Of a stretch of 64,000 nucleotides of DNA, positions 1 through 64,000 are shown piece after piece. The translations under genes and the position numbers were made by a program. Numbering within the stretch: position 1 is the stretch's first letter; each line of letters opens with the position of its first letter. Under the pieces are notes generated by a model. It was not told the origin of the DNA. It saw only the letters and a list, made by a program, of their open reading frames with translations, and made no database searches. Source of the stretch: Candidatus Roizmanbacteria bacterium RIFCSPLOWO2_01_FULL_41_22 (GTDB lineage Bacteria; Patescibacteriota; Microgenomatia; UBA1406; GWC2-37-13); NCBI GenBank assembly GCA_001789805.1, contig MGAR01000018.1:35981-99980 (forward strand). Direction: 5' to 3'.

Positions 1-462
1 CTCTTTTTGCTCCGCCAGACGTTTGTCCAATGCGCGGTTGGCAATTATATACTCTAGGATCAGTTTTTGTTCAAGTTGAGACTTGGATAAACCTGGGCAA
101 GAGTAAGCAGTTTGATTTTGGGCGAGTGTATTTAATAGATACATGGTCACCGAGCGTTCAAAAGTCACCGGAAACACCACAAAAAAACTGAGGTGTAAAG
201 CAGCAGTGATGACAATGGCCGCAATCATAGTTTCCAAATAGTTTAGTAGACGTTTGTTAAATCGAAGCGTAATCACTACGACCATCAATGCTGTCAATAC
301 CGTTACCGCAAGCAGCATAAGCCCCCGATAAAATAACACCTTTTCAAATGAAAAAAACGCGGTATGAAAGAGGGCGATATATATAAGAGAAAACAAAATA
401 AAAGTTAAGAAATAGGTTAATAAAATTCGCAGATATGGTTTTGTTTGAGGTGGATTAGCCAT
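1..462 (-). CDS. Integral membrane protein, partial (C-terminus lies beyond window edge)
   Basis: Own translation of the minus strand from ATG at 460-462: MANPPQTKPYLRILLTYFLTFILFSLIYIALF...LAEQKE. Open for 154 codons to position 1, with several hydrophobic segments. Absent from the ORF track because there is no stop in the window. Confidence 0.5.
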   Translation of the reverse strand, partial: MANPPQTKPYLRILLTYFLTFILFSLIYIALFHTAFFSFEKVLFYRGLMLLAVTVLTALMVVVITLRFNKRLLNYLETMIAAIVITAALHLSFFVVFPVTFERSVTMYLLNTLAQNQTAYSCPGLSKSQLEQKLILEYIIANRALDKRLAEQKE

Positions 463-494
463 TGTCAATAGACAATATGATACCAGAATGCGGT

Positions 495-1103
495 TTAAGG
501 TTGAGAAGTATATGCGTTTTGTCTTCGCAAATCTCTGATAGTCTGTAGAAACATAGCGGGTGAGATTGCTCCAAGAAACAGTAGTTCCCTCAGTTTGAGG
601 ATTCGTCCTTCCGGTGACTGGTAAAATTGTGTAATTATTTCGCGCCATCGGTTATCGTGGTCTATCAATATCCCTTCTGCCGTAAGACCGGTTATTCCGT
701 CAAGACCGGCTATTCGCGCATATACTAGTGCTCTTGGTAGGTGATAAGCGTTGGTTATAAAGGCCATGCTTTCGGGAGAATAATGTAATTCTTGGGCAAT
801 TATCGCCGAATATCTCATATTTGATTTAGTGCTGGTAGAATTTTGTTCAAGAATGAGTTGATCAGATGAGATTCCAGAAAAAATATTCAGAATATAATTT
901 TGCATCGTTTTCGCCTCCGATGGGCAGCCGCCACCAGAAAGGATTGCTATGAGAGTAAGTCCTGTAGCTATGGCAATACCCGTTGCTTTAGCCCTCATCT
1001 CTCCCGGCAAACTCAACTTATCTTGTCCTATCAATCTAGAACCTAAAGTAATAATTGCAGTATATATATCGGGCTTGATTTCAGGAGAGCGAAATTGTTC
1101 CAT
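495..1103 (-). CDS. DUF218/YdcF-like (SanA/ElyC-type) protein
   Basis: 202-aa ORF. ILSGGGCPSEAKTMQNYI ... LEQNSTSTKSNMRYS resembles the DUF218 core (GG..E[AS]..M..Y ... E..S.nT.eN). Confidence 0.55.
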   Translation of the reverse strand: MEQFRSPEIKPDIYTAIITLGSRLIGQDKLSLPGEMRAKATGIAIATGLTLIAILSGGGCPSEAKTMQNYILNIFSGISSDQLILEQNSTSTKSNMRYSAIIAQELHYSPESMAFITNAYHLPRALVYARIAGLDGITGLTAEGILIDHDNRWREIITQFYQSPEGRILKLRELLFLGAISPAMFLQTIRDLRRQNAYTSQP

Positions 1104-1207
1104 AAAGTAAAAAAATATATAGAAGGGCTATTTTAAGCTAAAAGCAGCGATAATGCAAAAGTAGCCAAAGTCATCAGTTGATCAAATAATAACTTTGGCA
1201 TTTTTTC

Positions 1208-1474
1208 TTACCGTAACAGTTGACTAATCAGGTGATAAATATCTTTTCGATGCCCAATTAATATGATATATATTTCATTAGTTTTATATTTAAAAAGAAT
1301 TCTGTATTGACCAATTCTGATCCTGGATATATTTTTATCACCCGTAAGTTTTTCAGTATTTTTAATAGTAAATGGACCTTTTAGTGATCTAATTTTTTTA
1401 GCGATGGCTATCTGGTCAATTTTAGGAATTTTTCTTAACTCTTTTTCAGCGCGGGGAGAGATGATAATTTTCAT
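1208..1474 (-). CDS. RelE/ParE-family type II toxin
   Basis: 88-aa basic ORF with a 4-nt start/stop overlap with the upstream 79-aa ORF. The tail IYIILIGHRKDIY is typical of RelE/ParE toxins. Confidence 0.75.
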   Translation of the reverse strand: MKIIISPRAEKELRKIPKIDQIAIAKKIRSLKGPFTIKNTEKLTGDKNISRIRIGQYRILFKYKTNEIYIILIGHRKDIYHLISQLLR

Positions 1475-1710
1475 AGATTAAGATCTTTTGCTATATCTTC
1501 AAAATCTCGACCCTTATTAAAATCAGTTGTGCTGGTAGTTTTGCGATCAACCAGATCTTCCATAAAGGAAGCCATTTTTTCATAAAGATCTTTCCCAATA
1601 AGATAAGCTTCAACTTTATTTCTATTTTCCACAGCAATAGGAAAATCAAGAGCGGATCGAATAGCTTTTGAGGGATTGATTTTTAGTTGTGATATTGATA
1701 TTGAGTTCAT
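1471..1710 (-). CDS. Phd/YefM-family antitoxin
   Basis: 79 aa. N-terminus SISQLKINPSKAIR..PIAVENRNKVEAYLI is Phd/YefM-like. Translationally coupled to the toxin ORF. Confidence 0.7.
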   Translation of the reverse strand: MNSISISQLKINPSKAIRSALDFPIAVENRNKVEAYLIGKDLYEKMASFMEDLVDRKTTSTTDFNKGRDFEDIAKDLNL

Positions 1711-1817
1711 AATAACAACATCTTACAATATTATTGGTTTTTTGTCAAGACCTAATTATAGGTCTTGGACGCAAACTTAATTCAACCTCGGGAGTTGATT
1801 AGAATGTTAGAAGCTAT

Positions 1818-2174
1818 TTATTCAAGCGGAATTGCATTATCTGATGTTGTTTCCGGTACGTTAAATTCGAATAGCGTCATCTTTCCTTCATACTCGTATT
1901 CTCCACCATCAGGTATCACAAAGAGATCACCTTTTTTTACTTGATGCTGCTTTCCATCTATCGTAAAAGTCCCTGCGCCATCAATAATAAGGTAATTTCG
2001 CGTTGCGCCGAGCATTCTCTTTTTTGGGTGACGACCATGTACATCAACAATCAATGCATTATATCCCGCACCTTCATTTGTCTGGACATATATATCACCC
2101 GAAAAACCCTCCCGGTCAAAATGAAATGCGTCATTTATAGGGATTTTCCTTGATTTATTGGTTTTATTAGCCAT
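1818..2174 (-). CDS. Cupin-domain protein
   Basis: 118 aa. VDVHGRHPKKR...NYLIIDGAGTFTIDG...GDLFVIPDGGEYEYEG matches the two-motif cupin beta-barrel pattern. Confidence 0.65.
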   Translation of the reverse strand: MANKTNKSRKIPINDAFHFDREGFSGDIYVQTNEGAGYNALIVDVHGRHPKKRMLGATRNYLIIDGAGTFTIDGKQHQVKKGDLFVIPDGGEYEYEGKMTLFEFNVPETTSDNAIPLE

Positions 2175-2192
2175 ATTGAAATTATAGCAGAG

Positions 2193-2245
2193 GGTTCGAA
2201 CGTCCAGCCCTCTGTAAAAATTGCAGATTGGCGTGAGGCTTTAAA
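2193..2245. repeat. Left copy of an imperfect ~53-nt direct repeat bracketing the AT-rich islet
   Basis: GGTTCGAACGTCCAG-CCCTCTGTAAAAATTGCAGATTGGCGTGAGGCTTTAAAA aligns at roughly 75% with 5567-5620. Confidence 0.6.
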
Positions 2246-2590
2246 ATTTGTAAGTCGAGGAGGAAATATCCTTCATCAAGATTTTTGGATAGCGGGACAC
2301 TATCAAGAATTATCCTTCGCCAAAACGATTTCTCTTAAAAAATTTTGCAACATTAATCGAAGCGTTTTCTTTCCTGCTGTAGTTTTGAAATATTTTTCTC
2401 TTCGAGTAGCGTCGTGCTTTGACAGATAATATTCACAAAATAGAAGAACAAAAGGTCTTTGGGGTTCAGTTACTTTTGAGTTTCCAGATATATGTGAAGT
2501 CAGTCTTGAGCTTGCACTGATCTTACCGAAGTGTCCAGGCTGGTTAACTTTGTTGGAACCTACTACAAAGAAAAATCACAAAGCATATTT

Positions 2591-4063
2591 TTAATTACTT
2601 TGCCAGTCTTGAATAATGAACTCTTTGGGGAGATGTTGACGAATTTTTTGATAAGATTTCTCGAAGGAAAAATGAATTTTCTGTAAGTCTTCTTTATTGA
2701 CGATGTATGGGAAAGTTAAAGGCGCTGTAATTTTGAAAGCGTCATTGACGGTAACTTGTTTGAGCGTTTCCTCAATTTTGTTCATATTGTCTTTTTCCTG
2801 AAGCATATTTAAACCACATAATGGAATTGCTGTCTCTGAAGTTGCTCCAAAAAGAAAATAGAGAAATGCGTGAACACCATCTACCGCCATCTGACTCACT
2901 CTTTCTGATTCCGAAACAAGTCCTAGCGTTTTTAGCGCCTTCGCATATTGTTTCATCATAGGATGTAAATACCCAATTTGGTTAAAAGCTCCAGAGTAAA
3001 ATAGTCCAAAATGACCGGCAATAATCAAATAATTAGTTAAAAGCGATGGAATAATCCTTTTAGCATTCCACGCATTGATTATGGAAGTTAGACTCCACTT
3101 AATTGGAGTAAAAGTAGTCATATTTGAAGTCAGCTCGTTATTTTTTATTTTTAATGGTATCATTCGCCGCTTTTCGTCGATTCCCCAAAAGAAAAAAGTT
3201 CCACCATCTGTTTTTAAGTTCCAACAACCGTAAATTCCATCAAATAATTCAAGAATTTTATCGATAGACAATGTAAACAAAAATTTATATAGGGAAAGTA
3301 GAGAATTTTTTATTAGAAAATTCTCAAAGAAAAATTTAGATAAAAGATCTATCGGTAAAAATTCCATTCTGTATTTTGGAAAAAAGTTTCTCCATAACCA
3401 CTTATTCCAAATACTTATTTGTTCGCAATAACTCTCGCATTTATTAATAGAAGTATTAGCTGCTATTTGTTCCAAAATAGAAGAAATAAAATATAGCTCC
3501 GGTTCAGGAAAACAATCAGAATTCATCTTTAGCCAATAATTAATCGTTTTTTTATTAAAAAACAACGACTTTACAGTTGGCAAAGCTGTATGTCTCATAG
3601 ATGAACCAAAAAAAGTGAAGCGTTTTTCACCCTTAGGAGAAGCCATTAATAATCCTCTAATATATGCGGTGTTATTTAGAGGCATGGAGGAAAAAGAGAG
3701 GATTGGTGGCATGATATACGGTTTTTTATTTAATGAAAATGATTTTGCAAATAATGAAAGCTGAACATTACTATTGATGTAAACAGGGTGATTGATCGGG
3801 CATTGGTGATCTGCAGTTGAGGCTAAGGGGTTTATTCGCAAACAAGAATCAAGTTTTTCCAGATACTCTTTATCAAGATGTGGAAAAGTGAGTTTGACTA
3901 GTTTTATAAAATCAGGGTTGTATAGAGTTATGTTTCTTTTTCCTTTTTCCAGAAGCAGGTTGGTCGCTTCCCAAATATTGAAATTACCATATTGTTGAAG
4001 AATGGTTTTAAGCAGAGGTCGTTTTTCTTGGATTACTTCAGAGTAAATAGAAATATTACTCAT
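2591..4063 (-). CDS. Hypothetical protein (490 aa), no recognisable family
   Basis: Long uninterrupted ORF in a markedly AT-rich stretch. I recognise no motif. Confidence 0.6.
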   Translation of the reverse strand: MSNISIYSEVIQEKRPLLKTILQQYGNFNIWEATNLLLEKGKRNITLYNPDFIKLVKLTFPHLDKEYLEKLDSCLRINPLASTADHQCPINHPVYINSNVQLSLFAKSFSLNKKPYIMPPILSFSSMPLNNTAYIRGLLMASPKGEKRFTFFGSSMRHTALPTVKSLFFNKKTINYWLKMNSDCFPEPELYFISSILEQIAANTSINKCESYCEQISIWNKWLWRNFFPKYRMEFLPIDLLSKFFFENFLIKNSLLSLYKFLFTLSIDKILELFDGIYGCWNLKTDGGTFFFWGIDEKRRMIPLKIKNNELTSNMTTFTPIKWSLTSIINAWNAKRIIPSLLTNYLIIAGHFGLFYSGAFNQIGYLHPMMKQYAKALKTLGLVSESERVSQMAVDGVHAFLYFLFGATSETAIPLCGLNMLQEKDNMNKIEETLKQVTVNDAFKITAPLTFPYIVNKEDLQKIHFSFEKSYQKIRQHLPKEFIIQDWQSN

Positions 4064-4229
4064 TTAAATCTATTATATCAAGGAGTTCCAACCGTATATC
4101 AATCTTTATGAAATTTGGGTTGTTGTGAAGCTAAGTCCAGGGTTATAGCCTTGTGGTGAGTGAATAAAGTGAGTCGAATCCAGGATATTAGAACCGTTTA
4201 CATACCAATTTTAGATGGTAAGCTTCTAT

Positions 4230-4838
4230 TTAAGAAAGACTTATTTTTTCAAGAAATTGCTTTATATCATCATCTTTTTTTTCAAACCCTGTCATATACT
4301 TAATCTGTTCAGTGTAGTCAATGTCATCAAAATAACCAAGCTGTGTCCGAAATAATTTTTCATTAAATTCAGTTTTAAAAATACTGCTTGTTTTATCAGT
4401 TAAATCTTGAAATGAATATTTCTGAAGAATAAAATATAAATCGACGTAATCCTTCCACTTGGCTCGCCTCCCCAACGCAAATGCTTTCATGGCGCCGAGT
4501 GTAATAAGATCCGGTAATTTAAAATACCCATCAAATTCAGCAGACCTGTCAATTAAAAAAGGATAATGAAAAAAAGTAATTTTTACGTTATCTATAAGCA
4601 CTGTCAATTCCCCTTCACCTTGTGAAAAAGTTTGATCGATTTTATAACACGGTAATATTTTAGTTCTTATGTGCATCGGGTCAAAAGAATTATCAGAGAA
4701 AAGATCAAAGTCAATTGAGCGACGGTGTCCTAGATATAAAGCTATTGCAGTTCCACCCACAAGATAAAAATTCGCTGAAAATGATTTTACAAAAGGAAGA
4801 AGCTTTTCTTGATCGATATTCAATATGTTTTTATACAT
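4230..4838 (-). CDS. AbiEii/AbiGii-type nucleotidyltransferase (type IV toxin-like)
   Basis: FYLVGGTAIALYLGHRRSIDFDLFS matches the GGTA..L...R.S.D.D motif of DUF1814/AbiEii. ATG at 4838 is preferred over the track start at 4970 because it overlaps the upstream ORF stop as ATGTATAA. Confidence 0.7.
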   Translation of the reverse strand: MYKNILNIDQEKLLPFVKSFSANFYLVGGTAIALYLGHRRSIDFDLFSDNSFDPMHIRTKILPCYKIDQTFSQGEGELTVLIDNVKITFFHYPFLIDRSAEFDGYFKLPDLITLGAMKAFALGRRAKWKDYVDLYFILQKYSFQDLTDKTSSIFKTEFNEKLFRTQLGYFDDIDYTEQIKYMTGFEKKDDDIKQFLEKISLS

Positions 4839-5088
4839 GAGCGTTTTTAAAATAACGTAAAAAATAAGACTTAATTTCTGGAGGATAATTGGTTCTTTTA
4901 TTGGTAAGGGTTTTTTTAAAAATTTTGGCTGTTTTATCCTTACCTTTAATTTTGATAAATTTTTGCACATCTTCCCAATTGCCGTAGTTTAATACATGTT
5001 CTAAAACGGATTCATCTGAAAGCTTATCTGGATTTTTTACATACCAAGCAAGATAGGGCTTATTTTTGATAATTGCATTGACTGTCAT
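4831..5088 (-). CDS. Small partner protein of the AbiEii-like gene (putative antitoxin/adaptor)
   Basis: 85 aa from ATG 5088 (MTVNAIIKNKPYLAWYVKNPDKLSDESVLEHVLNYGNWEDVQKFIKIKG...). Has an 8-nt overlap with the downstream nucleotidyltransferase gene. The function is inferred from position only. Confidence 0.5.
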   Translation of the reverse strand: MTVNAIIKNKPYLAWYVKNPDKLSDESVLEHVLNYGNWEDVQKFIKIKGKDKTAKIFKKTLTNKRTNYPPEIKSYFLRYFKNAHV

Positions 5089-5117
5089 GTTATATTTTAA
5101 CAATAAATACAGCCAGA

Positions 5118-5549
5118 ATGGTAGTGAATTATAGACTTTTTGTTGGTCAAAGCTTACTTGCCCCAAGCGGTGTCAAAAAGGAATCGGATCCAGGATGTTT
5201 GAATTTGTTTGGTTATACTGGAAAGTTTGTAGCAAGAGAAGCTCGGCGCAACAGAAAATACGATGGAATAATTTTAGATCCACCAAAATTCGGTCGTGGG
5301 CCTAACGGTGAACTTTGGAAAATTGAAGAATCTTTGCCTAAATTATTACAAAGTTGCAAAAATTTATTAAGCGATTCCCCAAAATTTATAGCTTTAACCA
5401 CTTATGCTCTAAGGCTTTCATCTACCAGTTTGGGTAATTTAATGCAGGAAATTTTTAAAACTACGGTTACTAGTGGGGAATTGACGGTAAAAGAAAAAAA
5501 CCGCGATAGAATGCTTCCCAGTGCTATTTATTCTCGGATTGCTTTTTAA
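5118..5549 (+). pseudogene. Remnant of a class I SAM-dependent (RlmI/COG1092-like) methyltransferase
   Basis: The N-terminal PUA/EEHEE part is missing. Motif I (LNLFGYTG) is joined directly to KFVAREARRNRKYDGIILDPPKFGRGPNGELWK, implying an internal deletion of about 50 aa relative to the family as I remember it. Confidence 0.55.
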
Positions 5550-5566
5550 ACACCCTATATCAAAAA

Positions 5567-5620
5567 GGTTCTAACGTCCAGTTCCCTCTCAAAATTTAGG
5601 ATTATCAGAAGGCTTTAAAA
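5567..5620. repeat. Right copy of the imperfect direct repeat bracketing the islet
   Basis: GGTTCTAACGTCCAGTTCCCTCTCAAAATTTAGGATTATCAGAAGGCTTTAAAA aligns with 2193-2245. Confidence 0.6.
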
Positions 5621-5656
5621 AATGGGTCCAGGGGACTGGAGGATGTTAGGGAGGTA

Positions 5657-5926
5657 CTATTCAGCACCTCCCTTTAGAAATTCCTTAAGCATTGTTTTTA
5701 AAGTAGTTTTTCCGCGATTACATTTTAAATATTCTTCTCTTCTTTTTGCATCTTTTTTATTTTTGTAAGCTTCATAGTGAATTAAATCAAGAGGATAATA
5801 ATGCTTTGTTGAAATTACTAAGCCAGAGTTATGTTCTTTATATCTTCTTTTAAGGTTATCTGTATAGCCGATATAAATAAAATGATGTTTCAGGCTTTGA
5901 AGAATGTAGACGTAGTAGAAGTTCAT
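5657..5926 (-). CDS. GIY-YIG nuclease-family protein (UPF0213-like)
   Basis: YVYILQS..FIYIGYTDNLKRRYKEHN gives GIY-x10-YIG plus the conserved R and E/N. Start taken at MNFYYVY. Confidence 0.75.
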   Translation of the reverse strand: MNFYYVYILQSLKHHFIYIGYTDNLKRRYKEHNSGLVISTKHYYPLDLIHYEAYKNKKDAKRREEYLKCNRGKTTLKTMLKEFLKGGAE

Positions 5927-6024
5927 GATTTGATTATAAGAGTGTTTCCGGGGAGATACCATTCGGCATCTCCCTGCGGCCCTATTCTGCTTTATGGCGT
6001 AGCAAGGCGCAGAATTGTGCCTTG

Positions 6025-6108
6025 TCCAGGGGGGAGGATTCGAACCTCCGCAGGGAAAATCCCGACAGTTTTACAGACTGTTACGATTGGCCACTCCGTC
6101 ACCCCTGG
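6025..6108 (-). tRNA. tRNA-Tyr (anticodon GTA), type II with long variable arm
   Basis: The reverse complement folds as a cloverleaf: acceptor CCAGGGG/CCCCTGG plus discriminator A; anticodon stem ACAGT/ACTGT with loop CTGTAAA; variable arm GGGATTTTCCC; T arm GGAGG-TTCGAAT-CCTCC. No encoded CCA. Confidence 0.85.
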
Positions 6109-6281
6109 TTAATAAGTCAAAAGTCGAAAATAAAAAGTCAAAAGTGAAATGTTAAAGTTCGTCCCTCCGTCATCATGATTTCTGATGGCAAGCAAATGTC
6201 AAATATCAAAGATCACATATTTCAATACCAAGCAGGTAATAATTATAACATCTTTAGGCCGATATTTGCTATCATGAGATA

Positions 6282-7370
6282 ATGACCCTGACGGAATTTT
6301 CTTATTATAGCCGCAAGATGGCGCCACTAATAGTGATCTTAATATTAGTGATCCTGATCTTTTTTGCCGCATTTCAGCTGTTGCTGGTTTATTTTAAAGG
6401 GGAGAAGAGAACAGTCACCGGCTCGTCCAGCCAAACAGTCACTCCGACTATTGCCATTAGTCCCACTTTTAATAAAATTTCTGCGCCTCAACTTGCTGAT
6501 GTTAAGCCTTCAAATGGTGCCAAGTACGTTATGGACACGATCGATGGCCAACCGATAACTGCCACATCAGCTGCCAACGTGTATCTTTTGCCCAAACAGT
6601 CGGATAATTTCGGATATCTTTCCAAGATCTACTTGATGGCCAGAGCCATGGGATTTGATACAGATGTTACCAAGCATAGGCTTTTAGAAAATAAACGGGT
6701 AGTTTTTTATGACGGTCTGCGGAAACTGATTATCGATATAACTGATTTTAATTTCAATTACCAGTACACGATTACCAAAGACAACACTCAATTTCAGGCG
6801 GTGACGACTGTTGATACAAATAGCGTAGAAGAAACCGCGATCGAGTTTTTGCGCAAACTCGATCGCTATCCGCAGGAACTGGCGCAAGGCAAGCGAAACT
6901 ACGTTTATATGAAATTTAATCCAGATACAAACGAGTTATCTATTCTGCCTTCTGCCACCACTGATACCAATATGGTGGAGGTGGATTTTTATCGTCCGGA
7001 TATTGGCGATCTACCGGTGGTTTCCCCTAAGTTTTTTAATAGTTCGCATTATGTGGTACTGGCCTTAACGAGTGAAGGGCCAAAGGTGGTGCGCGCCCAG
7101 ATGACGCTATATGAAAAGTCAATTAACAATATCGGCGTCTATCCTCTTAAAACCGGAGAGGCAGCTTGGAAGGAGCTGCAAGAAGGTGGAGGATTGATCG
7201 TTTCTGGACAGGACGCGGTTCAAGGAGAAGTCAAGATTAAAAACATGTATCTGGCATATCTGGATCTTGAAGACTATCAACCATATTTACAACCGGTGTT
7301 TGTTTTTTTGGGAGAGGGGAATTTTGTCGCTTATGTGCCGGCGATAACCAAAGAGTATCTTACGCCCTGA
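6282..7370 (+). CDS. Hypothetical membrane-anchored protein (362 aa)
   Basis: Single N-terminal hydrophobic helix (APLIVILILVILIFFAAFQLLLVYF) followed by a soluble domain. No family recognised. Confidence 0.55.
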   Translation: MTLTEFSYYSRKMAPLIVILILVILIFFAAFQLLLVYFKGEKRTVTGSSSQTVTPTIAISPTFNKISAPQLADVKPSNGAKYVMDTIDGQPITATSAANVYLLPKQSDNFGYLSKIYLMARAMGFDTDVTKHRLLENKRVVFYDGLRKLIIDITDFNFNYQYTITKDNTQFQAVTTVDTNSVEETAIEFLRKLDRYPQELAQGKRNYVYMKFNPDTNELSILPSATTDTNMVEVDFYRPDIGDLPVVSPKFFNSSHYVVLALTSEGPKVVRAQMTLYEKSINNIGVYPLKTGEAAWKELQEGGGLIVSGQDAVQGEVKIKNMYLAYLDLEDYQPYLQPVFVFLGEGNFVAYVPAITKEYLTP

Positions 7371-7372
7371 CA

Positions 7373-8293
7373 TTAATCAAACATTGTCTTGTCGATTGCA
7401 AAGTAATCAACCTGGTCTTTGATCCATTGGATGGCGTTTTTGGTATCTTGAAAGCGATCAAGGCTCTTTAAGATGACAATAATATACTCGTGACCATTGG
7501 TTTTATAAAAGCTGACCAGATTTTCACCGGCCTCCTCAGTATATCCGGTTTTTAAGCCGCCCAAACCCTGAATCTCACCCAAGAGCTTGTTGACGTTACT
7601 TAATTTATGAAAAGTTCGGTAATCGACGTCGGAGATAATAATTTCTTTGGTACCGACAATTTTTTTTAGATACGAGTTTTGCAGAAATGTTCGTCCGGCA
7701 AGCGCCAGATCATAGGCGGTAGTTTGCTGTTCCATATTGTCAAGACCGGCCGGGTTGGTAAAATAAGAATTGGTCATGCCGATTTCTCTGGCTTTTTCAT
7801 TCATTTTTTGGACAAATCGGTCTATGCCGTAGTGGTCAGCCAGCACAAAAGCGGCGTCATTGCCAGAATGGACAAGTAATCCATACAACAGATTCTCGAC
7901 AGTGATTTTTTCGCCCACAACTAATCCCATGTTTTGGCCTTCTTCGATTATTCTTTTAACAGGAATGACGTTATCTGGCTTATAGATATCTATAGCCACC
8001 AGTGCGGTGATTATTTTGGTAGTTGAGGCGGGAAACAGTTTAAATTGACTGTTTCTTTGAAAAACAGGTGTAAAAGAAGGCAGATCAACGATGTAAACTC
8101 CTTCGGCTGTCAACTCTGGTTCAAGTGCGGTTTTAAGGTAAGGTACAGGAAAGACTTGGATCTGTTCTTGCCCTGCTTTTTGGATAAAAAAAGATTGATT
8201 ATAGGCCAGGATATGATAATAAGGAGAATCGCCCGGATAAAAAAGAAATAATAGGCTGAAAAAAATAAAATAAAAATAAAACCGAAAGTTCAT
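7373..8293 (-). CDS. D-alanyl-D-alanine carboxypeptidase (serine peptidase S11, PBP5-like)
   Basis: SxxK (ASTTK), SxN (HSGND) and KTG (LKTGYT) motifs are present in the correct order, after an N-terminal hydrophobic anchor. Confidence 0.8.
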   Translation of the reverse strand: MNFRFYFYFIFFSLLFLFYPGDSPYYHILAYNQSFFIQKAGQEQIQVFPVPYLKTALEPELTAEGVYIVDLPSFTPVFQRNSQFKLFPASTTKIITALVAIDIYKPDNVIPVKRIIEEGQNMGLVVGEKITVENLLYGLLVHSGNDAAFVLADHYGIDRFVQKMNEKAREIGMTNSYFTNPAGLDNMEQQTTAYDLALAGRTFLQNSYLKKIVGTKEIIISDVDYRTFHKLSNVNKLLGEIQGLGGLKTGYTEEAGENLVSFYKTNGHEYIIVILKSLDRFQDTKNAIQWIKDQVDYFAIDKTMFD

Positions 8294-8302
8294 GATAATA
8301 AG

Positions 8303-8436
8303 TCAAATCTTGAATCTAATAACTTAAAACTTAGAACCACAACTAAAAACTGATTATCTGAATCTAAGATTGCTGATTTACGATTTAAGATTTAAGATGT
8401 GGATTTGAATTTTGAGTTTTCAGATTTGAGTTTCAA
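8303..8436. repeat. Word-repeat palindromic intergenic element, family P, copy 1
   Basis: Imperfect inverted arms built from GATTTAA/AATCTAA-type 7-mers around CCACAAC...GTGGAT. The core is about 87% identical to 21840-21920. Confidence 0.7.
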
Positions 8437-8497
8437 AAACATCATTTATCTAATTACTTATGATGCCATGATTATGGTCGTTGGTCAAGAGAACTTC

Positions 8498-9889
8498 TTA
8501 GGTAGTAGTCTCGATTCCCAGCTCCTTTAGCTGATCGGACTGGGGTATCGAGGGAGCATTCATGACCGCGGTTTTACCGCCTGAGGAGGCCGGGAAGGCG
8601 ATCACCTCTCGAAGGGACGGCTCATCCAGTATAGCAAACAGCAGACGGTCAATTCCCGGGGCAATACCGCCATGCGGAGGCACACCATAGCTAAAGGCTT
8701 GAAGCATATGCTGAAACTGCGCTTTTTGTTCATCAGTAAAGCCAATCAGGTCAAATACTTTTTGCTGGATTTTTGGATCATGGATTCTGATGCTTCCACC
8801 GCCAACCTCGTAGCCATTTAAAACCAGATCATATTGCTGCCCGCGCACCTTCAGAGGATAGGTATCCAAAAGAGGTACGTCTTGCGGCATGGGGGCGGTG
8901 AACATATGATGGGAGGGGGCGAATTTGGCCTTTCCTGAACCATAGAAAAAATCATCTGCCGTCTGTTTGTTAAATAAAGGAAAATCAATGGTCCAGGCAA
9001 AAGCCAGTTCATCTTTATCATTTTTATTTTGGCGAACATCAGGCTTGTCAGTGCCGTATTTTTCCATCACTGCTTTGTGAATCAGCCGAGGCCAAGGAAT
9101 TTGTTTGATATGTTTTTCGGGAAAGAGCTTCTCTACCATTTTAGTAAACAACTCTTCAGTCAGGCACATCACATCTTCGCGCTCAACAAACGACATCTCC
9201 ATGTCAAGTTGAGTGAATTCGCCGTAAGCCCGGTCGGCACGCGGATCTTCATCGCGAAAACAGCGGGCGATCTGGAAATAACGTTCTATGCCCGCGACCA
9301 TCAATAGCTGTTTATATTGTTGTGGCGATTGTGGTAGGGCATAAAATTTACCTTTCTGAAGCCGGGAAGGCACTAAAAAGTCGCGTGCGCCCTCAGGTGT
9401 GGTTTTAGTGAGAATCGGCGTCTCTACCTCGATAAACTGCTTTTCAGTGAGAAAGTTTCTGATAAAAGTGGTAATCTGCGATCTTAACGTAAGATTTCGG
9501 ATCATCCGCGGGCGCCTCAGATCAAGATAGCGATAGGTGAGGCGCGTTTCCTCATCAATCTCATAACCATCGGTGTTGACCGGAATCGGTAGTGCTTGTG
9601 CTTTGCTAATAAGTTTAAATTCTTTGACCTCAATCTCAATGGTGCCGGTTTTTATTTTTGGGTTGACCAGTTTTTCCGGCCGGGTTTTCACTAGACCTTT
9701 TATATATAACACATCTTCGCTTGAGATTTTTCTTAACCGTTCATCTCCCACCAGCTGCACAATACCGGAGCGATCGCGTAAGTCCAAAAAAATTATTTTT
9801 TTATGGTCGCGTTTGGAGTCGACCCAACCATAAAGTTCCACTTCCTGGCCAATTTTTTTGGGAGTTTCTTCAATAAAAAGCTGCTTCAT
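8498..9889 (-). CDS. aspS: Aspartyl-tRNA synthetase, bacterial type without GAD insertion
   Basis: OB-fold N-terminus; motif 2 CFRDEDPRADRAYGEFTQLDMEMSF; YGTDKPD followed directly by AFAWTIDFPLF; motif 3 GGIAPGIDRL. 463 aa. Confidence 0.9.
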   Translation of the reverse strand: MKQLFIEETPKKIGQEVELYGWVDSKRDHKKIIFLDLRDRSGIVQLVGDERLRKISSEDVLYIKGLVKTRPEKLVNPKIKTGTIEIEVKEFKLISKAQALPIPVNTDGYEIDEETRLTYRYLDLRRPRMIRNLTLRSQITTFIRNFLTEKQFIEVETPILTKTTPEGARDFLVPSRLQKGKFYALPQSPQQYKQLLMVAGIERYFQIARCFRDEDPRADRAYGEFTQLDMEMSFVEREDVMCLTEELFTKMVEKLFPEKHIKQIPWPRLIHKAVMEKYGTDKPDVRQNKNDKDELAFAWTIDFPLFNKQTADDFFYGSGKAKFAPSHHMFTAPMPQDVPLLDTYPLKVRGQQYDLVLNGYEVGGGSIRIHDPKIQQKVFDLIGFTDEQKAQFQHMLQAFSYGVPPHGGIAPGIDRLLFAILDEPSLREVIAFPASSGGKTAVMNAPSIPQSDQLKELGIETTT

Positions 9890-10013
9890 ATTTAACTTGT
9901 ATCATACAATTTCTTTTCCCAAAAAGCAATTTACCCAGGTATCAGTCCTGCTTGGCGGTAACTCTTGGAAATGCTAAGGTTGAGAAATAATAAGTCTTTG
10001 GTAGAATTTACTC

Positions 10014-10472
10014 ATGGCAGAAATAGAAGACATTAGATACTTAAAAAAGGCAATTGCCAATTCTCGAAAGTCTTTTGAAGAAGGGCGGTTTCCGGCAGGG
10101 GGAATAGTGGTAAAAGGAGGAGAGATACTTGCCTCGGAAGTAAACGTTCCTTATCCCGGGCTTTTCCACGCTGATTCTAAAGCAGTTACAACCGCATTTA
10201 ATAAAGTTGGTTCTTTAAAGGGGGCAACTCTTTATGTTGGTCTTGAGTCATGTCTAATGTGTATTAGCGTTGCTTACTGGTCGGGTTTAAGAAGAGTTGT
10301 TTATGCTGTTCCCAAATCAAAAGTATCTGGGGATTACTATGAAACGCATAAAGAGACAGGGGAGTTGATAGATAATTTTAATGAACCGATAGAAAGAATT
10401 CATATTTCTGAACTTGAGGATGAGGCAATTGCCATAGTAAGAGAGTGGGAAAAGAAGTATTTACTGAAATAA
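10014..10472 (+). CDS. CDA-fold nucleoside/nucleotide deaminase (TadA/guanine deaminase-like)
   Basis: Has H-A-D (FHADSKAV) in place of HAE, and SCLMC in place of PCxxC. Size and spacing are typical of the family. Confidence 0.65.
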   Translation: MAEIEDIRYLKKAIANSRKSFEEGRFPAGGIVVKGGEILASEVNVPYPGLFHADSKAVTTAFNKVGSLKGATLYVGLESCLMCISVAYWSGLRRVVYAVPKSKVSGDYYETHKETGELIDNFNEPIERIHISELEDEAIAIVREWEKKYLLK

Positions 10473-10563
10473 CAGCGATGGATTTATATCATCATGACAA
10501 TATTTTCAGAGCGTGTCCCTGATACCAATTGTAAAGAGTCCTTGGGTTATTGAAGTGGGCGAT

Positions 10564-11220
10564 TTATAACACTAGACTTCCTTGCTGTTGGCAAAGACGG
10601 ACAACATTTAGTACTTGTTGAAATTGTTCCTGCTTGACTGTAACGTATCTAAACTCCGGATGAGGGTAAGTAATACTAATTATTGAATCTGCGATTTTAT
10701 CTCCCGTATTAGGACAAAGCATCTGCTCAGCTATTGGAATTGGTTCTTGTTTATAAGCTTGCGGTGGTGCTTTAGTTAAGTCAACGCGATAAATTTCATC
10801 TGCTGTTCGACTATGTTTTTTATTAGCAAACTCATGATCTAAACAAATTATCACCTCGACACATTTTAATTTAGCAGTATCCGGTGGCTTTGAGGGATCG
10901 TCTGAATCAACTACAGCCGATAGGTCAGGAGGTTGTACTTCCCATTCAATATGGGGCACTACTGGTGGTGAAGTAATGGTTGCTTTCAGTCTGGTTTCTG
11001 TAGGGTAAAAGAGCGCTTCTTCCGGAGGAACATTTCTTTTGACCTTTATCTCAAAACCTACTTGTCGTGCAATTTGAGCTTCATTTGGAGTTATTTTGTA
11101 TGGCATATCTAAAACGCTTCCTCTTTCAACGCATCTTCTTATAAAATCAACGGGTTCGATTGGGACGGAAGAAAATCGAACTTCTTTATTTAAAAACTGT
11201 TCAAATTGCTGATCTGCCAT
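10564..11220 (-). CDS. Hypothetical protein (218 aa from ATG 11220), paralog of 11777-12181
   Basis: No known family. Shares ARQV...DPSxPPD...V..I.C..H...IY.V.L with the 134-aa ORF. Confidence 0.55.
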   Translation of the reverse strand: MADQQFEQFLNKEVRFSSVPIEPVDFIRRCVERGSVLDMPYKITPNEAQIARQVGFEIKVKRNVPPEEALFYPTETRLKATITSPPVVPHIEWEVQPPDLSAVVDSDDPSKPPDTAKLKCVEVIICLDHEFANKKHSRTADEIYRVDLTKAPPQAYKQEPIPIAEQMLCPNTGDKIADSIISITYPHPEFRYVTVKQEQFQQVLNVVRLCQQQGSLVL

Positions 11221-11422
11221 ACAGTATGGTATCACAGTAATTTGGGAATTTAAAGATTCTCTTCTCTGGCAACTCCCGAGGTTGAGGATTTGAGGATAGT
11301 AACGATTCTTTTTTAATATTTCGATAACGGTTTAATTTCTCGCAGCTTGCTGCGGGGTACGTCATTTTTCAACACAAATTATAAATAGACGATGATATAA
11401 TTAATCTTTGGAGGAAAAACTT

Positions 11423-11626
11423 ATGCCCATGGATCCAGCATATAAAGAACTTGAACTTGATACCGTTGAAAAATATGGCGGAAAGCGAATATGGCAAGAG
11501 ATGGCTAAAAATCCAGCATTGCCAGGAGATCACATTATGCCCACCTTTCCTGGAGGCATACCTCCAGCAGTGGTAGCCAGAAAAATAGCGATCACTTTAC
11601 TGGCCGTTGAAGCTCCATTCACTTAA
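11423..11626 (+). CDS. Hypothetical small protein (67 aa)
   Basis: GGAGG lies 8 nt upstream of ATG 11423. No family recognised. Confidence 0.45.
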   Translation: MPMDPAYKELELDTVEKYGGKRIWQEMAKNPALPGDHIMPTFPGGIPPAVVARKIAITLLAVEAPFT

Positions 11627-11776
11627 GTACGCAACCGAGGCAAAGAGCGAAAATAAAACAGACTTTCTTCTGAATTTAGAAAAAATATACTTACAGTTGA
11701 AATGGTTGTTAGTTGTCAGTAATCGGTTATCGGTTCTTCAATTAAAAAATGTAAAAAGAGACTGGTGTTAGTTTAA

Positions 11777-12181
11777 TTATTTCTTGCGAAATTTATTTAT
11801 TGTTCTGGTTAACCAGCTCTCACCACCAGTTCTTAGATATTCTTTAGCAGAAAGTAACCGAACTCCGTAGATATTAGTATCATGAAGCCATGGAAATAGC
11901 TTTTCTTTTTGTTGACTGTGCATCGCACAAAGTATGAGAGGAACATCAGTATTATAATCGGGATCATCTGGAGGATCGGAAGGGTCAGCTTTTGTATTGA
12001 ATAAAACTACCATCGCTGCTTCTCTGCCACAAACCCCATTTGTTGTATCCGCAGAACACCCAAACGCTAATTCCACCTGTCGCGCCATTTCTAACTTAAG
12101 TTTTGGCGTCGGCATTTCATTAAGCCTATCACTCACTTTTTCAAAAGGGGGTTGGTATAAAGGCTTATTTTCAATTGGCAT
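11777..12181 (-). CDS. Hypothetical protein (134 aa), paralog of 10564-11220
   Basis: AGGTG lies upstream of the ATG. Shares a motif block with the 218-aa ORF. Cys/His pattern is C-x8-C ... C-x2-H. Confidence 0.55.
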   Translation of the reverse strand: MPIENKPLYQPPFEKVSDRLNEMPTPKLKLEMARQVELAFGCSADTTNGVCGREAAMVVLFNTKADPSDPPDDPDYNTDVPLILCAMHSQQKEKLFPWLHDTNIYGVRLLSAKEYLRTGGESWLTRTINKFRKK

Positions 12182-12371
12182 AATTACACCTATTTTATCA
12201 TGGTATTAAAAATTTAATTCATCAAGGTGTGAGGGTGGGGATTATTATTGCAGTAGGGGCGGCGGTTAACGCCAAATTAGGGTAAGTTATCAGTAGGAAA
12301 AAAAGTTGTTAGTTATCGGTTATCAGCTATTAGTTGGTTGGTGAAATGGGCAAAGCAGCAGCGGTAAGATG

Positions 12372-13172
12372 TCAGAGATAGACGCCATTAAGCATTGGCG
12401 GCCAGTTGATATTATTAAACTGGGTAGATAAATACTCCGATGGGACGCGCTCTTTTTCCAGTTCTGCATCATTGGCAAAGTGTTTACCTAAGGCTGATCT
12501 TATCTGATCTGGGGGAATATCAAATGACCTACCGGCCCTTAACTGATCTGCATGGGGAATTAAAGCAGAAGCAAATGTGGTCAAGCCAACTAGACTTTTA
12601 AAATCAGGTTTTCTTAGCAAGGCATTGATTGCTCTTTCTGCTCGTGGTTTTTGGGGGTTGACGCCGCTATGAAAAACTAGCATCTGTGGGCCAATTGTAT
12701 GGCTTAAACGTTGATGTTTGTTAATATCAGTCCAGTAAAGAGCTAGTGGTGGTAAATTTTCTGGGTTGTCCCAGGATAGCCAATCTGGTTGCCCTTCGAC
12801 GATTTGGTTGGTTTTTGGATCATAAAATAAGTAAGGCATATTTAGCGTGACAATCTCCGATAATTGTTTGCCCCATATGCTTCTATCTAGAGCTGAATAG
12901 TTAGGAGTCTGGACCGTCTTGTCAGCAGAATCATAAAAGGGTAGCGGCAGCGAAACAGGTATAATACCTAGACCTTGATCAGTAGATTTGCAGTTAACGG
13001 GTAAAAAGGCGAGGCAGTCAACATTTGGCCAGATGGTGTTTGGTTCATTTTGGTTTCTTTCTCTTGGTCGAAATCGCGTACCTCCGACGCGACGTGCAAC
13101 ATACTGATCGGCACTAGGAATAGATAAAGCTCTCGATGCCCCTGACGGGCCGCCTTCTTCGGTTCCGCTCAT
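12372..13172 (-). CDS. Hypothetical protein (266 aa from ATG 13172)
   Basis: No family recognised. TGTATAAT (reverse complement of 13181-13188) lies 9 nt upstream of the ATG. Confidence 0.55.
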   Translation of the reverse strand: MSGTEEGGPSGASRALSIPSADQYVARRVGGTRFRPRERNQNEPNTIWPNVDCLAFLPVNCKSTDQGLGIIPVSLPLPFYDSADKTVQTPNYSALDRSIWGKQLSEIVTLNMPYLFYDPKTNQIVEGQPDWLSWDNPENLPPLALYWTDINKHQRLSHTIGPQMLVFHSGVNPQKPRAERAINALLRKPDFKSLVGLTTFASALIPHADQLRAGRSFDIPPDQIRSALGKHFANDAELEKERVPSEYLSTQFNNINWPPMLNGVYL

Positions 13173-13260
13173 ATAGTGGTTATTATACAAAACTTCCGGT
13201 TTAAGATCACTGCCACCTGTTCCGATATGATATGCTAAAATTGTCTATACAAACTAGTCT

Positions 13261-13776
13261 ATGACTAATATAAATTCAGTCACTGATCCGGAAGCCCGCC
13301 GGTTTTTACATAGTTTTTTGTTAAACCGGAAGATCAACGAGGAGATCTATAAAAGAATTCCGGAAGACAAGCTGGACTTTCGGATGGTCGATAATCCAAC
13401 CCGTAAGTCCGATTCTCCGCGGGAAAGTTTGATTCATCAAATCTCAGTAACTCGCAACTATATTCTGGGAATCACCTCCGGTAAGTTACGTTTTGGTCAA
13501 AAGTACAGTCAAGCTTTCTCTCAGCCAGAGAAAATGTCCAAGCAAGAGCTGTTGGCGGTCTTGACACTCACTATTGAAGAGTTAATTCAGACATTGTCTG
13601 ATCCCAATATCAGTCAAAAGAAGGTGAGAGTACCGTGGAGCAAGATCCCTATTCCGGCGATCCAAACATTATGGTCTCTTAACAACCATGAAATACTGCA
13701 TACCGGTTGGAATTTGGCTCTGATGGACCATCTGGGGATTGAAAGATTTCCTCAACTCAGGCAGATGTGGGGGTAA
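13261..13776 (+). CDS. DinB/YfiT-like four-helix-bundle protein
   Basis: Size and the C-terminal NNHEILHTGWNLALMDHLGI resemble the DinB_2 superfamily histidine motifs. Confidence 0.5.
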   Translation: MTNINSVTDPEARRFLHSFLLNRKINEEIYKRIPEDKLDFRMVDNPTRKSDSPRESLIHQISVTRNYILGITSGKLRFGQKYSQAFSQPEKMSKQELLAVLTLTIEELIQTLSDPNISQKKVRVPWSKIPIPAIQTLWSLNNHEILHTGWNLALMDHLGIERFPQLRQMWG

Positions 13777-13790
13777 GAAAAATAGTTATC

Positions 13791-14558
13791 TTATTTTTTC
13801 TTTTTTTCTGGTGGTTTTTGTTCTGGTTTGGCGTCTTTTTTTTCACCGGCGGCTGGAGCTGGTGTTGCCGCAGGTACCGTTGCTCCTTCTGCCGTTGGCG
13901 CTTCGCCTTCCACCGCTTCTGGAACTTTTTCAGTGGTGATCTCCGGCGCTTCAACTGTGGTTTCTGGAACAACGCTTTCTTCTTTGTGCTCGGTCACCGA
14001 GACAATAACTTTATTGGGTTCTTCTTTGATTTCAAATGTTGTAGATTTGGCCAGATCGCTCACTTTGATCTCTTGGCCGATCTCTTTTATTTTGGTTAAA
14101 TCCACTTCAATCCGCGATGGAATATCAGTCGGAAGCGCTTCAACCATCAGATGATCGCTCTGGGTGATCAGCACCCCGCCCTTTACACTGACAGCCTCGG
14201 ACTGTCCGATAAAGGTAACCGGCACGGCTGTTTCGATTTTTTGTTTTAAGTCCACCTTGCGGAAATCCACATGCAACACGCTGTCTCTTATCGGATCCCG
14301 CTGGATATTGGAGATCAGTGTTGGAATAGATTCTTGATCAAGCGAAACATAAATAATTCCGGTTGCCCGGGCTTTTTTGTAAGCTTGGATAAAGTTTTTC
14401 ACAGTCATTGAAATAGATCGCGAGGCAAAGTCACGGCCAAATATATTGGCCGGAATAATACCTTCTTTGCGTAATTTTCTGACCTTTTTACCGGTTTCGC
14501 GGCGAAGCGTGGTTGAGAGAACTATTTTATCCGAGGAACCTTTTTTTTGGGTGGCCAT
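13791..14558 (-). CDS. rplY: Ribosomal protein L25/Ctc with long Lys/Glu/Pro/Ala-rich tail
   Basis: From MATQKK: LRKEGIIPANIFG, HVDFRKVDL and the Ctc C-domain. The low-complexity tail explains several shadow ORFs at 13739-14154. Confidence 0.85.
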   Translation of the reverse strand: MATQKKGSSDKIVLSTTLRRETGKKVRKLRKEGIIPANIFGRDFASRSISMTVKNFIQAYKKARATGIIYVSLDQESIPTLISNIQRDPIRDSVLHVDFRKVDLKQKIETAVPVTFIGQSEAVSVKGGVLITQSDHLMVEALPTDIPSRIEVDLTKIKEIGQEIKVSDLAKSTTFEIKEEPNKVIVSVTEHKEESVVPETTVEAPEITTEKVPEAVEGEAPTAEGATVPAATPAPAAGEKKDAKPEQKPPEKKKK

Positions 14559-14559
14559 A

Positions 14560-16860
14560 TTACTCTTTATAAAACTCGATAATAAAAATTTTATCCGAAC
14601 TGATGGTGGTATTATAGAGTATCCGGCGATCCTTGACAAGAGGAGAGAAATTCTCCCGAGAGACATACAGATTACTAGGTAACTTAATATTTAACTGAAA
14701 ATCAGAGTTGGGCGAACCGATCTGTTTTTGGAGAACCAGTTGATACGTACCGCTACCCCGAGAAAACTTTTGAGAAAGAAAGTACTCGATTTTAATCTCG
14801 GATTCCGACTGGGGGGGGACTTCTGAGAGGAAACCGATAATTTTGTATTCTTCATCCCGCTGATCGAATTCCTCAACCAGGGTATTGTTCTGGGTGATTT
14901 TACGAACCGTGGAATGGAGAGGTAGGAGAATCTGGAGATAATTTTTATATCGGCCACCGGGAAAGACATCGGCAAACGAATTATTTTTATATTTTAATGT
15001 CAAAACGTGCGAGATGGTGCCGTCTTCACCGATCGATGTAGCCAGGGCAATCGGCCGAGTGATGTAGAAATTGGCTTTGTTGACGCCCAGATTAGCATCA
15101 AACGGGAATAAGAAATCAACAATACAGTTGCCTTGATTATTTTGAGAGCAGGTTGGCGAAAGGGTTCTACCTGACCAATAAAGCTCATCAAAACTCTGTT
15201 GAACTTGCGGATTATCCACATATATCACCATCTGTTTTTCATCAAGAGATTTTTTAACCATCTCAAACAGTTTTAGGGGAGAGGTGTCGGCGATAGTTAG
15301 TATTAATTGATTCATGACACTTCCTAAGAAACGTTTTTTTTGCTGAGAGCCTGGAAAAAATTCGCTTTCAGCATAGAGTTGGGCTTTCAGATAAAAGTTA
15401 TCTTTGTTGACGGTTTCTTGAAAGTCCGGAATGTCCAGATCACCAGTGGCTTGGAGCAAGTTTTGGATGGCCGAGGTAGTCAGCAGTATCCCGCCGTCTA
15501 AGTTGTCAATGCCCATCTCATTATCCAGGAAAAATTTCGCTTTCTGATAATTTTGGTAAAAATCAGGTGAAAAAGCCGAGTCGCGGAAAAACCAATTTGG
15601 TTGATTAAGATACTTAGCAATAGCATTAGGAGGAGAAACGTGATCAGTCAACTGTCCGTCGGCGTCGTAGACATCATATATTTGGATATCAACTACCGCA
15701 TAGTTTTTTACAGTCACCAAAGCAAATGAACCGATAAACCCGCCTCCCGGCCGCAGCTCCATATTGTTAGCAAACATCAGTAAATAAGTTTTATTTTCGT
15801 TTTTGGCCATTAGAGAATCCAAGTGAGGCAGAATGGTGTTTAAGGCGGTCAAAGTCTTAGATAGGTCTGTAAGCTGTTTTTTTATGGCTTTTAGACTGCT
15901 ATTCCAGATAGGCATTTTGTCAGCGATAATATTCATGTTGTCTTTGAGAGAGGAAAAGTCGGAAAGTACTGCTTGTTTTTGCTTCAAAAACGTCGCTTCT
16001 TCATTGCGGGTCCGCTGGCTTGTGAAAAGCGCCGAAAGCATCGGGTTGAGATGATTGTAAAGTTTAATGGAAGTAAAAACAGCTTGGTTAGTTGCATAGT
16101 TGAGTTCAAAGACATTGTCTGGGACCTGCGCAATGGAAAATAACAAGAGTGTTGGACGGCTGAAAACATATAGAGACTGGCCAATATCAAGAGAACTTGC
16201 CGCTGCTGTTGCATATGTCTGGCTTTGAGGAACATTTTTTGCCATCAGGGCGTGGCCAGCCCAAACATTTAAAAAACTAGCTAAGATAAGAGGCGGGATA
16301 AATAAGACATGAAGAATGGCAAGTCCGATGAAGCTATAAGTGATCAGTGTCTTTGGTTTTGTGAGAGTTGCTATTAACTGTTTGAAAGTCATTTTGGCCA
16401 CTTTTCGAGGCTGAATCGTTTTTTTTGAAGATGTCAACTTGGGGTGAAAAATGTGTAAAAATGTTTCTTGACTGCGGGAAAAAGCAAACCAAAGTATAGA
16501 GTCGATATCGTCTTTGAGAAACGAGGGTGCTGTTTCAAGACTAATAACTTTTAAATGTTTTACTCGGTTTTCATCAATATATCTGCTGATAGCTTGAGCT
16601 TCTTTGGTTTTGTGAAAAAGAAGAAAGATAAATTTTTGAGAAGGATTTAAAGAAACAAATTCTGGTAGATGAAGAGGTGCCTCATCAATAAAAAAGACCG
16701 CTGAGTAGATAGATAGGTTTTCCGGCGTATCCGGAGAAATGAATATCGAAATATCAAATTTAGCAATTTCTGATTTCAGAAGCTGCAAGAAACGTGAGTT
16801 ATGTTGGGCAATTAGGAGAATTTTTTGTCTAGAGGAGGCGATTTCTGTCCGGAGTTTCAT
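14560..16860 (-). CDS. DUF4012-like large membrane-anchored protein
   Basis: MELRPGGGFIGSFALVTV is the motif I associate with DUF4012, after a TM segment. Start taken at MKLRTE (16860). Confidence 0.6.
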   Translation of the reverse strand: MKLRTEIASSRQKILLIAQHNSRFLQLLKSEIAKFDISIFISPDTPENLSIYSAVFFIDEAPLHLPEFVSLNPSQKFIFLLFHKTKEAQAISRYIDENRVKHLKVISLETAPSFLKDDIDSILWFAFSRSQETFLHIFHPKLTSSKKTIQPRKVAKMTFKQLIATLTKPKTLITYSFIGLAILHVLFIPPLILASFLNVWAGHALMAKNVPQSQTYATAAASSLDIGQSLYVFSRPTLLLFSIAQVPDNVFELNYATNQAVFTSIKLYNHLNPMLSALFTSQRTRNEEATFLKQKQAVLSDFSSLKDNMNIIADKMPIWNSSLKAIKKQLTDLSKTLTALNTILPHLDSLMAKNENKTYLLMFANNMELRPGGGFIGSFALVTVKNYAVVDIQIYDVYDADGQLTDHVSPPNAIAKYLNQPNWFFRDSAFSPDFYQNYQKAKFFLDNEMGIDNLDGGILLTTSAIQNLLQATGDLDIPDFQETVNKDNFYLKAQLYAESEFFPGSQQKKRFLGSVMNQLILTIADTSPLKLFEMVKKSLDEKQMVIYVDNPQVQQSFDELYWSGRTLSPTCSQNNQGNCIVDFLFPFDANLGVNKANFYITRPIALATSIGEDGTISHVLTLKYKNNSFADVFPGGRYKNYLQILLPLHSTVRKITQNNTLVEEFDQRDEEYKIIGFLSEVPPQSESEIKIEYFLSQKFSRGSGTYQLVLQKQIGSPNSDFQLNIKLPSNLYVSRENFSPLVKDRRILYNTTISSDKIFIIEFYKE

Positions 16861-16875
16861 AAGAATATAGTTATA

Positions 16876-16985
16876 GTATACCCACCGTAGTTCAATTTGC
16901 AAAAGCGAAGTGAACGTACGGAGGGTTATGCCGCTGAAAGATGAAATGTTTTTTTTGCAATTTCATCTGAAAGCGGTATATAATG
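16876..16985 (+). repeat. Structured 5'-proximal element, copy A (candidate cis-regulatory RNA or mobile promoter)
   Basis: GTATACCCACCGTA-[hairpin]-TACGGAGGGTTATGCCGCTGAAAGATGAAAT...ATTTCATCTGAAAGCGGTATATAATG. Homologous to 38111-38210 and 50483-50614. Confidence 0.75.
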
Positions 16986-16992
16986 CTAGTTG

Positions 16993-17475
16993 ATGAAAAA
17001 TAACATTTTGAGTTTGTCGGAGCTCAATTTACTGACGAAATCGATCTTTGGTAAGAAAGTAGTTTTGGTCGGGGGTTGCTTTGATCTTTTGCATTGGGGC
17101 CATGTGACTTTTTTAGAAAAGGCAAAAAAACAAGGGGACATTTTGGTTGTGATGCTTGAGTCAGACGAATTTATCAAAAAACAAAAAAAAAGGAGACATG
17201 TCCATAATCAGCAGCAAAGAGCTCAGATCTTAAGAGAACTACGCGTTGTGGACTATGTCATACTATTACCCTATTTTTCAAAAGACAACGATTATTCTAA
17301 TTTGGTTGAGACGATCAAGCCCGACATTATCGCCGTCTCAGAAAAAGATCCAACCATAAGTAAAAAGAAAGAACAAGCAAATAAAATAAATGCCAAAATT
17401 GTTGTGGTGACACCATTATTAATTCGCTTCTCAAGTAGCGTTATTCTACCTCATGCAGACCTTTCTGGCGATTGA
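16993..17475 (+). CDS. Cytidylyl/adenylyltransferase-family protein (HxGH nucleotidyltransferase)
   Basis: VVLVGGCFDLLHWGHVTFLEKAKKQGD has the GxFDxxHxGH signature of the TagD/RfaE-II/RibL-type family. Confidence 0.7.
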   Translation: MKNNILSLSELNLLTKSIFGKKVVLVGGCFDLLHWGHVTFLEKAKKQGDILVVMLESDEFIKKQKKRRHVHNQQQRAQILRELRVVDYVILLPYFSKDNDYSNLVETIKPDIIAVSEKDPTISKKKEQANKINAKIVVVTPLLIRFSSSVILPHADLSGD

Positions 17476-17998
17476 CATTCCTATCAATATGCAATCAAAG
17501 CTGGCGAGTCAGCTGCGGTTAATTAAAGAAGATTATCCGCAGTTTAGTTGGGTGCCTAAAGCCAATTTCCATATCACTATCCGTTATTTTGGAGAGGTGA
17601 ATAATGTGGAAAAGCTGAAAAAAAAGTTGGATCTGGCACTGTTTGATGTCCCGGCATTTTATCTATATTCGCAAGGCGCGGGAGTTTTTATTCAGCGGAG
17701 GATCCTCCTGCACATCCTCTTTCAAAGACAAAAAACCCTGGAAGCGCTGGCTGAGAAAGTAGACATTGCAGCGGAAGGGGTACGGTATTCCGAAAACCCC
17801 CCGTTTGTTCCCCATCTGACAATTGCCAGATATAAGATTCCGTCCCGTCAGCAGTATTTACATTTAAAAAAGAAGCTTGAACATTTGGATATTGATATCG
17901 AATTTCCTGTAGATAAGGTTGTTCTATATCAGAGTATCTTTCATGCTCAAGCTCCGGAGTATAAGCAAATTGCTGAATTTCCTTTGATAAAAGATTAA
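17453..17998 (+). CDS. thpR: RNA 2',3'-cyclic phosphodiesterase (2H family, ThpR/LigT)
   Basis: Two HxT motifs (FHITIRYFG and PHLTIARY) at the typical spacing. Confidence 0.8.
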   Translation: MQTFLAIDIPINMQSKLASQLRLIKEDYPQFSWVPKANFHITIRYFGEVNNVEKLKKKLDLALFDVPAFYLYSQGAGVFIQRRILLHILFQRQKTLEALAEKVDIAAEGVRYSENPPFVPHLTIARYKIPSRQQYLHLKKKLEHLDIDIEFPVDKVVLYQSIFHAQAPEYKQIAEFPLIKD

Positions 17999-18150
17999 CC
18001 CTTTTTGGGTAAAATTTTGAACATGCCTGTTCCACAAACTCCGCAAACTCCTTTCATCGCTCTTCTTTCTTTTCCGCCTTTACCCATTGTGGTCTCAGTC
18101 GCATTTTTCATCTCTCTTTTGGCTTTGCATTTAACACAGTAAGCTTCCAT
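17995..18150 (-). CDS. DUF5679-like zinc-ribbon mini-protein (51 aa)
   Basis: Own translation: MEAYCVKCKAKREMKNATETTMGKGGKERRAMKGVCGVCGTGMFKILPKKG, with CxxC...CxxC. Below the ORF-track size cut-off. It replaces the spurious 17688-18035 ORF. Confidence 0.65.
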   Translation of the reverse strand: MEAYCVKCKAKREMKNATETTMGKGGKERRAMKGVCGVCGTGMFKILPKKG

Positions 18151-18176
18151 TGATATATCACCCCCTTTCCAAAAAA

Positions 18177-18491
18177 TTAAAATGTAATTGCTCTTAACAC
18201 ACCTTGAGCGTTAAGCATATATAGAATAGCCTGTAAAGTCAATATGCCAGCGATTATAACAAGGCTTTTTTGGAAATCACGCTTAAAATACAGTTTGGTC
18301 TTTTCGAGTTCCGGATCCAGATGGGAGGCTGGTTTTTTTTCCGCAATCTGAGTTTGCGCCTTCATAACGGTCTTAACTTTTGCTGGCTGGGATATGGTTT
18401 TAGTCACTTGGGGAGGAAAATTTTTTGTCTGTTGTTTTTTCAGTTTGTGAAGTTTCACCGCTAGCTTGTCCCTTCTTGTTTTCCTTGGCAT
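18177..18491 (-). CDS. Hypothetical small basic protein with C-terminal TM helix
   Basis: From MPRKTRRDKL; hydrophobic segment SLVIIAGILTLQAILYML. Confidence 0.45.
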   Translation of the reverse strand: MPRKTRRDKLAVKLHKLKKQQTKNFPPQVTKTISQPAKVKTVMKAQTQIAEKKPASHLDPELEKTKLYFKRDFQKSLVIIAGILTLQAILYMLNAQGVLRAITF

Positions 18492-18564
18492 GCCAAATTG
18501 TAACCATATTGACACGATTTTGTAAAGAGGTTAAAATGAAGATCGTTAAAATTTTTTACGCAGT

Positions 18565-19809
18565 ATGTTGACTCAAAAGAAAGTTTTTATCTTTGCACTA
18601 GTATTTTTTGTACTTTCCGCCTTTGCTTCTTATAGCTATTTTTCCGTCACCTCTGCCGGTCAGGTCGATCAGAGTTCATATAAAAATCCGGCAAGTGATA
18701 ACATAGTGACCAGTAGCGATATTGCGCCCAACGACCCAAAAACCGAAGAATGTCCGTTAAACGGCCAGCTGTATTCCAAAGCGCAAAGAGCCCTGTGGGA
18801 CAAGCGAAGACCCTTGGGTATTATGGTGCAAAATAATGCCGAGGCCAGACCGCAATCTGGTTTATCATCAGCTGACGTTTTATATGAGGTAGTAGCAGAA
18901 GGCGGCATCACCCGTTTTTTGACCATCTTTTACTGTCAAAATCCCAAGATAGTGGGCTCTGTCAGATCGGCCCGTGTTTATTACATTACATTACTTCAAG
19001 GCTATGGCAATTATCCATTATATGCTCACGTCGGCGGTGCCAATACCCCCGGACCAGCCGATGCCTTGGGAGAGATAGGCGATTTGGGTTGGGTTGGGTA
19101 TAATGACCTAAATCAGTTTTCGGTACCTTTTCCGATATTTTGGCGTGACCCTGACCGATTACCAGGAAGGGCAACAGAGCATACTGTTTACGCGGACACC
19201 AATAAGCTGTGGCAGTACGCGGCTGAAAAAAGAGACTTGACCAATGTCGATGAAGAAGGCATTTCGTGGGATGAAGATTTCGCGAAATGGACCTTTAAAG
19301 ACGATGCTAAAGCAATTGACCGCGGTAATGTCAATTTTATTAGTTTTGGTTTTTGGGAACAGTTTGCTTCCGACTATAACATTATCTGGAAGTATAATAA
19401 AGAAGCTAATCTTTATCAGAGAGAAAACGGCGGTAAAGAACACATCGATTTTAATACCAAGAAACAACTTACAGGCAAAGATATCGTAGTTATTTTTGCT
19501 GATGAGCGAGCAGCCAACGACGGCTACGAAAACGGTCAGCATCTGTTATATGATTTACAGGGTACTGGAGACGCGCTAATCTTTCAGGATGGACAAGCGA
19601 TTGAGGGCACATGGAATAAGAAGAAACCAACTACCAACATGACTTTTTCCGACGAAAACGGTAAAGAAGTCGAGCTGGTTCGCGGCCAGGTCTGGGTTGA
19701 GATTTTGCCAACCGGGAACAAAGTGTCTTATGGCAAAACCATGAGCGAGATCACCAAGCCAGCAACAGATAAAAGTCAAAAGTCGGGAGGTAGTCAAACG
19801 GCCGAATAA
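18565..19809 (+). CDS. DUF3048/YerB-like secreted or lipoprotein
   Basis: N-terminal signal anchor. ARPQSGLSSADVLYEVVAEGGITRFLTIF is characteristic of DUF3048. Confidence 0.65.
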   Translation: MLTQKKVFIFALVFFVLSAFASYSYFSVTSAGQVDQSSYKNPASDNIVTSSDIAPNDPKTEECPLNGQLYSKAQRALWDKRRPLGIMVQNNAEARPQSGLSSADVLYEVVAEGGITRFLTIFYCQNPKIVGSVRSARVYYITLLQGYGNYPLYAHVGGANTPGPADALGEIGDLGWVGYNDLNQFSVPFPIFWRDPDRLPGRATEHTVYADTNKLWQYAAEKRDLTNVDEEGISWDEDFAKWTFKDDAKAIDRGNVNFISFGFWEQFASDYNIIWKYNKEANLYQRENGGKEHIDFNTKKQLTGKDIVVIFADERAANDGYENGQHLLYDLQGTGDALIFQDGQAIEGTWNKKKPTTNMTFSDENGKEVELVRGQVWVEILPTGNKVSYGKTMSEITKPATDKSQKSGGSQTAE

Positions 19810-19834
19810 GATTGACATTTAAGATATTTTTATC

Positions 19835-20410
19835 ATGCTCGAACACATCATCCCTTCTAAAGCCAGGCGTAAAATCATGCAGCTTTTTTTCCAACATCCG
19901 CAGGATTCTTATTATTTGCGAGACATCGTCAGGCGGGTTAAAGAAGAAGTGAACGCTGTCAAACGCGAGCTTGATATTCTTACCGAAGGCAAAGTGCTTT
20001 TACGGGAAAAAAGATTAAATAAAGTTTTTTACTCGCTTAGTAAAAATTATATTTTTTATGATGAGTTTTTACGCATTTTTACAAAAACTAACAATCTGGC
20101 AGTGTTAATTTACAAAAATCTACCCAGAATCGGAAAAGTGAAATTTATTTCCTTATCAACAAATTATCCAAAAAGACAAGAAATCAAGGAAGACGAGATC
20201 TATCTATTGTTTGTGGGAGTGATTGTTGCTCCCGAGGTGTCATCCATCGTCAAGCAGGTTGAGGAGGAATTTGGCCGGGAGATCAATTACACCATTATGA
20301 CCGAAGACGAACTGCAGTTTCGGAAAAAAAACAACGATCCTTTTATCTGGCGTTTTCTTAAACAAGCCAAGATTATGTTAGTCGGGACAGAGGAGGAACT
20401 GCTGAAATGA
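19835..20410 (+). CDS. Winged-helix transcriptional regulator-like protein
   Basis: N-terminal ARRKIMQLFFQHPQDSYYLRDIVRRVKEEVNAVKRELDILTEGKVL resembles ArsR/MarR-type wHTH. Has a 4-nt overlap with secD. Confidence 0.5.
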   Translation: MLEHIIPSKARRKIMQLFFQHPQDSYYLRDIVRRVKEEVNAVKRELDILTEGKVLLREKRLNKVFYSLSKNYIFYDEFLRIFTKTNNLAVLIYKNLPRIGKVKFISLSTNYPKRQEIKEDEIYLLFVGVIVAPEVSSIVKQVEEEFGREINYTIMTEDELQFRKKNNDPFIWRFLKQAKIMLVGTEEELLK

Positions 20411-21771
20411 AGATTCTCTGGTATCTGCTGGTGATTACGATTACCTTCCTTATTATCTGGATCGATTTACCAGAAAATCTGCCTGTTCGTTTCCAAATCA
20501 GGAGTCTCAAGGTTAACCAAACCATCAATCCGTTAACAATCGATCTTTTTAATCATAGTATTAAAAAAGAGTTTCGTACCAAACTGGGGCTTGACCTTAA
20601 GGGTGGCAGCCATTTGGTGTTTGATGCGGACACTGCAAAAATAAAGCCGGAAGATCTGCAGGATGCGTTAAACTCCACCCGCGACATTATTGAAAAACGG
20701 GTGAATCTGTTTGGTGTTTCCGAGCCGGTTGTGCAGACAGTTAAATCGGGCAGTCAGTACAGAATTACCGTTGATTTGCCCGGACTGCAAGATGTGTCAG
20801 AAGCTGTTGGCCTGATCGGCCAGACCGCCAGCCTGACTTTCAAAGAAAGCGGAACAATGTCGGCAAAAGTGGCGACTCAATATGCGCAGTTTAAAGATTA
20901 TTTTGAACTGACCAAAGATACCGGACTGGTAGGTAAGCATATCAAAAAAGCCACAGTGGACTTTAACTCTCAAAACGGACAGCCTCAGGTGGCGCTTAGC
21001 TTTAATGAGGAAGGAAAAAAACTATTTGGCGAAATCACCACCACCAATGTCGGTAAAAAGGTAGGAATTTTTATAGATCAATTTTTGATATCTGCGCCGG
21101 TCGTCCAACAGCCTATTACCGACGGTAATGCAGTAATATCGGGCAATTTTACTTTGGAGACAGCCAAACAACTGGCGATAGCCATCAACTCAGGCGCGCT
21201 ACCAGTCTCGGTGAAGCTGGTTGAGCAGCGTAATGTTGGCCCGTCTTTGGGGGAGACCGAGATCCAAAAGAGCGTTACTGCTGGTATGGTAGGTCTTTTT
21301 CTGGTGATGTTATTTATGGTTATCTATTATGGGAGATTGGGTGTTATTGCTTGTCTTGCTCTTGTTATTTATGGTTTGATATCTTTTGCGATATTTAGAG
21401 CAATACCGGTAGTGCTGACTTTGCCAGGTGTGGCTGGTTTTATATTGTCAATTGGCATGGCGGTTGATTCCAATATTCTTATTTTTGAGCGAATCAAAGA
21501 AGAGCAGAGAAAGGGAAAAGAGTTTGAAATAGCGGTGCGTTTGGGATTTGGCCGGGCGATTGACGCCATCAAAGACGCCAATATTACTACGCTTCTGGTA
21601 GCTTTTATTCTTTTTAATCCGTTAAATTGGGAATTTTTACCACAGTTTGGGATGGTAAGAGGTTTTGCTCTGACCCTGGCTATTGGCGTTGCCACTAGTC
21701 TGTTTACCGGTGTTGTGATTACCAAACGACTGATTCGGGTATTTTATAAACAGAAATTAAACGATAAATAG
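20407..21771 (+). CDS. secD: Protein translocase subunit SecD
   Basis: Periplasmic P1 domain followed by a 6-TM block with LPGVAGFILSIGMAVDSNILIFERIKEE. Confidence 0.9.
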   Translation: MKILWYLLVITITFLIIWIDLPENLPVRFQIRSLKVNQTINPLTIDLFNHSIKKEFRTKLGLDLKGGSHLVFDADTAKIKPEDLQDALNSTRDIIEKRVNLFGVSEPVVQTVKSGSQYRITVDLPGLQDVSEAVGLIGQTASLTFKESGTMSAKVATQYAQFKDYFELTKDTGLVGKHIKKATVDFNSQNGQPQVALSFNEEGKKLFGEITTTNVGKKVGIFIDQFLISAPVVQQPITDGNAVISGNFTLETAKQLAIAINSGALPVSVKLVEQRNVGPSLGETEIQKSVTAGMVGLFLVMLFMVIYYGRLGVIACLALVIYGLISFAIFRAIPVVLTLPGVAGFILSIGMAVDSNILIFERIKEEQRKGKEFEIAVRLGFGRAIDAIKDANITTLLVAFILFNPLNWEFLPQFGMVRGFALTLAIGVATSLFTGVVITKRLIRVFYKQKLNDK

Positions 21772-21811
21772 TCATTAAAAATTGAAAATAGAAAATTAAG
21801 AGTGATTTTAT

Positions 21812-21940
21812 CTTAAAACTTAAATCTAATAACTCAAATCCACAACCAAAAACTGTTTATCTTAACCCAAGATTTGTGATTTATGATTTAAGATTTAAGT
21901 TGTGGATATTAATTTTGAGATCTAAGTTTTGAGTTTGGAT
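21812..21940. repeat. Word-repeat palindromic intergenic element, family P, copy 2
   Basis: ATCCACAAC...GTTGTGGAT arms. About 87% identical to copy 1 over roughly 83 nt. It splits secD from secF. Confidence 0.7.
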
Positions 21941-21948
21941 TAAATCTT

Positions 21949-22812
21949 ATGGTTGATTTTCTCAAATATACTAAAGTTTACGCGATTATTTCTGCACTGG
22001 TGATATTTGCCGGTGTTTTTTCCATTGTCAACTGGGGCTATCGTTATTCGATTGACTTTGTCGGCGGGACAAACCTGGGTTATCAAATCAATAAAGATAT
22101 CCCGCAGGACCAGATCAGAAAGCTTATAGAAAAGCAAAAGGTCAGCGTTTTGGAGACCCGTAAAAACGGACAAACATATTCCATCAGGACTAAAGCAATT
22201 AATGAAAAGCAGGAACTGGCAGTACGGACAGCTTTGGAAAATCAGTTTAAGATAAAGGTAAACGTCTTAAGATCAGAAACAGTGGGCCCAACGATCGGTA
22301 AGGAAACTATTCAAAAAACTACTATTGCCTCAGTCATTGCGGTAATTGGAATCCTGTTTTATATGAGTTATGCGTTTAAGAACGTCAATTTTGCGCTGGC
22401 GGCTATTGTGGCGCTGATTCATGACGTATTAGTGATGGTCGGCAGTTATTCCCTGATGTCTCATTTTTTTGGTGCTGAACTAGACACGCTTTTTGTCACC
22501 GCCCTTCTTACCACCATGTCATTTTCCGTGCACGATACCATCATTGTTTTTGACAAGATTCGCGAGTACACAAAGACAAAGGGAAGAGGCGAGATAGAGG
22601 AGTATGCTAATATAGCGCTGACTGAGACGTTGGTTCGTTCGCTTAATAACTCCATGACCATAGTATTTATGCTTTTAGCCCTGGTACTGCTTGGCGGATC
22701 AACTGTCCGCTTTTTTGCCGCTACACTTCTAATCGGTACAATCACCGGTACTTATTCGTCGCCGTTTGTGGCAACGCCAGTGGCCGTGTGGCTGGAGAAG
22801 AGGAAAAAGTAA
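21949..22812 (+). CDS. secF: Protein translocase subunit SecF
   Basis: GIDFVGGT N-terminal motif; 6 TM segments; HDTIIVFDKIRE. Confidence 0.9.
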   Translation: MVDFLKYTKVYAIISALVIFAGVFSIVNWGYRYSIDFVGGTNLGYQINKDIPQDQIRKLIEKQKVSVLETRKNGQTYSIRTKAINEKQELAVRTALENQFKIKVNVLRSETVGPTIGKETIQKTTIASVIAVIGILFYMSYAFKNVNFALAAIVALIHDVLVMVGSYSLMSHFFGAELDTLFVTALLTTMSFSVHDTIIVFDKIREYTKTKGRGEIEEYANIALTETLVRSLNNSMTIVFMLLALVLLGGSTVRFFAATLLIGTITGTYSSPFVATPVAVWLEKRKK

Positions 22813-22912
22813 TTCACTTCCTCAGAGTCAATCTAACTGCGTGAGAATAAAATCGACGATTTTTTTTGATATGTTCTTGGAAGTTCATATTGCTGGTAAA
22901 ATTATAGCAGAA

Positions 22913-23527
22913 ATGGAAATATTAACTTTTTCACTCGGGCAGCTGCAGGCCAACTGCTATTTGGTGATTGAAGACAAACAATGTCTGATTATTGATCCGG
23001 CCGATTCGGCGGAATTTATCCTAGAAGAAATCGCGCGGCGAAGTCTTCAGCTAATTGGTTTACTGGCGACTCATGGTCATTTTGACCATCTGATGGCCGT
23101 TGGCGAGATACAATTATCTTTTCCTAAACTACCTTTATATATTCATCCCAAAGATAATTTTTTAGTTAAAAGGTTAAATGAAACGGCAAAGTATTTTTTG
23201 GGTCAAAAAACTGAGGTTGTCTTGCCACAAAAGTGCGAGCCGTTAGCAGAAGGTCAACTGGCCATTGATAATTTTAAATTTCAAGTGATTTTTACTCCCG
23301 GTCACACGCCGGGAGGGTGCAGTTATTATTTCCCCAAAGAGGCAGTTGTTTTTACAGGGGATACATTATTTAGTAACTCAATAGGCAGATATGACTTTTC
23401 CTACAGTAGCAAAGGCGCGTTAATAAAATCAGTCGAAAAAATTTTGAGATTGCCGGAGACAACGACTATTTATCCCGGGCATGGTGAGGTCACCTTAGTC
23501 CAAACAGAAAAAGTCGGGGGATATTAG
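22913..23527 (+). CDS. MBL-fold metallo-hydrolase (glyoxalase II-like)
   Basis: From MEILTFSLGQLQANCYLV; THGHFDH motif; later GHTPG. Confidence 0.8.
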   Translation: MEILTFSLGQLQANCYLVIEDKQCLIIDPADSAEFILEEIARRSLQLIGLLATHGHFDHLMAVGEIQLSFPKLPLYIHPKDNFLVKRLNETAKYFLGQKTEVVLPQKCEPLAEGQLAIDNFKFQVIFTPGHTPGGCSYYFPKEAVVFTGDTLFSNSIGRYDFSYSSKGALIKSVEKILRLPETTTIYPGHGEVTLVQTEKVGGY

Positions 23528-24873
23528 GCATTTTTTGGAAATTGTTTGATCCTAGAAAGCAGTTTACTACGGTCATTTTTTATTTTGTCTTCCACCACTT
23601 CCTCAAACACCCGTTTGAGTATGGCGCCGACCTGCGGGCCGGGTTTGACGCCAAGCGTCCTCATCACATCATGTCCGTCGATTTTCAGGTCAGTCACTTT
23701 AAAAGGCTCTTTTTGCACCTCAATTAACCGTTTTTTAAACAGCTCATACCGCCAGGACGTGGGTTTGGCTCCTGAACCTAATCTGTCTCCGGTTCGCAAA
23801 GCCAGCATGTTCTCCAGATTATTTTTCCCAACTTCGCGGATAAAGCGGCGGACTGCTTTGTCAGTCTGCAGTTCGCTAACCGTAAACTGATGGTATTTCA
23901 CAAGGAGCACTAATCGATCTTTTTCCTTGTTGGAAAGCCTAAAGCGCTCAGCAATCTCTAGGGCTTGTTTGGTGCCAACTACCTCGTGATTGAAAAATGT
24001 GATCAGTTGGCTTGTTGGATCTTTCCGGTAAGTCTTGGCTTTGCCGATATCGTGAATCAGGGTAGCAAACCGCGTGATCACATCGTCTGACGGGCAATGT
24101 TTGAGGGACATTACCAAATGAGTCCCGACATCATAAACATGGTGTCTTAATGGGCTTTTTTGTTGAATTGCAAAACAGACGTCAAGCTCGGGTAAGATGT
24201 ATTTTAATAATTGTGAAGTGCGCAAAAACAACACTCCTTCGGCCGGGTGCTTGGACGACAAAATTTTAAAAAATTCTTCACGAATTCGCTCCCAGGAAAC
24301 ATGTTTGATAAGCGGGGCGTTTTTACTGATCGCTTCGCGGGTTTTCTCCTCAATCATAAATCCCAACTGTGAGGCTAATCGGACTGCCCGCATGAGCCGA
24401 AGCGCATCCTCGCCAAACCGTTTGTCCGGATCACCAACTGCTACAATCAATTTTTTTTCCAGATCTTGGCGGCCAAAAAAAGGATCAATGATATTTTTGC
24501 CATCATAGGCTATGGCGCTGATGGTAAAATCGCGGCGGGCAAGATCTTCTTTTAGATCGTCTGACCACTCGATTTTTTCCGGATGCCGCTTATTGCCGTA
24601 GTTAGATTCGCGGCGGAAGGTGGTGACTTCAAAAACGAAGTCATCTGCGTCTATCTTTTGCGGTATTCCCACAGTGCCAAACTGGTTATTGTAAAAACCA
24701 TCAGGAAAGATTTGGAGAATTTGATCAGGTGTGGCATTGGTGGTAAAATCCCAGTTTGACACAGGTTCCTCAAGGAGTAGGTGACGCACAGCACCTCCTA
24801 CAACATAGATCTGAAATCCATCTTTTTGAAATACCTTAAGAAAGTCGGTAACGAATACTGGTAATTTAGTCAT
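23524..24873 (-). CDS. cca: CCA-adding enzyme / tRNA nucleotidyltransferase with HD domain
   Basis: VVGGAVRHLLL head domain, RRDFTISA motif, and HD region (LIHDIGK). Confidence 0.85.
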   Translation of the reverse strand: MTKLPVFVTDFLKVFQKDGFQIYVVGGAVRHLLLEEPVSNWDFTTNATPDQILQIFPDGFYNNQFGTVGIPQKIDADDFVFEVTTFRRESNYGNKRHPEKIEWSDDLKEDLARRDFTISAIAYDGKNIIDPFFGRQDLEKKLIVAVGDPDKRFGEDALRLMRAVRLASQLGFMIEEKTREAISKNAPLIKHVSWERIREEFFKILSSKHPAEGVLFLRTSQLLKYILPELDVCFAIQQKSPLRHHVYDVGTHLVMSLKHCPSDDVITRFATLIHDIGKAKTYRKDPTSQLITFFNHEVVGTKQALEIAERFRLSNKEKDRLVLLVKYHQFTVSELQTDKAVRRFIREVGKNNLENMLALRTGDRLGSGAKPTSWRYELFKKRLIEVQKEPFKVTDLKIDGHDVMRTLGVKPGPQVGAILKRVFEEVVEDKIKNDRSKLLSRIKQFPKNA

Positions 24874-24919
24874 GCAGATATTATAAACGACTTTGTTTGG
24901 AACTTGTTTAGTATAGCGT

Positions 24920-25459
24920 TTACTGGTTATATAATAGCTGGCGGACTTTGTCCAAAGTACGATGATATATAGGGCATTTAGTCTTTTTCAAGGCATGATT
25001 GATACTCATCCATTTGGCGTCGTAATATTCTTTTTTGCTAAACTGAAAGGGGATCGTATCCTGCATGTATATTAAATACCAGAAATCATAATGTGTCCGA
25101 CAACTGAGGCGAGGATTAGAAATCTTTAATATTGTGAGGTTAAATAGTATATGTGCTTCGTTTGTTAATGGGTGGTGCAGTTCTTCTATCATTTCCCGAC
25201 TGACAGTCTCTGTAGGTTGTTCATTTCCTTCAATGTGTCCACCCGGAGGAATCCAGTCAGCAGCTTTTTTATGATGACCCAAATAAATTTGTCTAGAAGG
25301 TAAATGGAGAGGTAAAAAAAACACGCAAAGATGCGATTTGGAATTTGTCTTTTGCACATGGTATTTGTTTAGTTGAATAAAATTCAAAAATTGTCGCCGC
25401 GTTTTTGGATCGGTTTTTCCTGATACTAAGTCAACCAAACTGAGAAAGTGTTTTTTCAT
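24920..25459 (-). CDS. NUDIX hydrolase
   Basis: Nudix box GGHIEGNEQPTETVSREMIEEL. Confidence 0.7.
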   Translation of the reverse strand: MKKHFLSLVDLVSGKTDPKTRRQFLNFIQLNKYHVQKTNSKSHLCVFFLPLHLPSRQIYLGHHKKAADWIPPGGHIEGNEQPTETVSREMIEELHHPLTNEAHILFNLTILKISNPRLSCRTHYDFWYLIYMQDTIPFQFSKKEYYDAKWMSINHALKKTKCPIYHRTLDKVRQLLYNQ

Positions 25460-26298
25460 TTATTATTTGCCAATGATTTTAAAATGTCGATGTTTTGCTT
25501 GTCTGGACCTTGATTGTCAAAACCCGGCGTTTCGATAATAAACGGTAGATTTTTAGTTTGCGGATGATTTATGAGGATGCGGAAAGATTCCAAACCTATT
25601 TTTCCTTGCCCGATGTTTTCATGGCGGTCACGAAGTGCACCAAACTCGTCTTTACTGTCATTCACGTGCCATAGCTCCAGTTTGTCAAGACCGACTTTAT
25701 GGTCAAATTCCGCCAAGAAATGGTCAAGTTTAAGCTTGGTTGACAAGTTATAACCGGCGGCATGTAAATGGCAAGTGTCCAGGCAAACCATTACTTGTGG
25801 CTCATTCACATCGTGTACAATCCGGCCAATCTCCTCTATGGTCTGGCCGATTTTCCGGTTACCGGCATTCTCGATGATAAATAGTGTTTGCTTGGGTGTT
25901 TGTTTTAATACCTCTTTGATATTGCTGATCAAAATCTGATATTTTTCCTGATTGACATCTTCCTTAAATGAACCTAGGTGAACAACACTCCCTTTAATAC
26001 CCATTTTGGCGGCTAGGCAAAGCTCGTTGATAAGGCTTTTTTTGGAAAGTCGGCCCACTTGGCCATTGTTTGCCAGATTAATAAGATAAGAGGCGTGGAA
26101 ATAAACTGGGGTAATCTGAAGCTTATTTTTTTCAATAATAAATTGTTGTATTGTCGGCTCATCAACTGAAGCAAAACTCCAACTGCGGGGAGAGGAAGAA
26201 AAAATCTGCAAGGTATTGCCGCCTTTTTGGGCGATTCTTTGCATGGCCATATGGTAACCACCGGCAATCGATTGATGTGCACCGATTTTCCTTGTCAT
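25456..26298 (-). CDS. nfo: Deoxyribonuclease IV (endonuclease IV)
   Basis: From MTRKIGAHQS; TIM-barrel AP endonuclease 2 motifs (HASYLINLA, VCLDTCHLHAAGY, HVNDSK). Confidence 0.85.
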   Translation of the reverse strand: MTRKIGAHQSIAGGYHMAMQRIAQKGGNTLQIFSSSPRSWSFASVDEPTIQQFIIEKNKLQITPVYFHASYLINLANNGQVGRLSKKSLINELCLAAKMGIKGSVVHLGSFKEDVNQEKYQILISNIKEVLKQTPKQTLFIIENAGNRKIGQTIEEIGRIVHDVNEPQVMVCLDTCHLHAAGYNLSTKLKLDHFLAEFDHKVGLDKLELWHVNDSKDEFGALRDRHENIGQGKIGLESFRILINHPQTKNLPFIIETPGFDNQGPDKQNIDILKSLANNK

Positions 26299-26389
26299 AC
26301 TGTAATAATATCTAAAATATTTGGCGATATCTGTCACATATGGCAATAAGCGATCTACTGCCTGGTAATTGGGTAAAGCAATTTCCCGC

Positions 26390-26426
26390 TTGACAAATAT
26401 TAGCAGACTTATTATATTATTGCTAA
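26390..26426 (+). promoter_or_regulatory. Sigma-70-like promoter overlapped by a degenerate CIRCE-like inverted repeat
   Basis: TTGACA (26390-26395), 17-nt spacer, TATATT (26413-26418). TTAGCAGAC-N9-TATTGCTAA (26400-26426) compares with CIRCE TTAGCACTC-N9-GAGTGCTAA. Located 47 nt upstream of hrcA. Confidence 0.6.
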
Positions 26427-26472
26427 TAATTTCGTCAAAGGCTCACTTAATACGAGCCTAGACGCCAATAAT

Positions 26473-27213
26473 ATGGAAGATATTACCCAGAGACAGATTG
26501 ATATTTTAAAGGTCATTATTCAAGAATATACAGCTACCGGCGAGCCGGTGGGATCGGAGGTCGTCGAGAAGAAATATAAACTGGGTATATCGCCGGCTAC
26601 CATCCGCAACGAGATGGTTGATCTTTCCAAGAAAGACTACCTAAAAAAAACCCATTTTTCATCAGGTCGGGTACCATCAGCTAAAGGTTTCCGTTTCTAT
26701 ATCAAAAACCTGATGCATGAAAAAGAGTTGTCCACCATCGACGAGGTGGCCTATAAAAACAGCATCTGGGATGACAGAACCGAGACACATCGTCTGCTTT
26801 CCCACGCTACTAAAACATTAGCCGCACGCACTGGGCTTATATCTTTATCAACCACCAGTAGCGGTGATCTATATTATTCGGGTGTTGGTAATTTACTTAA
26901 TAAAGAAGAATTTTTCAATCTGGATTTATCAAAAAGTCTGTTTGAACTTTTAGACGAAGGCAATTTCTGGGATGGAATACTTAGACATTTTTACGTATCT
27001 GAAGAAGATATTATGTTTATGCTAGGGGAGGAAGATTTTCGCAGCCCGGAATTTGAGTCTTGTGCCAGTATTTTTGGCGAGTTTGAAGGCGCTAATATTA
27101 AAGGCATTATCGGAGTAGTGGGGCCAAAAAGAATGTTGTGGGACGAAGTGATGCCACAGGTAAGGTATATCTCCAGTTTGTTGGGCGAGATTATCCGTCA
27201 GCAAAAAGCATAA
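26473..27213 (+). CDS. hrcA: Heat-inducible repressor HrcA (short form, 246 aa)
   Basis: N-terminal wHTH: RQIDILKVIIQEYTATGEPVGSE...ISPATIRNEM. First gene of the hrcA-grpE-dnaK-dnaJ order. Confidence 0.8.
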   Translation: MEDITQRQIDILKVIIQEYTATGEPVGSEVVEKKYKLGISPATIRNEMVDLSKKDYLKKTHFSSGRVPSAKGFRFYIKNLMHEKELSTIDEVAYKNSIWDDRTETHRLLSHATKTLAARTGLISLSTTSSGDLYYSGVGNLLNKEEFFNLDLSKSLFELLDEGNFWDGILRHFYVSEEDIMFMLGEEDFRSPEFESCASIFGEFEGANIKGIIGVVGPKRMLWDEVMPQVRYISSLLGEIIRQQKA

Positions 27214-27257
27214 ATACAGAATAAGCAAGTTAAACTAATATTAATCGGTTTTATCGT

Positions 27258-27818
27258 ATGCAAGATAAGCAAAAAAAAACAGAGAAGGAACATATTCAGG
27301 AAGCTAAGTATCACAAACCGGCGGTGGGTAAACCTGGACACGATGCGCATTTAGTTCAAGAACTGAGTAAGCTAAAACAAGAGTTGACAGATAATAAAAA
27401 TCGTTATCTTCGCGCCCTGGCCGATTATCAAAATTTGGAAAAACGAGTCAACGAGGAAAGGCAAGAGGGGCAAAAACAGGCGGTTATGCAGGTGTTAAAT
27501 CGCTTATTTCCGGTTCTTGACAATTTAGAAAAGGCCGAAGTATTTATCAAAGATCCGGGGTTGAAAATGGTCAAAGACAGTTTGGCGCAGGTTTTGGCTG
27601 ATTTCGGTTTACAAAAACTGGAAGTTTTAGGCAAAGAGTATGATCCTTTTTTTGCTGAGGCGGTGGAGATAGTCCATGGCGAAAAAGATAACCAGGTAAT
27701 TGAAGTGTTACAGGCTGGATATCAGCTAGGCAAAAAAGTAATTAGACCGGCTCGAGTAAAAGTCAGCAAAAAAATTACTCAGGATAAGCAAGAAAAAGTC
27801 ATTAAAAATTCTGTCTAA
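27258..27818 (+). CDS. grpE: Nucleotide exchange factor GrpE
   Basis: RALADYQNLEKR coiled coil and a C-terminal beta domain. Confidence 0.9.
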   Translation: MQDKQKKTEKEHIQEAKYHKPAVGKPGHDAHLVQELSKLKQELTDNKNRYLRALADYQNLEKRVNEERQEGQKQAVMQVLNRLFPVLDNLEKAEVFIKDPGLKMVKDSLAQVLADFGLQKLEVLGKEYDPFFAEAVEIVHGEKDNQVIEVLQAGYQLGKKVIRPARVKVSKKITQDKQEKVIKNSV

Positions 27819-27839
27819 AAGACAGCACAAAATATTACT

Positions 27840-29729
27840 ATGTCCAAAACTATTGGTATTGATTTAGGAACAACTAATTCAGCGGTGGCCGTGATGGAAG
27901 GAGGCGCTCCCAAAATCATCTATTCGCAGGAGGGAAGAAACGTCATTCCTTCGGTGGTGGATCCGGTTAAAAGAATTGTCGGCGATGTCGCCAAACGGCA
28001 GATTGTTATCAATTCCAGCCGCACCTTATTTTCTATAAAACGCCTGATGGGCAGAAAATACAATGACGAATCGGTACAAAGGGATATTAAATGGTTGCCG
28101 TATAAAATAAAAGAGGGAAGGGAAGGGATGGCGGTGGTTGAAGTTGAAGGTAAACTATTTACACCCCAAGAAATTTCCGCTTTGATTCTTCAGAAAGTCA
28201 AATCTGACGCTGAGGCTTATCTAGGTACCAAAATAGAAAAAGCAGTAATTACGGTACCGGCCTATTTTGATGACGCCCAAAGACAGGCCACCAAACAGGC
28301 AGGTGAGATCGCCGGGTTAAAAGTCGAACGCATACTTAACGAGCCAACAGCAGCGGCTTTAGCTTACGGACTTGATAAAAAGCATAGCCATACGATTGCT
28401 GTTTATGATTTGGGCGGAGGGACTTTTGATATTACTATTTTGGAACTGGGTGAGGGTGTGTTCCAAGTCAAATCCACTAATGGAGACACGCATCTGGGAG
28501 GAGATGACTTTGACAAAGTGATTTTGGATTATATTGCTGATGAGTTTAAAAAAGAACATGGAGTTGATCTGCGTAAAGATCCGCAAGCTACCCAGCGTCT
28601 TAAAGACGCGGCTGAAAAAGCCAAGATTGAACTGTCCTCTTCTATGGAAGCAGAGATCAATCTGCCGTTTATAACGGTCAGAGAAAATCAGCCTCAGCAC
28701 TTGGTAATTAAGCTGACCCGTTCCAAGCTAGTATCTTTAGTGGGTGATCTAATTGAGCAGACTTTTGACCCGGTCAGAAAAGCCCTAAAAGACGCGGGTA
28801 TTGATAAAAGTAAAATTGATGAAATTGTGATGGTGGGTGGAATGACCCGTATGCCCAAAGTGTATGAGAGAGTGAAGGAATTTTTCGGCAAAGACCCCAA
28901 CCGCAGTGTGAATCCGGATGAAGTAGTAGCAATTGGTGCAGCAGTGCAGGCAGGAATTTTGGGGGGAGAAGCAAAAGATGTAGTTTTACTAGATGTGACA
29001 CCTCTTACCTTGGGAGTAGAAACATTAGGTGGCGTGACGACCCCTCTTATCAACCGCAATACTACTATACCCACCTCCAAAAGCGAGGTGTTTTCCACCG
29101 CTGCCGATAATCAGACACAGGTAGGGATTCACATTTTACAGGGAGAGAGACCTCTGGCGCGGGATAACAAGTCGCTTGGTCAGTTTATTTTGGATGGTAT
29201 TCCGCCGGCCCCGCGAGGAGTGCCGCAGATTGAGGTAACTTTTGACCTTGATGCCAACGGTATTCTGACTGTTAAAGCCAAGGATAAAGCCACCGGCAAA
29301 GAGCAAAGCATTAAGATTACCGGCTCCACGGGACTAACCAAAGATGAGATTGAAAAAATGAAAAATGAGGCTGAGAAAAATGCGGATGACGATCAAAAAG
29401 AAAAAGAAAAGATCGAAAACCGCAATAAAGCCGATAACATGATTTATGTTGCGGAAAAGTCATTAAAAGACGCCGGCGACAAAGCACCCGTTGATATTAA
29501 AAAAGCAGTAGAGGAAAAGATAAAAGTCCTGAAAGACACTCTGGGAAAAGGCAGTGCCGCGGAAATTGAAACTAAAACCAAAGAGCTGTCTGAGGCCTTG
29601 CAGAAAATCGGGCAGGGGATGTATGATCAAAATGTCAAAACTCAAAACTCAAATGTCAAAAAAGAAGATAAAAATGAGGAAAATAAAAAAGACAAGAAAG
29701 ACGTAGAGGAAGGCGAGGTAGTAAGTTAA
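27840..29729 (+). CDS. dnaK: Chaperone DnaK (Hsp70)
   Basis: [18 protein letters not shown] and VGGMTRMP signatures. Confidence 0.97.
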
Positions 29730-29784
29730 CATTAGAGGGCAGTGGAGGAGTAAAGAAGCTCTGCTATAATGTGTGCTTCGACAT

Positions 29785-30636
29785 ATGAAAGACTACTATG
29801 CTATTTTAGGCGTTGCTAAAAATGTTTCTGAACAAGAGATCAAAGCCGCTTATCGCAAGCTGGCGCTTGAGTGGCATCCTGATCGAAATAAATCCCCGGA
29901 AGCTAATGAAAAGTTCAAACAAATTAATCGCGCTTATGAAGTGCTTTCCAATCCGGAAAAAAAGCAGATGTACGACCAAGTGGGGTATGAGGCTTTTGAA
30001 AAAAGCGGGTCAGGTGCCCAGGGTCGCGGTAATGAGCAGGGTCCTTTTACTTACTATACCAATTTTGGCGACGAAGGCATTAATTTTGACTTTGGTGGGG
30101 CGGACCCTTTTGAAATATTTGAACAATTTTTCGGCTTTCGTTCACCATTTAGTGGTGGCCGAGGCAGAAGGACGAAGCGCCGAAATGCCTACGAGATGGA
30201 GCTGACTTTTGAAGAGGCGGTTTGTGGTGTTGAAAAAACCACCGTCATTGAGGGAAAACAGAAATCTATCAAAATTCCGGCTGGCGTTGATAGCGGGACA
30301 CAGATCCGATTTGCGGATTTTGATGTGGTAGTGCGGATACGTCCCCACTCTTCCTTTAAGCGTGAAGGTCAAGATATATATTTGGAAAAAGATCTGACTT
30401 TTCCGCAGGCGGCTTTAGGCGCGGTGGTTGACATTCCTACTATCAACGAGTCAGTCAAATTACGCGTTCGCCCTGGGACCCAGTCGGGTACGGTTGTCAG
30501 ATTAAGAGGGCAGGGGATACCATACCCGCAGTCGCAGCAGAAAGGGGATCAGTATGTGGTTTTTAAAGTGGACATTCCTCAAAGATTATCCGGCAATGCC
30601 AAAAAATTGATCGAAGAACTGCAGGATGAGTTATAA
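29785..30636 (+). CDS. dnaJ: J-domain co-chaperone lacking the Zn-finger domain (CbpA-like DnaJ)
   Basis: J domain with HPD (EWHPDRN), a G/F region, then C-terminal beta domains. No CxxCxGxG repeats. Confidence 0.85.
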
Positions 30637-30644
30637 AATGATCA

Positions 30645-31649
30645 ATGGATATTCAGACAAAAATTCAAAATCTCCCTAAGTATAAGATCACTTTAGAGAT
30701 AAAAGCGGCGATTAATCATTATTTCCAAAATAAAGGCTATCTACAGATTGATTTACCGGTATTATCACCGGCACTTATTCCTGAAAGTTATCTGGAAATA
30801 TTTGAAACAGAGTTTAGGTATTTGGATATGAAAAAAAAGCTATACTTAACACCTTCTCCCGAACTTTTTCTCAAACGGTTAATCGGCCAGGGGATTGGAA
30901 ACTGTTATTATCTGGGAAAGACTTTCCGCAACAGCGAACCCAATTCGAGTCTGCACTTACCGGAGTTTACCATGCTTGAGTTTTATAAGGTAGGTGTGGG
31001 GTATAAAGATCTAGCCACCGAAATCTTAGAGTTATTGCGCTATATTGCCAGATGCATTTCCGGTTCCGCCTACTCTTTTATTTACCAGGGAGAGAAAATA
31101 TCCTTGGCCAGGTGGGAGGAATTGACTTTGGCCGAGGCGTTTGCAAGGTGCTCGGGAATATCGGGAAGCGATTTATTTGTTGAAGATAAATTTTTACAAA
31201 AAGCAAAAACAAAGGGGTATAATACAAGCGGATTCTCGTATGAAGACATTTTTTCTCAGATTATTGCTCAGGAGATTGAACCAAACTTAGGCAAGAATGG
31301 TTATCCAACAATGGTTTATGACTTTCCGCCGAAAATGGCCTCTTTAGCCAAACTATCTCCTGATAAAAAGATTGCTGAAAGAATGGAATTTTACATCGAT
31401 GGGAAAGAGATCGGCGGCTGCTGCACTGAAGTTGACAACTGGCGAGAATATAAAAGCAGAAGCGCCCGCCATATGAAAAAAAGAAAAGAGATGGGATCAA
31501 TCAATCATAAGGTAGATAACGAATTTGTTGAGGCGATAAAAGACGGCTTTCCACCTTGTACCGGAGCGGGAATAGGCGTGGACAGATTAGCGATGATTTT
31601 TGCCAACGCGAAGTCAATTGGAGAATTAAAATTGATTGAAGTTAGTTAG
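30645..31649 (+). CDS. epmA: EF-P lysyl-ligase EpmA/PoxA-like class II aaRS paralog
   Basis: Catalytic-core-only class II synthetase: motif 2 FRNSEP...EFTMLEFY and motif 3 GAGIGVDRLAMIF. No anticodon-binding domain. Immediately upstream of efp. Confidence 0.7.
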   Translation: MDIQTKIQNLPKYKITLEIKAAINHYFQNKGYLQIDLPVLSPALIPESYLEIFETEFRYLDMKKKLYLTPSPELFLKRLIGQGIGNCYYLGKTFRNSEPNSSLHLPEFTMLEFYKVGVGYKDLATEILELLRYIARCISGSAYSFIYQGEKISLARWEELTLAEAFARCSGISGSDLFVEDKFLQKAKTKGYNTSGFSYEDIFSQIIAQEIEPNLGKNGYPTMVYDFPPKMASLAKLSPDKKIAERMEFYIDGKEIGGCCTEVDNWREYKSRSARHMKKRKEMGSINHKVDNEFVEAIKDGFPPCTGAGIGVDRLAMIFANAKSIGELKLIEVS

Positions 31650-31737
31650 AGTTGTGTTTACAATTTACGACGTTAGAGGATTAGTCAGGAAAAGGGAGCG
31701 GTGACATTGTATAATAAAAGAATATCAAAGACAAACT

Positions 31738-32310
31738 ATGACGCGGATTTCAGCTGGAAATTTAAAAAAAGGTGAATTTATTATCTATCAAAACGAAACT
31801 TGGCAGCTTCAGAAAGCCGAGTTTTACTCTCCCGGAAAAGGCTCGGCTCTAATGCGCGCTAAAATCAAAAATGTAATCTCAGGTAAAAATATTGACTACA
31901 CTTTCAAGTCCAGCGAATATGTGGAAACCATTGAGGTTGAGAGTGTAGAAATGCAGTATTTATACAAGGATAATGAGAACGCCTATTATATGGATGAGCG
32001 GACTTATAACCAGTATACCGTTCCTCTTGCTGTAATCGGCGAGGCAATCAACTTTTTTAAAGAAGGAGAAAAAATGTTTGTCTATGTCCAAAATGAAAAA
32101 CCACTATGTATCAGTCCACCGATGAGCGTTCGTTTAAGAGTGACAGAAACTGAAGACGGAGTCAAAGGAGATACGGTGAGTGGGGCAAAAAAAACCGCAA
32201 TACTGGAGACAGGAGCTTCGATATTAGTGCCGTTATTTGTGAAGAAGGGCGACATCATTACTTTAAACCCCGAAATTGGTGAATATGTCGGAAGAGAGAA
32301 AGAAATATAA
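31738..32310 (+). CDS. efp: Elongation factor P
   Basis: 190 aa. The SPGKGSALMRAKIKN loop carries the modifiable Lys. Three-domain length. Confidence 0.9.
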   Translation: MTRISAGNLKKGEFIIYQNETWQLQKAEFYSPGKGSALMRAKIKNVISGKNIDYTFKSSEYVETIEVESVEMQYLYKDNENAYYMDERTYNQYTVPLAVIGEAINFFKEGEKMFVYVQNEKPLCISPPMSVRLRVTETEDGVKGDTVSGAKKTAILETGASILVPLFVKKGDIITLNPEIGEYVGREKEI

Positions 32311-32312
32311 AA

Positions 32313-32396
32313 CACGAAACATATAACATGCAACATTAGAAAGACACGGGATAAGATTAGTTATTCTTGTGTTACATGTTACATGTTTTGTGTTAA
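32313..32396. repeat. Word-repeat hairpin, family H, copy 1 (ACATGTA words)
   Basis: AACACGAAACATATAACATGCAACAT ... GTGTTACATGTTACATGTTTTGTGTT are imperfect inverted arms. Shares AACATATAACATG and CATGTTACATG with 57558-57621. Confidence 0.65.
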
Positions 32397-33023
32397 ATGA
32401 TCATGCTTTCAGTTGGAGAAATGCTACGCAAACGGCGGGAGGAAACAGGGATTACCCTCAAGCAGATTGAGAAAGAAATCAGAGTCCGGGAAAAATTCCT
32501 CAGATTTATCGAAGAAAACGACTGGCGGTATTTTGCCTCCAAAGTATATATTATCGGCATTATCAAAACCTACTCCAATGCCTTGGGTCTTGATCCGGCC
32601 AAGATGCTAGCCTATTTTCGCCGTGATTACGAAAAGCACGAGGATCTGCGGTTTAAAAAAAGAGTCAATGACAGTAGTTTTAATTTGGAAACTAAAAAAA
32701 TTATTATGGGGGTGGTCGCGGGTATTATCTTGATATTTTCTGCCTATTTTACATATCAGGTCAAGCTTTATCTAACTCCCCCGAGTATTACAATCCTTAA
32801 ACCCGATCAAACCACACTCAGGAATATGGAGAAAGTTCAGATAATGGGAAAGACTGAAAAGGAAGCTAATATCGTAATTTTTGGAGATAAAGTATTTGTT
32901 GATAGCGAAGGAGTGTTTACTTACGATTTTCCTTTAAAAAAAGGTCAAAATACTTTTATTATCGAAGTGACGGGAGCTAATGGTAAAAAGTCTATTCTGA
33001 AAAAACAATTCCTTTTGGAGTAG
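32397..33023 (+). CDS. RodZ-like HTH/transmembrane protein
   Basis: N-terminal Xre-type HTH (GEMLRKRREETGITLKQIEKEIRVREKFLRFIEEN), a central TM helix and a C-terminal beta domain. Confidence 0.65.
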   Translation: MIMLSVGEMLRKRREETGITLKQIEKEIRVREKFLRFIEENDWRYFASKVYIIGIIKTYSNALGLDPAKMLAYFRRDYEKHEDLRFKKRVNDSSFNLETKKIIMGVVAGIILIFSAYFTYQVKLYLTPPSITILKPDQTTLRNMEKVQIMGKTEKEANIVIFGDKVFVDSEGVFTYDFPLKKGQNTFIIEVTGANGKKSILKKQFLLE

Positions 33024-34329
33024 CGATCGCCTTTTTGCCCTTCTCCCCCAATTGTTTTTGCAACTCTTTCAAACTTTTTACAGTTTCTGAAGAAAACACC
33101 TGCGGAAGGGCGAGTCGTTTCGCTTCGGAAACAATTTTTTTTTCGCCATAGACTTGTCTGACTTCACCTAACAGTCCGACCTCTCCTACAAAAATCGACT
33201 TTGGTGGCAGGGGCAGATTTTTGATTGAAGAGATGAGAGAGGCGACTATACCTAAATCAGCAGCCGGAGATTTGATCTCCACACCGCCAACAACATTGAC
33301 ATAGATATCATAAGAATGCAGTGGTAGATTCAAGTGTTTGCGAATTACGGCCAAAAGCAGAAGGACCTTACTGTAGTCAACACCCTTCACTACTCTCCGT
33401 GGCATGGTTAAAATGCTTGGCGAGGCCAAAACCTGTATTTCAAAAAAGAGCGGCCTGCGGCCCTCCATGCTGCCAACAATCGCTTTACCCGGTACGTGGC
33501 CGGTGGTGTCTTCTAAGAAAGCCAGCGGATCGTTCACTTCCCGCAGGCCGCGTCCTGCCATCTCAAAAATTCCAATCTCATCAGTTGAGCCGAAGCGGTT
33601 TTTTTGTGCCCGCAAAACGCGAAAATGAGACACTCTTTCCCCCTCAAAATTAATGACAGCGTCTACCATATGTTCAAGAGTCTTTGGTCCGGCGATATCG
33701 CCGTCTTTAGTGACATGGCCGATGACGATAATAGGGATTTTATTTTCTTTGGCAAAACGGATCAGTTTGGCCGCGGTTTCTTTTAATTGAGTAATACTTC
33801 CGGGCTGGCCTTCGACCTCTTTTGAGTAGACGGTTTGGACTGAATCAATAACAATAACGTCGATTTTTTCTCTGATCTCGCGCGCGCCTTCGATAATACC
33901 TTCCACCTGCAAAGTATCTGAGAAAAAAAAGTTTTCCAATTGTATATTTAAGCGTTCGGCGCGATCTTTGACCTGTTCAGCAGCCTCTTCACCTGAGATA
34001 TACAAGGTTTTCAAATTACTTAACGACTGCAGGATCAGCGTTGATTTGCCCACTCCCGGTTCACCAGTCAGAAGGACGATCTCTCCGCTCACAAAACCGC
34101 CGCCAAGTACCCGATCAAACTCAAACAGTCCAGTCTGCAAACGACCCTTAACCAAAGAAGGCACCTCGGTCAACGGCTTGAAAGTGAGTTTCTGGGTTTT
34201 TTCTTTACGTTTGTCTTTTTCATCTCTTTGCAAAACCAGGCTGTTCCACTGGTTGCAATCAGGACATTTGCCGATCCAGGAGGCCGAGCCGTAACCGCAG
34301 TTGGAACAGATATAAAATCCCATAGTCAA
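32992..34329 (-). CDS. radA: DNA repair protein RadA/Sms
   Basis: N-terminal Zn ribbon CSNCGY...CPDC, Walker A GEPGVGKST, KNRFG motif and a Lon-like C domain. Confidence 0.92.
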   Translation of the reverse strand: MTMGFYICSNCGYGSASWIGKCPDCNQWNSLVLQRDEKDKRKEKTQKLTFKPLTEVPSLVKGRLQTGLFEFDRVLGGGFVSGEIVLLTGEPGVGKSTLILQSLSNLKTLYISGEEAAEQVKDRAERLNIQLENFFFSDTLQVEGIIEGAREIREKIDVIVIDSVQTVYSKEVEGQPGSITQLKETAAKLIRFAKENKIPIIVIGHVTKDGDIAGPKTLEHMVDAVINFEGERVSHFRVLRAQKNRFGSTDEIGIFEMAGRGLREVNDPLAFLEDTTGHVPGKAIVGSMEGRRPLFFEIQVLASPSILTMPRRVVKGVDYSKVLLLLAVIRKHLNLPLHSYDIYVNVVGGVEIKSPAADLGIVASLISSIKNLPLPPKSIFVGEVGLLGEVRQVYGEKKIVSEAKRLALPQVFSSETVKSLKELQKQLGEKGKKAIATPKGIVFSE

Positions 34330-34496
34330 AGATATATAAAAGGCAAAATCTCAAATGCCAAAACTTAAAAAAAATATTTTAAGATTAAAAACACCTATAT
34401 TTTACTTGGTGGCGGATCATTCTTCCACTATAAAATATTATTTAATTCTTCTTTTTACGCTTTGATTTTACCTACCTTTGTGCTACAATTACCGAT

Positions 34497-35516
34497 ATGG
34501 CAATAGTAAAAAGTGAGTTTGCACTAGCATTAAATCAGGTGGCTACTGAAAGAGGTATTACGGTTGATGAAGTCCTCTCTTCAATGGAAGCGGCGATTTT
34601 GGCCGCTTTTCATAAGGAATATCCAAATAAAATCGAAGATCCGATAACTGTAAAAGTCAACAAGGAAACTGGCGAAACGAAGATTGTGGAAGAGGGAAAA
34701 GACATTACGCCTCCTGGGTTTGGCCGGATTGCGGCTCAGACTGCCAGGCAGGTGATCATTCAAAAGATACGTGAAGCCGAGAAAAAAACCGTCATCTCGC
34801 ATTATCGGGATCAGGTCGGTACAATAATCCGTGGACGAGTGATCCGCTACGACGGGTATAATGTCCATGTTGACATTGGTAAAGCAGAGGGTATTCTGCC
34901 TAAAGAAGAACAAATTAAAAATGAAAACTACTCAGTGAACACCAGTTTGATTTTTTACCTGAAAGGGATTGTCGAGGACCAGCAAGGATATTCGCGAATA
35001 GTTTTGTCAAGAATTGCTCCAGAACTGATCATCGAGCTTTTTAGGCGGGAAGTCCCGGAAATCGCAAGTCTTACCGTTGAGGTAAAAAAAGTTGTTCGCG
35101 AACCGGGCATGAGAGCGAAAATCGCTGTTTACAGCAGTCAAGGCGGAGTGGATCCGGTTGGCGCTTGTGTTGGCCAAAAAGGTGTACGAGTCCAGACGGT
35201 CACCGACGAGTTGGGCGGTCAGGAAAAGATCGATATTATTCAGTGGAATCCTGACATTAAGATATTTTTAATAAGCGCTCTTTCTCCAGCTAAGATAATT
35301 GAGGTGTCAATTGATGAAAAGACCAAGGTGGCTAAAGTGAAGGTCGAAGAATCACAAGCTCCCCTTGCTATTGGTAAAGGAGGCATTAATGTCAATCTGG
35401 CTTCGCGTTTAACTGAGCTGGATATTGATATTACCCAGACCACATCTTCGTCAAAAAAAACGCTACCGAAAGAAAATACTACTGACAAAATTGCTCCTAA
35501 AGACAAGGTTAAATAA
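34497..35516 (+). CDS. nusA: Transcription termination/antitermination factor NusA
   Basis: NTD, S1 and two KH domains (GACVGQKGVRVQ; IGKGGINV). Precedes infB. Confidence 0.9.
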   Translation: MAIVKSEFALALNQVATERGITVDEVLSSMEAAILAAFHKEYPNKIEDPITVKVNKETGETKIVEEGKDITPPGFGRIAAQTARQVIIQKIREAEKKTVISHYRDQVGTIIRGRVIRYDGYNVHVDIGKAEGILPKEEQIKNENYSVNTSLIFYLKGIVEDQQGYSRIVLSRIAPELIIELFRREVPEIASLTVEVKKVVREPGMRAKIAVYSSQGGVDPVGACVGQKGVRVQTVTDELGGQEKIDIIQWNPDIKIFLISALSPAKIIEVSIDEKTKVAKVKVEESQAPLAIGKGGINVNLASRLTELDIDITQTTSSSKKTLPKENTTDKIAPKDKVK

Positions 35517-35548
35517 CCATTTTTATCATTGATAATCTTTTGAAAACT

Positions 35549-36997
35549 ATGGTCAGACCGCCGGTTGTTGCTATATTGGGACATGTGGATCATGGAAAAA
35601 CCACTCTTTTGGATTTTATCCGCCACAGCCGAATCGCTGCCAAGGAATACGGTGGTATCACCCAAAGAATCGGCGCCTACGAGATTGTTACAGGAATAAA
35701 AGGCTATCCTACAGACAAGATCACTTTTATTGATACTCCGGGTCATGAGGCATTTTCTCAACTGCGATCCCGCGGGGCAAAGGTAGCTGATATCGCCTTA
35801 CTGGTGGTTGACGCTAAAGATTCGTTAATGCCCCAGACCGTTGAGTCAATCTATCACATCAAAAACGCTAAGATTCCCTTTATTGTGGTTTTAAACAAGA
35901 TGGATCTGCCTGAAGCCAATCCCGAAAAAGTAAAAAGAGACCTGTTAAAATACGAGGTCGTAACCGAAGATAAAGGCGGCAAAGTTCCGGTTCTTCCGAT
36001 CTCGGCCAAAACAGGCAAAGGAGTTTCTGACCTGCTGGAATCCATCCTTCTTATTACTTCGGAACTGCATTTGCAGTATGAGTCAAACTTTCCAACCCGC
36101 GCCTACATCATCGAGACGAAAAAAGATAAGCGGGGAATTGTCGCAAGCGTGGTTGTGAAAGAGGGGACATTGGGGGTTGGCGAGGTAGTTGATGTCGGTG
36201 GTAAGAAACTAAAAATCCGTTCATTAATCAATGACCTGGGAAAATCGGTCGAAAAAGCTGTCCCTTCAACGCCGGTTGAACTTACGGGATTTAATGAGAT
36301 GCCGGAGGTAGGAATGGAGTTAGGTAGCCAAAATCAGCCGGAAAAGGAAGAAGCAGTTATCAAACGACAATCACCGGCTGCACTAACCAAAGAGCAGTTG
36401 TATAGTCAAGAACAACCAAAAAAAAAGCTGACCATTATCATTAAAGCCGATTCTCAAGGTTCACTTGAAGCTATTAATGGTTTTTTGTCTAAAAATGATA
36501 ATATCGAGACGATTTTAAGCGCAGTTGGCGATATTTATCGTTCGGACGTTTTTTTGGCTAAGTCAACTAAGGCGATTGTAGTGGGTTTTGGCGTGGGATA
36601 TGATATGGAAGTAAAAAATTTAGCCAAGCAGGAAAAGGTGATTATTAAAACCTATAAGATTATCTATGAATTATTTGAGGAGCTGGAGGAAGTTTCAAAG
36701 CTTTTAAAAGAGAAGGAAGAAAGTGAGAAGAACCTCAAAGGCGAGGCAAAAATTTTAGCTACTTTCATCATCGAAGGCGAGCGGATTTTTGGCGCTAAAG
36801 TCACCAAAGGCAAGGTCAATGCCGGTGACTCTCTGGAGGTTTACCGCGACGGCCGTCTATTAAACAAGACTCGGCTGGTTTCCCTGCGCATTCGGGCCAA
36901 ATCGGTAACTGAGGTCAAACGAGATCAAGAGTGCGGCATGATCCTCTCCCCGCCACTTGACATTAAAATAGGCGATATGGTAAAATCTATCTCATAG
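35549..36997 (+). CDS. infB: Translation initiation factor IF-2 (G-domain-first short form)
   Basis: RPPVVAILGHVDHGKTTLLD near the N-terminus, then DTPGHEAF and NKMD. Confidence 0.9.
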   Translation: MVRPPVVAILGHVDHGKTTLLDFIRHSRIAAKEYGGITQRIGAYEIVTGIKGYPTDKITFIDTPGHEAFSQLRSRGAKVADIALLVVDAKDSLMPQTVESIYHIKNAKIPFIVVLNKMDLPEANPEKVKRDLLKYEVVTEDKGGKVPVLPISAKTGKGVSDLLESILLITSELHLQYESNFPTRAYIIETKKDKRGIVASVVVKEGTLGVGEVVDVGGKKLKIRSLINDLGKSVEKAVPSTPVELTGFNEMPEVGMELGSQNQPEKEEAVIKRQSPAALTKEQLYSQEQPKKKLTIIIKADSQGSLEAINGFLSKNDNIETILSAVGDIYRSDVFLAKSTKAIVVGFGVGYDMEVKNLAKQEKVIIKTYKIIYELFEELEEVSKLLKEKEESEKNLKGEAKILATFIIEGERIFGAKVTKGKVNAGDSLEVYRDGRLLNKTRLVSLRIRAKSVTEVKRDQECGMILSPPLDIKIGDMVKSIS

Positions 36998-37001
36998 TAA
37001 T

Positions 37002-38042
37002 ATGATACAAGACAATACCCAGTTTGAATCGCAGCTCAACAATATTGCTGACATTGTCAACAAAAACAAGGCCGGAATCATTGTTTTACCATTAAATCCT
37101 TCAGTTGACGCGATTGCCTCCGCTACCGCCCTTTATTTGGGCTTAAACAAGGCTGGAAAGAACGTCTCTTTGGTCTGTTCGTCAAAACCGCAAAGCGATC
37201 TGACCGGAGCTGACAAAATTCAACAGGCGTTAAGCACGGGTGGAGATAATCTAGTTATCTCAATCCCCTACGCCGATGAAGGCTCAATCGATAAAGTAGA
37301 CTACAATATTCAAGGAAAAACCTTTAACCTGGTGGTGTCTCCCAAGCCAGGATATCCAAAGTTAGAACCTGACAAAATCCATTTTTCCTATATTGGCGGT
37401 AAAGTAGAGTTTATCTTTACTATTGATGTACCTTCTTTAAACAATATCGGACCCTTATATCAACAAAATCAGGGCGAGTTTCAAGGAAAAAACATTATTA
37501 ATATCGATCGTCATTTAATCAACAATTCATATGGTTTGGTCAACTATGTCAATAAATCAAGCTCTTCCACCAGCGAACTGGTCTTAAATGCGCTTGAGAC
37601 TTTACAGATTGAGATTGATAAAGAAATCGCCACCAATTTATACGCTGGTCTAGTGGTGGCAACCAACAATTTTAGTTCTTATTCGGTCAACGCCCAAACA
37701 TTTCAAACAGCATCAAAATTGCTGCAGCTGGGCGCTGTCAAAAAACCGGTTAACCGCTTCCAGCAAACCAATCGTTATCCTGGAGGTCCATTTCAGCCAC
37801 CGCGCGCGCCAACTTTTGCCCCGGTCAATCCTTTCCAGCCGGTAAACTACAACAATCCAGATAATAACAATTATGATGAGCAGCCGTTTCAGCCGCCTCC
37901 CTTTTCTCCCCAGCCGGCAAGCGAACAGCAGGTCAAGCCGATTGAAGATGTGGAAACCATCAATACCGGAAAAGAAGGACAAAAACACAATACCAGTGAC
38001 TTTCTTAAACCCAAAATCTTCTCACGTAACGGATTAGTCTAA
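37002..38042 (+). CDS. DHH-family (NrnA-like) protein with degenerate catalytic motifs and Pro/Gln-rich tail
   Basis: Fold-typical IVLPLNPSVDAIASATALYLGL, but SVD replaces DGD and DRH replaces DHH. C-terminal region of about 90 aa is P/Q/N-rich and low complexity. Confidence 0.5.
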   Translation: MIQDNTQFESQLNNIADIVNKNKAGIIVLPLNPSVDAIASATALYLGLNKAGKNVSLVCSSKPQSDLTGADKIQQALSTGGDNLVISIPYADEGSIDKVDYNIQGKTFNLVVSPKPGYPKLEPDKIHFSYIGGKVEFIFTIDVPSLNNIGPLYQQNQGEFQGKNIINIDRHLINNSYGLVNYVNKSSSSTSELVLNALETLQIEIDKEIATNLYAGLVVATNNFSSYSVNAQTFQTASKLLQLGAVKKPVNRFQQTNRYPGGPFQPPRAPTFAPVNPFQPVNYNNPDNNNYDEQPFQPPPFSPQPASEQQVKPIEDVETINTGKEGQKHNTSDFLKPKIFSRNGLV

Positions 38043-38110
38043 AAACTTCATCCCAAGTAATTTGTCTAGTATAGGATTTTTGATACAGGTTATAGCGATG
38101 ATGGTTTTTT

Positions 38111-38210
38111 GTATACGCACCGTATCCCGCCGAAGGCGGGAGTACGGAGCGTTATGCCGCTGAAAGATGGTGTATTTTTTTGCAATTTCATCTGAAAGCG
38201 GTATATAATG
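38111..38210 (+). repeat. Structured 5'-proximal element, copy B
   Basis: GTATACGCACCGTA-TCCCGCCGAAGGCGGGAG-TACGGAGCGTTATGCCGCTGAAAGATGG...ATTTCATCTGAAAGCGGTATATAATG. Confidence 0.75.
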
Positions 38211-39211
38211 TGAAAGTGTTTAACTTCAACCCCTTAATACCAATCATTGTAATTGCGACAATGTTGCTTGTGATTATCCGCTATTGGTTGAAAAAAATCG
38301 AAGAAAAAGCAGGGGTTTCCGGTGAATTGGTGGAATGGCTCAAAGATTTGGGTCAGCGTCTGGAACAGTCCACTCAGACGGTTGATCAAAAACTGAGCCA
38401 GAATATGCAGCAGTTTAACAGTCGGCTTGATAATGCGGCCACCGTGATCGGCCGGGTGCAAAAAAGCATTGGTGAGTTTTCCGAGATCGGCCGTTCAATG
38501 AAGCAGTTACAGGAGTTTTTACAGTCGCCCAAACTTCGCGGCAATATCGGTGAGCAGATTTTAAGAGAGCTTCTTATACAGTGTTTGCCGCCGGATCTTT
38601 ACTCCTTGCAGTATGCTTTCCAAAGCGGTGATAAGGTGGATGCGGTAGTCAAAACAAGCCAAGGCTTGATCCCGATTGATTCTAAATTCCCGATTGATAA
38701 TTTTCGTAAAATGTATGAAGGACAGACGGATAAAGACAAAGAACAGTATCGAAAAGACTTCAGGGGTGATGTGAAAAAACACATTACCGATATTGCCCAG
38801 AAGTATATAATGCCTTCCGAAGGAACCATGGATTATGCCCTGATGTATATCCCATCTGAGGCGGTTTACTATGAAATTATCAATAACGCCGATCTTTACG
38901 ATTTTGCCAGCCAAAAGCGCGTTATTCCGGTCTCACCGCTATCATTTTACGCTTACCTGAAAGCAATCCTGGTATCACTGGAGGGGCTCCGGATCCAGTC
39001 GCAAGCCAAGGAAGTACTGATGCTCCTTCAAGCTATAAAAAAAGACTACGAAAAGTCAGACGATTCTCTGAATACGCTAATTAAGCATCTGACAAACGCT
39101 TATAATCAGTCCAATTTTTTGTCCAAAAATTTTAATGCCTTGGGACAAAAAATTCACTCAACTCAGCTTCTTTCTGCCAAACCGGTCAAAGAAAAATTAA
39201 TCGAGCAATAA
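38210..39211 (+). CDS. rmuC: DNA recombination protein RmuC
   Basis: N-terminal TM, coiled coil and a C-terminal nuclease-like region (DAVVKT...IPIDSKFP). The start is uncertain (GTG 38210 or 38216). The track start at 38180 lies inside the repeat element. Confidence 0.75.
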   Translation: MKVFNFNPLIPIIVIATMLLVIIRYWLKKIEEKAGVSGELVEWLKDLGQRLEQSTQTVDQKLSQNMQQFNSRLDNAATVIGRVQKSIGEFSEIGRSMKQLQEFLQSPKLRGNIGEQILRELLIQCLPPDLYSLQYAFQSGDKVDAVVKTSQGLIPIDSKFPIDNFRKMYEGQTDKDKEQYRKDFRGDVKKHITDIAQKYIMPSEGTMDYALMYIPSEAVYYEIINNADLYDFASQKRVIPVSPLSFYAYLKAILVSLEGLRIQSQAKEVLMLLQAIKKDYEKSDDSLNTLIKHLTNAYNQSNFLSKNFNALGQKIHSTQLLSAKPVKEKLIEQ

Positions 39212-39227
39212 CCCGCGCGCCTGATCT

Positions 39228-40955
39228 ATGAAAGTCACCTATCATCATGAAATTAAATCCGGCCAAAAGCTTTCCATTGAAAGCCTAATCGATATTTTAA
39301 TGCGAAGTAGGCAAATTACCAATATCAATGCTTTTCTACATCCGCCCTCCCCTCTTTCTTTATCGCTGGTCGATTTTGGTTATGAAAAGGAATTTCGGAA
39401 AATTTTGCAGTTGCTAAAAAAGATAAGAGAAGAGAAAAAAACCATTGTGGTTTATACCGATTATGATGCCGATGGAATCACCGGCGGAAGCATTCTCTGG
39501 GAGACACTGCATTTGTTGGGTTTTTCCGTTATGCCCTATGTGCCCCACCGGAAACTTGAAGGCTATGGCTTTTCTATAAAGGGCATTGACGCGGTTATTG
39601 CCAAATATCACCCGGCACTTATCATTAGCGTTGATCATGGGATAACCGCCGCCAAACAGATTGCCTATGCTAAAACCCAAGGTATCAAAGTGATTGTTAC
39701 CGACCATCATTTGAAGCAAGAGGGGCAGGTCCCCAAAGAAACCGAGGCGATTTTTCATATCCCGCAGCTGTCCGGATCGGGTGTCGCCTATTTTTTTGCC
39801 AAAGAAATTTATGAAAATCTCAAATCTCAAATCTCAAATTTCAAATTGTTGGAATATAACTTCACGGTTGATTATCTGGCTCTGGCCTCAATTGGTACCA
39901 TCGCGGATTTAGTACCTCTGGTTGGTCCTTCTCGTAGTGTGGTGAAGGCAGGACTAGCTTCTTTTCCCAACGTTAAACGGTATGGATTAAAATATATCTT
40001 GAAAGAGGCAAAAATTATCCATAGACCAGTTACACCTTATGAGGTAGGCTTCATCATTGCCCCAAGAATTAATGCGGTGGGGAGATTGGAGCATGCCATT
40101 GATGCACTTCGTCTACTTTGTACCACCAACGAAGCTCGTGCTTTGAAATTGGCTCAGCAGGTGGGTTTGGCTAATACCAAAAGGCAGGATCTAGTGAAAA
40201 AGGCAGTAGAGGAAGCTCTAGCAATAGTTGAAAAACTTAAAAAAAAGGGCTCTTTACCCAAGATTCTCATTCTCCATTCTCCAGATTGGCACGAGGGAAT
40301 TATTGGTTTAATCGCTTCGAAGTTGGTTGAAGCTTATTACCGGCCGGCCATTGTGCTAACCGAAGGTAATGGCGAGCTTAAGGGTTCGGCCCGCTCGATA
40401 AAAGCCTTTCACATAACCGATTTTTTTGCTTCATTGAAAAAGTATCTGCTAAGCTTCGGCGGCCATCGGCAGGCCGGTGGTCTGACCGTCAAAAAAAGCC
40501 AGTTAGCCGATTTTATTGCTGAAGCGACTAATAAGGCCTCCAAGCTTATTAAAGACTCGGATCTGGAAAAAGTAATCGAGGTGGATATAAAAATACCGGT
40601 GCAGATTGTGGATATGCGGCTAGCCCGCGAGATTGAGAAACTAAATCCTTTTGGAATCGGCAATCCACAACCTTCATTTGTCAGCCAAGTGGAAGTCGTC
40701 GGCGCCCAGTTGTTTGGTAAAAAAAACGATCATTTGAAAATAATCGTCAAGTCAAGCGATACGACTACGCTTGAGATGATTGCTTTTAACCGGGCTGCGG
40801 ATTACGTTTCCCTTTCCCGCGGGAAAAAATTAGATATAGTTTATAACCTTAATATCAACCGTTGGAATGGGAGAGAAAGCTTAAGAGGCAGAGTGATTGA
40901 ACTTATCACATCTTCTCAACAGTCTGAATACCAAGAAGATACAGGCCGTTTTTAA
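39228..40955 (+). CDS. recJ: Single-stranded-DNA-specific exonuclease RecJ
   Basis: DHH motifs: DYDADGITG, VDHGI, VTDHH. DHHA1 motif GGHRQAGG. Confidence 0.9.
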   Translation: MKVTYHHEIKSGQKLSIESLIDILMRSRQITNINAFLHPPSPLSLSLVDFGYEKEFRKILQLLKKIREEKKTIVVYTDYDADGITGGSILWETLHLLGFSVMPYVPHRKLEGYGFSIKGIDAVIAKYHPALIISVDHGITAAKQIAYAKTQGIKVIVTDHHLKQEGQVPKETEAIFHIPQLSGSGVAYFFAKEIYENLKSQISNFKLLEYNFTVDYLALASIGTIADLVPLVGPSRSVVKAGLASFPNVKRYGLKYILKEAKIIHRPVTPYEVGFIIAPRINAVGRLEHAIDALRLLCTTNEARALKLAQQVGLANTKRQDLVKKAVEEALAIVEKLKKKGSLPKILILHSPDWHEGIIGLIASKLVEAYYRPAIVLTEGNGELKGSARSIKAFHITDFFASLKKYLLSFGGHRQAGGLTVKKSQLADFIAEATNKASKLIKDSDLEKVIEVDIKIPVQIVDMRLAREIEKLNPFGIGNPQPSFVSQVEVVGAQLFGKKNDHLKIIVKSSDTTTLEMIAFNRAADYVSLSRGKKLDIVYNLNINRWNGRESLRGRVIELITSSQQSEYQEDTGRF

Positions 40956-42633
40956 TAACTTGAGCCACTGCGGTAGTCAGGGCTAGCCGGAAGTTTTTGG
41001 TATCTTGGTCGGCTTTTAAGATCGGATGTTTTTGGTAAAACAGATTGTACTGCTGAGCCAGAGTGAAAAGGTAATTGCATAGTAGGTTAGGAGCCATGTT
41101 TACTGCTGCCGATTCGACTATGGAAGGGTATTTTTCTAACATGCGCATTAACTCTAGTTCTTCCGCCTGGTAGTCTATTCTTGGTAACTTATTTTTTGGT
41201 GAAAAGTTACTTTTACTGATTACTGATCGACAGCGGACATAAGTATATTGCATATAAGGACCTGCATTTCCTTGCATATTGAGGATCTCATCCCAGTCAA
41301 ATAGAATGTCCATGTTTGCGCTTCTTTTTAAATCATTCCATTTTAAAGCACCAATGCCAATAATATTAGCATTGTCATGATATGACTGGCTTACTGTTGC
41401 ATCAGTTTGATGTTGTTTAGAAAGACTTTCGGCTCTTTTTTTCGCTTCTTCCAATACTTCTTCTAACCAAATAACATTTCCCTTTCTGGTGGACATTTTC
41501 TTATCTTTAAAGCGATACATACCATGTTTCACATGCACACGTTGATTGTCTTTTACCCAACCTAACATTTTTTCTGCTTCAAATAATTGCTGAAAATACA
41601 AACTTTGTTCTGCTCCAACTTCGTTAATAATCAGCACGTCAGCAGAGTAGTGAGAGTTGGTGAGACGGAATTTATCTGTTGCCAAATCTCTGGTGGAATA
41701 GAGAGTAGCCCCGTCATCTTTTAAAATCATTAGAGGCGGGTATTTGTCCTTGGGGAAGGCGATAATTTGCGCTCCTTTACTTTTTGTTAATAATTTTTTA
41801 TTCTGTAGTTCTTTGATAATAAAGTCCATCTTATCTTCAAAAAAAGATTCTCCATATCCTTTGCCGTCATTTTCTGTAAATGTTACTTGCAGTTTGTCGT
41901 AGATTTCATTAAATTCTTTCCAAGACCAATCAATACATTTTTGCCAAAGTATTCTTGCTTCCTCATTTCCATCCTCAAGTTTTTTAAACCAGATTTTTCC
42001 TTGTTCTTCAATTTCAGGATTTTTTTCGGCTTCCTTGTGAAATTTCACATATAACCTTACCAGTTCTTTGACTGGTTGTTGCATTTTTTCAATCTTTCCT
42101 ATATTCCCCCAAGTTTTGATAGCATAAATCTGCTTACCAAACTGTGTCCCCCAGTCGCCTAAGTGATTATCGCGGAAAACAGTCCAGCCTGCGGCCTCAA
42201 GTAGATTGGCAATTGCATCACCGATGATGGTTGAGCGCAAATGTCCAATAGTAAACGGTTTAGCAATATTTGGTGAAGAATATTCGACAATGATTTTTTT
42301 CCCTCGGGTGGTCTCACTTTTGCCATAATTATTTATATTGGAGAGGATTTGAATTAAATTTTTACTAAGTGTTTCTTTCGTTAGCCAGAAGTTAATAAAT
42401 CCTGGTTTAACTACTTCGACTTTTTCAATAATCTCGTCTTTGGGAATTTGTTTGGCGATTTCTTCGGCCATCTGCAGCGGGTTTTTCTTCAGCTCTTTGG
42501 CCAACCGCATGGCGATGTTGGTGGTATAGTCGCCGAATTGAGGATTATCAGGTGACTGGATATGGACAGTTGAACGTGTAGATATTTTGTTAACAGCAGC
42601 GGTAATTATTGCTTGAATTTGATCTTTGATCAT
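40906..42633 (-). CDS. argS: Arginyl-tRNA synthetase
   Basis: SSPNIAKPFTIGHLRS (HIGH region), MSTRKG (KMSK region) and a DALR C-domain ending in ...VEKM. Confidence 0.92.
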   Translation of the reverse strand: MIKDQIQAIITAAVNKISTRSTVHIQSPDNPQFGDYTTNIAMRLAKELKKNPLQMAEEIAKQIPKDEIIEKVEVVKPGFINFWLTKETLSKNLIQILSNINNYGKSETTRGKKIIVEYSSPNIAKPFTIGHLRSTIIGDAIANLLEAAGWTVFRDNHLGDWGTQFGKQIYAIKTWGNIGKIEKMQQPVKELVRLYVKFHKEAEKNPEIEEQGKIWFKKLEDGNEEARILWQKCIDWSWKEFNEIYDKLQVTFTENDGKGYGESFFEDKMDFIIKELQNKKLLTKSKGAQIIAFPKDKYPPLMILKDDGATLYSTRDLATDKFRLTNSHYSADVLIINEVGAEQSLYFQQLFEAEKMLGWVKDNQRVHVKHGMYRFKDKKMSTRKGNVIWLEEVLEEAKKRAESLSKQHQTDATVSQSYHDNANIIGIGALKWNDLKRSANMDILFDWDEILNMQGNAGPYMQYTYVRCRSVISKSNFSPKNKLPRIDYQAEELELMRMLEKYPSIVESAAVNMAPNLLCNYLFTLAQQYNLFYQKHPILKADQDTKNFRLALTTAVAQVIKNGLYLLGIQTVEKM

Positions 42634-42657
42634 GTTTTTATCATAGCATAACTTTCT

Positions 42658-45315
42658 TTAGATAGGATATAAGTGCATGTTCTGACGTGAAATTCGACCT
42701 GTGGATTTATCTAGGGCTTCTTGAAAATTTTTACCAATACTCATAGTTTCCCCGGTGCTTTTCATGAGTGGTCCCAGTTTAGTTGAAACACCTGGCAGTT
42801 TGTCAAAGGAGAATATCGGTGTTTTTACTGCTACATGGTTTGGTACGACCTTGCTGACATTATGATCCAATTTTTCTCCTAAAATGATTTTGGTCGCAAA
42901 CTCTGGTAAAGAGATTCCCAAGCATTTGCTTAAAAAAGGGATCGTCCGCGATGCCCGCGGATTAATCTCTAGGACATAAATTAGATTATTTTTTATGGCA
43001 TATTGAATATTGCCAAGACCAATAATTTGAAAAGCTTCGCTGATTTTGTTGGTCATAAAGATAAGTTTTTCTTGAATTGATCTACTTAGATTTTGAGGAG
43101 GATAGACACATCGACTGTCACCAGAGTGGATGCCTGCGGGTTCCAGTTGTTCTAGAATATAACTAATCGTATTTTCACCGTCACTAATAAAATCAACGTC
43201 AACCTCGATGGCATTTGCTAAAAACTCGTCAATCAAAATAGGATTATTAAAATAAAAGGCTGATAACTTTTCTAAATAACCATAAAGCTGTTTTTTATTT
43301 TGGATTATTTTCATCCCTTCGCCGCCAAGGACAAATGATGGTCTGACCAGTAAGGGATATGCTAAAGTTTTTAACTTATTTTGAATATCTTGTTTGGAAT
43401 AAATGATTTTCCATTTTGGCATTTTTATACCCAATTTTTTCATCATTTTTCCTGTCAGTTCACGATTTTCCGCCAGTTCAATGGAAGCGGAGGAAGTCCC
43501 TAATATTTTTACCTTACTTTCTTCCAGTTGCTTGGCCAGATTGATCGCTGTTTGACCTCCAAATTGGGCGATAATTCCAAGAAGATTGTTTTGTTCATTT
43601 TCAATCACTTTTTTGACAAAATTGAAAGTTAAAGGTTCAAGATAAAGTCGATCAGAAATGGAGTAATCAGTGCTGACCGTTTCCGGATTATTATTGATGA
43701 TGATTGTTTGTATACCTTTCTCTTTAAGTGCTTTCACTGCATGGACTGTCATATAATCAAATTCTATTCCTTGTCCGATACTGATTGGTCCAGCTCCGAT
43801 TATTATTACTTTTGGACATGCTAGTGGAATAGCCTCATTCTCCTCTCCTTGTGTCGAATAATAATAAGGCGTTTTAGCCTCAAATTCTCCGGCACAGGTA
43901 TCAACCATTTTATAGTTATTCAAGCTTTTCTCAATTTGGTCATAGTTGTGAGTTAAATTATTTAGCTTGGAAATAAACCAGGGATTTATATGTGTCAAAT
44001 TACTGATTTCTTTAATGGATAATTCCTGCTGAATAGCTTGGAAAATGTGTTTCAATCGCGAAGTTGTGGACTTTTTTAGTACCGGTCTTATATCTCTAAT
44101 TTTTTCTTTGTTTTCGAAAATATTTTCTTTTAAATCTAAACTTTTGACGGCTTTGTACATTGCTTCACCAAAATTTCTTCCGATACTCATCACTTCTCCG
44201 GTACTTTTCATGGTGATTCCTATGCCCAAATCCATTTCGGGAAATTTATCGCTTGGCCAACAGGGGATTTTGACGACAATATAATCCAAAGCCGGTTCAA
44301 AAAAAGCAGTTTTCCCGGTAATGTTATTAGTGAGTTCTGGTAGAGTTTTACCTAGCGCGATTTTTGTGGCAACTCTAGCTATGGGATAACCAGTGGCCTT
44401 GGAGGCGAGTGCGGAACTGCGAGAGAGTCGGGGATTAACTTCTATCACAAAATATTGGCCCGTGTGATAATTTAGAGCAAACTGAACATTACAACTACCG
44501 ACGATATTGAGCGCCTCGACTATTTTTAATGCCGAATTTCTAAATACTTGATGGTCATCATCAGATAATGTTTGGGCCGGGGCGACCACTATTGATTCGC
44601 CAGTGTGTACACCCATTGGATCAACATTTTCCATATTACAAACAATAATCTTATTGCCGGCGGCGTCTCTGATCACTTCATATTCAAATTCTCCCCAGCC
44701 CAAGACGCTTTTTTCTAACAATACTTGTTTTGTCGGACTTAACAACAAACTAGTTGATAATTTTTTTTTAAGTTCAGTAAGGTTGGTGGCATATCCGCTT
44801 CCCAACCCGCCTAAAGTGTAAGCACAACGATAAATAATCGGAAAACCAATTTTTTGAACAAAAGCAAGACCTTCTTCTATCGAGGGAATTGCTTGACTTG
44901 GCAGGACAGGTTCCTTTATCTGCTCCATTAACTGCTTGAATCTTCCCCGATCCTCTCCAAAAGATATGGCTTTTATATCTGTTCCTAAGACTTTCACCTG
45001 ATATTTTTTGAGTACTCCTTGCTTATCAAGCTGAGTGGCTAAATTCAGAGCAGTTTGTCCACCAACAGTCGCTATTAGACCCGCAGGCTTTTCTATCGCA
45101 ATAATTTGCTCTAGAACAGGTATCGTCAACGGTTCAATATAAACGATATCGGCTACTTGACGATCGGTTTGAATGGTAGCCGGATTGGAATTAACGATGA
45201 TAGACTGATAACCTTCTTCGCGGAGGGCAAGTAACGCCTGTGTTCCTGAATAATCAAATTCTGCGGCTTGTCCGATAACAATCGGTCCCGAACCGATAAT
45301 TAACACTTTTTTCAC
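42658..45315 (-). CDS. carB: Carbamoyl-phosphate synthase large subunit, short form without C-terminal allosteric domain
   Basis: Two ATP-grasp halves, each starting G(S/A)GP(I)xIGQ(A/G)xEFDY. Ends about 30 aa after KSTGETMSIG. 885 aa. Confidence 0.88.
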   Translation of the reverse strand: MKKVLIIGSGPIVIGQAAEFDYSGTQALLALREEGYQSIIVNSNPATIQTDRQVADIVYIEPLTIPVLEQIIAIEKPAGLIATVGGQTALNLATQLDKQGVLKKYQVKVLGTDIKAISFGEDRGRFKQLMEQIKEPVLPSQAIPSIEEGLAFVQKIGFPIIYRCAYTLGGLGSGYATNLTELKKKLSTSLLLSPTKQVLLEKSVLGWGEFEYEVIRDAAGNKIIVCNMENVDPMGVHTGESIVVAPAQTLSDDDHQVFRNSALKIVEALNIVGSCNVQFALNYHTGQYFVIEVNPRLSRSSALASKATGYPIARVATKIALGKTLPELTNNITGKTAFFEPALDYIVVKIPCWPSDKFPEMDLGIGITMKSTGEVMSIGRNFGEAMYKAVKSLDLKENIFENKEKIRDIRPVLKKSTTSRLKHIFQAIQQELSIKEISNLTHINPWFISKLNNLTHNYDQIEKSLNNYKMVDTCAGEFEAKTPYYYSTQGEENEAIPLACPKVIIIGAGPISIGQGIEFDYMTVHAVKALKEKGIQTIIINNNPETVSTDYSISDRLYLEPLTFNFVKKVIENEQNNLLGIIAQFGGQTAINLAKQLEESKVKILGTSSASIELAENRELTGKMMKKLGIKMPKWKIIYSKQDIQNKLKTLAYPLLVRPSFVLGGEGMKIIQNKKQLYGYLEKLSAFYFNNPILIDEFLANAIEVDVDFISDGENTISYILEQLEPAGIHSGDSRCVYPPQNLSRSIQEKLIFMTNKISEAFQIIGLGNIQYAIKNNLIYVLEINPRASRTIPFLSKCLGISLPEFATKIILGEKLDHNVSKVVPNHVAVKTPIFSFDKLPGVSTKLGPLMKSTGETMSIGKNFQEALDKSTGRISRQNMHLYPI

Positions 45316-46337
45316 AGTAATGCTTTAAATTGTTTAAATAAGAACGTGGTGTCATGGGGACCGGGATTGGCTTCTGGATGAAACTGGACGGAAAAAAAAG
45401 GTTTATTTCTATGAATAAATCCTTCAACTGTACCATCATTGATATTAATAAAAAGTGTCTCCCAATTTTTTGATAGCGACTCGGCTTTTACAGCATAGCC
45501 ATGATTTTGTGAAGTAAAAAATGCTTTTTGACTCTTGATATCCAGTACCGGGTGATTTAAACCTCGATGGCCAAATTTAAGCTTGTATGTCTCACCTCCG
45601 TCAGCCAATGCCATGAGCTGATGACCCAAACAGATCCCGAAAATTGGGATAGTAGTTTTTAAGAGTGCTCTAATTGTCGAAATGGCATAAGGGAGAGCAA
45701 CAGGATCACCTGGACCGTTTGATAAGATAATCCCTTGAGGGTTGTCACTAAGGATTTCTTTAGCTTTGACTGTCGATGGGTAAATCACCACTTTTAAATT
45801 TTCCTTGATTAATTCCTGGACAATACTCTCTTTTGCTCCATAGTCAATTAATGCGACGGTATTTCCCCCTTTTTCGTTGATGATTATTTTTTTTTGGGTA
45901 CTGATTGCTTTGACGAAATCTCTCCCCTCTTGTTCATAGACGGAAAGGACAGCCGGAATACATCCATGATTGCGTAAAAAATTTACGATGGATCGGGTAT
46001 CGATTCCAGCTATGCCGCCAATATGATGAGCCGCTAACAGATTTTCCAGCGAATCATGAGCATCTCTATGATAATGGTCGTTATTGAGTTCAGAAACGAC
46101 GATGGCTACAGGATAAATTTTTGGCGACTCTCCCCATTTACGGCTGATGCCATAATTTCCGATCAGTGGATAAGTAAAGGTCAAGATCTGTCCAGCGTAT
46201 GAGGGGTCGGTAATGGCCTCCATATATCCGGTCATAGCGGTATTAAAAACCAGTTCTCCAAAAAAACAGCCTGTGGCACCGAAACCTTTACCACGATAAA
46301 TCTGATTATTATTGAGAATTAAGATCGCTTTTTTCAT
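45312..46337 (-). CDS. carA: Carbamoyl-phosphate synthase small (glutaminase) subunit
   Basis: From MKKAILIL; GICLGHQ catalytic Cys and the HPE triad end. Has a 4-nt overlap with carB. Confidence 0.88.
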   Translation of the reverse strand: MKKAILILNNNQIYRGKGFGATGCFFGELVFNTAMTGYMEAITDPSYAGQILTFTYPLIGNYGISRKWGESPKIYPVAIVVSELNNDHYHRDAHDSLENLLAAHHIGGIAGIDTRSIVNFLRNHGCIPAVLSVYEQEGRDFVKAISTQKKIIINEKGGNTVALIDYGAKESIVQELIKENLKVVIYPSTVKAKEILSDNPQGIILSNGPGDPVALPYAISTIRALLKTTIPIFGICLGHQLMALADGGETYKLKFGHRGLNHPVLDIKSQKAFFTSQNHGYAVKAESLSKNWETLFININDGTVEGFIHRNKPFFSVQFHPEANPGPHDTTFLFKQFKALL

Positions 46338-46400
46338 GCAATCAATAAAAATTGATAATTTAAAACAAATCTTTGGTGAAATGAATAACAATAAGTACAA

Positions 46401-47342
46401 CTATAACTCCTTCGAATTTCCTTGAAATGTCAGTAAATAAGCTAATAGTGCCTTTTGGGCATGGAGACGATTTTCTGCTTGTTGGAAAACCACAGATTGG
46501 GGACCATCAATCACCTCACTGGCGACTTCATTTCCGCGGTAGGCAGGCAAGTCATGCATAAAGATAGCATCCGGTTTTGCCAGTTTCATCAATGATCGTG
46601 TGACTTGATAAGGCTTAAAGATAGACAAACGTTTTTCTTTTTCCTTTTCATCACCCATACTCACCCAAGTATCTGTATAAACAACATCAGCTTGTTTTAC
46701 AGCTTTTTCGACGTCAGAGGTTAGGGCAATCTTTGGTGAATATTTTTTGGCTTTTTTTACTATTTCCTGATTCAACCAGAAACCTTGAGGAGAAGCACAG
46801 GTAAATTGCATACCAAGCATGGCAGCCCCCAGACATAAAGAATGGGCAACATTATTTTCTCCGTCACCAATAAAGACGATTTTTAAATTGGATAATTCCT
46901 TTTTTACCTCAAGAATCGTCAACAGATCAGATAAGGTTTGACAAGGATGCTCCATATCTGATAGCCCATTAATCACCGGGACAGCCGAATATGCCGCTAG
47001 TTCTTCAACCGTTGTGTGTTTGAATACCCGTGCCATAATGATATTGGTCATCCCGGAGGCAACTTTCGCTACATCAGAAATTTTCTCGCGGACACCTAAA
47101 CCGATATCCGAAGGCGCCAAGTAGATAGCATGGCCACCCAGTTGAGTCATCGCCGTTTCAAACGATAACCGGGTGCGTAAACTGGGTTTTTCAAAAATCA
47201 TTGACATGGTTTGATTCTGTAACAGCGGTTTATTGGCATGTTTTGTTTTCAGTTCTTTTTTTGTTTTAAGGGCAATTTTGAAAACAGTTTTTAACTCTGA
47301 AATAGAAAGATCGGTGATGGAAAGAAAATGTTTTGTTTTCAT
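46401..47342 (-). CDS. argF: Ornithine carbamoyltransferase
   Basis: SLRTR, HPCQ and DTWVSMG motifs are present. HDLP replaces the usual HCLP. Confidence 0.8.
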   Translation of the reverse strand: MKTKHFLSITDLSISELKTVFKIALKTKKELKTKHANKPLLQNQTMSMIFEKPSLRTRLSFETAMTQLGGHAIYLAPSDIGLGVREKISDVAKVASGMTNIIMARVFKHTTVEELAAYSAVPVINGLSDMEHPCQTLSDLLTILEVKKELSNLKIVFIGDGENNVAHSLCLGAAMLGMQFTCASPQGFWLNQEIVKKAKKYSPKIALTSDVEKAVKQADVVYTDTWVSMGDEKEKEKRLSIFKPYQVTRSLMKLAKPDAIFMHDLPAYRGNEVASEVIDGPQSVVFQQAENRLHAQKALLAYLLTFQGNSKEL

Positions 47343-47345
47343 AGT

Positions 47346-48596
47346 TTATTTTGATTGTATGTTGTTGGCCAGTTTCATTTGCAGGCTGTAAATCTCGATA
47401 AAACCGGCACTTGCATTAACGTTAAACTTATAACCCTCATTATTGTTAAAGGATGTATGACTTAAGCCGTAAGGTGACTGCATTGCAACGATTTCTACTT
47501 TACCTTTGTGCGGTTTCACAGTTACTTTACCAGTAACTTTTTTATTAACCCAATCGTTAAAAGCATTAATAGCCTGCATCGCCGGATCATACCAGAGAGC
47601 TCCATAACACATATATCCCCATTTAATATCCAGCATGGACTTCAATTCATTGAGGTTGCGAGTAGAGACATATTGTTCTAAGGCTTTATGAGCTTTAATG
47701 ATGACATGAGCCGCCGGTAGTTCATACACTCCGCCGTTTTTTAGTCCAACCAAACGGTCTTCAAACATATGCACGACACCAACACCGTGTTTACCGGCAA
47801 TTTTATTCAAATGGATAATAATCTCCGCTAGTTTCAGTTGTTTATTATTTAAAGCAACTGGAATCCCTTCATGGAAATCGAGTGTTACAAGTTCTTCATC
47901 GTTGGGTGCATTTTTTGCTAACGTATAAGTCGTTAAAAATTTTTCGATCGGTGAAATGACATCCGGCTCTTCGATCTCTCCTCCTTCCCAGGTCATTCCC
48001 CACATGTTATCATCCACACTGTAGGGAAAATCCTTAGTTGTTGGAACCGGTATGCCGTTGTCAGCGGCATATTCTATCTCTTCGTTGCGGTCCATATTCC
48101 ATTCGCGAACCGGAGCAATAATTTTCAGTGATGGATCATGAGTTAAAATGTAGCCTTCAATACGCACCTGATCGTTGCCTTTACCGGTACAGCCATGAGC
48201 AATACAATCGGCTTTTTCAAGTTTTGCTATTTCGACGGCTTTTTTTGCTAAAATCACCCGGCCCATTGGCGTAGAAAGATGGTAGTCTCCTTGGTAACAA
48301 GCGTTAGCTTTAATCCCCTTAGCGAGAATATTTTCAGCAAATTCGTCTTTTGCATCCAGGACAATTGCTTTAAGTGCGCCCAGTTTCAATGCTTTTTGTT
48401 TGATTTTTTCCAAGTCGTCATGTTGTTGTCCGATATCTAACGTCAAAGCGATTATTTCCGCTTGATACTGATTTTTTATCCATTTCAGCATTACACTGGT
48501 ATCTAGTCCACCTGAATAAAGTAAAAGAATTTTTTTGACCTCATTTTTTTTCGCTTCGTAAGAAGCGACTTTTTGATAAGCAGTAGTTTTTTTCAT
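47346..48596 (-). CDS. argG: Argininosuccinate synthase
   Basis: LLYSGGLDTS P-loop and GCTGKGNDQVR. Confidence 0.9.
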   Translation of the reverse strand: MKKTTAYQKVASYEAKKNEVKKILLLYSGGLDTSVMLKWIKNQYQAEIIALTLDIGQQHDDLEKIKQKALKLGALKAIVLDAKDEFAENILAKGIKANACYQGDYHLSTPMGRVILAKKAVEIAKLEKADCIAHGCTGKGNDQVRIEGYILTHDPSLKIIAPVREWNMDRNEEIEYAADNGIPVPTTKDFPYSVDDNMWGMTWEGGEIEEPDVISPIEKFLTTYTLAKNAPNDEELVTLDFHEGIPVALNNKQLKLAEIIIHLNKIAGKHGVGVVHMFEDRLVGLKNGGVYELPAAHVIIKAHKALEQYVSTRNLNELKSMLDIKWGYMCYGALWYDPAMQAINAFNDWVNKKVTGKVTVKPHKGKVEIVAMQSPYGLSHTSFNNNEGYKFNVNASAGFIEIYSLQMKLANNIQSK

Positions 48597-48671
48597 AGTA
48601 TTTATATTTTATAAAAAATTATCACAAAAATATCAAAAATGCAAGTAATAATCATTAAATATATATCATTT

Positions 48672-50192
48672 TTATTCTTTTTGTACGAAATTATTAATAA
48701 TCGTGTTTTTAGCGATGAAAGAGTGTAACAATTGCAGCGCTTTATCTTTCTTATTTTTTTTATCAGTTAGCCACTTGTTGTAATTCAGAAGTTGTTTTTT
48801 TAATAATTTCAGACTGATTTTCATCGCCTCTTTGCCCGGACTGCCAAAAGAGGTAATTAGTTTAATCATCAGTTTGGGCTGTTGAAATTCATTTATTTTT
48901 TTCGCCGTAATTGATACATTGATATTATTCTCAACTAAAGCCTTCTTTAATGCGGCACATGTTACTTGCTGTGAATTTGGAGAATAGGCAATTGCCTTTT
49001 CGACAATACTTTTCGCTTTTCTAAAAGGAAGATGGTAGTTGGCTATCAATTGTTCAAGTAAGATTGTCGTTCCGATAAAACCAACATGACACCATTTCTC
49101 CATGGTTTTTTTATCAAGCTTCATCGTTGCTAATAAACCCTTCATGATTCCTGGCGCTGTTTTACATTCATCAACAATTTGGATAATGGCATATTTTGTC
49201 CATTGGGAATCACGGTTATAACCGATGAAGTTGGCTGTCCCCTGCTGTAATAAACCAGTCATTAAACCGGCGATAAAGGCGGTTTTTCCTTTAATGACTT
49301 CTAAACTGTCCGGATTCTTTTTTTGGGGCATAATAGAGCTGCCGGTTGAATAAAGATCATTTAATTTAATCATTCCAAATTCCGGAGTGGAAAAAACGAT
49401 CAATGTTTGGGAAATAAGAGATAAATGGTTCATGAAATTGAAAATAGCAAAAGCTAAATCTGCTTCTGCTTCCCAACGGTTGGTGATGGTATCTAAAGAG
49501 TTATTCTCCGGTTCGTCAAAAGCAAAAAGCAGCGCCGTATAAAATTGATCTATCGGAAAAGAAGTCCCATACCCTGCGCTATTGCCTAAAGGGTTAAGGT
49601 TGTGAAGTGTATACCAGTGGGTAAATCGTTTTAAGTCCCGATTTAACATGGCGGTAAACGATAAAAGGATATGGCCAAAGGTAGTAACCATGGCATGTTG
49701 ATAATGCGTAAAACCGGGAATGACCGTTGCTTTATATTTACCGGCTAAAGATAATAGCGTTTCGTTTAAATCAATGATTTGTTTAACAAAAAGTAACACC
49801 TGGTCACGTAAAAAGAGCCGCGTGTCGGTGTTACTTTGATCGTTCCGGGAGCGGGCGGTGTGCAACATGCCGACTTTATCCATGCCGTAATGTTCAATTA
49901 ACCATGATTCAATATTGGTATGGACATCTTCTTTTTGCGGATCAAGCAGATAATGCTTATCTTGGATAAGTTGTTCGATTTCCTGTAGGCCCGTGAGAAT
50001 CACAATCATATTTTCCTTGGTGATAATGTTTTGTTTACCAAGCATCAAACAGTGCACCTTGTTTACCCAGATGTCATAGGGTAAAAGGTGATAATCGGCA
50101 GGTACCGCGATCTTGACATCATTGCCTGAGGTAAAATCAATAATGTTTTGTTTTGGTTGAACTATAAAGTTATTTCCCCAAAGTTTATTCAT
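48672..50192 (-). CDS. argH: Argininosuccinate lyase
   Basis: Fumarate-lyase family: TARSRNDQ and GSSIMPQKKNPD signature. Confidence 0.88.
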   Translation of the reverse strand: MNKLWGNNFIVQPKQNIIDFTSGNDVKIAVPADYHLLPYDIWVNKVHCLMLGKQNIITKENMIVILTGLQEIEQLIQDKHYLLDPQKEDVHTNIESWLIEHYGMDKVGMLHTARSRNDQSNTDTRLFLRDQVLLFVKQIIDLNETLLSLAGKYKATVIPGFTHYQHAMVTTFGHILLSFTAMLNRDLKRFTHWYTLHNLNPLGNSAGYGTSFPIDQFYTALLFAFDEPENNSLDTITNRWEAEADLAFAIFNFMNHLSLISQTLIVFSTPEFGMIKLNDLYSTGSSIMPQKKNPDSLEVIKGKTAFIAGLMTGLLQQGTANFIGYNRDSQWTKYAIIQIVDECKTAPGIMKGLLATMKLDKKTMEKWCHVGFIGTTILLEQLIANYHLPFRKAKSIVEKAIAYSPNSQQVTCAALKKALVENNINVSITAKKINEFQQPKLMIKLITSFGSPGKEAMKISLKLLKKQLLNYNKWLTDKKNKKDKALQLLHSFIAKNTIINNFVQKE

Positions 50193-50221
50193 AGTTTTAT
50201 TAAAATTATTTTTAACCCATC

Positions 50222-50250
50222 AAAAAACCCCGCCATTTTGTCTGGCGGGG
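50222..50250 (-). terminator. Intrinsic terminator inside the argH leader (candidate attenuator)
   Basis: Minus strand reads CCCCGCC-AGACAAAAT-GGCGGGG followed by TTTTTT, ending about 30 nt before the argH ATG. Confidence 0.7.
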
Positions 50251-50357
50251 TGAGTAATACGATTGATGCTATTTAGGTCACAGCAATACTACCCTCCCCA
50301 GAGTTTCTCCTAGAAGAAAGACTAGTTGTAGATAGTAACGTGTTCATACTATAAGCT

Positions 50358-50386
50358 ATATTACAGTAAACCTGGTTTTTTGTCAA
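50358..50386 (-). promoter_or_regulatory. Sigma-70-like promoter of the arg operon leader
   Basis: Minus strand reads TTGACA (50386-50381), 17-nt spacer, TAATAT (50363-50358). Confidence 0.55.
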
Positions 50387-50482
50387 GGCTTTCTTGATAT
50401 TTGTAATAAATATGCTAGGATGATTTTCTTCATTCAATACGCCAGACTTGCAATAAGTCCTGTTTTAGCCTAGAATAGCATT

Positions 50483-50614
50483 GTTTACCCACCGTAGTTT
50501 AGTCCCGCCAAAGGCAGGGGGTAAATTTACGGAGGGTTATGCCAAGTCAGACTTGGTTATGCCGTTGAAAGATGAAGTATTTTTTTGCAGTTTCATCTGA
50601 AGGCGGTATGTCTT
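50483..50614 (+). repeat. Structured 5'-proximal element, copy C (with extra hairpin)
   Basis: GTTTACCCACCGTA-[hairpin]-TACGGAGGGTTATGCC-AAGTCAGACTTGGTTATGCC-GTTGAAAGATGAAG...TTTCATCTGAAGGCGGTATG. Confidence 0.7.
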
Positions 50615-51484
50615 ATGAAAACAAAATTCCTCATTTTGGTGGTACTACTTGTGGGATTTATCATCTTTTTGGGAGTGAAGTTTTTGATTCTTGACAAGCA
50701 AAACGCTTACGGAAGACTGAAGATAATTTCATCACCTGCGGCCGGTGTTTTTATCGACAGCGTAGCAATAGGTAAAACTCCTTATGAAGATAAGTACAAG
50801 GTAGGCGAATTTTTAGTAAAACTGATTCCGGTTGGAGAAGCTTCCTCGACTGCGACATGGCAGGGAAAAGTCAAGGTATACCGCAACGCACTTACCTATG
50901 TCAGCCGGGAACTTGGCTCGTCAGATGTGACTTCGGCAGGTGAGATTTTTACCATAGTTAAACTTGACACTCCGCCAAAAAATAAAGACAACGGCGAGGT
51001 GTACGTGGAGACTGAGCCTAAAGGAGCCATTATCTACTTGGATAACGACGAAAAGGGCGTGGGTCATTTAACCATGGAAAACGTGTTAAAAGGTGAGCAT
51101 GAACTGTCGGTTTATCTGCCTGGTTTTTTTAGGAGAACACAAAAGATCAATGTCGAGGCCGGCTATCGGGTGAATGCCAGTTTTAAACTGGCTCTTGATC
51201 AGAGCCAAAAAACTATCGAACAGACCGTTGAGGAGAAAAAGCAACAGGAAGCTTCGCAAGAAGCGGCGATTAAATCTGAGGACGGACAATCCACCATCAC
51301 TATCGGTGAGACGCCTACCGGCTGGCTCAGGGTACGCGACGAGCCCTCTCTTGAGGGCAAAGAGATTGGCAAAGTGAATACCGGTGAAAAGTACAACTTA
51401 CTTGATGAGCAAAGTGGTTGGTATAAAATAAAAATTGCAGATCAGGAAGGCTGGGTGTCGGGGGAATACGCAACGAAAGAATAA
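50615..51484 (+). CDS. PEGA-domain / SH3b-domain membrane-anchored protein
   Basis: From MKTKFLILVV. Two PEGA-like repeats (SSPAAGVFIDSVAIGKTPY; TEPKGAIIYLDNDEKG) and a C-terminal SH3_3 (GWLRVRDEPS...GWYKIK...GWVSGEY). Confidence 0.7.
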   Translation: MKTKFLILVVLLVGFIIFLGVKFLILDKQNAYGRLKIISSPAAGVFIDSVAIGKTPYEDKYKVGEFLVKLIPVGEASSTATWQGKVKVYRNALTYVSRELGSSDVTSAGEIFTIVKLDTPPKNKDNGEVYVETEPKGAIIYLDNDEKGVGHLTMENVLKGEHELSVYLPGFFRRTQKINVEAGYRVNASFKLALDQSQKTIEQTVEEKKQQEASQEAAIKSEDGQSTITIGETPTGWLRVRDEPSLEGKEIGKVNTGEKYNLLDEQSGWYKIKIADQEGWVSGEYATKE

Positions 51485-51621
51485 AACACCACTCAGGAGA
51501 TATTTTGAGATTGTTAGAAATATCTTGAAATTACCTCCCCTTTATTTCCCCTCCAAGACTTGGAGGGGAAAGGGGTGGCTATTTCTACAAATATCTATTT
51601 ATATCTACTTATTTCTAGTGC

Positions 51622-52764
51622 TTACTTCTCTTTCCAGATCATTTTATTATACATGAAGTAGGAGTAGGGAATAATTAAGAAAGCGATAATAAAGACCTTA
51701 TAGATAATCCAACCTTGGATGCTGATGATATTCAACAGATTGTATACTCTATCACCAAATAACGCCAAGGAGACGGCCATTCCTACTGCCTGAATAATTA
51801 TCGATCCGGACGTTACCACATTAAAGAAAATAAATTTTTTGAGATAGGCAAACATCCCGCCGACAATTTTTTTATGCTTAAAGCTCCAGAAATTATTCAT
51901 TAAAAAGTTAAAGATAATGGCAATCTCAGCACTAAAAGTATTGGCTAGCACTTTGGCAATATGGAGAAAATGTATAAAAAGATAGGCAAAAAGAAAATCG
52001 ATGACAAAACCAATAAAGCCAACAATGACATATTTGATAAACGGCGAATGGGTAAACACATAAAAAAACGTTTGCACAATATATTGGAATGAATTGATTT
52101 TGGAGACGCCATTTTTACGGTCAACAAAATGGATCGGCACTTCGCGAATGACAGCCAGGCTTTTGATAGCATTATCAAGAAGCGCTACCTGAAAAACATA
52201 GCCGGAATAATTTTGGATTTGCGGAAGAACTTTTTTGATAATCCAGGTCTTAATGGCGCGATAGCCGTTGGTCCATTCAGTGATATGGGGCTTCATAAAG
52301 CCAAGACGAATAATGAGATTGGCTGATATGGAAAATATCTTTCGGTCAATTCCCCAATCTTTGGGGATCGATCCGCCGCGTCGATAGCGCGATCCGATTA
52401 CAAAATCCGCCCCTTTTTCAATTTCCTGCAAGAAGGCCGGTATTTTTTGCGGATCGTGGGAAAGATCAGCATCCATCTCAAAAAGTACGTATGGCTGGAG
52501 TGTTTCCATGACCGTTTTAAATCCAGTTGTATACGCCTTACCCAAACCCTCTTTTTTGGTGGTGATTAAGTGCAACTTAGGATACTGGGAGATCAGATCT
52601 TTAACAATCTGGCCGGTCTTATCTGGTGAATCACTATCCACGACCGCCACGTGCAACTCCCAGCGCGCATTTATTGTTTGGGCCACCTGAAAAATTCGTT
52701 CAATAAGCGGCTGGATATTAGCCGCTTCGTTGTAGGTTGGTAAAATCACTACCGCCCGTCTCAT
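51622..52764 (-). CDS. GT2 polyprenyl-phosphate glycosyltransferase fused to GtrA-like membrane domain
   Basis: VILPTYNEAANI and DADLSHDP (DPM1/ArnC-like), followed by four C-terminal TM helices of GtrA type. Confidence 0.75.
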   Translation of the reverse strand: MRRAVVILPTYNEAANIQPLIERIFQVAQTINARWELHVAVVDSDSPDKTGQIVKDLISQYPKLHLITTKKEGLGKAYTTGFKTVMETLQPYVLFEMDADLSHDPQKIPAFLQEIEKGADFVIGSRYRRGGSIPKDWGIDRKIFSISANLIIRLGFMKPHITEWTNGYRAIKTWIIKKVLPQIQNYSGYVFQVALLDNAIKSLAVIREVPIHFVDRKNGVSKINSFQYIVQTFFYVFTHSPFIKYVIVGFIGFVIDFLFAYLFIHFLHIAKVLANTFSAEIAIIFNFLMNNFWSFKHKKIVGGMFAYLKKFIFFNVVTSGSIIIQAVGMAVSLALFGDRVYNLLNIISIQGWIIYKVFIIAFLIIPYSYFMYNKMIWKEK

Positions 52765-53702
52765 GGATATCTTTCTTTAAAATAGTTAATTGTCTGTTTT
52801 AAACCGTCTTCAAGACCTATTTTTGGCTCCCAGTCAAGTAAAGTTTTGGCTTTTGTGATATCGGGTTTTCTTTTTTTTGGATCATCGTCCTCAATGGGCT
52901 GAAAAACGATCTCGCTTGATGAGTCAGTCAACTGTTTGATTAGTTTAGCCATCTCCAAGACCGTTCGTTCGTCAGGGTTGCCCAGGTTCACAATCTCGCC
53001 TTTAAGCGAGTCTTTGGCCCCCAGAAGATGTAGACCCTTAACCAGATCAGCGACAAAGCAAAAAGAGCGAGTTTGCTGGCCGTCGCCGTAGACGGTAATA
53101 GGCTTATTAGTCAGGGCTTGGATCACAAAGTTGGAAATGATCCGTCCATCATTTTTTTCCATATTGGGGCCATAGGTATTAAAAATTCGGGCTACACGAA
53201 CATCAATCTGGTACTTGCGAAGATAGGTGGTGACAATCGCTTCGGCAAATCGCTTGGCTTCGTCATAACAGGCGCGTACCCCGACTGAATTGACGTTGCC
53301 CCAGTAGGTCTCTACTTGAGGGTGGACGAGCGGATCGCCATAAACTTCGGAAGTGGAGGCCAGCACTAGTCGGTGACCGTGTCCTGATTTTAACCATTCC
53401 ATCAGTCGATAGCTGCCGACGCTATTGGCCAAGAGAGTTTCCACCGGGTGTTTTTTATACTGTACCGGTGAGGCGGGAGACGCCAGATGATAGACCAGGT
53501 CCATTCTCGGAAGCTTATTTAGGTCAAATGTAGTGATGTCGGCCTCATAAAATTTAAGCGTATGGCCGGTCATGCGGTCAAGATTCTGTTTGCTGCCTGT
53601 AAGCAAGTTGTCGATGATCCATACATTATCGCCTAAGCTAAGATGAAGTTTAGCCAAGTGAGAACCGATAAAACCAGCGCCGCCGGTAATTAAAATATTC
53701 AT
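52761..53702 (-). CDS. UDP-glucuronate decarboxylase (UDP-xylose synthase)-like SDR
   Basis: ITGGAGFIGSHL, ACYDEAKRFAE and RIFNTYGPNM closely follow the UXS pattern. Confidence 0.75.
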   Translation of the reverse strand: MNILITGGAGFIGSHLAKLHLSLGDNVWIIDNLLTGSKQNLDRMTGHTLKFYEADITTFDLNKLPRMDLVYHLASPASPVQYKKHPVETLLANSVGSYRLMEWLKSGHGHRLVLASTSEVYGDPLVHPQVETYWGNVNSVGVRACYDEAKRFAEAIVTTYLRKYQIDVRVARIFNTYGPNMEKNDGRIISNFVIQALTNKPITVYGDGQQTRSFCFVADLVKGLHLLGAKDSLKGEIVNLGNPDERTVLEMAKLIKQLTDSSSEIVFQPIEDDDPKKRKPDITKAKTLLDWEPKIGLEDGLKQTINYFKERYP

Positions 53703-53766
53703 AAATTTAATTTAAGATTTGGAATTTGTTTCGGATTTCGTGCTTAGAATTTCGAATTTATCGTAT

Positions 53767-55065
53767 TTAAAGTATCGCTTGCCGGCCAGTTGAGATATAC
53801 CGAAAACCCAGTTTTTTCATGGCAGAAAGTTCATACAGATTACGACCGTCGATAATTATTGGTTTTTTAAGCAGGCTTTTAACGCGAAAAAGATCAGCCT
53901 GGCGAAACTCGTTCCATTCAGTGACAATACAAAGCGCGTCTGCCCCTTTGACCACTTCGTACTGATTATTAAAAAACGTTATTTTATCAGCCAATAGGCG
54001 TTTGACATTAGCCATTGCCGCCGGGTCGTAGGCGGCAATGGTGTAACCTTTTTGTAGCAGGTCTTGGATGATATAGACTGAAGGAGCATAGCGAATGTCG
54101 TCGGTATTGGGTTTAAAACTCAAGCCCCAAAAAGCCAGGTTTTTTCCGTGAACATGTTTTTCAATCTTATGAATAAAATTATTGCGCACAATCTCATTGA
54201 TATCTTCGACTGTGTCAAGAAGAGCGGTGTTGAGGCCAAGCTGTTGACCGGTATTAATAAGCGCTTTGACGTCTTTGGGAAAGCACGAGCCGCCATAACC
54301 TACACCAGGGTCAAGAAAGCTCGTTCCGATACGATTATCAAAGCCTACAGCCGAAAGTACCATTTCCACATCAGCGCCGGTTTTTTCGCAGTACAAAGAG
54401 ATAAGATTGGCAAATGAAATTTTTGTGGCGAGCATGGAATTGGAAGCATATTTGATCAGTTCTGCCGAGGCCAGATCGGTAATCACCCGTTTCCCCCCAA
54501 GTGGCTTATGGATCTCAAGTAAAAGTTCAATAGCCCTTTTGTTGTCTGAGCCAATTACTATCCGGTCGGGATTAAGGGTGTCGTGGATACCGGTTCCTTC
54601 ACGCAAAAATTCCGGGCAGGAAGCGACTGCCACCTCAGCGGAAGCAGACTTCGTCCCGCTTAGAATTTTTTCTACTTGTTTATTGGCGCCAACCGGCACC
54701 GTACTTTTGCAGGAGACCACGGTAAAACCGGATTTAAGATGTTTGCCGATATTTTCTGCTACGGTAAAGACCGTACTCAGATCAGCCTCGCCGCTTTCTT
54801 TGGGCGGGGTGCCGACGGTGATAAAGACGATGTCAGAGGCGGGAATCGCTTGGTCGTAATCTGCAGTAAAATGCAGTCTTTTGGCCTGAAGATTTTTTTC
54901 CAGAAGCTCCTTGAGGCCAGGCTCGTAGATTAAGGGGTCGCCGCTTTTGAGACGCTCAAGCTTGTCTTTGGTATGGCCGATCACCCAGACATCGTTGCCA
55001 AAGTCGGCAAATATACAGGCGGTCACTAAGCCCACATATCCATGCCCGATAAAGGTGATGGTCAT
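53767..55065 (-). CDS. ugd: UDP-glucose 6-dehydrogenase
   Basis: FIGHGYVGL Rossmann motif and GGSCFPKD catalytic Cys motif. Confidence 0.88.
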   Translation of the reverse strand: MTITFIGHGYVGLVTACIFADFGNDVWVIGHTKDKLERLKSGDPLIYEPGLKELLEKNLQAKRLHFTADYDQAIPASDIVFITVGTPPKESGEADLSTVFTVAENIGKHLKSGFTVVSCKSTVPVGANKQVEKILSGTKSASAEVAVASCPEFLREGTGIHDTLNPDRIVIGSDNKRAIELLLEIHKPLGGKRVITDLASAELIKYASNSMLATKISFANLISLYCEKTGADVEMVLSAVGFDNRIGTSFLDPGVGYGGSCFPKDVKALINTGQQLGLNTALLDTVEDINEIVRNNFIHKIEKHVHGKNLAFWGLSFKPNTDDIRYAPSVYIIQDLLQKGYTIAAYDPAAMANVKRLLADKITFFNNQYEVVKGADALCIVTEWNEFRQADLFRVKSLLKKPIIIDGRNLYELSAMKKLGFRYISTGRQAIL

Positions 55066-55107
55066 AAGAGACAATGATATAAAAATTGAAGGGAAAATAC
55101 AAGTAAA

Positions 55108-55830
55108 TTACCGGCGTTTCAGCACAAGATAATTACTGCCCATATAATCAAGAGTATGTCCTAGTAGACTGGTAATAATTACAGGACAATCACCTTGTGG
55201 CGTTTTTATTCTGGCTTCTATAGAATATCGCCTAACAAATTTTTGATAATCGGCGAAAGATTCTGGCTGAAAGATTTCTTCTTGTCTCCAATTGCCCCGA
55301 AAAGGTAAACAGGCAGTTAGCTCTAAGCCCAATTTTTCTGCTTCACTTGACCACCAAACTAGATCCTCACCAAATATCGGACCAATATGTAAAGCTTGAC
55401 TAGTAACTTCAGCTAGTTGTTCAAAAACGCAAAATCGATCAGGCAGCGGTATTTGATAAGTGGAAAATAAAGCAAGAGTAACACCAAAGTGTCGAGAATT
55501 GAAATGACTAACTAAATTTCTTCCATCGACGGTAATCACATCGGGATTGTGTTTTAATAAGGTTGTATTTTTGTCAACTAACGCTAGTTCCTCGCAGTGG
55601 ACTCCATCTCGAATTAATTCTGGACCGATATTAGAATAGCCGCAGCCAAAGTCTAATACTTTTTGACCAGCAAGCAAGCGTCGATTGAATCGTAATAAAG
55701 TTTCGTAATAAAATAACCCTCTACGAATATTGGGAGTTGTTCCTTCCAAATTTAAACCTGGGGCACTCATTTTATCGTAGTTGACTCTTGTTGGCACGAG
55801 TCGACGCAAAAAAGATTCAGCTGCTGCCAT
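55108..55830 (-). CDS. Class I SAM-dependent methyltransferase
   Basis: Motif I VLDFGCGYSNIG. Substrate unknown. Confidence 0.6.
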   Translation of the reverse strand: MAAAESFLRRLVPTRVNYDKMSAPGLNLEGTTPNIRRGLFYYETLLRFNRRLLAGQKVLDFGCGYSNIGPELIRDGVHCEELALVDKNTTLLKHNPDVITVDGRNLVSHFNSRHFGVTLALFSTYQIPLPDRFCVFEQLAEVTSQALHIGPIFGEDLVWWSSEAEKLGLELTACLPFRGNWRQEEIFQPESFADYQKFVRRYSIEARIKTPQGDCPVIITSLLGHTLDYMGSNYLVLKRR

Positions 55831-55933
55831 AGTTGAAAGATATTTTACTATAGGTTATTACAAATTACAAATGACTTGATGGACAGGTTTATTTAAGCTA
55901 AAATATTCTTTTAAAATTTATTAGTACTTTTAA

Positions 55934-56737
55934 ATGGGAACGCATATGCACGAACCTCAACCAACTCCCCCTTATGATCGACAAAAAGTCGAAGCCCACG
56001 TAAACGCTAATTTATTAGATGGAAAACGAAATCCGGCAATCTGGGGGAAACGTCGATGTGGCGACGATCGGGATGAACAACTTAATGCAGGAGAAGCGGT
56101 ATTTGGCGCCGATATTGGTTTCAGCGCTATCACACTGGCTACATTAAAAGACTACGGAGCAGTTACCAGTCAGGCAGACTGGCGTATGCAGGCGATCGCT
56201 ACTACCCATTCTGCTATTTCTCAAGAAAGAGTTTATTACGTGCATACCGGTAAACACGGCCAACCAGGAGTAATTGCCGGCGACTGCGGACATTTTAAGT
56301 GTATTCAGGGAGACGAGACATATGGTCTAGATCAGGTTGACATTCAAGCAATTCGAGATTATATGGCGGAAATGAAGGCAGCAGGACGTTTAAATGAGGT
56401 GAGTTACGAAGCAGAACATGCGGCCGGGGCAGTGGTGCGAGATTTCTCCAATCGATATGCGATCAGATCAAGAGATCCTAATCAACAGACCCAGGTTTTT
56501 GTATTACAGATAAAGAGAATTATGATCAATGTAAAGAAAACTGCTGTGCGGCTAGGGCAGGAGTTCCAGATTGATCCTGATGAGTTGTATCAAAAACTGT
56601 TAACTAAATTCAACCATCATACCGAATTGACTCGGCAGAAATTAGCTAATGACCTACCAATTTTTGATGCGATTGATGGAGATCAAGAAGGCAAGCTTGT
56701 TATTGAAGATGTTAATCCAGATAGGCCGATGGAGTAA
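55934..56737 (+). CDS. Hypothetical protein (267 aa)
   Basis: No family recognised. Divergent from the methyltransferase gene. Confidence 0.5.
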   Translation: MGTHMHEPQPTPPYDRQKVEAHVNANLLDGKRNPAIWGKRRCGDDRDEQLNAGEAVFGADIGFSAITLATLKDYGAVTSQADWRMQAIATTHSAISQERVYYVHTGKHGQPGVIAGDCGHFKCIQGDETYGLDQVDIQAIRDYMAEMKAAGRLNEVSYEAEHAAGAVVRDFSNRYAIRSRDPNQQTQVFVLQIKRIMINVKKTAVRLGQEFQIDPDELYQKLLTKFNHHTELTRQKLANDLPIFDAIDGDQEGKLVIEDVNPDRPME

Positions 56738-56739
56738 CT

Positions 56740-57555
56740 TTATGTCTTCTCCAAACAGTCTTTAAAAGATTTAAGCTTGAGTTTTTTAAATATTGTTTTC
56801 ATCTTCGACCACTGGGGGCGTTTGGCTTTGCCGGCAAAATACTGGGCGTAGGTGGTGGGCTTCACCAGCTCTTCGTTTAACTGAAAATACTGGGCAATTA
56901 GCTTGCCTGCATGATACGGCGACAAGCTTTGGCTTCCAACAAGATGATAAATCTGCGGCTGATAGTTATTCAGTAAGTTTTTTAATCCGTTGGCCAGATC
57001 ATCGATAAAAGTCGGGGTAAACTGCGAGTCAGTAACCATCACTACTTCCCGATTGGTTTCAAGCAAAGATTTGACAGTATGAACAAAGTCCTTTTTTTTA
57101 TTATTTTGCGATTTAAAAGGGTAAGATGTGCGCACAATCATTGCTTTACCTTGAACAATTTTTTCTCCTTCATATTTGGTTTGCCCATAGTAGCTGATTG
57201 GGTTAGGCTTGCTGTTTTCGTCGTAGGGCGGGTTTTTACCGTCAAAGACAAAATCAGTGGAAATGTAGATAAATTTTTTGTTTAAATCTTGGCACGTCTC
57301 AAACAGATTTTTTGTACCAGTGACATTGATTTTATAAGCCAGATCACGCTCCGATTCGGCGCCGTCAACTTTAGTGTAGGCAGCCAGATGGAGAAGAAGA
57401 TCAAAATTAATATTATTCAGTTTCTTATGTGCTTGTTTCTGATCAGTGATATCGACCTCAGAATGCGCAAGGGGAATAAACGTAAAGTCATGTTTAAGAA
57501 GTTCAACTACCCTTGACCCAACGAGTCCATATGCTCCGGTGATTGCGATGTTCAT
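56740..57555 (-). CDS. rfbD: dTDP-4-dehydrorhamnose reductase
   Basis: ITGAYGLVGSRV, YGQTKYEGE (YxxxK) and RmlD-like length. Confidence 0.75.
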   Translation of the reverse strand: MNIAITGAYGLVGSRVVELLKHDFTFIPLAHSEVDITDQKQAHKKLNNINFDLLLHLAAYTKVDGAESERDLAYKINVTGTKNLFETCQDLNKKFIYISTDFVFDGKNPPYDENSKPNPISYYGQTKYEGEKIVQGKAMIVRTSYPFKSQNNKKKDFVHTVKSLLETNREVVMVTDSQFTPTFIDDLANGLKNLLNNYQPQIYHLVGSQSLSPYHAGKLIAQYFQLNEELVKPTTYAQYFAGKAKRPQWSKMKTIFKKLKLKSFKDCLEKT

Positions 57556-57557
57556 AA

Positions 57558-57621
57558 ATTACGTAACATATAACATGTAGCATGTAACAAAAAAGAAGTG
57601 TTATATGTTATAGGTTTCATG
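57558..57621. repeat. Word-repeat hairpin, family H, copy 2
   Basis: GTAACATATAACATGTAGCATGTAAC ... GTGTTATATGTTATAGGTTTCATGTTACATGG are imperfect inverted arms between rfbB and rfbD. Confidence 0.65.
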
Positions 57622-58596
57622 TTACATGGTTTTTAATTTCTTCCACCAATCCTGATTATCCGTATACCATTTGACAGTCGTCTCAAGATCCAGGTCAAAG
57701 CTATGAGCTGGTTGCCAGCCAAACTCAGTTTTCATTCGACTCCAGTCGATAGCATAACGCCGATCATGTCCAGGTCGGTCTTTGACATACTCAATCTGGT
57801 TTTCATCTTTGCCCATGATTTTAAGAACGTTTTTGACAATTTCGATATTGGGAATATCCTGGGTCATATTGCCCACTAGGTAAGTATCGCCGATTTTTCC
57901 TTTCTGCAGAATAAGGTCAATAGCGCGGCAGTGGTCCTCCACATAGAGCCAATCGCGAACATATAAACCGTCGCCGTAGACAGGCATTTTTTTTCCTTCC
58001 AGTAAATTGGTAATTGCCAGAGGAATGAGTTTTTCGGGAAATTGATAGGGGCCGAAGTTATTGGAGCAGTTGGAAATAGTGATCGGCAATCCGTAAGTAT
58101 CATGATAAGCTCGTACCAGATGATCAGCGCCGGCTTTGGAGGCCGAGTAGGGGCTATGGGGGTTGTAGGGCGTGGTTTCGGTAAATTTTTGGCTGGAGTT
58201 AAGCGGCAAGGCGCCAAAAACTTCGTCAGTGGAGATATGGTGAAAACGTCGTAAATTGTAAGAGCGAGCAGAATCAAGGAGGACTTGAGTCCCCAAAACA
58301 TTGGTTTTAATAAAAGGTGAAGCGTCCATAATCGACCGGTCGACATGACTTTCCGCGGCAAAATGAACAACTATTTCAACTTGTTGCATCAACTCGTCAA
58401 CAATCTGCCGGTTACAAATGTCACCTTTTACAAAACGATAATTGGAGTTTTTTTCGACGCTTTTTAGATTCTCCAAATTACCGGCATAAGTGAGGTTGTC
58501 CAGGTTGACGATCTGGTCTTGAGGGTGTTGTTTTAACCAGTAAAGGATAAAGTTGGAACCGATAAAGCCGGCCCCGCCAGTGACTAAAAGTTTCAT
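57622..58596 (-). CDS. rfbB: dTDP-glucose 4,6-dehydratase
   Basis: VTGGAGFIGSNF and YSASKAGADHLV; RmlB length. Confidence 0.88.
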   Translation of the reverse strand: MKLLVTGGAGFIGSNFILYWLKQHPQDQIVNLDNLTYAGNLENLKSVEKNSNYRFVKGDICNRQIVDELMQQVEIVVHFAAESHVDRSIMDASPFIKTNVLGTQVLLDSARSYNLRRFHHISTDEVFGALPLNSSQKFTETTPYNPHSPYSASKAGADHLVRAYHDTYGLPITISNCSNNFGPYQFPEKLIPLAITNLLEGKKMPVYGDGLYVRDWLYVEDHCRAIDLILQKGKIGDTYLVGNMTQDIPNIEIVKNVLKIMGKDENQIEYVKDRPGHDRRYAIDWSRMKTEFGWQPAHSFDLDLETTVKWYTDNQDWWKKLKTM

Positions 58597-58667
58597 AATT
58601 ATTCTAAAAATTTATTATTTTGTTTCGTCTTACTGTTATTTTAGCACAATTGCGTTATAATTCTCTT

Positions 58668-59468
58668 ATGATTGACATTATGACAGAAGCCGCCAGAGCC
58701 GGCGGTAAAGTATTACTCTCCTATTTTCAAAAAGAACTTCAGATTAGCCACAAGACCTCACATCAGAACCTGGTGACTCAGGCTGACGTTGAGTCGCAAA
58801 AGATAATCCAGGCAACGATTGTGAAGCTGATGAAAGCCAAAGGTTATCAGGAAGAGGAGATTGGCTTTATCGGCGAGGAGGGAAACTTACGGGTTAAGGG
58901 AAAGTTTACTTTTGTTATCGACCCTTTGGACGGTACCAGCAATTTTGCTAGTGGAATTGAATTTTTTGGCGTTTATATCGCATTGTTAGTAGATCGAGAA
59001 CTGCAGGCGGGGGTGATGTATGCGCCGGTATTTGATGAGATTTATTTTGCTCAAAAGGACAAAGGCGCCTATAAAGAAAAAAACAGCCGGGTGAATAAAC
59101 TGGAGCTTGCGGTCAAACCTCTCAAAGAACAAATCCTGGGGACATATTTTACTTCGGACACAAAAAAAAGAGATAATACCAACAAGAAAGTTTTTCAACT
59201 GGCTAAACATTTACGGGGTCTACGCTGTTATGGAGGAATAAGTGGGATAATGTTACTTGAGAATTATTGCAATATTTATGTCGAGGGGTCGCCTAAACTG
59301 TGGGATGTGGCCGCCGAAAAAATCGTAGTCGAGGAGGCAGGGGGAAAAGTCGGCGACTGGAATGGGCAAGAGATTTCCCTGCACATCGATCAGCCTCACC
59401 AGTCCCATGAAGTCATCGTTTGCCACCCTTCGCAGATAAAAGAGATTGTCCGGTTGATGAATGCTTGA
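58668..59468 (+). CDS. Inositol monophosphatase-family phosphatase
   Basis: From MIDIMTEAA; GEEG and IDPLDGTSNF motifs. Confidence 0.75.
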   Translation: MIDIMTEAARAGGKVLLSYFQKELQISHKTSHQNLVTQADVESQKIIQATIVKLMKAKGYQEEEIGFIGEEGNLRVKGKFTFVIDPLDGTSNFASGIEFFGVYIALLVDRELQAGVMYAPVFDEIYFAQKDKGAYKEKNSRVNKLELAVKPLKEQILGTYFTSDTKKRDNTNKKVFQLAKHLRGLRCYGGISGIMLLENYCNIYVEGSPKLWDVAAEKIVVEEAGGKVGDWNGQEISLHIDQPHQSHEVIVCHPSQIKEIVRLMNA

Positions 59469-60696
59469 GTTTTTCTAAGTACGGCTTATTAATTGAATCC
59501 TCCAATATCTGCCAGCGCTTTTTTTTAATGTGGTGTGGGACATCGTCTTTCATCACTTTTGTCGCGGCGGTCATATACCGCTCAGAATATCTTGAAATAT
59601 ATGCTTTTTCAAACCCGACTTCACGGGCAAGTTTAGCTGTGTTTTGAAATTCTTCCTCGGTTTCACCGCAAAATCCGACAATGATGTCTGTTGTGATTTT
59701 AATATTTGGGATTTTGGATTTGAGTTTTGAGATTATCTTGAGGTATTCTTCCCGCGTGTACCATCTGTTCATCCGCTTCAGAACATTATTGTCTCCTGAC
59801 TGCACCGGAAGATGAATCGTCCGGGTAATATTTGGATATTGGGCAATCAGGTCTATGAGTTCATCTGAAAAATCCCAGGGGTTAGAAGAGATGAAATCAA
59901 CATTTTCAAAATCCATTTTTGCAACATCTTCAAGAAGATAAGGGAATAATGTTGGAATACGATGTCGCCCCAGATGTTTTACATACACAGGCTCAACAGT
60001 ACGGCCATTGTAGGTAAATTTGGCACGGATGGTAGAAACATCAAGTACTTTTGACTTCTCAAAATAGGTAGTGTCAATATCTCTTATCACTTGGATATTC
60101 TCTTTCCCCATGATCAAATCCGCTCCATAAGAATTTACATTTTGTCCCAGAAGCATCACTGAAGTATATCCTTTGGCTTTCAAATGTATACATTCCTCGA
60201 TGATATCTTCATACGGTCTGCTGATTTCACGGCCGCGGGTAAATGGCACAATACAAAAGGTACAAAAATTGTTACAGCCATTGGAGATAGGGACCCACGC
60301 ATGAGTCTGGCTTTGCCGCACCGGAACACTATCAAATCCAACCTCTTCTATCGGCATAAACTCATCAACCTCCGGCATCCGATCGCGTATTTTGGATAAA
60401 AATTTTCCGGTTTTGTCACGAAATGCGATGCCGACCATGCATCCGGTGACAATAATTTTGAAATGTTCTTGTTTACGTAGTTTGTCTGATTTAATTTTGG
60501 CAAGATTCTGTACCAATCCATAGACCCGCTCTTCAGCAGATGCCCTCACCATGCAGGTGTTGATGATGACATAGTTTGCATCTTTGTACCCACGAGCCTT
60601 GGTCATGCCGCGGCTGGCAAATGCCTGCTCGATCCGCTCTGAGTCTGCGACATTTTGCTGACAGCCGAAGGTTTTTATAAAATATTTTAAAGACAT
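59413..60696 (-). CDS. miaB: MiaB/RimO-family radical-SAM methylthiotransferase
   Basis: UPF0004 N-domain (FGCQQN, NTCMVR) and radical SAM GCNNFCTFC. Confidence 0.8.
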   Translation of the reverse strand: MSLKYFIKTFGCQQNVADSERIEQAFASRGMTKARGYKDANYVIINTCMVRASAEERVYGLVQNLAKIKSDKLRKQEHFKIIVTGCMVGIAFRDKTGKFLSKIRDRMPEVDEFMPIEEVGFDSVPVRQSQTHAWVPISNGCNNFCTFCIVPFTRGREISRPYEDIIEECIHLKAKGYTSVMLLGQNVNSYGADLIMGKENIQVIRDIDTTYFEKSKVLDVSTIRAKFTYNGRTVEPVYVKHLGRHRIPTLFPYLLEDVAKMDFENVDFISSNPWDFSDELIDLIAQYPNITRTIHLPVQSGDNNVLKRMNRWYTREEYLKIISKLKSKIPNIKITTDIIVGFCGETEEEFQNTAKLAREVGFEKAYISRYSERYMTAATKVMKDDVPHHIKKKRWQILEDSINKPYLEKLKHSSTGQSLLSAKGGKR

Positions 60697-60700
60697 GTGT

Positions 60701-61516
60701 CTATTCTAGCGGACTTTTAATGTTTTTGAGTTTCGGATTGGCCACATGCGTATATATTTGAGTTGATCTAATATTTTGATGACCAAGCAACTCTTGGACA
60801 TACCGTACGTCAACTCCGTTTTCCAAAAGATGCGTGGCAAAGCTATGGCGAAGGCTATGAAAGGTTGCGTCTTTATTAATCTCGACTTTTCTTACTGCTT
60901 TTTCAAAAACCTTTTGCGCAGTCCTGGTGGTTAGTTTTCCACCCCTTTCGCTGGCAAAAACAAAGTCGTCGATTTTCTTGCCGGCAATCAAATTTTTAAG
61001 CCCGTCAACCATTTTTTCCGGCAAAACACTGATTCTATCTTTTTGCCCTTTTGCCTGTTTGATATGAACGGTTAACTCCAACAGGTCAACATCTTTGACT
61101 TTCAGGGAAACAGCTTCGCTAACCCGAAGGCCAGCTCCATAGGAAAGCGATAATAATAGTTTATGTTTCGAATTTTGTATTGAGCCTAAAATACTATCAA
61201 TTTCATTTCTGGATAATACAACAGGCAGACTACTTGATTTTTTTGCAGATCGAATATCAATTTTCGAGGTTGTTCTGATGACTTCCTGATAAAAAAACTT
61301 GATAGCGCTTAAAAATATATTTCTGCTCTGGGGAGAAGTCCCTTTTTGCTCACGTTGTAATAAAAAGTTGCGAATATTTTCTTGATTAAGTATTTCTAAG
61401 TTGTCTTTCTTAAAGACTAAATATTCTTGCAAGCCATAAAGGTAACTTTTTACTGTTTTTGGGCTATAATTTCTGATTTTTAATTCTCGCTCTGTTTGCT
61501 CTAATTGTTTTCTCAT
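60701..61516 (-). CDS. IntI-like tyrosine recombinase without the integron-specific insertion
   Basis: R (GLRVSE), K (KGQKDR), HxxR (HSLRHSFATH), H (LLGH) and Y (IYTHV) are all present, with a tail of ...IKSPLE. Start is ATG 61516 or the alternative at 61573. Confidence 0.8.
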   Translation of the reverse strand: MRKQLEQTERELKIRNYSPKTVKSYLYGLQEYLVFKKDNLEILNQENIRNFLLQREQKGTSPQSRNIFLSAIKFFYQEVIRTTSKIDIRSAKKSSSLPVVLSRNEIDSILGSIQNSKHKLLLSLSYGAGLRVSEAVSLKVKDVDLLELTVHIKQAKGQKDRISVLPEKMVDGLKNLIAGKKIDDFVFASERGGKLTTRTAQKVFEKAVRKVEINKDATFHSLRHSFATHLLENGVDVRYVQELLGHQNIRSTQIYTHVANPKLKNIKSPLE

Positions 61517-61619
61517 TATTGTTTTGAAATATGTTAAAATACAGTCAGTTTTTATATGATTTAAGATTAACATAATATGGTATATTATACAACATTGTAA
61601 TTATATTACGAATACTATT

Positions 61620-61640
61620 CGTATAATAACGAGTTATACG
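61620..61640 (+). other. attI-like site
   Basis: CGTATAA-TAACGAG-TTATACG inverted repeat containing GTTATAC (61633-61639). Adjacent palindrome ACGAAT-ACT-ATTCGT (61608-61622). Confidence 0.5.
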
Positions 61641-61678
61641 CCATTCCATTTTTTAATTATTTGTAATAAAATCCAAAT

Positions 61679-62413
61679 ATGTGTACAACAGCCGCTAAAC
61701 AATTAAACGACAGTTGGTATCTTCTCAAAACTAGAGATCCAGTACCTTGGATGAGATGGGACGATGAAATAAAACTTTTCGATTCTAAAGCCGACAAGTT
61801 TAAAAAACTTATCATTCAAAATCCTGATCCTCACGAAGATGGTTACTACGGCGGAATTAATGGAAAAGGCGTTGCTTACGTATCGACTTTTGTCCGAGTT
61901 GCTGAAAATCAAGTTTCCTATATTCGGAGACCTTATGTCCGTCTGATATTAGATGCTTCAACCGCCAAAGAAGCTGTCGAAATCATCAAATCCTTCAACC
62001 CTCGGATCGGCGGAAATATGTTTGTGGCCGACCCTAAAGAGTGTTATGGAATTGAAGGTGTGCCAGAAAAATACCTTATTGAGAAAGTTAGTGAACCAAT
62101 GGTGAAGACCAACCATTTTGTTAACTTACCGAATAGGAATCTGGGATTTGATGAAGAAGAAAATTTTGAAAAATGGTCTTATGACCATTATGTTAGGGCA
62201 GAAGAATTAATTTCGACAGCTAATAGCTTAAAAGATTTTCAGCAACTCTTGCAGGATAGAAAGAACGCTGAAAAGAAGACAGCAATTTGCACAACGAAAG
62301 AGGAAGATGAGTGTTTTACGCATTCCGCCTTTATCTTTGATACAAAGAATCGAAAAGTTTTTTACTCCCAAGGCAACCCGTTGGAAAATGAGTTCAAGGA
62401 ATTTGGATTTTAA
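61679..62413 (+). CDS. Cassette 1: Ntn-hydrolase-like protein (C45/C59-type, N-terminal Cys)
   Basis: Starts MCT... (Cys2 as putative nucleophile). GGINGKGVA and the overall size resemble acyltransferase/choloylglycine-type Ntn hydrolases. Confidence 0.5.
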   Translation: MCTTAAKQLNDSWYLLKTRDPVPWMRWDDEIKLFDSKADKFKKLIIQNPDPHEDGYYGGINGKGVAYVSTFVRVAENQVSYIRRPYVRLILDASTAKEAVEIIKSFNPRIGGNMFVADPKECYGIEGVPEKYLIEKVSEPMVKTNHFVNLPNRNLGFDEEENFEKWSYDHYVRAEELISTANSLKDFQQLLQDRKNAEKKTAICTTKEEDECFTHSAFIFDTKNRKVFYSQGNPLENEFKEFGF

Positions 62414-62477
62414 ATATTTAAGGTAAAAAAATGGAACGTCTCCGCTGGCGCTCCGACCACGCTGCGCTCTTCGGGGC

Positions 62478-62593
62478 GTATAACACAGTATATCTGGAGA
62501 GTGCCTCAGCTCGGCACTCTCCCATATCCCGCCAAAATCTAATAAAATAAATCAAGGTATCGGTGGGACATCAGATATACTGAAACGTTAAGT
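62478..62593 (+). other. attC-like site 1 (116 bp)
   Basis: R''-like GTATAAC ... R'-like GTTAAGT. An 11-bp stem CAGTATATCTG/CAGATATACTG plus two inner hairpins. Confidence 0.65.
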
Positions 62594-62625
62594 GAAATTT
62601 GGCTCGAGACATCTAACCCTAAAAT

Positions 62626-63066
62626 ATGAGCAGAAAAATTTCTAAATACAGAAGTGAAGTAATAGAAAAATTCATAAATATTGAATCGTTGATGAATGCA
62701 ATTATCTCACAACACTACTTTAAAAAAGTGATCGCCCCTTTTGTTTTTGAGCTTCTTTACGATGTTAACTGCACTTTTGCCCTAAAAAGAAACATTTTAC
62801 AAAAAATTGAACCAAACTTTTCAAAACTAGAAACAATCAATCGTCTAAACAATATCAGAAATCTTTTTGCTCACTGTAATCAAGAAGTGTTTGAAGGCAG
62901 TAAGAAACCTGCCCCTGGAGAAACAGGCAAAGTCCTAGATCCCAAAGACACAAAGAAGGAATTAGATTTTGAAAAACTATATAAGGAGTTCACAAAGGAA
63001 GAAGGAAGCGTCACGCAAGCACTAGGAAACTTATACATGTCTTTGGGCGGTCAAATGGAAAAGTAG
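62626..63066 (+). CDS. Cassette 2: HEPN-domain protein (MtlR-like, Rx4H)
   Basis: LNNIRNLFAHC carries the R-x4-H HEPN motif in an all-helical 146-aa protein. Confidence 0.6.
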   Translation: MSRKISKYRSEVIEKFINIESLMNAIISQHYFKKVIAPFVFELLYDVNCTFALKRNILQKIEPNFSKLETINRLNNIRNLFAHCNQEVFEGSKKPAPGETGKVLDPKDTKKELDFEKLYKEFTKEEGSVTQALGNLYMSLGGQMEK

Positions 63067-63082
63067 TCTCTCGCCAAACATC

Positions 63083-63387
63083 ACTTAACACGGGCTAGCC
63101 GGTTCGCAAACCTCGAGTATTAATAATTTTTTTATAATCATTATGAGAAAAATACTAAAAATGATCTTTGCTGCTCTAGCAATTTTGGCAGTTTTTTTCC
63201 TAAGTGGAACACTTCTTGATAACCTTATTTTAAGACTCGATAGTGAGGCGGTATTTTTATCAGCACTGTCAATAACTATTATAGTGGTATTTTTGTATAA
63301 AAGGTTTGAGAAATAGCTTATTGTGAGGTTTGCTCACCCAAATTTGTCTCCGCTACGCCAAACTTCGGCTATCCAGAAACGTTATGC
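63083..63387 (+). other. Oversized attC-like site 2 (305 bp) enclosing a mini-ORF
   Basis: ACTTAAC ... GCAAACCTC / GAGGTTTGC ... TCACCCAAATTTGTCTCCGCTACGCC...CAGAAACGTTATGC. The arms are homologous to those of site 63874-63989. Confidence 0.55.
63143..63316 (+). CDS. Small two-TM membrane protein (57 aa; or 51 aa from the second ATG)
   Basis: Own translation: MRKILKMIFAALAILAVFFLSGTLLDNLILRLDSEAVFLSALSITIIVVFLYKRFEK. Confidence 0.45.
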   Translation: MRKILKMIFAALAILAVFFLSGTLLDNLILRLDSEAVFLSALSITIIVVFLYKRFEK

Positions 63388-63420
63388 GAAATAGAAAAAT
63401 TTTTTTATAATTAAATCAAT

Positions 63421-63855
63421 ATGAACGAACAATTACCAAATGCGGAATCAAGAGAAACTCCAAAAACAGTTTTGGATTACCTTTGCAACAAACACTCAAC
63501 TATTGCCAATGATTATCGAGCACCAGATGGTCGTTACTCTGAACATTGTGGTTTGATTGCAATCGATATTGCAAAGTTACTTCTTGCCGCTGGCAGGCAA
63601 CCATATATAGCAAAAGTTTCAGAAGATGTTCGCGAAGGTAGTGTTATCCGCTCAAAAACACTAACACCAACAATATACGAAGGCAGAGTAACATGGGGCG
63701 CCCATCAAGTTTGTTGCTGTAATGACCAAGCATTTGATCCAATGCTAGACAGACCAATTGCTATTAATGACTACACCAAAACTATTTTTGGAGAAGACAT
63801 TAAAATGGAAATCTTGATTCCGCACGAACAAATAGAGGAATTTATTAATAGGTAG
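63421..63855 (+). CDS. Cassette: hypothetical protein (144 aa) with Cys/His pattern
   Basis: EHCGLIAIDIAKLL ... WGAHQVCCC ... D suggests a possible papain/transglutaminase-like Cys-His-Asp arrangement. Weak evidence. Confidence 0.5.
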   Translation: MNEQLPNAESRETPKTVLDYLCNKHSTIANDYRAPDGRYSEHCGLIAIDIAKLLLAAGRQPYIAKVSEDVREGSVIRSKTLTPTIYEGRVTWGAHQVCCCNDQAFDPMLDRPIAINDYTKTIFGEDIKMEILIPHEQIEEFINR

Positions 63856-63873
63856 AAAATTTTTTTCTACATC

Positions 63874-63989
63874 GCCTAACAGCGTGTATGCGGTTCAAGA
63901 AAAAGTGCGTTAAATAATTTTCAAAGGTTGCACTTTTTCTTTCACCCAAATTCGCCTACGGCGAACTTCTCATAATCCTGACGTTATAT
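63874..63989 (+). other. attC-like site 3 (116 bp)
   Basis: GCCTAAC ... AAAAAGTGC/GCACTTTTT 9-bp stem ... TCACCCAAATTCGCCTACGGCGAACTTC...CTGACGTTATAT. Confidence 0.65.
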
Positions 63990-64000
63990 GGAATTGCTCT

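Follow-up and report, generated by a model that had tools for sequence, protein, structure and literature searches.

The structured element present in three copies in a 64-kb stretch of Microgenomates DNA from an uncultivated groundwater bacterium (64,000 nt, hereafter called the window) is likely a Correia-like MITE, that is, a dispersed modular palindromic repeat that forms hybrid promoters at its insertion sites, and not a riboswitch-like RNA. The dispersal of the element, the identical copies at different loci, its patchy distribution, the empty sites in relatives, the existence of length classes, the nested build and the terminal inverted repeats combined with TA at the junctions all indicated a MITE/REP-type repeat. 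Judged from these sequence properties, the element is probably mobile, and we infer that it would transpose at TA with the help of a trans-acting transposase.

Copies, distribution and modular anatomy

The copies in the window were located at positions 16877–16980 (copy A, 104 bp, TATACC...GGTATA), 38112–38205 (copy B, 94 bp) and 50484–50610 (copy C, 127 bp), all on the plus strand, so that the number, places and common orientation originally predicted were borne out. The predicted bounds stood less well at the 3' side: the TAAT(G) that had been counted into copies A and B is flanking promoter sequence, and the true element ends are approximately TATACC...GGTATA. The inserted segment at copy A can be drawn as 16877–16978 or, equivalently, as 16879–16980. 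When up to 3 mismatches were permitted, each conserved half of the element produced exactly three matches in the 64-kb window, where 0.13 and 0.03, respectively, would be expected by chance, and the covariance model that was built, run with the filters off, matched only copies A, B and C in the window with 87–119 bits. Copy C is the most diverged of them, having TTTACC at the left end, TTGCAG replacing TTGCAA and GGTATG at the right end. When the window was extended by 10 kb to either side, another copy in the same genome was found between convergent genes (copy D, L144, 14089–14178), which gives four copies within about 83 kb.

A total of 15 distinct copies of 59–130 bp were found, a length within the range of about 50–500 bp known for prokaryotic MITEs, all of them non-coding (without an ORF) and all in CPR/Microgenomates contexts; the closest homologues of the window proteins belonged to Roizmanbacteria, Woesebacteria and Microgenomates. 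Scanning of approximately 186,000 species genomes with the helix-2 core pattern produced 45 matches, 42 of which were chance occurrences in unrelated taxa, and the real copies came from a single other MAG, CAYJVA01, which is labelled as Gammaproteobacteria and encodes a PBP2 that is clearly Patescibacteria/Roizmanbacteria-like. The metagenome scan returned 13 stretches, including two chance matches and several real ones that repeated one locus, and it added further copies from Ga0209541/2 and C687J35174, i.e., from samples also containing the window organism. It overlooked contig Ga0209541_10001711, which carries copy A, and the copy counts are thus lower bounds. Searches of viral contigs with three patterns and of plasmid and phage sequences by blastn gave no real match, and diverged or structure-only relatives were detected neither by nhmmer --max nor by the covariance model with the filters off, whether in the window itself or across about 62 kb of sequence from relatives. 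The DNA similarity between loci was confined to the element (83–96% identity), and copies L050 and L051 were identical over their 121 nt within different flanks.

The Pfam search detected no transposase and no autonomous parent among about 50 window ORFs and the 10 ORFs next to other copies, which weighs against the preferred reading, and the ORFs of the window and of the loci analysed included neither a Y1 transposase nor a RAYT. Xer-type tyrosine recombinases are encoded in the window (60701–61573) and in L010 (4908–5879); they look like housekeeping genes.

The element family is modular, with lengths ranging from 59 to about 130 bp. The bare core is represented by L046, a 59-bp palindrome of the form TATACCGCTGAAAGATG-loop-CATCTGAAAGCGGTATA, in which the terminal inverted repeat TATACCGCTGAAAGATG / CATCTGAAAGCGGTATA matches at 14 of its 17 positions. 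This core can be described as an imperfect inverted repeat TATACCGCT-GAA-AGATG...CATCT-GAA-AGCGGTATA. In the long forms the left arm carries the helix-1 module between its TATACC and its GCT, with another TATGCC or TATACC coming after the module, and the outer terminal inverted repeat of these forms comprises 6 bp alone (TATACC/GGTATA), which was counted against the MITE interpretation. Copies C, L050 and L051 have an added hairpin with duplicated GGTTATGCC on both sides; in copy C this is CCAAGTCAGACTTGG at 50542–50556 on the plus strand. The inner hairpin of copy B is the GC-rich TCCCGCCGAAGGCGGGA, and a small GC-rich hairpin TCCCGCC-N4-GGCGGGA occurs at differing internal positions in the family. 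In L010b this small hairpin substitutes for the whole left arm of helix 2, with TTGCAA...GCGGTATA / TTGCAA...CTGAAAGCGGTATA kept. The nested hairpins are flanked by short direct repeats, either TATACC/TATGCC or GGTTATGCC. Immediately 5' of the inner hairpin, six copies (A, C, L021, L042, L057 and L010b) have GTAG, which we take to resemble the REP signature, and the B-type copies have GTAT in its place. In REP/RAYT systems GTAG precedes a palindrome of 20–40 bp, inverted pairs are frequent and REPs lie on both sides of a RAYT gene. Independent spread of the small GC-rich hairpin was considered and rejected, since it hardly occurs outside of the element, and a terminator function was rejected as well, there being no T-run after either helix on either strand.

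Empty sites, predicted promoters and gene context

In the syntenic relative SRR11567540_10516 (56–72% protein identity) the gene order is kept and none of the three window loci contains the element, and in a further relative (L070) two of them are without it. The empty site of locus A in relative L091 reads ...TATAG|TATAATGCTA. Comparison of the relative (...ctttatatagTATAATgctactacATG) with the window (...gttatag[TATACC...GCGGTA]TATAATgctagttgATG) demonstrated that, once TATACC...GCGGTA is removed, 15 nt across the junction are identical, indicating that the TATAAT is resident and that the element is located exactly at its 5' edge. This empty site fits a TA target duplication and an insertion without duplication equally well, and the TA may belong to the element. 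At nearly all copies TA is present at both junctions; copy C reads TT and TG there. At locus B the element-free relative L069 has an RmuC gene preceded by TTGACA-N17-TATAAT-7 nt-ATG, and at locus C the element-free relatives L069 and L070 have cTTGnAA-N17-TAGAATAG (TAGAAT) 12–14 nt from the ATG. The presence/absence comparison is one between species: the sampled strains of the host species all carry the three window copies, and no presence/absence polymorphism was seen within the species among about 28 contigs from other samples, each with its copies in place, an observation that weighs against the preferred reading. Copy B was recovered from eight strains with one variant, the mosaic L060; this variant and a -35 change in L089 were the sole differences in the strain comparison. 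A clean empty site for the L042 copy was not obtained, the region being too diverged from the 79% relative.

The promoter layout of the host genome explains the position of the copies. Strong -10 boxes, defined by a match at no fewer than 5 of 6 positions, are concentrated 6–12 nt before the start codons of the window genes, with a gap of exactly 6 nt for 8 boxes versus approximately one box per position elsewhere, and a Shine-Dalgarno (SD)-like motif precedes only 1 of the 57 window genes. The element-free relatives share this layout, so that promoters of the lineage are placed directly against start codons. From this and the near absence of SD motifs we infer that the host genes are transcribed into mRNAs with very short leaders or none. 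Whatever is inserted at a promoter of this genome abuts a start codon because the -10 boxes sit 6–12 nt from it.

At copy A a hybrid sigma-70-type promoter is predicted on the plus strand at 16955–16984, composed of TTGCAA (16955–16960), an 18-nt spacer and TATAAT (16979–16984) and agreeing with the consensus at 10 of 12 positions. Its -35 box lies inside the element, the last four bases of its -10 box are resident flank and the ATG follows 8 nt on, at 16993, a spacing of the leaderless type. The left end of the same copy contains a candidate minus-strand promoter (16875–16902), with TTGCAA in the variable hairpin, 16 nt and a TATACT formed by the element end and the flank; this promoter-like site is located 14 nt upstream of a divergent DUF4012 gene with its ATG at 16860 (minus strand). 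With the element subtracted, only about 30 nt are left between the two divergent start codons of this locus. At copy B the predicted hybrid promoter occupies 38180–38209 on the plus strand (TTGCAA at 38180–38185, 18 nt, TATAAT at 38204–38209), and GTG start codons are available at 38210 and 38216, i.e., 0 or 6 nt after the TATAAT, the second corresponding to the modal 6-nt gap. Both sites possess the hexamers, the 16–18 nt spacer and the genome-typical start distance of a sigma-70-type promoter and are regarded as predicted promoters, which presumably fire. The best promoter match at A and B would place the transcription start downstream of the hairpins. The -10 box, once completed, is of poor quality in several copies (TATACC, TATAGA, TATAAA), and this was counted against the preferred reading, as was the misplaced internal promoter of copy C; in strain variant L089 the -35 box TTGCAA is changed to TTGAAA.

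Locus C is organized differently. The predicted ancestral promoter of the PEGA/SH3 gene, at 50448–50476 on the plus strand (TTGCAA at 50448–50453, 17 nt, TAGAAT at 50471–50476), is intact. About 8 nt separate it from the left end of copy C, whose right end is 4–5 nt from the ATG at 50615. The copy itself has a -35 and a -10 box in degraded form (TTGCAG, TATGTC), and both are wrongly positioned for this ATG. The predicted transcription start at about 50483 should thus produce a 5' leader of approximately 130 nt containing the element.

Taken over the whole family, 9 of the 15 copies are situated up to 50 nt upstream of a co-oriented ORF and six are not. The prediction that the element always abuts a start codon was therefore valid inside the window and failed beyond it, where copy D lies between convergent genes and L042, L046 and L010b do so too, at least probably. 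Copy D follows directly after a stop codon and precedes a bidirectional terminator shared with groEL, copies L042, L046 and L010b face gene 3' ends, and L050 is separated from the next ORF by 485 nt. Copy L021, counted among the six copies not near a co-oriented start, has an ambiguous context. At L052 the element starts 15 nt after the end of a terminator, too short a distance for a promoter to fit in front of it. The copies between co-directional genes were in sense orientation in five cases out of five, and all three window copies are on the strand with positive GC skew. The genes downstream of the window copies are functionally unrelated, as had been noted originally (cytidylyltransferase-like at A, RmuC at B and PEGA/SH3 at C), and the same is true for the other copies, which precede genes for DUF5656, a glycosyltransferase, a class IV aminotransferase, a nitroreductase and others.

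According to the mechanism proposed here, the element would have spread within a few Microgenomates-group CPR genomes, with its right arm supplying an outward-facing -35 box (TTGCAA) together with a terminal TATA, i.e., half of a -10 box. Insertion on or beside a TATAAT already present, the case suggested for A and B, would have replaced the old -35 box and spacer and re-created a complete promoter with an 18-nt spacer, and such promoter-landed copies would end a few bases from the start codon, given the 6–12 nt promoter spacing. Copy C, which landed behind a promoter, and copies D and L042, which landed in 3' regions, would be co-transcribed as hairpin RNA, for which side effects at the RNA level on stability or processing are plausible, especially in the case of C. 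The bias toward promoters may originate either from a target preference for TA-rich -10 regions or from the survival of those hits that restored a -35 box. Mobilization is possible either as a DDE-type MITE with TA duplication or as an HUH-type single-stranded DNA element, the latter option staying alive because of the G.T asymmetry, the GTAG motif and the conserved mismatches.

Folding, covariation and alternative interpretations

The predicted folds agreed with the two-domain structure described originally, in which helix 1 (ACCCaCCGTA/TACGGaGGGT) surrounds a variable hairpin and is followed by helix 2, and they also confirmed the variability of the inner hairpin sequence. In copy A (plus strand) helix 1 spans 16880–16926, is formed by ACCCACCGTA / TACGGAGGGT, contains an A/A mismatch and surrounds the variable hairpin GTTCAATTTGC...GAAGTGAAC; helix 2, the core palindromic module, spans 16927–16980 and pairs TATGCCGCT-GAA-AGATGAAAT with ATTTCATCT-GAA-AGCGGTATA. 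The z-scores of the predicted plus-strand RNA folds were -9.7, -6.5 and -5.8 for A, B and C, respectively. The minus strand and the single-stranded DNA of either strand folded nearly equally well (z between -5 and -8), meaning that the fold alone is no indicator of RNA. The Rfam scan of the window at the gathering threshold identified only a tRNA-Tyr and neither a ribozyme nor a riboswitch, and E-value scans of copies A and C gave chance-level miRNA and snoRNA matches alone, in line with the earlier statement that the element was not recognised as a named riboswitch or RNA motif.

The alignment confirmed that C:G is exchanged for G:C in helix 1 of copy B, where the A/A mismatch is kept, and that helix 2 of copy C contains three additional G.U pairs. 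It also confirmed the invariance of the GAA/GAA internal loop, which was present in 12 of 12 aligned copies and represents a CTGAAAG direct repeat lying within the inverted repeat. Double-sided changes that keep the pairing were found in helix 1 for 2 of 9 pairs among copies with little divergence, the second covarying pair being C:G to U:A in L010b and L021 with a U.G intermediate in L042. In this helix 96% of the cells were paired and the observed score was reached by 6 of 500 shuffles; the strain variant L060 of copy B has two broken helix-1 pairs. Helix 2 had no double-sided changes (0 of 18 pairs). Its 26-nt 3' arm, i.e., the right arm, was invariant in 11 of 12 aligned copies and the inner part of its 5' arm varied without compensation, and this asymmetry points to a constraint on the sequence of the 3' arm (the -35 box plus spacer, or a transposase site) and not on pairing. 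Copy D has two broken helix-2 pairs and a 3' GAA changed to GCA.

The variant states of the core stem, read on the plus strand, comprised 5 of the G.U type, 1 of the A.C type, 5 other mismatches and 2 compensated pairs. The difference between G.U and A.C in the core (5 vs. 1) corresponds to a binomial p of about 0.11, and with the poorly conserved inner stem extension added (about 8 vs. 1) to a p of about 0.02. The lean toward G.U suggests, as a modest hint and not as proof, that the plus strand is constrained in a single-stranded form, be it RNA or top-strand DNA, and, together with the compensated pairs of helix 1, it would be unpredicted by a model of a purely double-stranded promoter cassette. 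The earlier argument that the G.U pairs are compatible only with RNA holds solely if single-stranded DNA is ignored, where G.T wobbles are tolerated too.

The same data allow the competing interpretations to be weighed. A dedicated cis-acting structured RNA on the plus strand (riboswitch, leader or protein-binding site) that controls the abutted gene could account for the strong folds, the two compensated pairs of helix 1, the predominance of G.U among the one-sided stem changes on the plus strand, the GAA/GAA loop invariant in all 12 aligned copies, the sense orientation of all five copies between co-directional genes and the position of copy C downstream of a conserved promoter, from which it should be transcribed. 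The element is, however, not conserved at the orthologous loci of relatives, precedes functionally unrelated genes, is found in 3' regions and between convergent genes and occurs in identical copies at different loci, while at L052 the terminator leaves an upstream promoter no space. Moreover, helix 2 lacks double-sided covariation and has asymmetrically conserved arms, the covariance model yielded no diverged structure-only relatives, Rfam gave no match and single-stranded DNA folds equally well. Such an RNA is thus very unlikely, and the regulatory role at start codons implied by the original prediction was not supported in view of the empty orthologous sites, the copies away from starts, the identical copies elsewhere and the finding that promoters of this genome lie next to the ATG. 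A non-mobile operator or promoter cassette, i.e., a palindromic site for a global transcription factor at the promoters of a regulon, would fit the overlap of the inverted repeat with the -35 to -10 region and the CTGAAAG direct repeat; it is extremely improbable in view of the copies outside of promoters, the absence from orthologous promoters, the lack of a common function among the downstream genes and a whole-element identity of 83–100% that reaches far beyond a binding site.

Two further interpretations accept the repeat as such and differ in its mobilization or its main effect. Mobilization as single-stranded DNA by an HUH (Y1) enzyme, either as a REP/RAYT-type or as an IS200/IS605-derived palindrome, agrees with the strand-specific asymmetry of G.T versus A.C, the conserved hairpin mismatches (A/A, GAA/GAA), the GTAG 5' of the inner hairpin in the six copies listed above, the TCCCGCC-N4-GGCGGGA hairpin at its differing internal positions, the three window copies on the strand of positive GC skew and the lack of an unambiguous target duplication. 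It appears unlikely, given that the sequence analysed has no Y1 transposase or RAYT, that the left flanks have no clear common target tetranucleotide and that the terminal inverted repeat (TATACCGCT...AGCGGTATA) and the TA at both junctions fit a DDE-type MITE. It is somewhat less doubtful that the main retained effect is post-transcriptional, with the co-transcribed hairpins serving as RNase III targets or mRNA stabilizers, as in Correia, ERIC and BOX repeats. This would be consistent with the sense-oriented copies in a 5' leader (C) and in 3' regions (D, L042), with helix 2 being an irregular duplex of about 22 bp that ends 5 nt before the ATG of copy C, with substitutions in copy C that keep the pairing by G.U though its -35 and -10 boxes are degraded, and with the CREE precedent (PMC2649163); in copy C, a cut where helix 2 has its base might restore a 5' end with almost no leader. 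On the other hand, copy D, located in a transcribed 3' region, has broken helix-2 pairs and an altered loop, and the copy numbers are too small for statistics.

A more far-reaching proposal, and a distinctly unlikely one, is that the plus strand has been selected as a single-stranded nucleic acid, representing either (a) an RNA hairpin module cleaved at the base of helix 2 or (b) the top-strand DNA of a new HUH-mobilized palindromic element targeting the melted -10 region. If (a) were true, the near-leaderless mRNA required by this SD-free organism would be obtained even after the element had entered a 5' leader, as it has at copy C, and in either case the element would be more than a passive Correia-like MITE, making it an example of mobile hairpins linked to leaderless expression in CPR.

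Relation to known elements and significance

The closest analogy to the hybrid-promoter MITE favored here is provided by the Correia elements (CREE) of Neisseria, in which the 'Black promoter' takes its -35 box and part of its -10 box from the element and is completed by the flank, the insertion target being TA (PMC2649163). CREE can be co-transcribed as hairpin RNA and can have a promoter at either end (PMC2649163; PMC10969869). Like CREE/NEMIS, the present repeat is a short non-coding inverted-repeat element with ends beginning with TATA, probably inserted at TA and mostly located 5' of genes; its right arm with the predicted promoter resembles the 'Black promoter' layout, a promoter is possible at either end, and both families have length classes (about 70, 105 and 155 bp in CREE and about 59, 95–105 and 121–130 bp here). 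Membership in the Correia family was nevertheless rejected, since the Correia terminal repeat TATAG[CT]GGATTAA... and the core are missing (patterns of PMC2649163). The ends TATAG[CT]GGATTA... of CREE differ from the TATACCGCTGAAAGATG (TATACC(C/G)...) of the present element without any sequence similarity, the host phylum is different, being CPR/Microgenomates in our case, no IHF site was recognised in the present element, and the CREE core between 26-bp inverted repeats is replaced here by nested hairpin modules.

Other known elements share single features with the repeat. The ends of IS1, IS2 and IS10-type insertion sequences have outward -35 boxes that create hybrid promoters. The analogous -35 box of the present element is rightly spaced from a resident TATAAT at A and B, which is kept in element-free relatives, but the element is about 100 bp long, non-coding and not autonomous. 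With REP/BIME/REPIN-RAYT systems and IS200/IS605-derived elements it has in common the imperfect palindromes with conserved mismatches, the GTAG in several copies, the mosaic, nested build, the strand-asymmetric wobble and the lack of a clear target duplication. It differs from them in its mostly promoter-proximal copies instead of a location at gene 3' ends, in the presence of terminal inverted repeats and, with respect to REP/RAYT, in that no RAYT or Y1 gene accompanies it in the sequence analysed. The ERIC and BOX/RUP repeats are transcribed, structured intergenic repeats of about 100–130 bp with orientation-dependent effects on their neighbours, BOX being modular with a variable number of modules. 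To our knowledge, they do not complete -10 boxes beside start codons, and neither ERIC of enterobacteria nor BOX/RUP of pneumococcus has a sequence relation to the present element. Both are listed in a review (PMC10969869). Like the riboswitches and leaders of Rfam, the present element is structured, precedes coding sequences in sense orientation and has some compensated pairs, whereas its copies are near-identical with little covariation, missing at orthologous positions and associated with unrelated genes. The element is most suitably classed as a new family within a known kind of element, the promoter-donating palindromic repeat. Concerning the reservation made with the original prediction that it might prove to be part of a known IS or MITE, a MITE is favored, but not a known one.

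The genomes of CPR/Patescibacteria are small and usually described as poor in repeats and regulation. For CPR, the searchable literature yielded no account of repeats of the MITE or REP type and none of the architecture of promoters. An element family of this kind can mislead the discovery of RNA motifs by mimicking a conserved 5' structure and can fragment metagenomic assemblies. As a by-product, the analysis describes a Microgenomates genome nearly without SD sites, in which the -10 boxes are placed 6–12 nt from the start codons, and, as far as the promoter predictions hold, the repeat provides a concrete example of how a small element may rewire promoters in a CPR genome.

Further copies and strain variants of the repeat

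Besides the three window copies of the short palindromic repeat, the same genome carries a fourth, partly degraded one at 14089-14178 of loci L144/L145, about 13 kb to the left of the window's left end. It lies between convergent genes, starting directly after a stop codon (TAA|TATACC), and is followed by a bidirectional terminator shared with groEL. The copy numbers obtained from the collection scans are lower bounds, since these scans were not exhaustive: the pattern scan of metagenome contigs missed contig Ga0209541_10001711, despite the presence there of an exact copy A fitting the pattern.

Two of the window copies were also found as strain variants. The variant of copy B (L060, 2902-2949) combined a B-like 5' arm with a 3' arm near the family consensus (GGATGGT) and a different loop, and two pairs of helix 1 were broken; it could have originated either by gene conversion between copies or by chimeric assembly of the metagenome. 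The variant of copy A (L089) had a single-base polymorphism in the -35 box located inside the repeat (window 16955-16960), where TTGCAA was replaced by TTGAAA, which is nearer to the TTGACA consensus.

Gene content around copy C and at the window start

Copy C (50484-50610, plus strand) is located at the edge of an arginine/carbamoyl-phosphate gene cluster (42658-50192, minus strand) encoding a carB-like protein (885 aa), carA, an ornithine/aspartate carbamoyltransferase, argininosuccinate synthase and a lyase. The cluster is flanked by argS and the PEGA/SH3 gene, while the syntenic, element-free relatives L069 and L070 have a NUDIX gene alone in its place. In this CPR genome, the cluster may represent an acquired island. 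The 3' ends of the convergent argS (40906-42633, minus strand) and recJ-like gene (39228-40955, plus strand) share a 50-nt overlap. Near the window start, a PhdYeFM/ParE toxin-antitoxin pair (about 1208-1700, according to the gene calls on L144) and an AbiEii-like nucleotidyltransferase toxin domain (4230-4970) are both encoded on the minus strand.

Affiliation and additional palindromes of CAYJVA01

The GenBank MAG CAYJVA01, whose loci L010, L021 and L042 carry copies of the repeat, is titled 'uncultured Gammaproteobacteria bacterium'. This label looks wrong, because its PBP2 shares 79% identity with proteins from Patescibacteria and 50-57% with those from Roizmanbacteria. Downstream of the L042 copy, about 230 nt are occupied by more GC-rich palindromes (about 1060-1295, minus strand), such as cctgaagccgatgttacatcggctgaagg and cctgcctgcc...ggcaggcagg, which are missing from L092, the 79% relative, and may belong to another repeat family.

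Start-codon and promoter architecture

Among the 57 window ORFs of at least 120 aa, a Shine-Dalgarno motif was present in only one, while strong -10 boxes were clustered 6-12 nt ahead of the start codons. This combination suggests that leaderless or very short-leader mRNAs would be the norm in the host, a Microgenomates-type CPR bacterium.

Follow-up and report, generated by a model that had tools for sequence, protein, structure and literature searches.

A tyrosine recombinase gene and the short array of gene cassettes facing it, found in a 64,000-nt stretch of DNA (the window) from the CPR bacterium Candidatus Roizmanbacteria, probably constitute a recombinase-linked gene-cassette platform that works much as an integron does, a reading that rests on the comparison of sequences between related genomes. 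The array is integron-like and is not a canonical integron, since the recombinase lacks the IntI-specific domain and scores below the IntI cut-off, and the cassette sites form a family distinct from attC, branched and more conserved in sequence. No prior description of such a system was found in the literature.

The window's array is short, with 5 co-oriented cassettes, and partly degenerate (Table 1). The first-pass annotation, which had rightly recognised a CPR-like genome, had drawn attention to 7-mers at the cassette starts whose reverse complement follows the ORF, and these are found exactly where they had been placed, namely GTTATAC (61633-61639) with GTATAAC (62478-62484), GTTAAGT (62587-62593) with ACTTAAC (63083-63089), GTTATGC (63381-63387) with GCCTAAC (63874-63880, 6/7), and the next crossover GTTATAT (63983-63989). 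The two sites of 116 nt (62478-62593 and 63874-63989) as well as the arm TCACCCAAATT.. shared by 63334-63352 and 63942-63960 are likewise confirmed. The complementarity is actually stronger than had been seen, as the longest inverted repeats in 61500-64000 correspond to cassette ends, with 25 nt (80%) for cassette 3 (63381-63405 / 63856-63880), 24 nt (83%) for cassette 2 (62587-62610 / 63066-63089), and 17 nt (82%), the latter being the 14th-longest pair listed. Cassette 1 begins with GTTATACGCC, which can pair with GGCGTATAAC at 62475-62484.

Table 1. Features of the recombinase locus and cassette array (window positions; the arrow ↓ marks the crossover).
Feature	Position	Strand	Description
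Tyrosine recombinase gene	60701..61516	minus	CPR-wide Xer-related family; I2, the additional domain of IntI, is absent
Conserved box ATGGTATATTATACAA (TTTCGTATAATATACAA in relatives)	61577..61592	+	~45 nt from the primary site towards the gene; shared by most of 80 loci
Primary (attI-like, dif-like) core site TTCGTATAA-TAACGAG↓TTATACGCCAT	61618..61644	+	Crossover between 61633/61634
Cassette 1	61634..62587	+	ORF 61679-62413 (244 aa), C45/AAT-family acyltransferase/hydrolase
Site 1, intact attC-like	62475..62598	+	R'' 62475-62484, L'' 62486-62497, L' 62572-62582, AAAC 62583-62586, G↓TT at 62587
Cassette 2	62588..63381	+	ORF 62626-63066 (146 aa), orphan with weak HEPN-like match
Site 2, split	63066..63392	+	5' half 63066-63114, 3' half 63325-63392
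Cassette 3	63382..63983	+	ORF 63421-63855 (144 aa), orphan
Site 3, hybrid	63870..63994	+	R'' 63870-63880, L'' 63882-63893, L' 63969-63980, G 63983
Cassette 4 start	63984..64000	+	Goes on past window (L002 10549-11030)

Regarding the cargo, the ORF of cassette 1 is matched by AAT in Pfam (1.6e-15) and C45_proenzyme in NCBIfam (2.3e-17), and that of cassette 3 by no family in either collection. The HEPN toxin-like protein proposed for cassette 2 comes down to a weak match to HEPN_RiboL-PSP that stays below the Pfam cut-off (E=0.011). The array had been expected to continue past the window end, which is the case for a single further cassette encoding a HicB-like ORF (HicB_lk_antitox, E=1.3e-4) and a C-terminal remnant of HicA (HicA_toxin, 27.6 bits); its 3' site is a remnant only, with no fourth site found by the covariance model in L002, and housekeeping genes follow, beginning with coaBC.

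Site 1 is intact, with an interior CCCATAT flanked by two inner hairpins, a covariance model score of 77 bits (site 1 being itself a seed member), DNA fold z-scores of -4.7 (bottom strand) and -4.6 (top strand), and L boxes recurring in L008, L023, L036 and L075. The region 63083-63387, formerly taken for one site, does contain a site, yet split by ~210 nt holding a membrane-like ORF of 57 aa (63143-63316), which sits inside the loop of cassette 2's own site. The 5' half carries the outer stem, R'' (63079-63089), L'' (63091-63102) and the 5' arm of hairpin 1, and the 3' half carries the 3' arm GAGGTTTGC, TCACCCAAATT, L' (63365-63376), AAAC and the G at 63381. While the covariance model matches the 3' half only (30 bits, E 1e-4), the circularised cassette folds into the architecture of the site family once the ORF loop is removed. 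In site 3 (38 bits, E 1e-6), L'' and L' originate from different site types, hence a weak L stem with 4 non-pairs that the minimum free energy fold leaves unclosed; relatives sharing its interior have CTCATACACGC as L'. As intact sites bound cassette 1 only, sites 2 and 3 as well as the terminal site being damaged, the local array is probably mostly fixed and looks largely fossilised; in the window's own species, the cassette order is the same in all contigs read (6 shown of 23).

The recombinase is 271 aa long from its conserved start (the open frame extends to 61573) and displays Phage_integrase (5e-45) and SAM-like N domains in Pfam. Its designation as IntI-like holds insofar as the best PDB match is VchIntIA (2a3v), the Vibrio integron integrase, and the top-scoring NCBIfam family is TIGR02249 (integron integrase), but it fails both curated integron-integrase cut-offs, with 215.9 bits in two stretches against 265 for TIGR02249 and 140.8 against 435 for PRK15417. 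Besides, the alignment with 2a3v comes in two pieces, where 17 aa of the query (200-217) stand opposite 59 aa of the chain (186-245), i.e. ~40 residues are missing; together with the two stretches of the TIGR02249 match, this reveals that the additional domain specific to IntI (I2 helix, around patch III) is absent. The alignment with the XerA structures 4a8e and 5hxy runs end to end, and the XerA_Arch model scores 213 bits vs. a cut-off of 220. More than 6000 homologues of ~270 aa were retrieved, almost all of them from Patescibacteria (CPR), with 57-81% identity across CPR classes and 68-81% among the matches listed; the protein is nearly universal and highly conserved in this lineage. Such extreme conservation and near-universality suit a housekeeping Xer more than a dedicated integrase. 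Xer-related recombinases of candidate phyla were grouped in the 'Cand' subgroup, presumed to be a Xer replacement (Smyshlyaev et al., 2021; PMC8138268), whose description the present enzyme fits and to which it would most likely belong. No second tyrosine recombinase occurs in the 64-kb window, the stretches read being this window and flanks of 6-10 kb.

Some 115 nt upstream of the recombinase gene, the window and most of 80 related loci carry the conserved core site TTCGTATAA-nAACGAG↓TTAnnnGAAAT, with the consensus tTcgtATAaaAAcgA↓GTTat.tgaAAT over 61 aligned loci, where the G is found at a median of 114 nt from the start codon. Its anatomy, TTCGTATAA - 7 nt - TTATRTGAA, is that of a Xer/dif site with inverted arms and a 6-8-bp centre, the arms matching at a mean of 5.5/9 positions and at more in the consensus. 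As for an attI, this primary site adjoins the recombinase gene and cassettes enter at G↓TT; strain sequences part exactly after its G and six contigs end at most 5 nt past it, so that comparison establishes the crossover point. The conserved box on the gene side could repeat the left-arm motif, act as a -10-like TATAAT directed towards the array, or combine the two, and a promoter at the primary site may drive cassette expression; a promoter scan listed TTAAGA-16-TATTAT at 61561-61588, not above chance.

That the window sites exceed chance is apparent from a covariance model (R1), built from sites of other genomes plus site 1, which gave 3 matches in the 64-kb window, all on the plus strand within the array (62473-62599, 63869-63995 and 63290-63393), and 129 sites over 927 kb from 81 related loci. 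With 128/129 sites on the array side, in one orientation and on the strand opposite to the recombinase, both the linkage to the recombinase and the orientation are established by comparison; at least one site was present in 28/32 loci with a full 8-kb flank, and at least five in 7/32. One family of structured sites, ordered R''-L''-branched loop-L'-AAAC-G↓TT, lies between the cassettes, that is an imperfect palindrome of attC type (R''-L''...L'-R') where R'' is complementary to the start of its own cassette. Of the 10 pairs of the L stem, 8 exhibit compensatory changes, and over the 129 sites 93% of cells pair, with 384 double-change cells vs. 122 in shuffles, while slid controls fall to 24-41%; the covariation of the L stem is clear from these figures. 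Other landmarks of attC are lacking. Extrahelical bases, for which folding had been suggested as a check, are not conserved in the L stem, which is continuous in the alignments, and, in place of a roughly symmetric central spacer, most sites have an asymmetric unpaired centre with a single A facing AAAC. A conserved 2x2 mismatch is located outside the R box, and the interior forms a conserved three-way junction with a CCCAAAT motif. No family matching the cassette sites was present in Rfam 15, and a role of the hairpins at the RNA level is conceivable as well.

The cassette rule initially seen in the window extends to ~100 cassettes of related genomes. In this set (n=101), R'' agrees with the start of its own cassette at 6/6 variable positions in 40/101 cases, as against 2/101 for the adjacent R' (Wilcoxon p=3e-12), which is the complementarity following from a crossover at G↓TT, as in integrons. 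Median cassette length is 789 nt, many cassettes bear long terminal inverted repeats, the longest ORF is co-oriented in 60/61, and the cargo spans 48 Pfam families, each encountered once.

Comparison between contigs with identical recombinases further demonstrates that strains differ by inserted and reordered cassettes. L090 corresponds to L088 with one extra cassette of 420 nt, placed precisely at ...AAAACGAG↓TTA, and L088 and L089 are 99.9% identical up to ...GAAATG↓TT and divergent beyond. Among the P0009 contigs, which have identical recombinases, the array reads attI-A-B, attI-B-A or attI-C, i.e. three different first cassettes after the same G, cassette A being 99.9% identical over 1026 nt between the A-B and B-A contigs. 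Neither target duplication nor transposase was found at the site-specific insertions. Across a larger distance, one cassette is 84% identical at the nucleotide level between genomes whose recombinases are 56% identical in amino acids. An invariant gene order in related genomes, raised by the first-pass annotation as grounds for dismissing its reading, is therefore not what is encountered.

In the mechanism proposed here, the cassette unit would be TTA...ORF...(R''-L''-branched loop-L'-AAAC-G), the two ends of which would pair in the free circular cassette as an R box of at least 9 bp (GTTAnnnGA / TCnnnTAAC), often extended to ~25 bp around the conserved 2x2 mismatch. An asymmetric unpaired centre (A opposite AAAC) would follow, then an L box of 11-12 bp, its TATA core in register with the primary site's left arm. 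By this succession of paired boxes, the folded site would mimic the double-stranded core site, which consists of two inverted 9-nt arms and a 7-nt centre (TTCGTATAA-nAACGAG↓TTAnnnGAA). When circularised, the window cassettes do adopt the predicted fold, with R box, bulge, L box and junction. Recombination at G↓TT would insert cassettes at the primary site and excise them between successive sites, resulting in gain, loss and reshuffling. The adjacent recombinase is the probable catalyst and folded single-stranded DNA the probable substrate, with the exchange of one strand presumably resolved by replication; which strand folds we infer as well, and wobble statistics give no indication in this respect.

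Taken separately, the recombinase and the primary site would also suit a Xer/dif system, where a dimer resolvase acts on its dif and the cassettes are double-stranded 'dif-modules' or mini-IMEX moved by conventional recombination of duplex DNA between the L'-centre-R' parts of one site and the next, with hairpins that are incidental or function in RNA. The classical dif anatomy of the primary site, the register of L' with its left arm, the length, lack of I2, end-to-end XerA alignment and conservation of the recombinase across CPR, as well as the presumed Xer replacement by the 'Cand' subgroup (PMC8138268) all go in this direction. However, neither the covariation of L'' with L' nor the match of R'' to its own cassette start over 9-25 nt is accounted for by a double-strand mechanism, and the centres differ (AAACGAG at the primary site vs. 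TGAAACG in cassette sites), which disfavours a complete two-strand exchange. In addition, ~6 kb separate dnaA from the recombinase in both L088 and L067, a placement that speaks against a terminus there, where dif would be expected; in the window, GC skew is positive and only flattens at the window end. This explanation is deemed improbable as an alternative, while dimer resolution and cassette recombination by one enzyme are compatible roles that could coexist.

Rather than a platform of its own kind, a canonical integron with a true IntI and ordinary attC sites would account for the best PDB and NCBIfam matches and for the layout of divergent intI, attI, co-oriented array and G↓TT crossover. 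It is very hard to reconcile with the absent additional domain and the scores below TIGR02249 and PRK15417 cut-offs, as well as with a centre of 1 nt vs. 4 nt, an L stem without bulged bases, the conserved CCCAAAT junction and the three-way branch, so that we give it very little credit. Structured repeats lying between genes (REP-like, terminator or mRNA-processing elements), or miniature transposons bounded by terminal inverted repeats, in either case unrelated to the recombinase, are no more credible. The sites are indeed transcribed-strand hairpins between co-oriented genes, with fold z-scores alike on both strands, and many cassettes have long terminal inverted repeats, but no copies exist elsewhere in the 64-kb window, the related loci confine 128/129 to one side of the recombinase, insertion takes place at one nucleotide of the primary site without target duplication or transposase, and cassette order is permuted. 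Genome-wide repeats, also envisaged by the first-pass annotation, are thus at odds with sites confined to the array side in both the window and related loci.

The cassette platform favoured here shares with integrons a divergent tyrosine recombinase next to a primary site followed by co-oriented and mostly single-ORF cassettes, imperfect-palindrome sites ordered R''-L''-variable-L'-R', site types common within arrays (as in sedentary chromosomal integrons in particular), diverse or orphan cargo including a toxin-antitoxin remnant, and primary-site insertion with reshuffling between strains. It departs from them by a recombinase without I2, below IntI cut-offs, far more conserved (57-81%) and near-universal in its lineage, by an R box of at least 9 bp and often ~25 bp with a conserved 2x2 mismatch, and by sites with a centre of 1 vs. 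4 nt, no conserved extrahelical bases and a CCCAAAT three-way junction. As with CTX-phi and other IMEX exploiting XerCD at dif, an I2-less Xer-type enzyme would act on a folded single-stranded hairpin of two inverted core-like sites, which the exchange of one strand would integrate into a dif-like site, and arrays of integrated elements can arise; IMEX are however phages, plasmids or islands of several kb at the terminus dif and depend on a two-recombinase system, whereas the CPR units are cassettes of 0.4-2 kb in an ordered, reshuffled array with a single recombinase gene abutting the site. The pdif modules of Acinetobacter plasmids are also small, bounded by inverted Xer-type sites and accompanied by their inward half-sites, but pdif are double-stranded XerC/XerD sites of 28 bp, conserved in sequence and alternating in orientation, in contrast to structured hairpins in one orientation with cassette-specific inner half-sites. 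Archaeal XerA/dif and 'Cand' systems have in common the protein length, domain layout, end-to-end alignment and a single recombinase with a palindromic core site, yet descriptions of them mention neither a cassette array nor structured secondary sites, their described or presumed role being chromosome dimer resolution.

In the integron literature, the gain of the I2 helix is considered the step by which a Xer-like enzyme became an integrase able to capture cassettes, with no intermediates known, and both cassette capture and the recombination of single strands are considered to require I2 (PMC7790495), which counts against an enzyme lacking it. A lineage-wide CPR system would display integron behaviour (G↓TT crossover, cassette rule, primary-site insertion and reshuffling) without I2 and with a different folded-site solution, and its defined protein and sites would make the origin of integrons directly testable. 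Going further, we tentatively suggest, at somewhat less than even chances, that CPR as a whole carry an I2-less integron, in which a single conserved Xer-like recombinase captures, excises and reshuffles cassettes via unrecognised folded sites, as a surviving intermediate between Xer/dif and integron or an independent invention, and which would be a main route of gene flux in reduced genomes, perhaps missed by current integron-finding tools. This would reveal a general platform for gene exchange in CPR, a very large and poorly understood group with tiny genomes. In a survey, most metagenomic contigs with integron-type recombinases had no attC detectable by IntegronFinder (PMC13323075); the CPR sites provide one concrete novel cassette-site family, which may bear on such contigs, whose recombinase type may differ. 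Of note, contigs break on the array side in 48/80 cases and on the other side in 26/80, and assemblies of many CPR MAGs break at these arrays.

The ORFs of the cassette array in the window are all carried by the + strand in the same orientation, and the longest inverted repeats found between 61500 and 64000 are the cassette ends themselves. The 7-mers by which the first-pass annotation had delimited the cassettes were all retrieved where it placed them, and the complementarity it reported between the ends is real and extends much further than 7 nt. A scan of 61400-64000 for promoters and terminators gave counts no higher than shuffled expectation.

Features of the recombinase-linked cassette array (positions in the window)
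Feature	Position	Strand	Description
Tyrosine recombinase gene	60701-61516	minus	complete; SAM-like N domain and Phage_integrase catalytic domain
Primary site	61618-61644		TTCGTATAA-TAACGAG↓TTATACGCCAT
Terminal inverted repeat, 17 nt	61626-61642 / 62475-62491		14th by length among the listed pairs
ORF	61679-62413	plus	C45/AAT-family protein
Site 1	62475-62598
Terminal inverted repeat, 24 nt	62587-62610 / 63066-63089
ORF	62626-63066	plus	orphan; HEPN match sub-threshold
Site 2	63066-63392		split
Stem of first inner hairpin, site 2	63106-63114 / 63325-63333
ORF	63143-63316	plus	57 aa, hydrophobic, own AT-rich leader
Terminal inverted repeat, 25 nt	63381-63405 / 63856-63880
ORF	63421-63855	plus	orphan
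Site 3	63870-63994		chimera

A crude scan for the architecture AAC-L''...L'-GTT returned about 70 sites sharing one common plan, namely (c/g)aTCrYrT-AAC-A-L'' (12 nt)-hairpin-CCCAAAT-hairpin-AAC(T/A)TC-L' (11 nt)-AAAC-G↓TTAnnnGAAAT, of which site 1 is a typical representative with L boxes exactly as in sites of four loci of related recombinases (L008, L023, L036 and L075). In an alignment of 41 sites, compensatory changes were observed in 8 of the 10 predicted pairs of the L stem. A covariance model built from this alignment and applied to the 64-kb window and to 927 kb of related loci gave three matches in the former, every one on the + strand within the array, and 129 in the latter (E<=0.01), all but one of which lie on the array side and on the strand opposite the recombinase. 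Across these 129 sites, 93% of cells are paired (24-41% in slid controls) and double changes amount to 384 vs. 122 in shuffles. Where the full 8-kb flank is available, at least one site is present in 28 of 32 loci and at least five in 7 of them. Against Rfam 15, searches with the window at gathering threshold, with 60500-64000 at E<=10 and with six related loci yielded tRNAs and noise only, and neither the site family nor the ORF-less modules found in the arrays match any Rfam 15 family.

Besides these cassette sites, nearly all of 80 loci from species-representative genomes (recombinases 57-76% identical, turned to the window's orientation) exhibit a conserved primary site with the consensus tTcgtATAaaAAcgA↓GTTat.tgaAAT, the G of which is located at a median of 114 nt upstream of the recombinase start codon. 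Its layout comprises a 7-nt centre flanked by two inverted 9-nt arms; inverted arms around a short centre are the anatomy of tyrosine-recombinase core sites, such as dif or the attI simple site. Downstream of the G↓TTA, the sequence differs from genome to genome. Contig ends are frequent in this region: within 8 kb, the contig is cut on the array side in 48 of the 80 loci (median 808 nt from the gene) and on the opposite side in 26 (median 3299 nt), and six contigs stop no more than 5 nt past the primary-site G. In the related locus L084, variant primary and secondary sites with a longer centre (TTCGCATAA-GCATGGGCA-TCGTGTAAAAT) were observed at +50..+80 and +757..+790, which hints at co-evolution of recombinase and site subfamilies.

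For 101 site-bounded units, the R' flank that opens a cassette was compared with the reverse complement of the R'' flank of the same cassette. The two agree, with all six variable positions identical in 40 units and five of the six in 21 more, against 2 perfect matches for the adjacent R' (Wilcoxon p=3e-12); the crossover is therefore positioned at TTA or just to its left. Pairing extends through positions 14-25 in about half of the cassettes, which thereby carry inverted repeats of some 25 nt at their ends, with a conserved 2x2 mismatch (GAAAT facing ACATC) inside them. Cassette lengths range from 361 to 1990 nt, with a median of 789 nt, and the longest ORF is directed away from the recombinase in 60 of 61. 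Their products match 48 Pfam families, each matched once, the cargo including SDR, peptide deformylase, deaminase, NUDIX, methyltransferases and transporters.

Loci sharing an identical recombinase nonetheless differ in their arrays. Variant P0003 is encoded on four contigs: L090 differs from L088 by one additional 420-nt unit, made of a 131-aa ORF with a site, the insertion point being precisely ...AAAACGAG↓TTA. L088 and L089 agree at 99.9% as far as the end of the first cassette, and their sequences part immediately behind the ...GAAATG↓TT in the site of this cassette. Variant P0009 is found on ten contigs with the common flank murD-murC-rplS-rluD-ftsH, where the arrays read attI-A-B, attI-B-A, attI-B-others or attI-C, with all junctions at G↓TTA; between arrays of swapped order, cassette A keeps 99.9% identity across 1026 nt. 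Over a greater distance, one cassette is 84% identical at the nucleotide level between L055 (inner position) and L084 (first position), the recombinases of which are only 56% identical in amino acids. As read from these sequence comparisons, such differences bear the marks of cassettes inserted at the primary site, excised, reshuffled and transferred horizontally, so that the invariant gene order considered by the first-pass annotation as evidence against its reading is not what these relatives display. In L092, a P0009 contig, two outer cassettes (CYTH/PRK and Ser_hydrolase) run, together with their sites, against the usual array orientation (675-886 and 2753-2859, locus + strand), suggesting that inversion takes place between half-sites of opposite orientation.

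These signs of activity come from relatives and not from the array of the window, a Candidatus Roizmanbacteria genome among MAGs from the Rifle aquifer. There, site 1 alone is intact, the first inner hairpin of the split site 2 has the 57-aa ORF in its loop, and site 3 combines L'' AGCGTGTATGCGG of one type with L' CTCATAATCCTG of another and has a weak L stem. This chimera suggests a past site-site recombination at a point other than G↓TT, e.g. via the common stretch AACTTCTCATA, which would have deleted the cassettes in between. Of note, the 57-aa ORF is a gene embedded inside a recombination site. The array was expected to continue past the window end and it does, but by a single cassette, as seen on the same contig in other samples, before coaBC and other housekeeping genes; this last cassette terminates in a 3' site remnant only. 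At this far end (L002, 10616-10965), a HicB-like ORF precedes what is left, in a different frame, of a HicA toxin (its 29 C-terminal residues), that is, by its sequence, a decayed toxin-antitoxin cassette. The HEPN match proposed for the ORF at 62626 exists but remains below threshold. Cassette order is identical in all contigs read for the species (carrying the 144-aa cassette protein; 6 shown of 23), and the exact 27-mer of the primary site, present in L001-L006, gave no match in metagenome_contigs. Because a single site is intact, the others are damaged and only one order is seen, the window's own array looks largely fixed.

Regarding other readings of these repeats, ordinary REP or terminator elements would be expected genome-wide, away from any recombinase, as the first-pass annotation envisaged; since all 3 matches in the window and 128 of 129 in the related loci are tied to the recombinase array, the sites are not of this kind. 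The long terminal inverted repeats call to mind MITEs or transposons, which are ruled out by site-specific insertion, the lack of duplication and the lack of a transposase. The dif-like core of the primary site could also suggest a pure dif site at the replication terminus; this was not adopted, dnaA being near the array in two loci and GC skew giving no information. More precisely, some 6 kb separate dnaA and the recombinase in L088, where dnaA (3036-4406) belongs to the array side, and in L067, where it (12540-13874) belongs to the opposite side; in these two genomes, the platform is thus probably near the replication origin rather than the terminus.

The recombinase-linked cassette platform operates in the fashion of an integron, as first proposed, but departs from one in two defining points: its recombinase lacks the IntI-specific additional domain I2 and scores below the curated IntI cut-offs. 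The top NCBIfam model is indeed the integron integrase TIGR02249, at 215.9 bits for a cut-off of 265 and split over two stretches, with a nearly equal score for the archaeal XerA model. Likewise, the nearest solved structure, the Vibrio integron integrase 2a3v, aligns in two pieces and leaves about 40 residues of the additional domain without counterpart, whereas XerA structures align end to end. An AlphaFold model from a 34-sequence alignment (mean pLDDT 64, below 50 for residues 187-219) was too poor for fold search. The sites also differ from integron attC, as the extrahelical bases that are landmarks of the latter are absent. The system resembles CTX-phi-type IMEX elements, where an I2-less Xer-type enzyme acts on a folded hairpin, as it would here. 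According to the integron literature, cassette capture requires I2 and there are no known intermediates (PMC7790495). In a recent survey, detectable attC are missing from most contigs with integron-type recombinases, novel attC families being one suggested explanation (PMC13323075). More than 6000 database proteins are homologous to the recombinase at E<=1e-30, the best 120 being of about 270 aa and 68-81% identical, with named ones spanning many Patescibacteria classes. Xer-related recombinases of candidate phyla were classified as the 'Cand' subgroup with a presumed Xer function and no mention of cassettes (Smyshlyaev et al.; PMC8138268). The open-access literature searched yielded no account of this system, nor of any integron or cassette array in CPR/Patescibacteria, though an earlier one may exist elsewhere.

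As for the mechanism, a TATA core common to L' and the left arm of the primary site brings these two into register, and R' aligns with the right arm; on this basis, a circularised cassette is predicted to fold so that it resembles the core site, its R box being followed by a centre that is largely unpaired (A opposite AAAC) and then by the L box, which closes a three-way junction. The L''/L' covariation and the cassette-specific R''/R' pairing make sense only with the folded form as substrate. Bottom strands of the circularised window cassettes fold better by 2-5 kcal/mol, which is only suggestive of the bottom strand as the folding one; wobble pairs, with the innermost G-T position left out, are 31 GT/TG vs. 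49 AC/CA, counts that clearly favour neither strand. Since the centres of the primary and cassette sites differ in sequence, a single strand exchange resolved by replication would be favoured, as is known from integrons and CTX-phi. The putative catalyst is the neighbouring recombinase, because of its universal linkage to the sites.

Some loci carry unexpected taxonomic labels, e.g. L058 (MCBF01000001.1, a 1.39-Mb contig labelled Candidatus Altiarchaeales archaeon IMC4), with a CPR-type recombinase 62% identical and a primary site. Many others, among them L009, L010, L012, L027 and L033, are labelled Gammaproteobacteria, Pseudomonadales, Bdellovibrionales, etc.; wrong labels or wrong binning of CPR contigs are the probable cause. 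A tRNA gene lies directly downstream of the recombinase gene in L040 (8966-9052) and L013 (2821-2906). An ORF-less, highly structured module of about 150 nt begins directly after many G↓TT crossovers (e.g. GTTAGCCAACATCGCTACGCTCGTTGGCCAAC-GTGGCTCGACTT...AAGTCGCGCCAC-GTT), as in L040 (+114..+265, +1927, +4347, +4990 and +6026, in nt past the recombinase start in array orientation) as well as in L013, L014, L026, L079, L062, L055, L035 and L088. It has 3-4 hairpins, stems co-varying across genomes, loops like TCGCT(A/T)CGCTC and up to five copies per array; candidate readings are an empty cassette, another type of site and a small RNA. Another conserved module of about 120-150 nt (...TTGACAGGCTTTTT..AAGGGGTATAAGGTGTTTTCTCCGCTCCGCTACGAAAACGATTTATTTATAAGGGG...) opens some cassettes in unrelated genomes (L066 +104..+250; L049 +1496; L041 +6145; L033 +1945), including as the start of the first cassette in L048, L025, L062, L054, L065, L028 and L064; it has a TTGACA box and a hairpin resembling the second of the two inner ones in the sites, and its possible identities are promoter, leader or partial site.

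What the first reader, a model, noticed from the sequence alone, without database searches (positions are those of the whole stretch)
60701..61573. Recombinase is collinear with IntI but lacks the IntI-specific extra domain
The protein aligns by eye with class 1 IntI as I remember it: LPVVLS..E...IL, YG.GLRVSE, LKVKDVD, KG.KDR..LPE, HSLRHSFATHLL, LLGH, IYTHV and the characteristic ...(K/R)SPL(E/D) end. However, only about 45 aa (AGKKIDDFVFASERGGKLTTRTAQKVFEKAVRKVEINKDATF) lie between the KDR strand and the HxxR box. IntI1 carries a much longer segment there, including the helix that reads the extrahelical attC bases. This suggests either a minimal integron integrase or a Xer-like enzyme working on folded attC-like sites by a different recognition mode.
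Basis: partly seen in the sequence, partly recalled or inferred. Interest (0 to 1): 0.6.

Follow-up and report, generated by a model that had tools for sequence, protein, structure and literature searches.

The report
Integron-like integrase lacking the integron domain
This gene from an ultra-small (CPR/Patescibacteria) bacterium encodes a recombinase that is the nearest relative of integron integrases yet lacks the extra domain thought necessary for capturing gene cassettes, and it still sits beside an integron-style row of cassettes, so it points to a simpler gene-capture system that I could not find described in the papers I searched.

Summary
The ORF at 60701-61573(-) is an intact tyrosine recombinase; its likely start is M20 at 61516, giving 271 aa. 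Its best sequence and fold matches are integron integrases (TIGR02249, VchIntIA 2a3v). It has 58 residues between the KDR hairpin and the HxxR box, where IntI1 and IntI2 have 100. The IntI-specific region is absent, not diverged.

It is not the housekeeping Xer. A separate XerC/D-like gene occurs in 145 of 151 genomes of the phylum, while this family occurs in 26 of 151.

The gene faces a dif-like palindromic core, 61617-61644, that looks like an attI site. Next come at least four co-oriented cassettes. Each ends in an attC-like site built R''-L''...L'-R'. The start of each cassette is complementary to its own R'' flank.

Across genomes these sites form a three-way junction; 18 of 21 base pairs show compensatory changes. 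They have no bulged bases.

In related genera the flanking genes, a MiaB-like gene and coaBC, are adjacent, so the recombinase and its array form a 3.8-kb insertion.

In trees this family and IntI group together (99/94) apart from XerA and XerD.

No recombination was observed; the mechanism is inferred. I found no published description.

The parts
60701..61516 (-). Tyrosine recombinase of 271 aa from M20 (the ORF is open up to 61573). It is IntI-like but lacks the IntI-specific insertion. The catalytic residues are present: R (GLRVSE), K (KGQKDR), HxxR (HSLRH), H (LLGH) and Y (IYTHV). The C-terminus has the Y-x12-SPL spacing also seen in IntI1 and IntI4.
61617..61644 (+). attI-like core. It is an imperfect palindrome, ATTCGTATAA-TAACGAG-TTATACGCCAT, made of two inverted arms around a 7-bp centre, which is dif-like. 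By analogy with integrons the crossover would be G61633|TT. The right arm already belongs to cassette 1.
   Evidence: The same arm, TTA[ATG]RYG..A[TA], lies within 330 nt upstream of the integrase, facing the cassettes, in 28 of 59 family loci. It is found in 5 of 59 on the other strand and 3 of 59 beyond the stop codon.
61634..62586 (+). Cassette 1. The ORF 61679-62413 is a C45/AAT-type Ntn-hydrolase-like protein. The cassette start GTTATACGCC (from 61633) is the exact complement of GGCGTATAAC at 62475-62484.
   Evidence: PF03417, 1.6e-15; inverted repeat I14
62478..62593 (+). attC-like site 1. R'' GTATAAC 62478-84, spacer AC, L'' 62487-98, two inner hairpins, L' 62570-81, spacer GAAAC, R' GTTAAGT 62587-93.
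   Evidence: As single-stranded DNA it folds with z = -3.8 (+ strand) and -4.4 (- strand). It is row 1 of the 14-site alignment that shows covariation.
62588..63381 (+). Cassette 2. The ORF 62626-63066 (146 aa) has only a weak HEPN hint. The cassette start GTTAAGTGAAATTTGGCTCGAGAC pairs at 20 of 24 positions with 63066-63089.
   Evidence: (I2)
63083..63387 (+). attC-like site 2, unusually long at 305 nt. R'' ACTTAAC, L'' GGGCTAGCCG, L' CGGCTATCC, spacer agaaac, R' GTTATGC. Its variable centre holds a 57-codon membrane-type ORF (63143-63316).
63382..63983 (+). Cassette 3. The ORF 63421-63855 (144 aa) matches no family. The cassette start GTTATGCGAAATAG... pairs at 20 of 25 positions with 63856-63880.
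   Evidence: (I1)
63874..63989 (+). attC-like site 3. R'' GCCTAAC 63874-80 and R' GTTATAT 63983-89. The L stem is partly degraded. The stretch 63878-63958 is 92.7% identical to a site in another genus, where it follows a different ORF.
63984..64000 (+). Start of cassette 4, which runs past the end of the window. On the contig, an ORF at window-equivalent 64052-64348 has a weak HicB-like hint. A degenerate last site, ATCGCATATACC-aaaaaa-GTTATTC, lies near 64436-64470. The coaBC stop codon is at 64497.

Best explanation
The gene encodes the integrase of an integron-like gene-capture platform in a Patescibacteria chromosome.

What the sequences show:
- The enzyme is an intact tyrosine recombinase. 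It belongs to a very large accessory family that is the nearest sampled relative of integron integrases but has no IntI-specific (I2) insertion.
- About 45-100 nt upstream of the gene, facing away from it, lies a simple dif-like core: two inverted arms around a 7-bp centre.
- After that core come co-oriented, single-gene cassettes.
- Each cassette ends in a site built R''-(2 nt)-L''...L'-(5 nt)-R'. The L stem and an inner stem covary between genomes.
- The first 10-25 nt of each cassette are complementary to the flank of that cassette's own R''.

What I infer:
- Cassettes excise as circles. One strand of the cassette site then folds into a three-way junction.
- The paired R and L arms of the fold imitate the double-stranded attI/dif-like core.
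- The recombinase exchanges strands at ACG|TTA between the folded site and attI, or between two folded sites, as IntI does.
- The sites have no extrahelical bases and the enzyme has no I2 helix to read them. Strand and orientation choice would therefore come from other asymmetries: the 2-nt versus 5-nt spacer, a conserved G.T pair closing the L stem, and two conserved mismatches in the extended R arm.

The whole unit, integrase plus array, is itself an acquired 3.8-kb insertion between a MiaB-like gene and coaBC.
For: Identity of the protein:
- The best family is TIGR02249, matched in two pieces.
- The best solved structure is IntI4, by sequence and by fold of the AlphaFold model (pLDDT 78; Foldseek 7e-17).
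- In trees, IntI plus the insert-less family form one clade, apart from XerA, XerD and the genome's own Xers. Support is 98/97 with 33 rows and 99/94 with 50 rows.

It is an accessory gene:
- The family is in 26 of 151 genomes of the phylum. The XerC/D-like gene on contig C9 is in 145 of 151, in single copy.
- Members from different CPR classes are 68-81% identical.

Sites:
- Complementarity between cassette start and own R'' flank is 10/10, 20/24 and 20/25.
- The attI-like arm is enriched upstream of the integrase: 28 of 59 loci, against 5 and 3 in the two controls.
- Site pairs chosen by sequence anchors alone number 30 in cassette orientation and 4 on the opposite strand. Of the 30, 18 have at least 9 of 12 L''/L' positions complementary. 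With partners swapped between loci the rate is 4.9%.
- RNAalifold on 14 sites predicts a three-way junction. In it 18 of 21 pairs carry compensatory changes. 91.5% of cells are paired, against 67% after shuffling (0 of 500 shuffles reach this) and 25-47% when partners are slid.

Variable, acquired region:
- The MiaB-like gene and coaBC are 10 nt apart in a same-family genome, G163, and adjacent in G165.
- GC content of the island is 36%, against 40-42% in the flanks.
- Cargo next to the integrase differs in every genome.
- 20 of 41 CPR-type contigs end less than 600 nt upstream of the integrase. Only 3 end that close beyond its stop codon.
Against: - No recombination event was observed. I found no circular cassette, no empty junction within the array and no cassette shared between the arrays I compared.
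- Folding as single-stranded DNA is inferred from covariation. The same pairs could act in RNA.
- Deleting I2 abolishes IntI1 activity (Messier and Roy 2001, cited in PMC7790495), so a hairpin reaction without I2 has no experimental precedent.
- attC-like site 3 in the window has a degraded L stem, and the last site is degenerate. The array may be old and static.
- Half of the family loci did not show the attI-like arm under my pattern.
- The trees use few IntI and Xer sequences.
Confidence: 0.7

Rival explanations
1. It is the cell's chromosome-dimer-resolving Xer (a single XerA-like enzyme acting at dif). The dif-like core next to the gene would be the chromosomal dif site.
For: NF040815 (XerA_Arch) scores 213.2, just under its cut-off of 220. 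The core at 61617-61644 is dif-like in shape. XerA structures are the second-best matches.
Against: The family is present in only 26 of 151 genomes of the phylum. A different XerC/D-like gene (C9) is present in 145 of 151, in single copy. This genome has two copies of the family plus two other Xer-like genes. The gene and its neighbours form an insertion between genes that are adjacent in related genera. A 99/94 branch separates the family from XerA and XerD.
Confidence: 0.03
2. It is an ordinary integrase of a genomic island or prophage remnant. The structured intergenic repeats would be unrelated elements, such as terminators, REP/MITE-like repeats or RNA structures, that happen to lie nearby.
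For: The cargo in relatives is typical island cargo: restriction-modification, toxin-antitoxin and defence genes. The whole unit is an insertion. Covariation alone cannot separate RNA structure from DNA structure.
Against: - RNA structures or terminators do not explain why each cassette's first 10-25 nt are complementary to its own R'' flank across the ORF.
- They also do not explain the fixed ACG|TTA junction shared by the attI-like core and every cassette boundary.
- In the own genome, 5 of the 7 hits to the boundary motif (GTTA plus eight partly degenerate bases, e.g. GTTATGCGAAAT) lie beside the two recombinase genes or in a cassette array.
- No tRNA-type att duplication flanks the island.
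- Rfam has no match.
Confidence: 0.1
3. The sites are used as double-stranded DNA. The system would work like Acinetobacter pdif modules, or like an invertible-segment (shufflon) system, with the inverted repeats at cassette ends as two ordinary Xer-type sites.
For: Each cassette is flanked by 24-25-nt inverted repeats. The 3' half of every site read linearly (L' arm, 6-7 nt, TTAxGxGAAAT) resembles the attI/dif-like core. Enzymes without I2 are known to act only on duplex sites (PMC7790495). Xer-dependent dif modules exist (PMC6449649).
Against: The inverted copy on the R'' side has a centre 3 nt shorter (2-nt versus 5-nt spacer), so it is not an equivalent duplex core. A duplex mechanism does not need L''/L' and the inner stem to covary. 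All cassettes point the same way in this window and in the arrays I examined in detail, and site anchors lie 30:4 in the cassette orientation. Frequent inversion would scramble that.
Confidence: 0.1

Closest known systems
Integrons: IntI integrases (IntI1, VchIntIA/IntI4 PDB 2a3v) with attI and attC cassettes, especially sedentary chromosomal integrons
   Same: - The integrase gene is divergent from a row of co-oriented cassettes that are mostly single-gene and of unknown function.
- An attI-like site lies next to the gene.
- Cassette sites are built R''-L''...L'-R', with R' = GTTA... and R'' = ...TAAC.
- Each cassette starts with the complement of its own R''.
- The sites conserve structure more than sequence.
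- The protein is IntI's nearest sampled relative and shares the Y-x12-SPL tail.

   Different: - The IntI-specific I2 region is absent, and the protein scores below the TIGR02249 cut-off.
- The sites have no extrahelical bases.
- R-arm pairing extends to 10-25 bp.
- The variable part is a conserved three-way junction, and can be as large as 264 nt holding an ORF.
- The attI-like site is a plain dif-like palindrome.
- IntegronFinder's definition requires the IntI-specific domain (bioRxiv 10.1101/2022.02.06.479319), so it would not call this gene an integrase.
Xer recombinases at dif (archaeal XerA, PDB 4a8e and 5hxy; bacterial XerC/XerD)
   Same: Similar size and the same two-domain fold with no insertion. 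The core site has two inverted arms around a 6-8-bp centre. The right arm TTATRYGAAAT resembles the XerD arm of E. coli dif, TTATGTTAAAT. I quote that dif sequence from memory, so it is a lead and not a test.
   Different: This gene is accessory, patchy and sometimes multi-copy. It is linked to cassettes and separated from XerA and XerD in trees. The phylum has its own near-universal Xer.
Single-stranded IMEXs such as CTX-phi, whose folded ssDNA mimics a dif site for XerCD
   Same: A folded single strand imitates a duplex Xer-type core and is recombined by an enzyme without I2. PMC7790495 discusses this as a possible route to the origin of integrons.
   Different: Here a dedicated, linked recombinase and an array of many cassettes form a capture platform. 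It is not one phage genome hijacking the host's housekeeping Xer.
Acinetobacter pdif (dif) modules (PMC6449649)
   Same: Small accessory gene modules are bounded by Xer-type sites in inverted orientation and are strung together.
   Different: pdif modules have complete 28-bp duplex sites on both sides and use the host XerC/D. Here the two halves have unequal spacers, and only when paired within one strand would they make one site.

Membership tests
Integron integrase (IntI; TIGR02249 / IntegronFinder definition) | Tyrosine recombinase catalytic domain with R-K-H-R-H-Y | tested here: met
   PF00589 at 5e-45. All catalytic residues align with IntI1 and IntI2.
Integron integrase (IntI; TIGR02249 / IntegronFinder definition) | IntI-specific additional domain (I2 helix, around patch III) between the beta-hairpin and HxxR | tested here: not met
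   Profile positions 179-236 of TIGR02249 are skipped. IntI4 residues 187-244 have no match. The segment is 58 aa here and 100 aa in IntI1 and IntI2. My own HMM of the region finds IntI2 but not this family. The AlphaFold model has no helix there.
Integron integrase (IntI; TIGR02249 / IntegronFinder definition) | Score above the curated family cut-off | tested here: not met
   215.9 bits against 265 for TIGR02249, and 140.8 against 435 for NF011946.
Integron integrase (IntI; TIGR02249 / IntegronFinder definition) | Phylogenetic position within or next to IntI | tested here: inconclusive
   The joint clade with IntI has 99/94 support. In the best tree IntI is nested among the insert-less proteins. 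An AU test does not reject a sister arrangement (p = 0.29). Few IntI and Xer sequences were sampled.
Integron (the platform) | attI next to intI, followed by an array of cassettes each ending in an attC (R''-L''...L'-R') | tested here: met
Integron (the platform) | attC sites carry extrahelical bases in the L box that IntI reads | tested here: not met
   L'' and L' are both 12 nt and align without gaps in 14 sites. The R arms pair without gaps. The asymmetries present are a 2-nt versus 5-nt spacer and a G.T pair.
Integron (the platform) | Recombination of the folded bottom strand of attC with attI, with replicative resolution | not testable with these tools
An assay is needed.
XerC/XerD chromosome dimer resolution | Equivalog score, and near-universal single-copy presence | tested here: not met
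   About 191 bits against cut-offs of 330-335. Present in 26 of 151 genomes, against 145 of 151 for the C9-type Xer.
Archaeal XerA (NF040815) | Score above the cut-off, and clustering with solved XerA proteins | tested here: not met
   213.2 bits against 220. A 99/94 branch separates the family from 4a8e and 5hxy.
pdif / dif modules | Modules bounded on both sides by complete duplex XerC-6 bp-XerD sites | tested here: not met
   The R''-side copy has a centre 3 nt shorter than the R'-side copy.

The most novel reading that the evidence does not exclude
The insert-less family is the form from which integron integrases arose, or its closest surviving relative. If so, it shows in nature that capture of hairpin-bounded cassettes does not need the I2 helix or extrahelical bases. 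The folded cassette site would simply mimic a dif-like attI core. The system would be widespread, not a CPR oddity. Relatives with similar attC-like sites next to the gene occur in Spirochaetes, Bacteroidota and Firmicutes, including cultured Flavobacterium difficile KDG-16 and Saccharibacillus kuerlensis DSM 22868. DPANN archaea carry relatives of the recombinase, but I did not find cassette sites beside them. The cultured strains would make the question directly testable.
Probability: 0.35. Interest if true: 0.9.

Novelty: new variant of a known kind. Interest (0 to 1): 0.78.

Why it matters
Work on integrons holds that IntI moved from double-stranded to single-stranded recombination by gaining the I2 helix, which reads extrahelical bases of attC. 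Deleting I2 abolishes IntI1 activity (PMC7790495). IntegronFinder and the study of archaeal integrons both define an integron integrase by that domain (10.1101/2022.02.06.479319).

A large natural family without the domain, linked to structure-conserved cassette sites, would have three consequences:
1. Current surveys would be missing a whole class of gene-capture platforms. The gap would fall in Patescibacteria, where integrons are not reported in the papers I could search, and apparently also in Bacteroidota and Firmicutes, where integrons are reported as very rare (PMC9024848).
2. It would provide a living example of the Xer-to-IntI transition that has so far only been modelled by directed evolution.
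3. It would help explain how bacteria with genomes of about 1 Mb exchange defence and toxin-antitoxin genes.

Tried and rejected
- An exact-sequence look-up of the protein found only one other contig, 2.3 kb long. It has the same first cassette and ends inside attC-like site 1.
- Rfam gave no match for the window sites, or for the sites and the conserved leader element in relatives.
- The sigma-70 promoter and terminator scan found no more than shuffled sequence does.
- All-against-all blastp of 628 ORFs from the cassette side of all loci found almost no cassette shared between genomes, so this gave no direct evidence that cassettes move.
- Patterns for a lone dif-like site elsewhere in the genome found nothing convincing.
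- My first, strict attI pattern missed most of the diverged loci. A looser arm pattern with controls replaced it.
- My site finder with fixed geometry gives chance hits in AT-rich DNA, so I did not use its counts as statistics. I used anchor-only selection with swapped-partner controls instead.
- Pfam at relaxed thresholds gave only weak hints for cassettes 2-4: HEPN at 0.011 and HicB-like at 0.048.
- The idea that the recombinase is a pseudogene was dropped. The 'TGA' reported in the paralogue lies upstream of its real start codon.
- No copy of IntegronFinder's intI_Cterm HMM or attC model was available. TIGR02249 and my own HMM stood in for them.

Full report
**The gene.** The ORF 60701-61573 on the minus strand is real and encodes 290 aa. 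More than 6,900 homologues score below 1e-20. Nearly all are 270 aa and begin where this ORF has M20, so the true start is probably 61516, giving 271 aa. Pfam finds an N-terminal SAM-like domain and the Phage_integrase catalytic domain. The catalytic R, K, HxxR, H and Y residues all align with those of IntI1 and IntI2.

**The missing domain.** NCBIfam ranks the families as follows:
- TIGR02249 'integron integrase' is first, at 215.9 bits against a cut-off of 265.
- XerA_Arch follows at 213.2 bits against 220.
- XerC and XerD score about 191 bits against 330-335.

The TIGR02249 match comes in two pieces, covering profile positions 2-178 and 237-313. Against solved structures the best sequence match is VchIntIA (2a3v, 5e-42), again split in two: the query has 16 residues where IntI4 has 58. 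I fetched IntI1 and IntI2 from plasmids and aligned them with the query. IntI carries about 40 extra residues, including the ALERKYP segment, between the KDR hairpin and HxxR. That distance is 100 aa in IntI and 58 aa here, which is even shorter than in XerA (60-62 aa) or XerD (66 aa). An HMM that I built from that region of 79 IntIs recovers the held-out IntI2 at 8.5e-12 but none of the insert-less proteins. The AlphaFold model (pLDDT 78) has only a short strand and a loop at that position. Its best fold matches are 2a3v (7e-17) and then XerA. The protein does share IntI's C-terminal Y-x12-SPL spacing. The observation therefore stands: the insertion is absent, not diverged.

**Not the housekeeping Xer.** The genome is about 1.0 Mb in 37 contigs with 40% GC. 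It has four tyrosine recombinases:
- this gene;
- an intact 59%-identical paralogue at the end of contig C11;
- two others, on C9 and C17, whose best families are XerD and XerC.

In an even sample of 151 genomes of the phylum, the C9 type is present in 145, almost always in single copy. The query family is present in 26, and in none of the seven same-class genomes sampled. Yet family members from different CPR classes are 68-81% identical. This pattern fits an accessory, horizontally moving gene.

**Phylogeny.** I built two maximum-likelihood trees, leaving the insertion columns out. In both, IntI (100/100) and the insert-less family form one clade apart from XerA (two solved structures), E. 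coli XerD and the genome's own two Xers. Support is 98/97 with 33 rows and 99/94 with 50 rows. In the best tree IntI is nested among the insert-less proteins, but an AU test does not reject the insert-less group as a sister clade (p = 0.29). Sampling of IntI and Xer is thin, so I claim only that the two groups are nearest relatives.

**The surroundings in the window.** At 61617-61644, facing away from the gene, lies ATTCGTATAA-TAACGAG-TTATACGCCAT. This is two inverted arms around a 7-bp centre. It is followed by co-oriented ORFs at 61679-62413, 62626-63066, 63143-63316 and 63421-63855. On the contig there is one more, at window-equivalent 64052-64348, and then housekeeping genes on the other strand.

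Every boundary reads ...AC|GTTAnnn. Each cassette's first bases are complementary to the flank of the ...TAAC box at that cassette's own far end: 10 of 10, 20 of 24 and 20 of 25 positions. This is the hallmark of integron cassettes, but the complementarity is much longer than the usual six bases.

Site 1 (62478-62593) reads GTATAAC-AC-AGTATATCTGGA...ATCAGATATACT-GAAAC-GTTAAGT. As single-stranded DNA it folds with z-scores of -3.8 and -4.4. Site 2 (63083-63387) has the same arms but encloses 264 nt that hold a 57-codon ORF. Site 3 (63874-63989) has a worn L stem. The stretch 63878-63958 is 92.7% identical to a site in another genus, where it follows a different ORF.

**The sites across genomes.** I fetched the cassette side of 18 loci from the phylum sample and 80 loci from named genomes. 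Four results came from these.
- The attI-like arm lies within 330 nt upstream of the integrase, facing the cassettes, in 28 of 59 loci. It occurs in 5 of 59 on the other strand and 3 of 59 beyond the stop codon.
- I chose site pairs by sequence anchors only (TAACA...RACGTTA). This gave 30 pairs in cassette orientation and 4 on the opposite strand. Of the 30, 18 have at least 9 of 12 L''/L' positions complementary. With partners swapped between loci the rate is 4.9%.
- RNAalifold on 14 sites predicts a three-way junction made of the L stem, a first hairpin and a second stem. Of its 21 pairs, 18 show compensatory changes. 91.5% of cells are paired, against 67% after shuffling (0 of 500 shuffles reach this) and 25-47% when partners are slid. 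These 14 sites were partly pre-selected for pairing in the L stem. The second stem was not selected for, and it covaries too.
- The stems contain no bulged base. The asymmetries are the 2-nt versus 5-nt spacer, a G.T pair closing the L stem in 12 of 14 sites, and two conserved mismatches in the extended R arm.

**Acquired and variable.** In same-family genomes the MiaB-like gene and coaBC are adjacent, only 10 nt apart in G163. Here 3.8 kb of lower-GC DNA, the integrase plus its array, lies between them. The cargo next to the integrase differs in every genome and is rich in restriction-modification and defence genes. Of 41 CPR-type contigs, 20 end less than 600 nt upstream of the integrase and only 3 end that close beyond its stop codon. 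This is what population heterogeneity or repeats in the array would produce. The own genome has a second platform: an integrase plus attI-like core at the end of C11, and an array that begins inside a site at the end of C33.

**Mechanism.**
- Shown: the anatomy, the covariation, the linkage to the recombinase, and the insertion.
- Inferred: cassettes recombine through a folded single strand whose paired R and L arms imitate the dif-like attI core, with exchange at ACG|TTA. Orientation would be set by the spacer asymmetry and the conserved mismatches in place of extrahelical bases.

A duplex mechanism of the pdif-module type (PMC6449649) fits less well. The R''-side copy has a centre 3 nt shorter, and duplex sites would not need the stems to covary. 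No recombination product was seen.

**Comparison with the literature.** IntI is defined by the additional domain, and IntegronFinder requires it (10.1101/2022.02.06.479319). I2 is held to be what made single-strand recombination possible, and its deletion abolishes IntI1 activity (PMC7790495). Integrons are reported as very rare in Firmicutes and Bacteroidetes (PMC9024848). Searches combining 'integron' with Patescibacteria or CPR names returned no description of such a system. This library does not hold most papers from subscription journals, so the absence is not proof.

Earlier AI notes from this scan describe the same kind of system in many other CPR genomes. I treated them as leads and re-derived each point here.

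**Verdict.** The gene is a member of a large family that I could not find described. It is best called an integron-like platform with an insert-less, IntI-related recombinase, which makes it a new variant of a known kind.

Noticed in passing
window 63083-63387: attC-like site 2 is 305 nt long. Its variable centre holds a 57-codon ORF (63143-63316) that looks like a small two-helix membrane protein. The site therefore either tolerates a very large loop or has captured a mini-gene.
   Followed up: partly
own genome, C11:43022-44028 and the C33 end (17393-19483): There is a second platform in the same genome. C11 carries an intact paralogue (59% identical, 270 aa) with an attI-like core (...ATAAAAACCAG|TTATACGAAAT) 60 nt from the contig end. 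C33 begins inside a cassette site and carries further cassettes and a canonical site (17393-17514). The two contig ends may join.
   Followed up: partly
L114 (Flavobacterium difficile KDG-16) and L101 (Saccharibacillus kuerlensis DSM 22868): These cultured bacteria carry insert-less relatives (37-43% identical, with an N-terminal extension of about 100 aa). Each has 3-4 near-identical attC-like sites (122 nt and 86 nt, ...ggaacGTTA...). The sites lie downstream of the integrase and in the same direction. In L114 an attI-like core lies just beyond the integrase stop codon, and the first cassette's R'' flank is complementary to it at 11 of 12 positions. Relatives of the recombinase also occur in DPANN archaea and Spirochaetes; attC-like sites were seen beside the Spirochaete ones.
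   Followed up: partly
L032 2246-2330, L034 2796-2879 and 8111-8192, L030 2311-2387, own C33 (reverse complement, about 740-830): A conserved element of about 85 nt, aggggtataaggtGTTTTCtccgctccgctacGAAAACgatttatttataagggg, lies just before cassette ORFs in many arrays from different families, at 83-98% identity. It is not present in the window array. Rfam has no match. Its function is unknown; it could be a leader, a promoter or a regulatory hairpin.
   Followed up: partly
window 63878-63958 versus L034 2442-2522 (genome G139): attC-like site 3 is 92.7% identical to a site in a different genus, where it follows an unrelated ORF. Cassette sites are thus shared across lineages more closely than the genes they accompany.
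   Followed up: no
loci L058-L098: Assemblies break just upstream of this recombinase gene far more often than downstream of it. Of 41 contigs, 20 end within 600 nt upstream and 3 within 600 nt beyond the stop codon. Many arrays are therefore likely to be missing from MAGs.
   Followed up: partly
window 61679-62413, 62626-63066; contig-equivalent 64052-64348: Cassette 1 is a C45/AAT-type Ntn-hydrolase-like protein that starts Met-Cys (PF03417, 1.6e-15). Cassette 2 has only a weak HEPN hint (0.011). Cassette 4 has a weak HicB-like hint (0.048).
   Followed up: partly
window 62430-62477: The GC-rich stretch just before R'' of site 1 (...cgctccgaccacgctgcgctcttcggggc) is conserved in sites of other genomes (L034, L045, own C33). 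This is unexpected, because its pairing partner, the start of the cassette, varies. It is unexplained.
   Followed up: no
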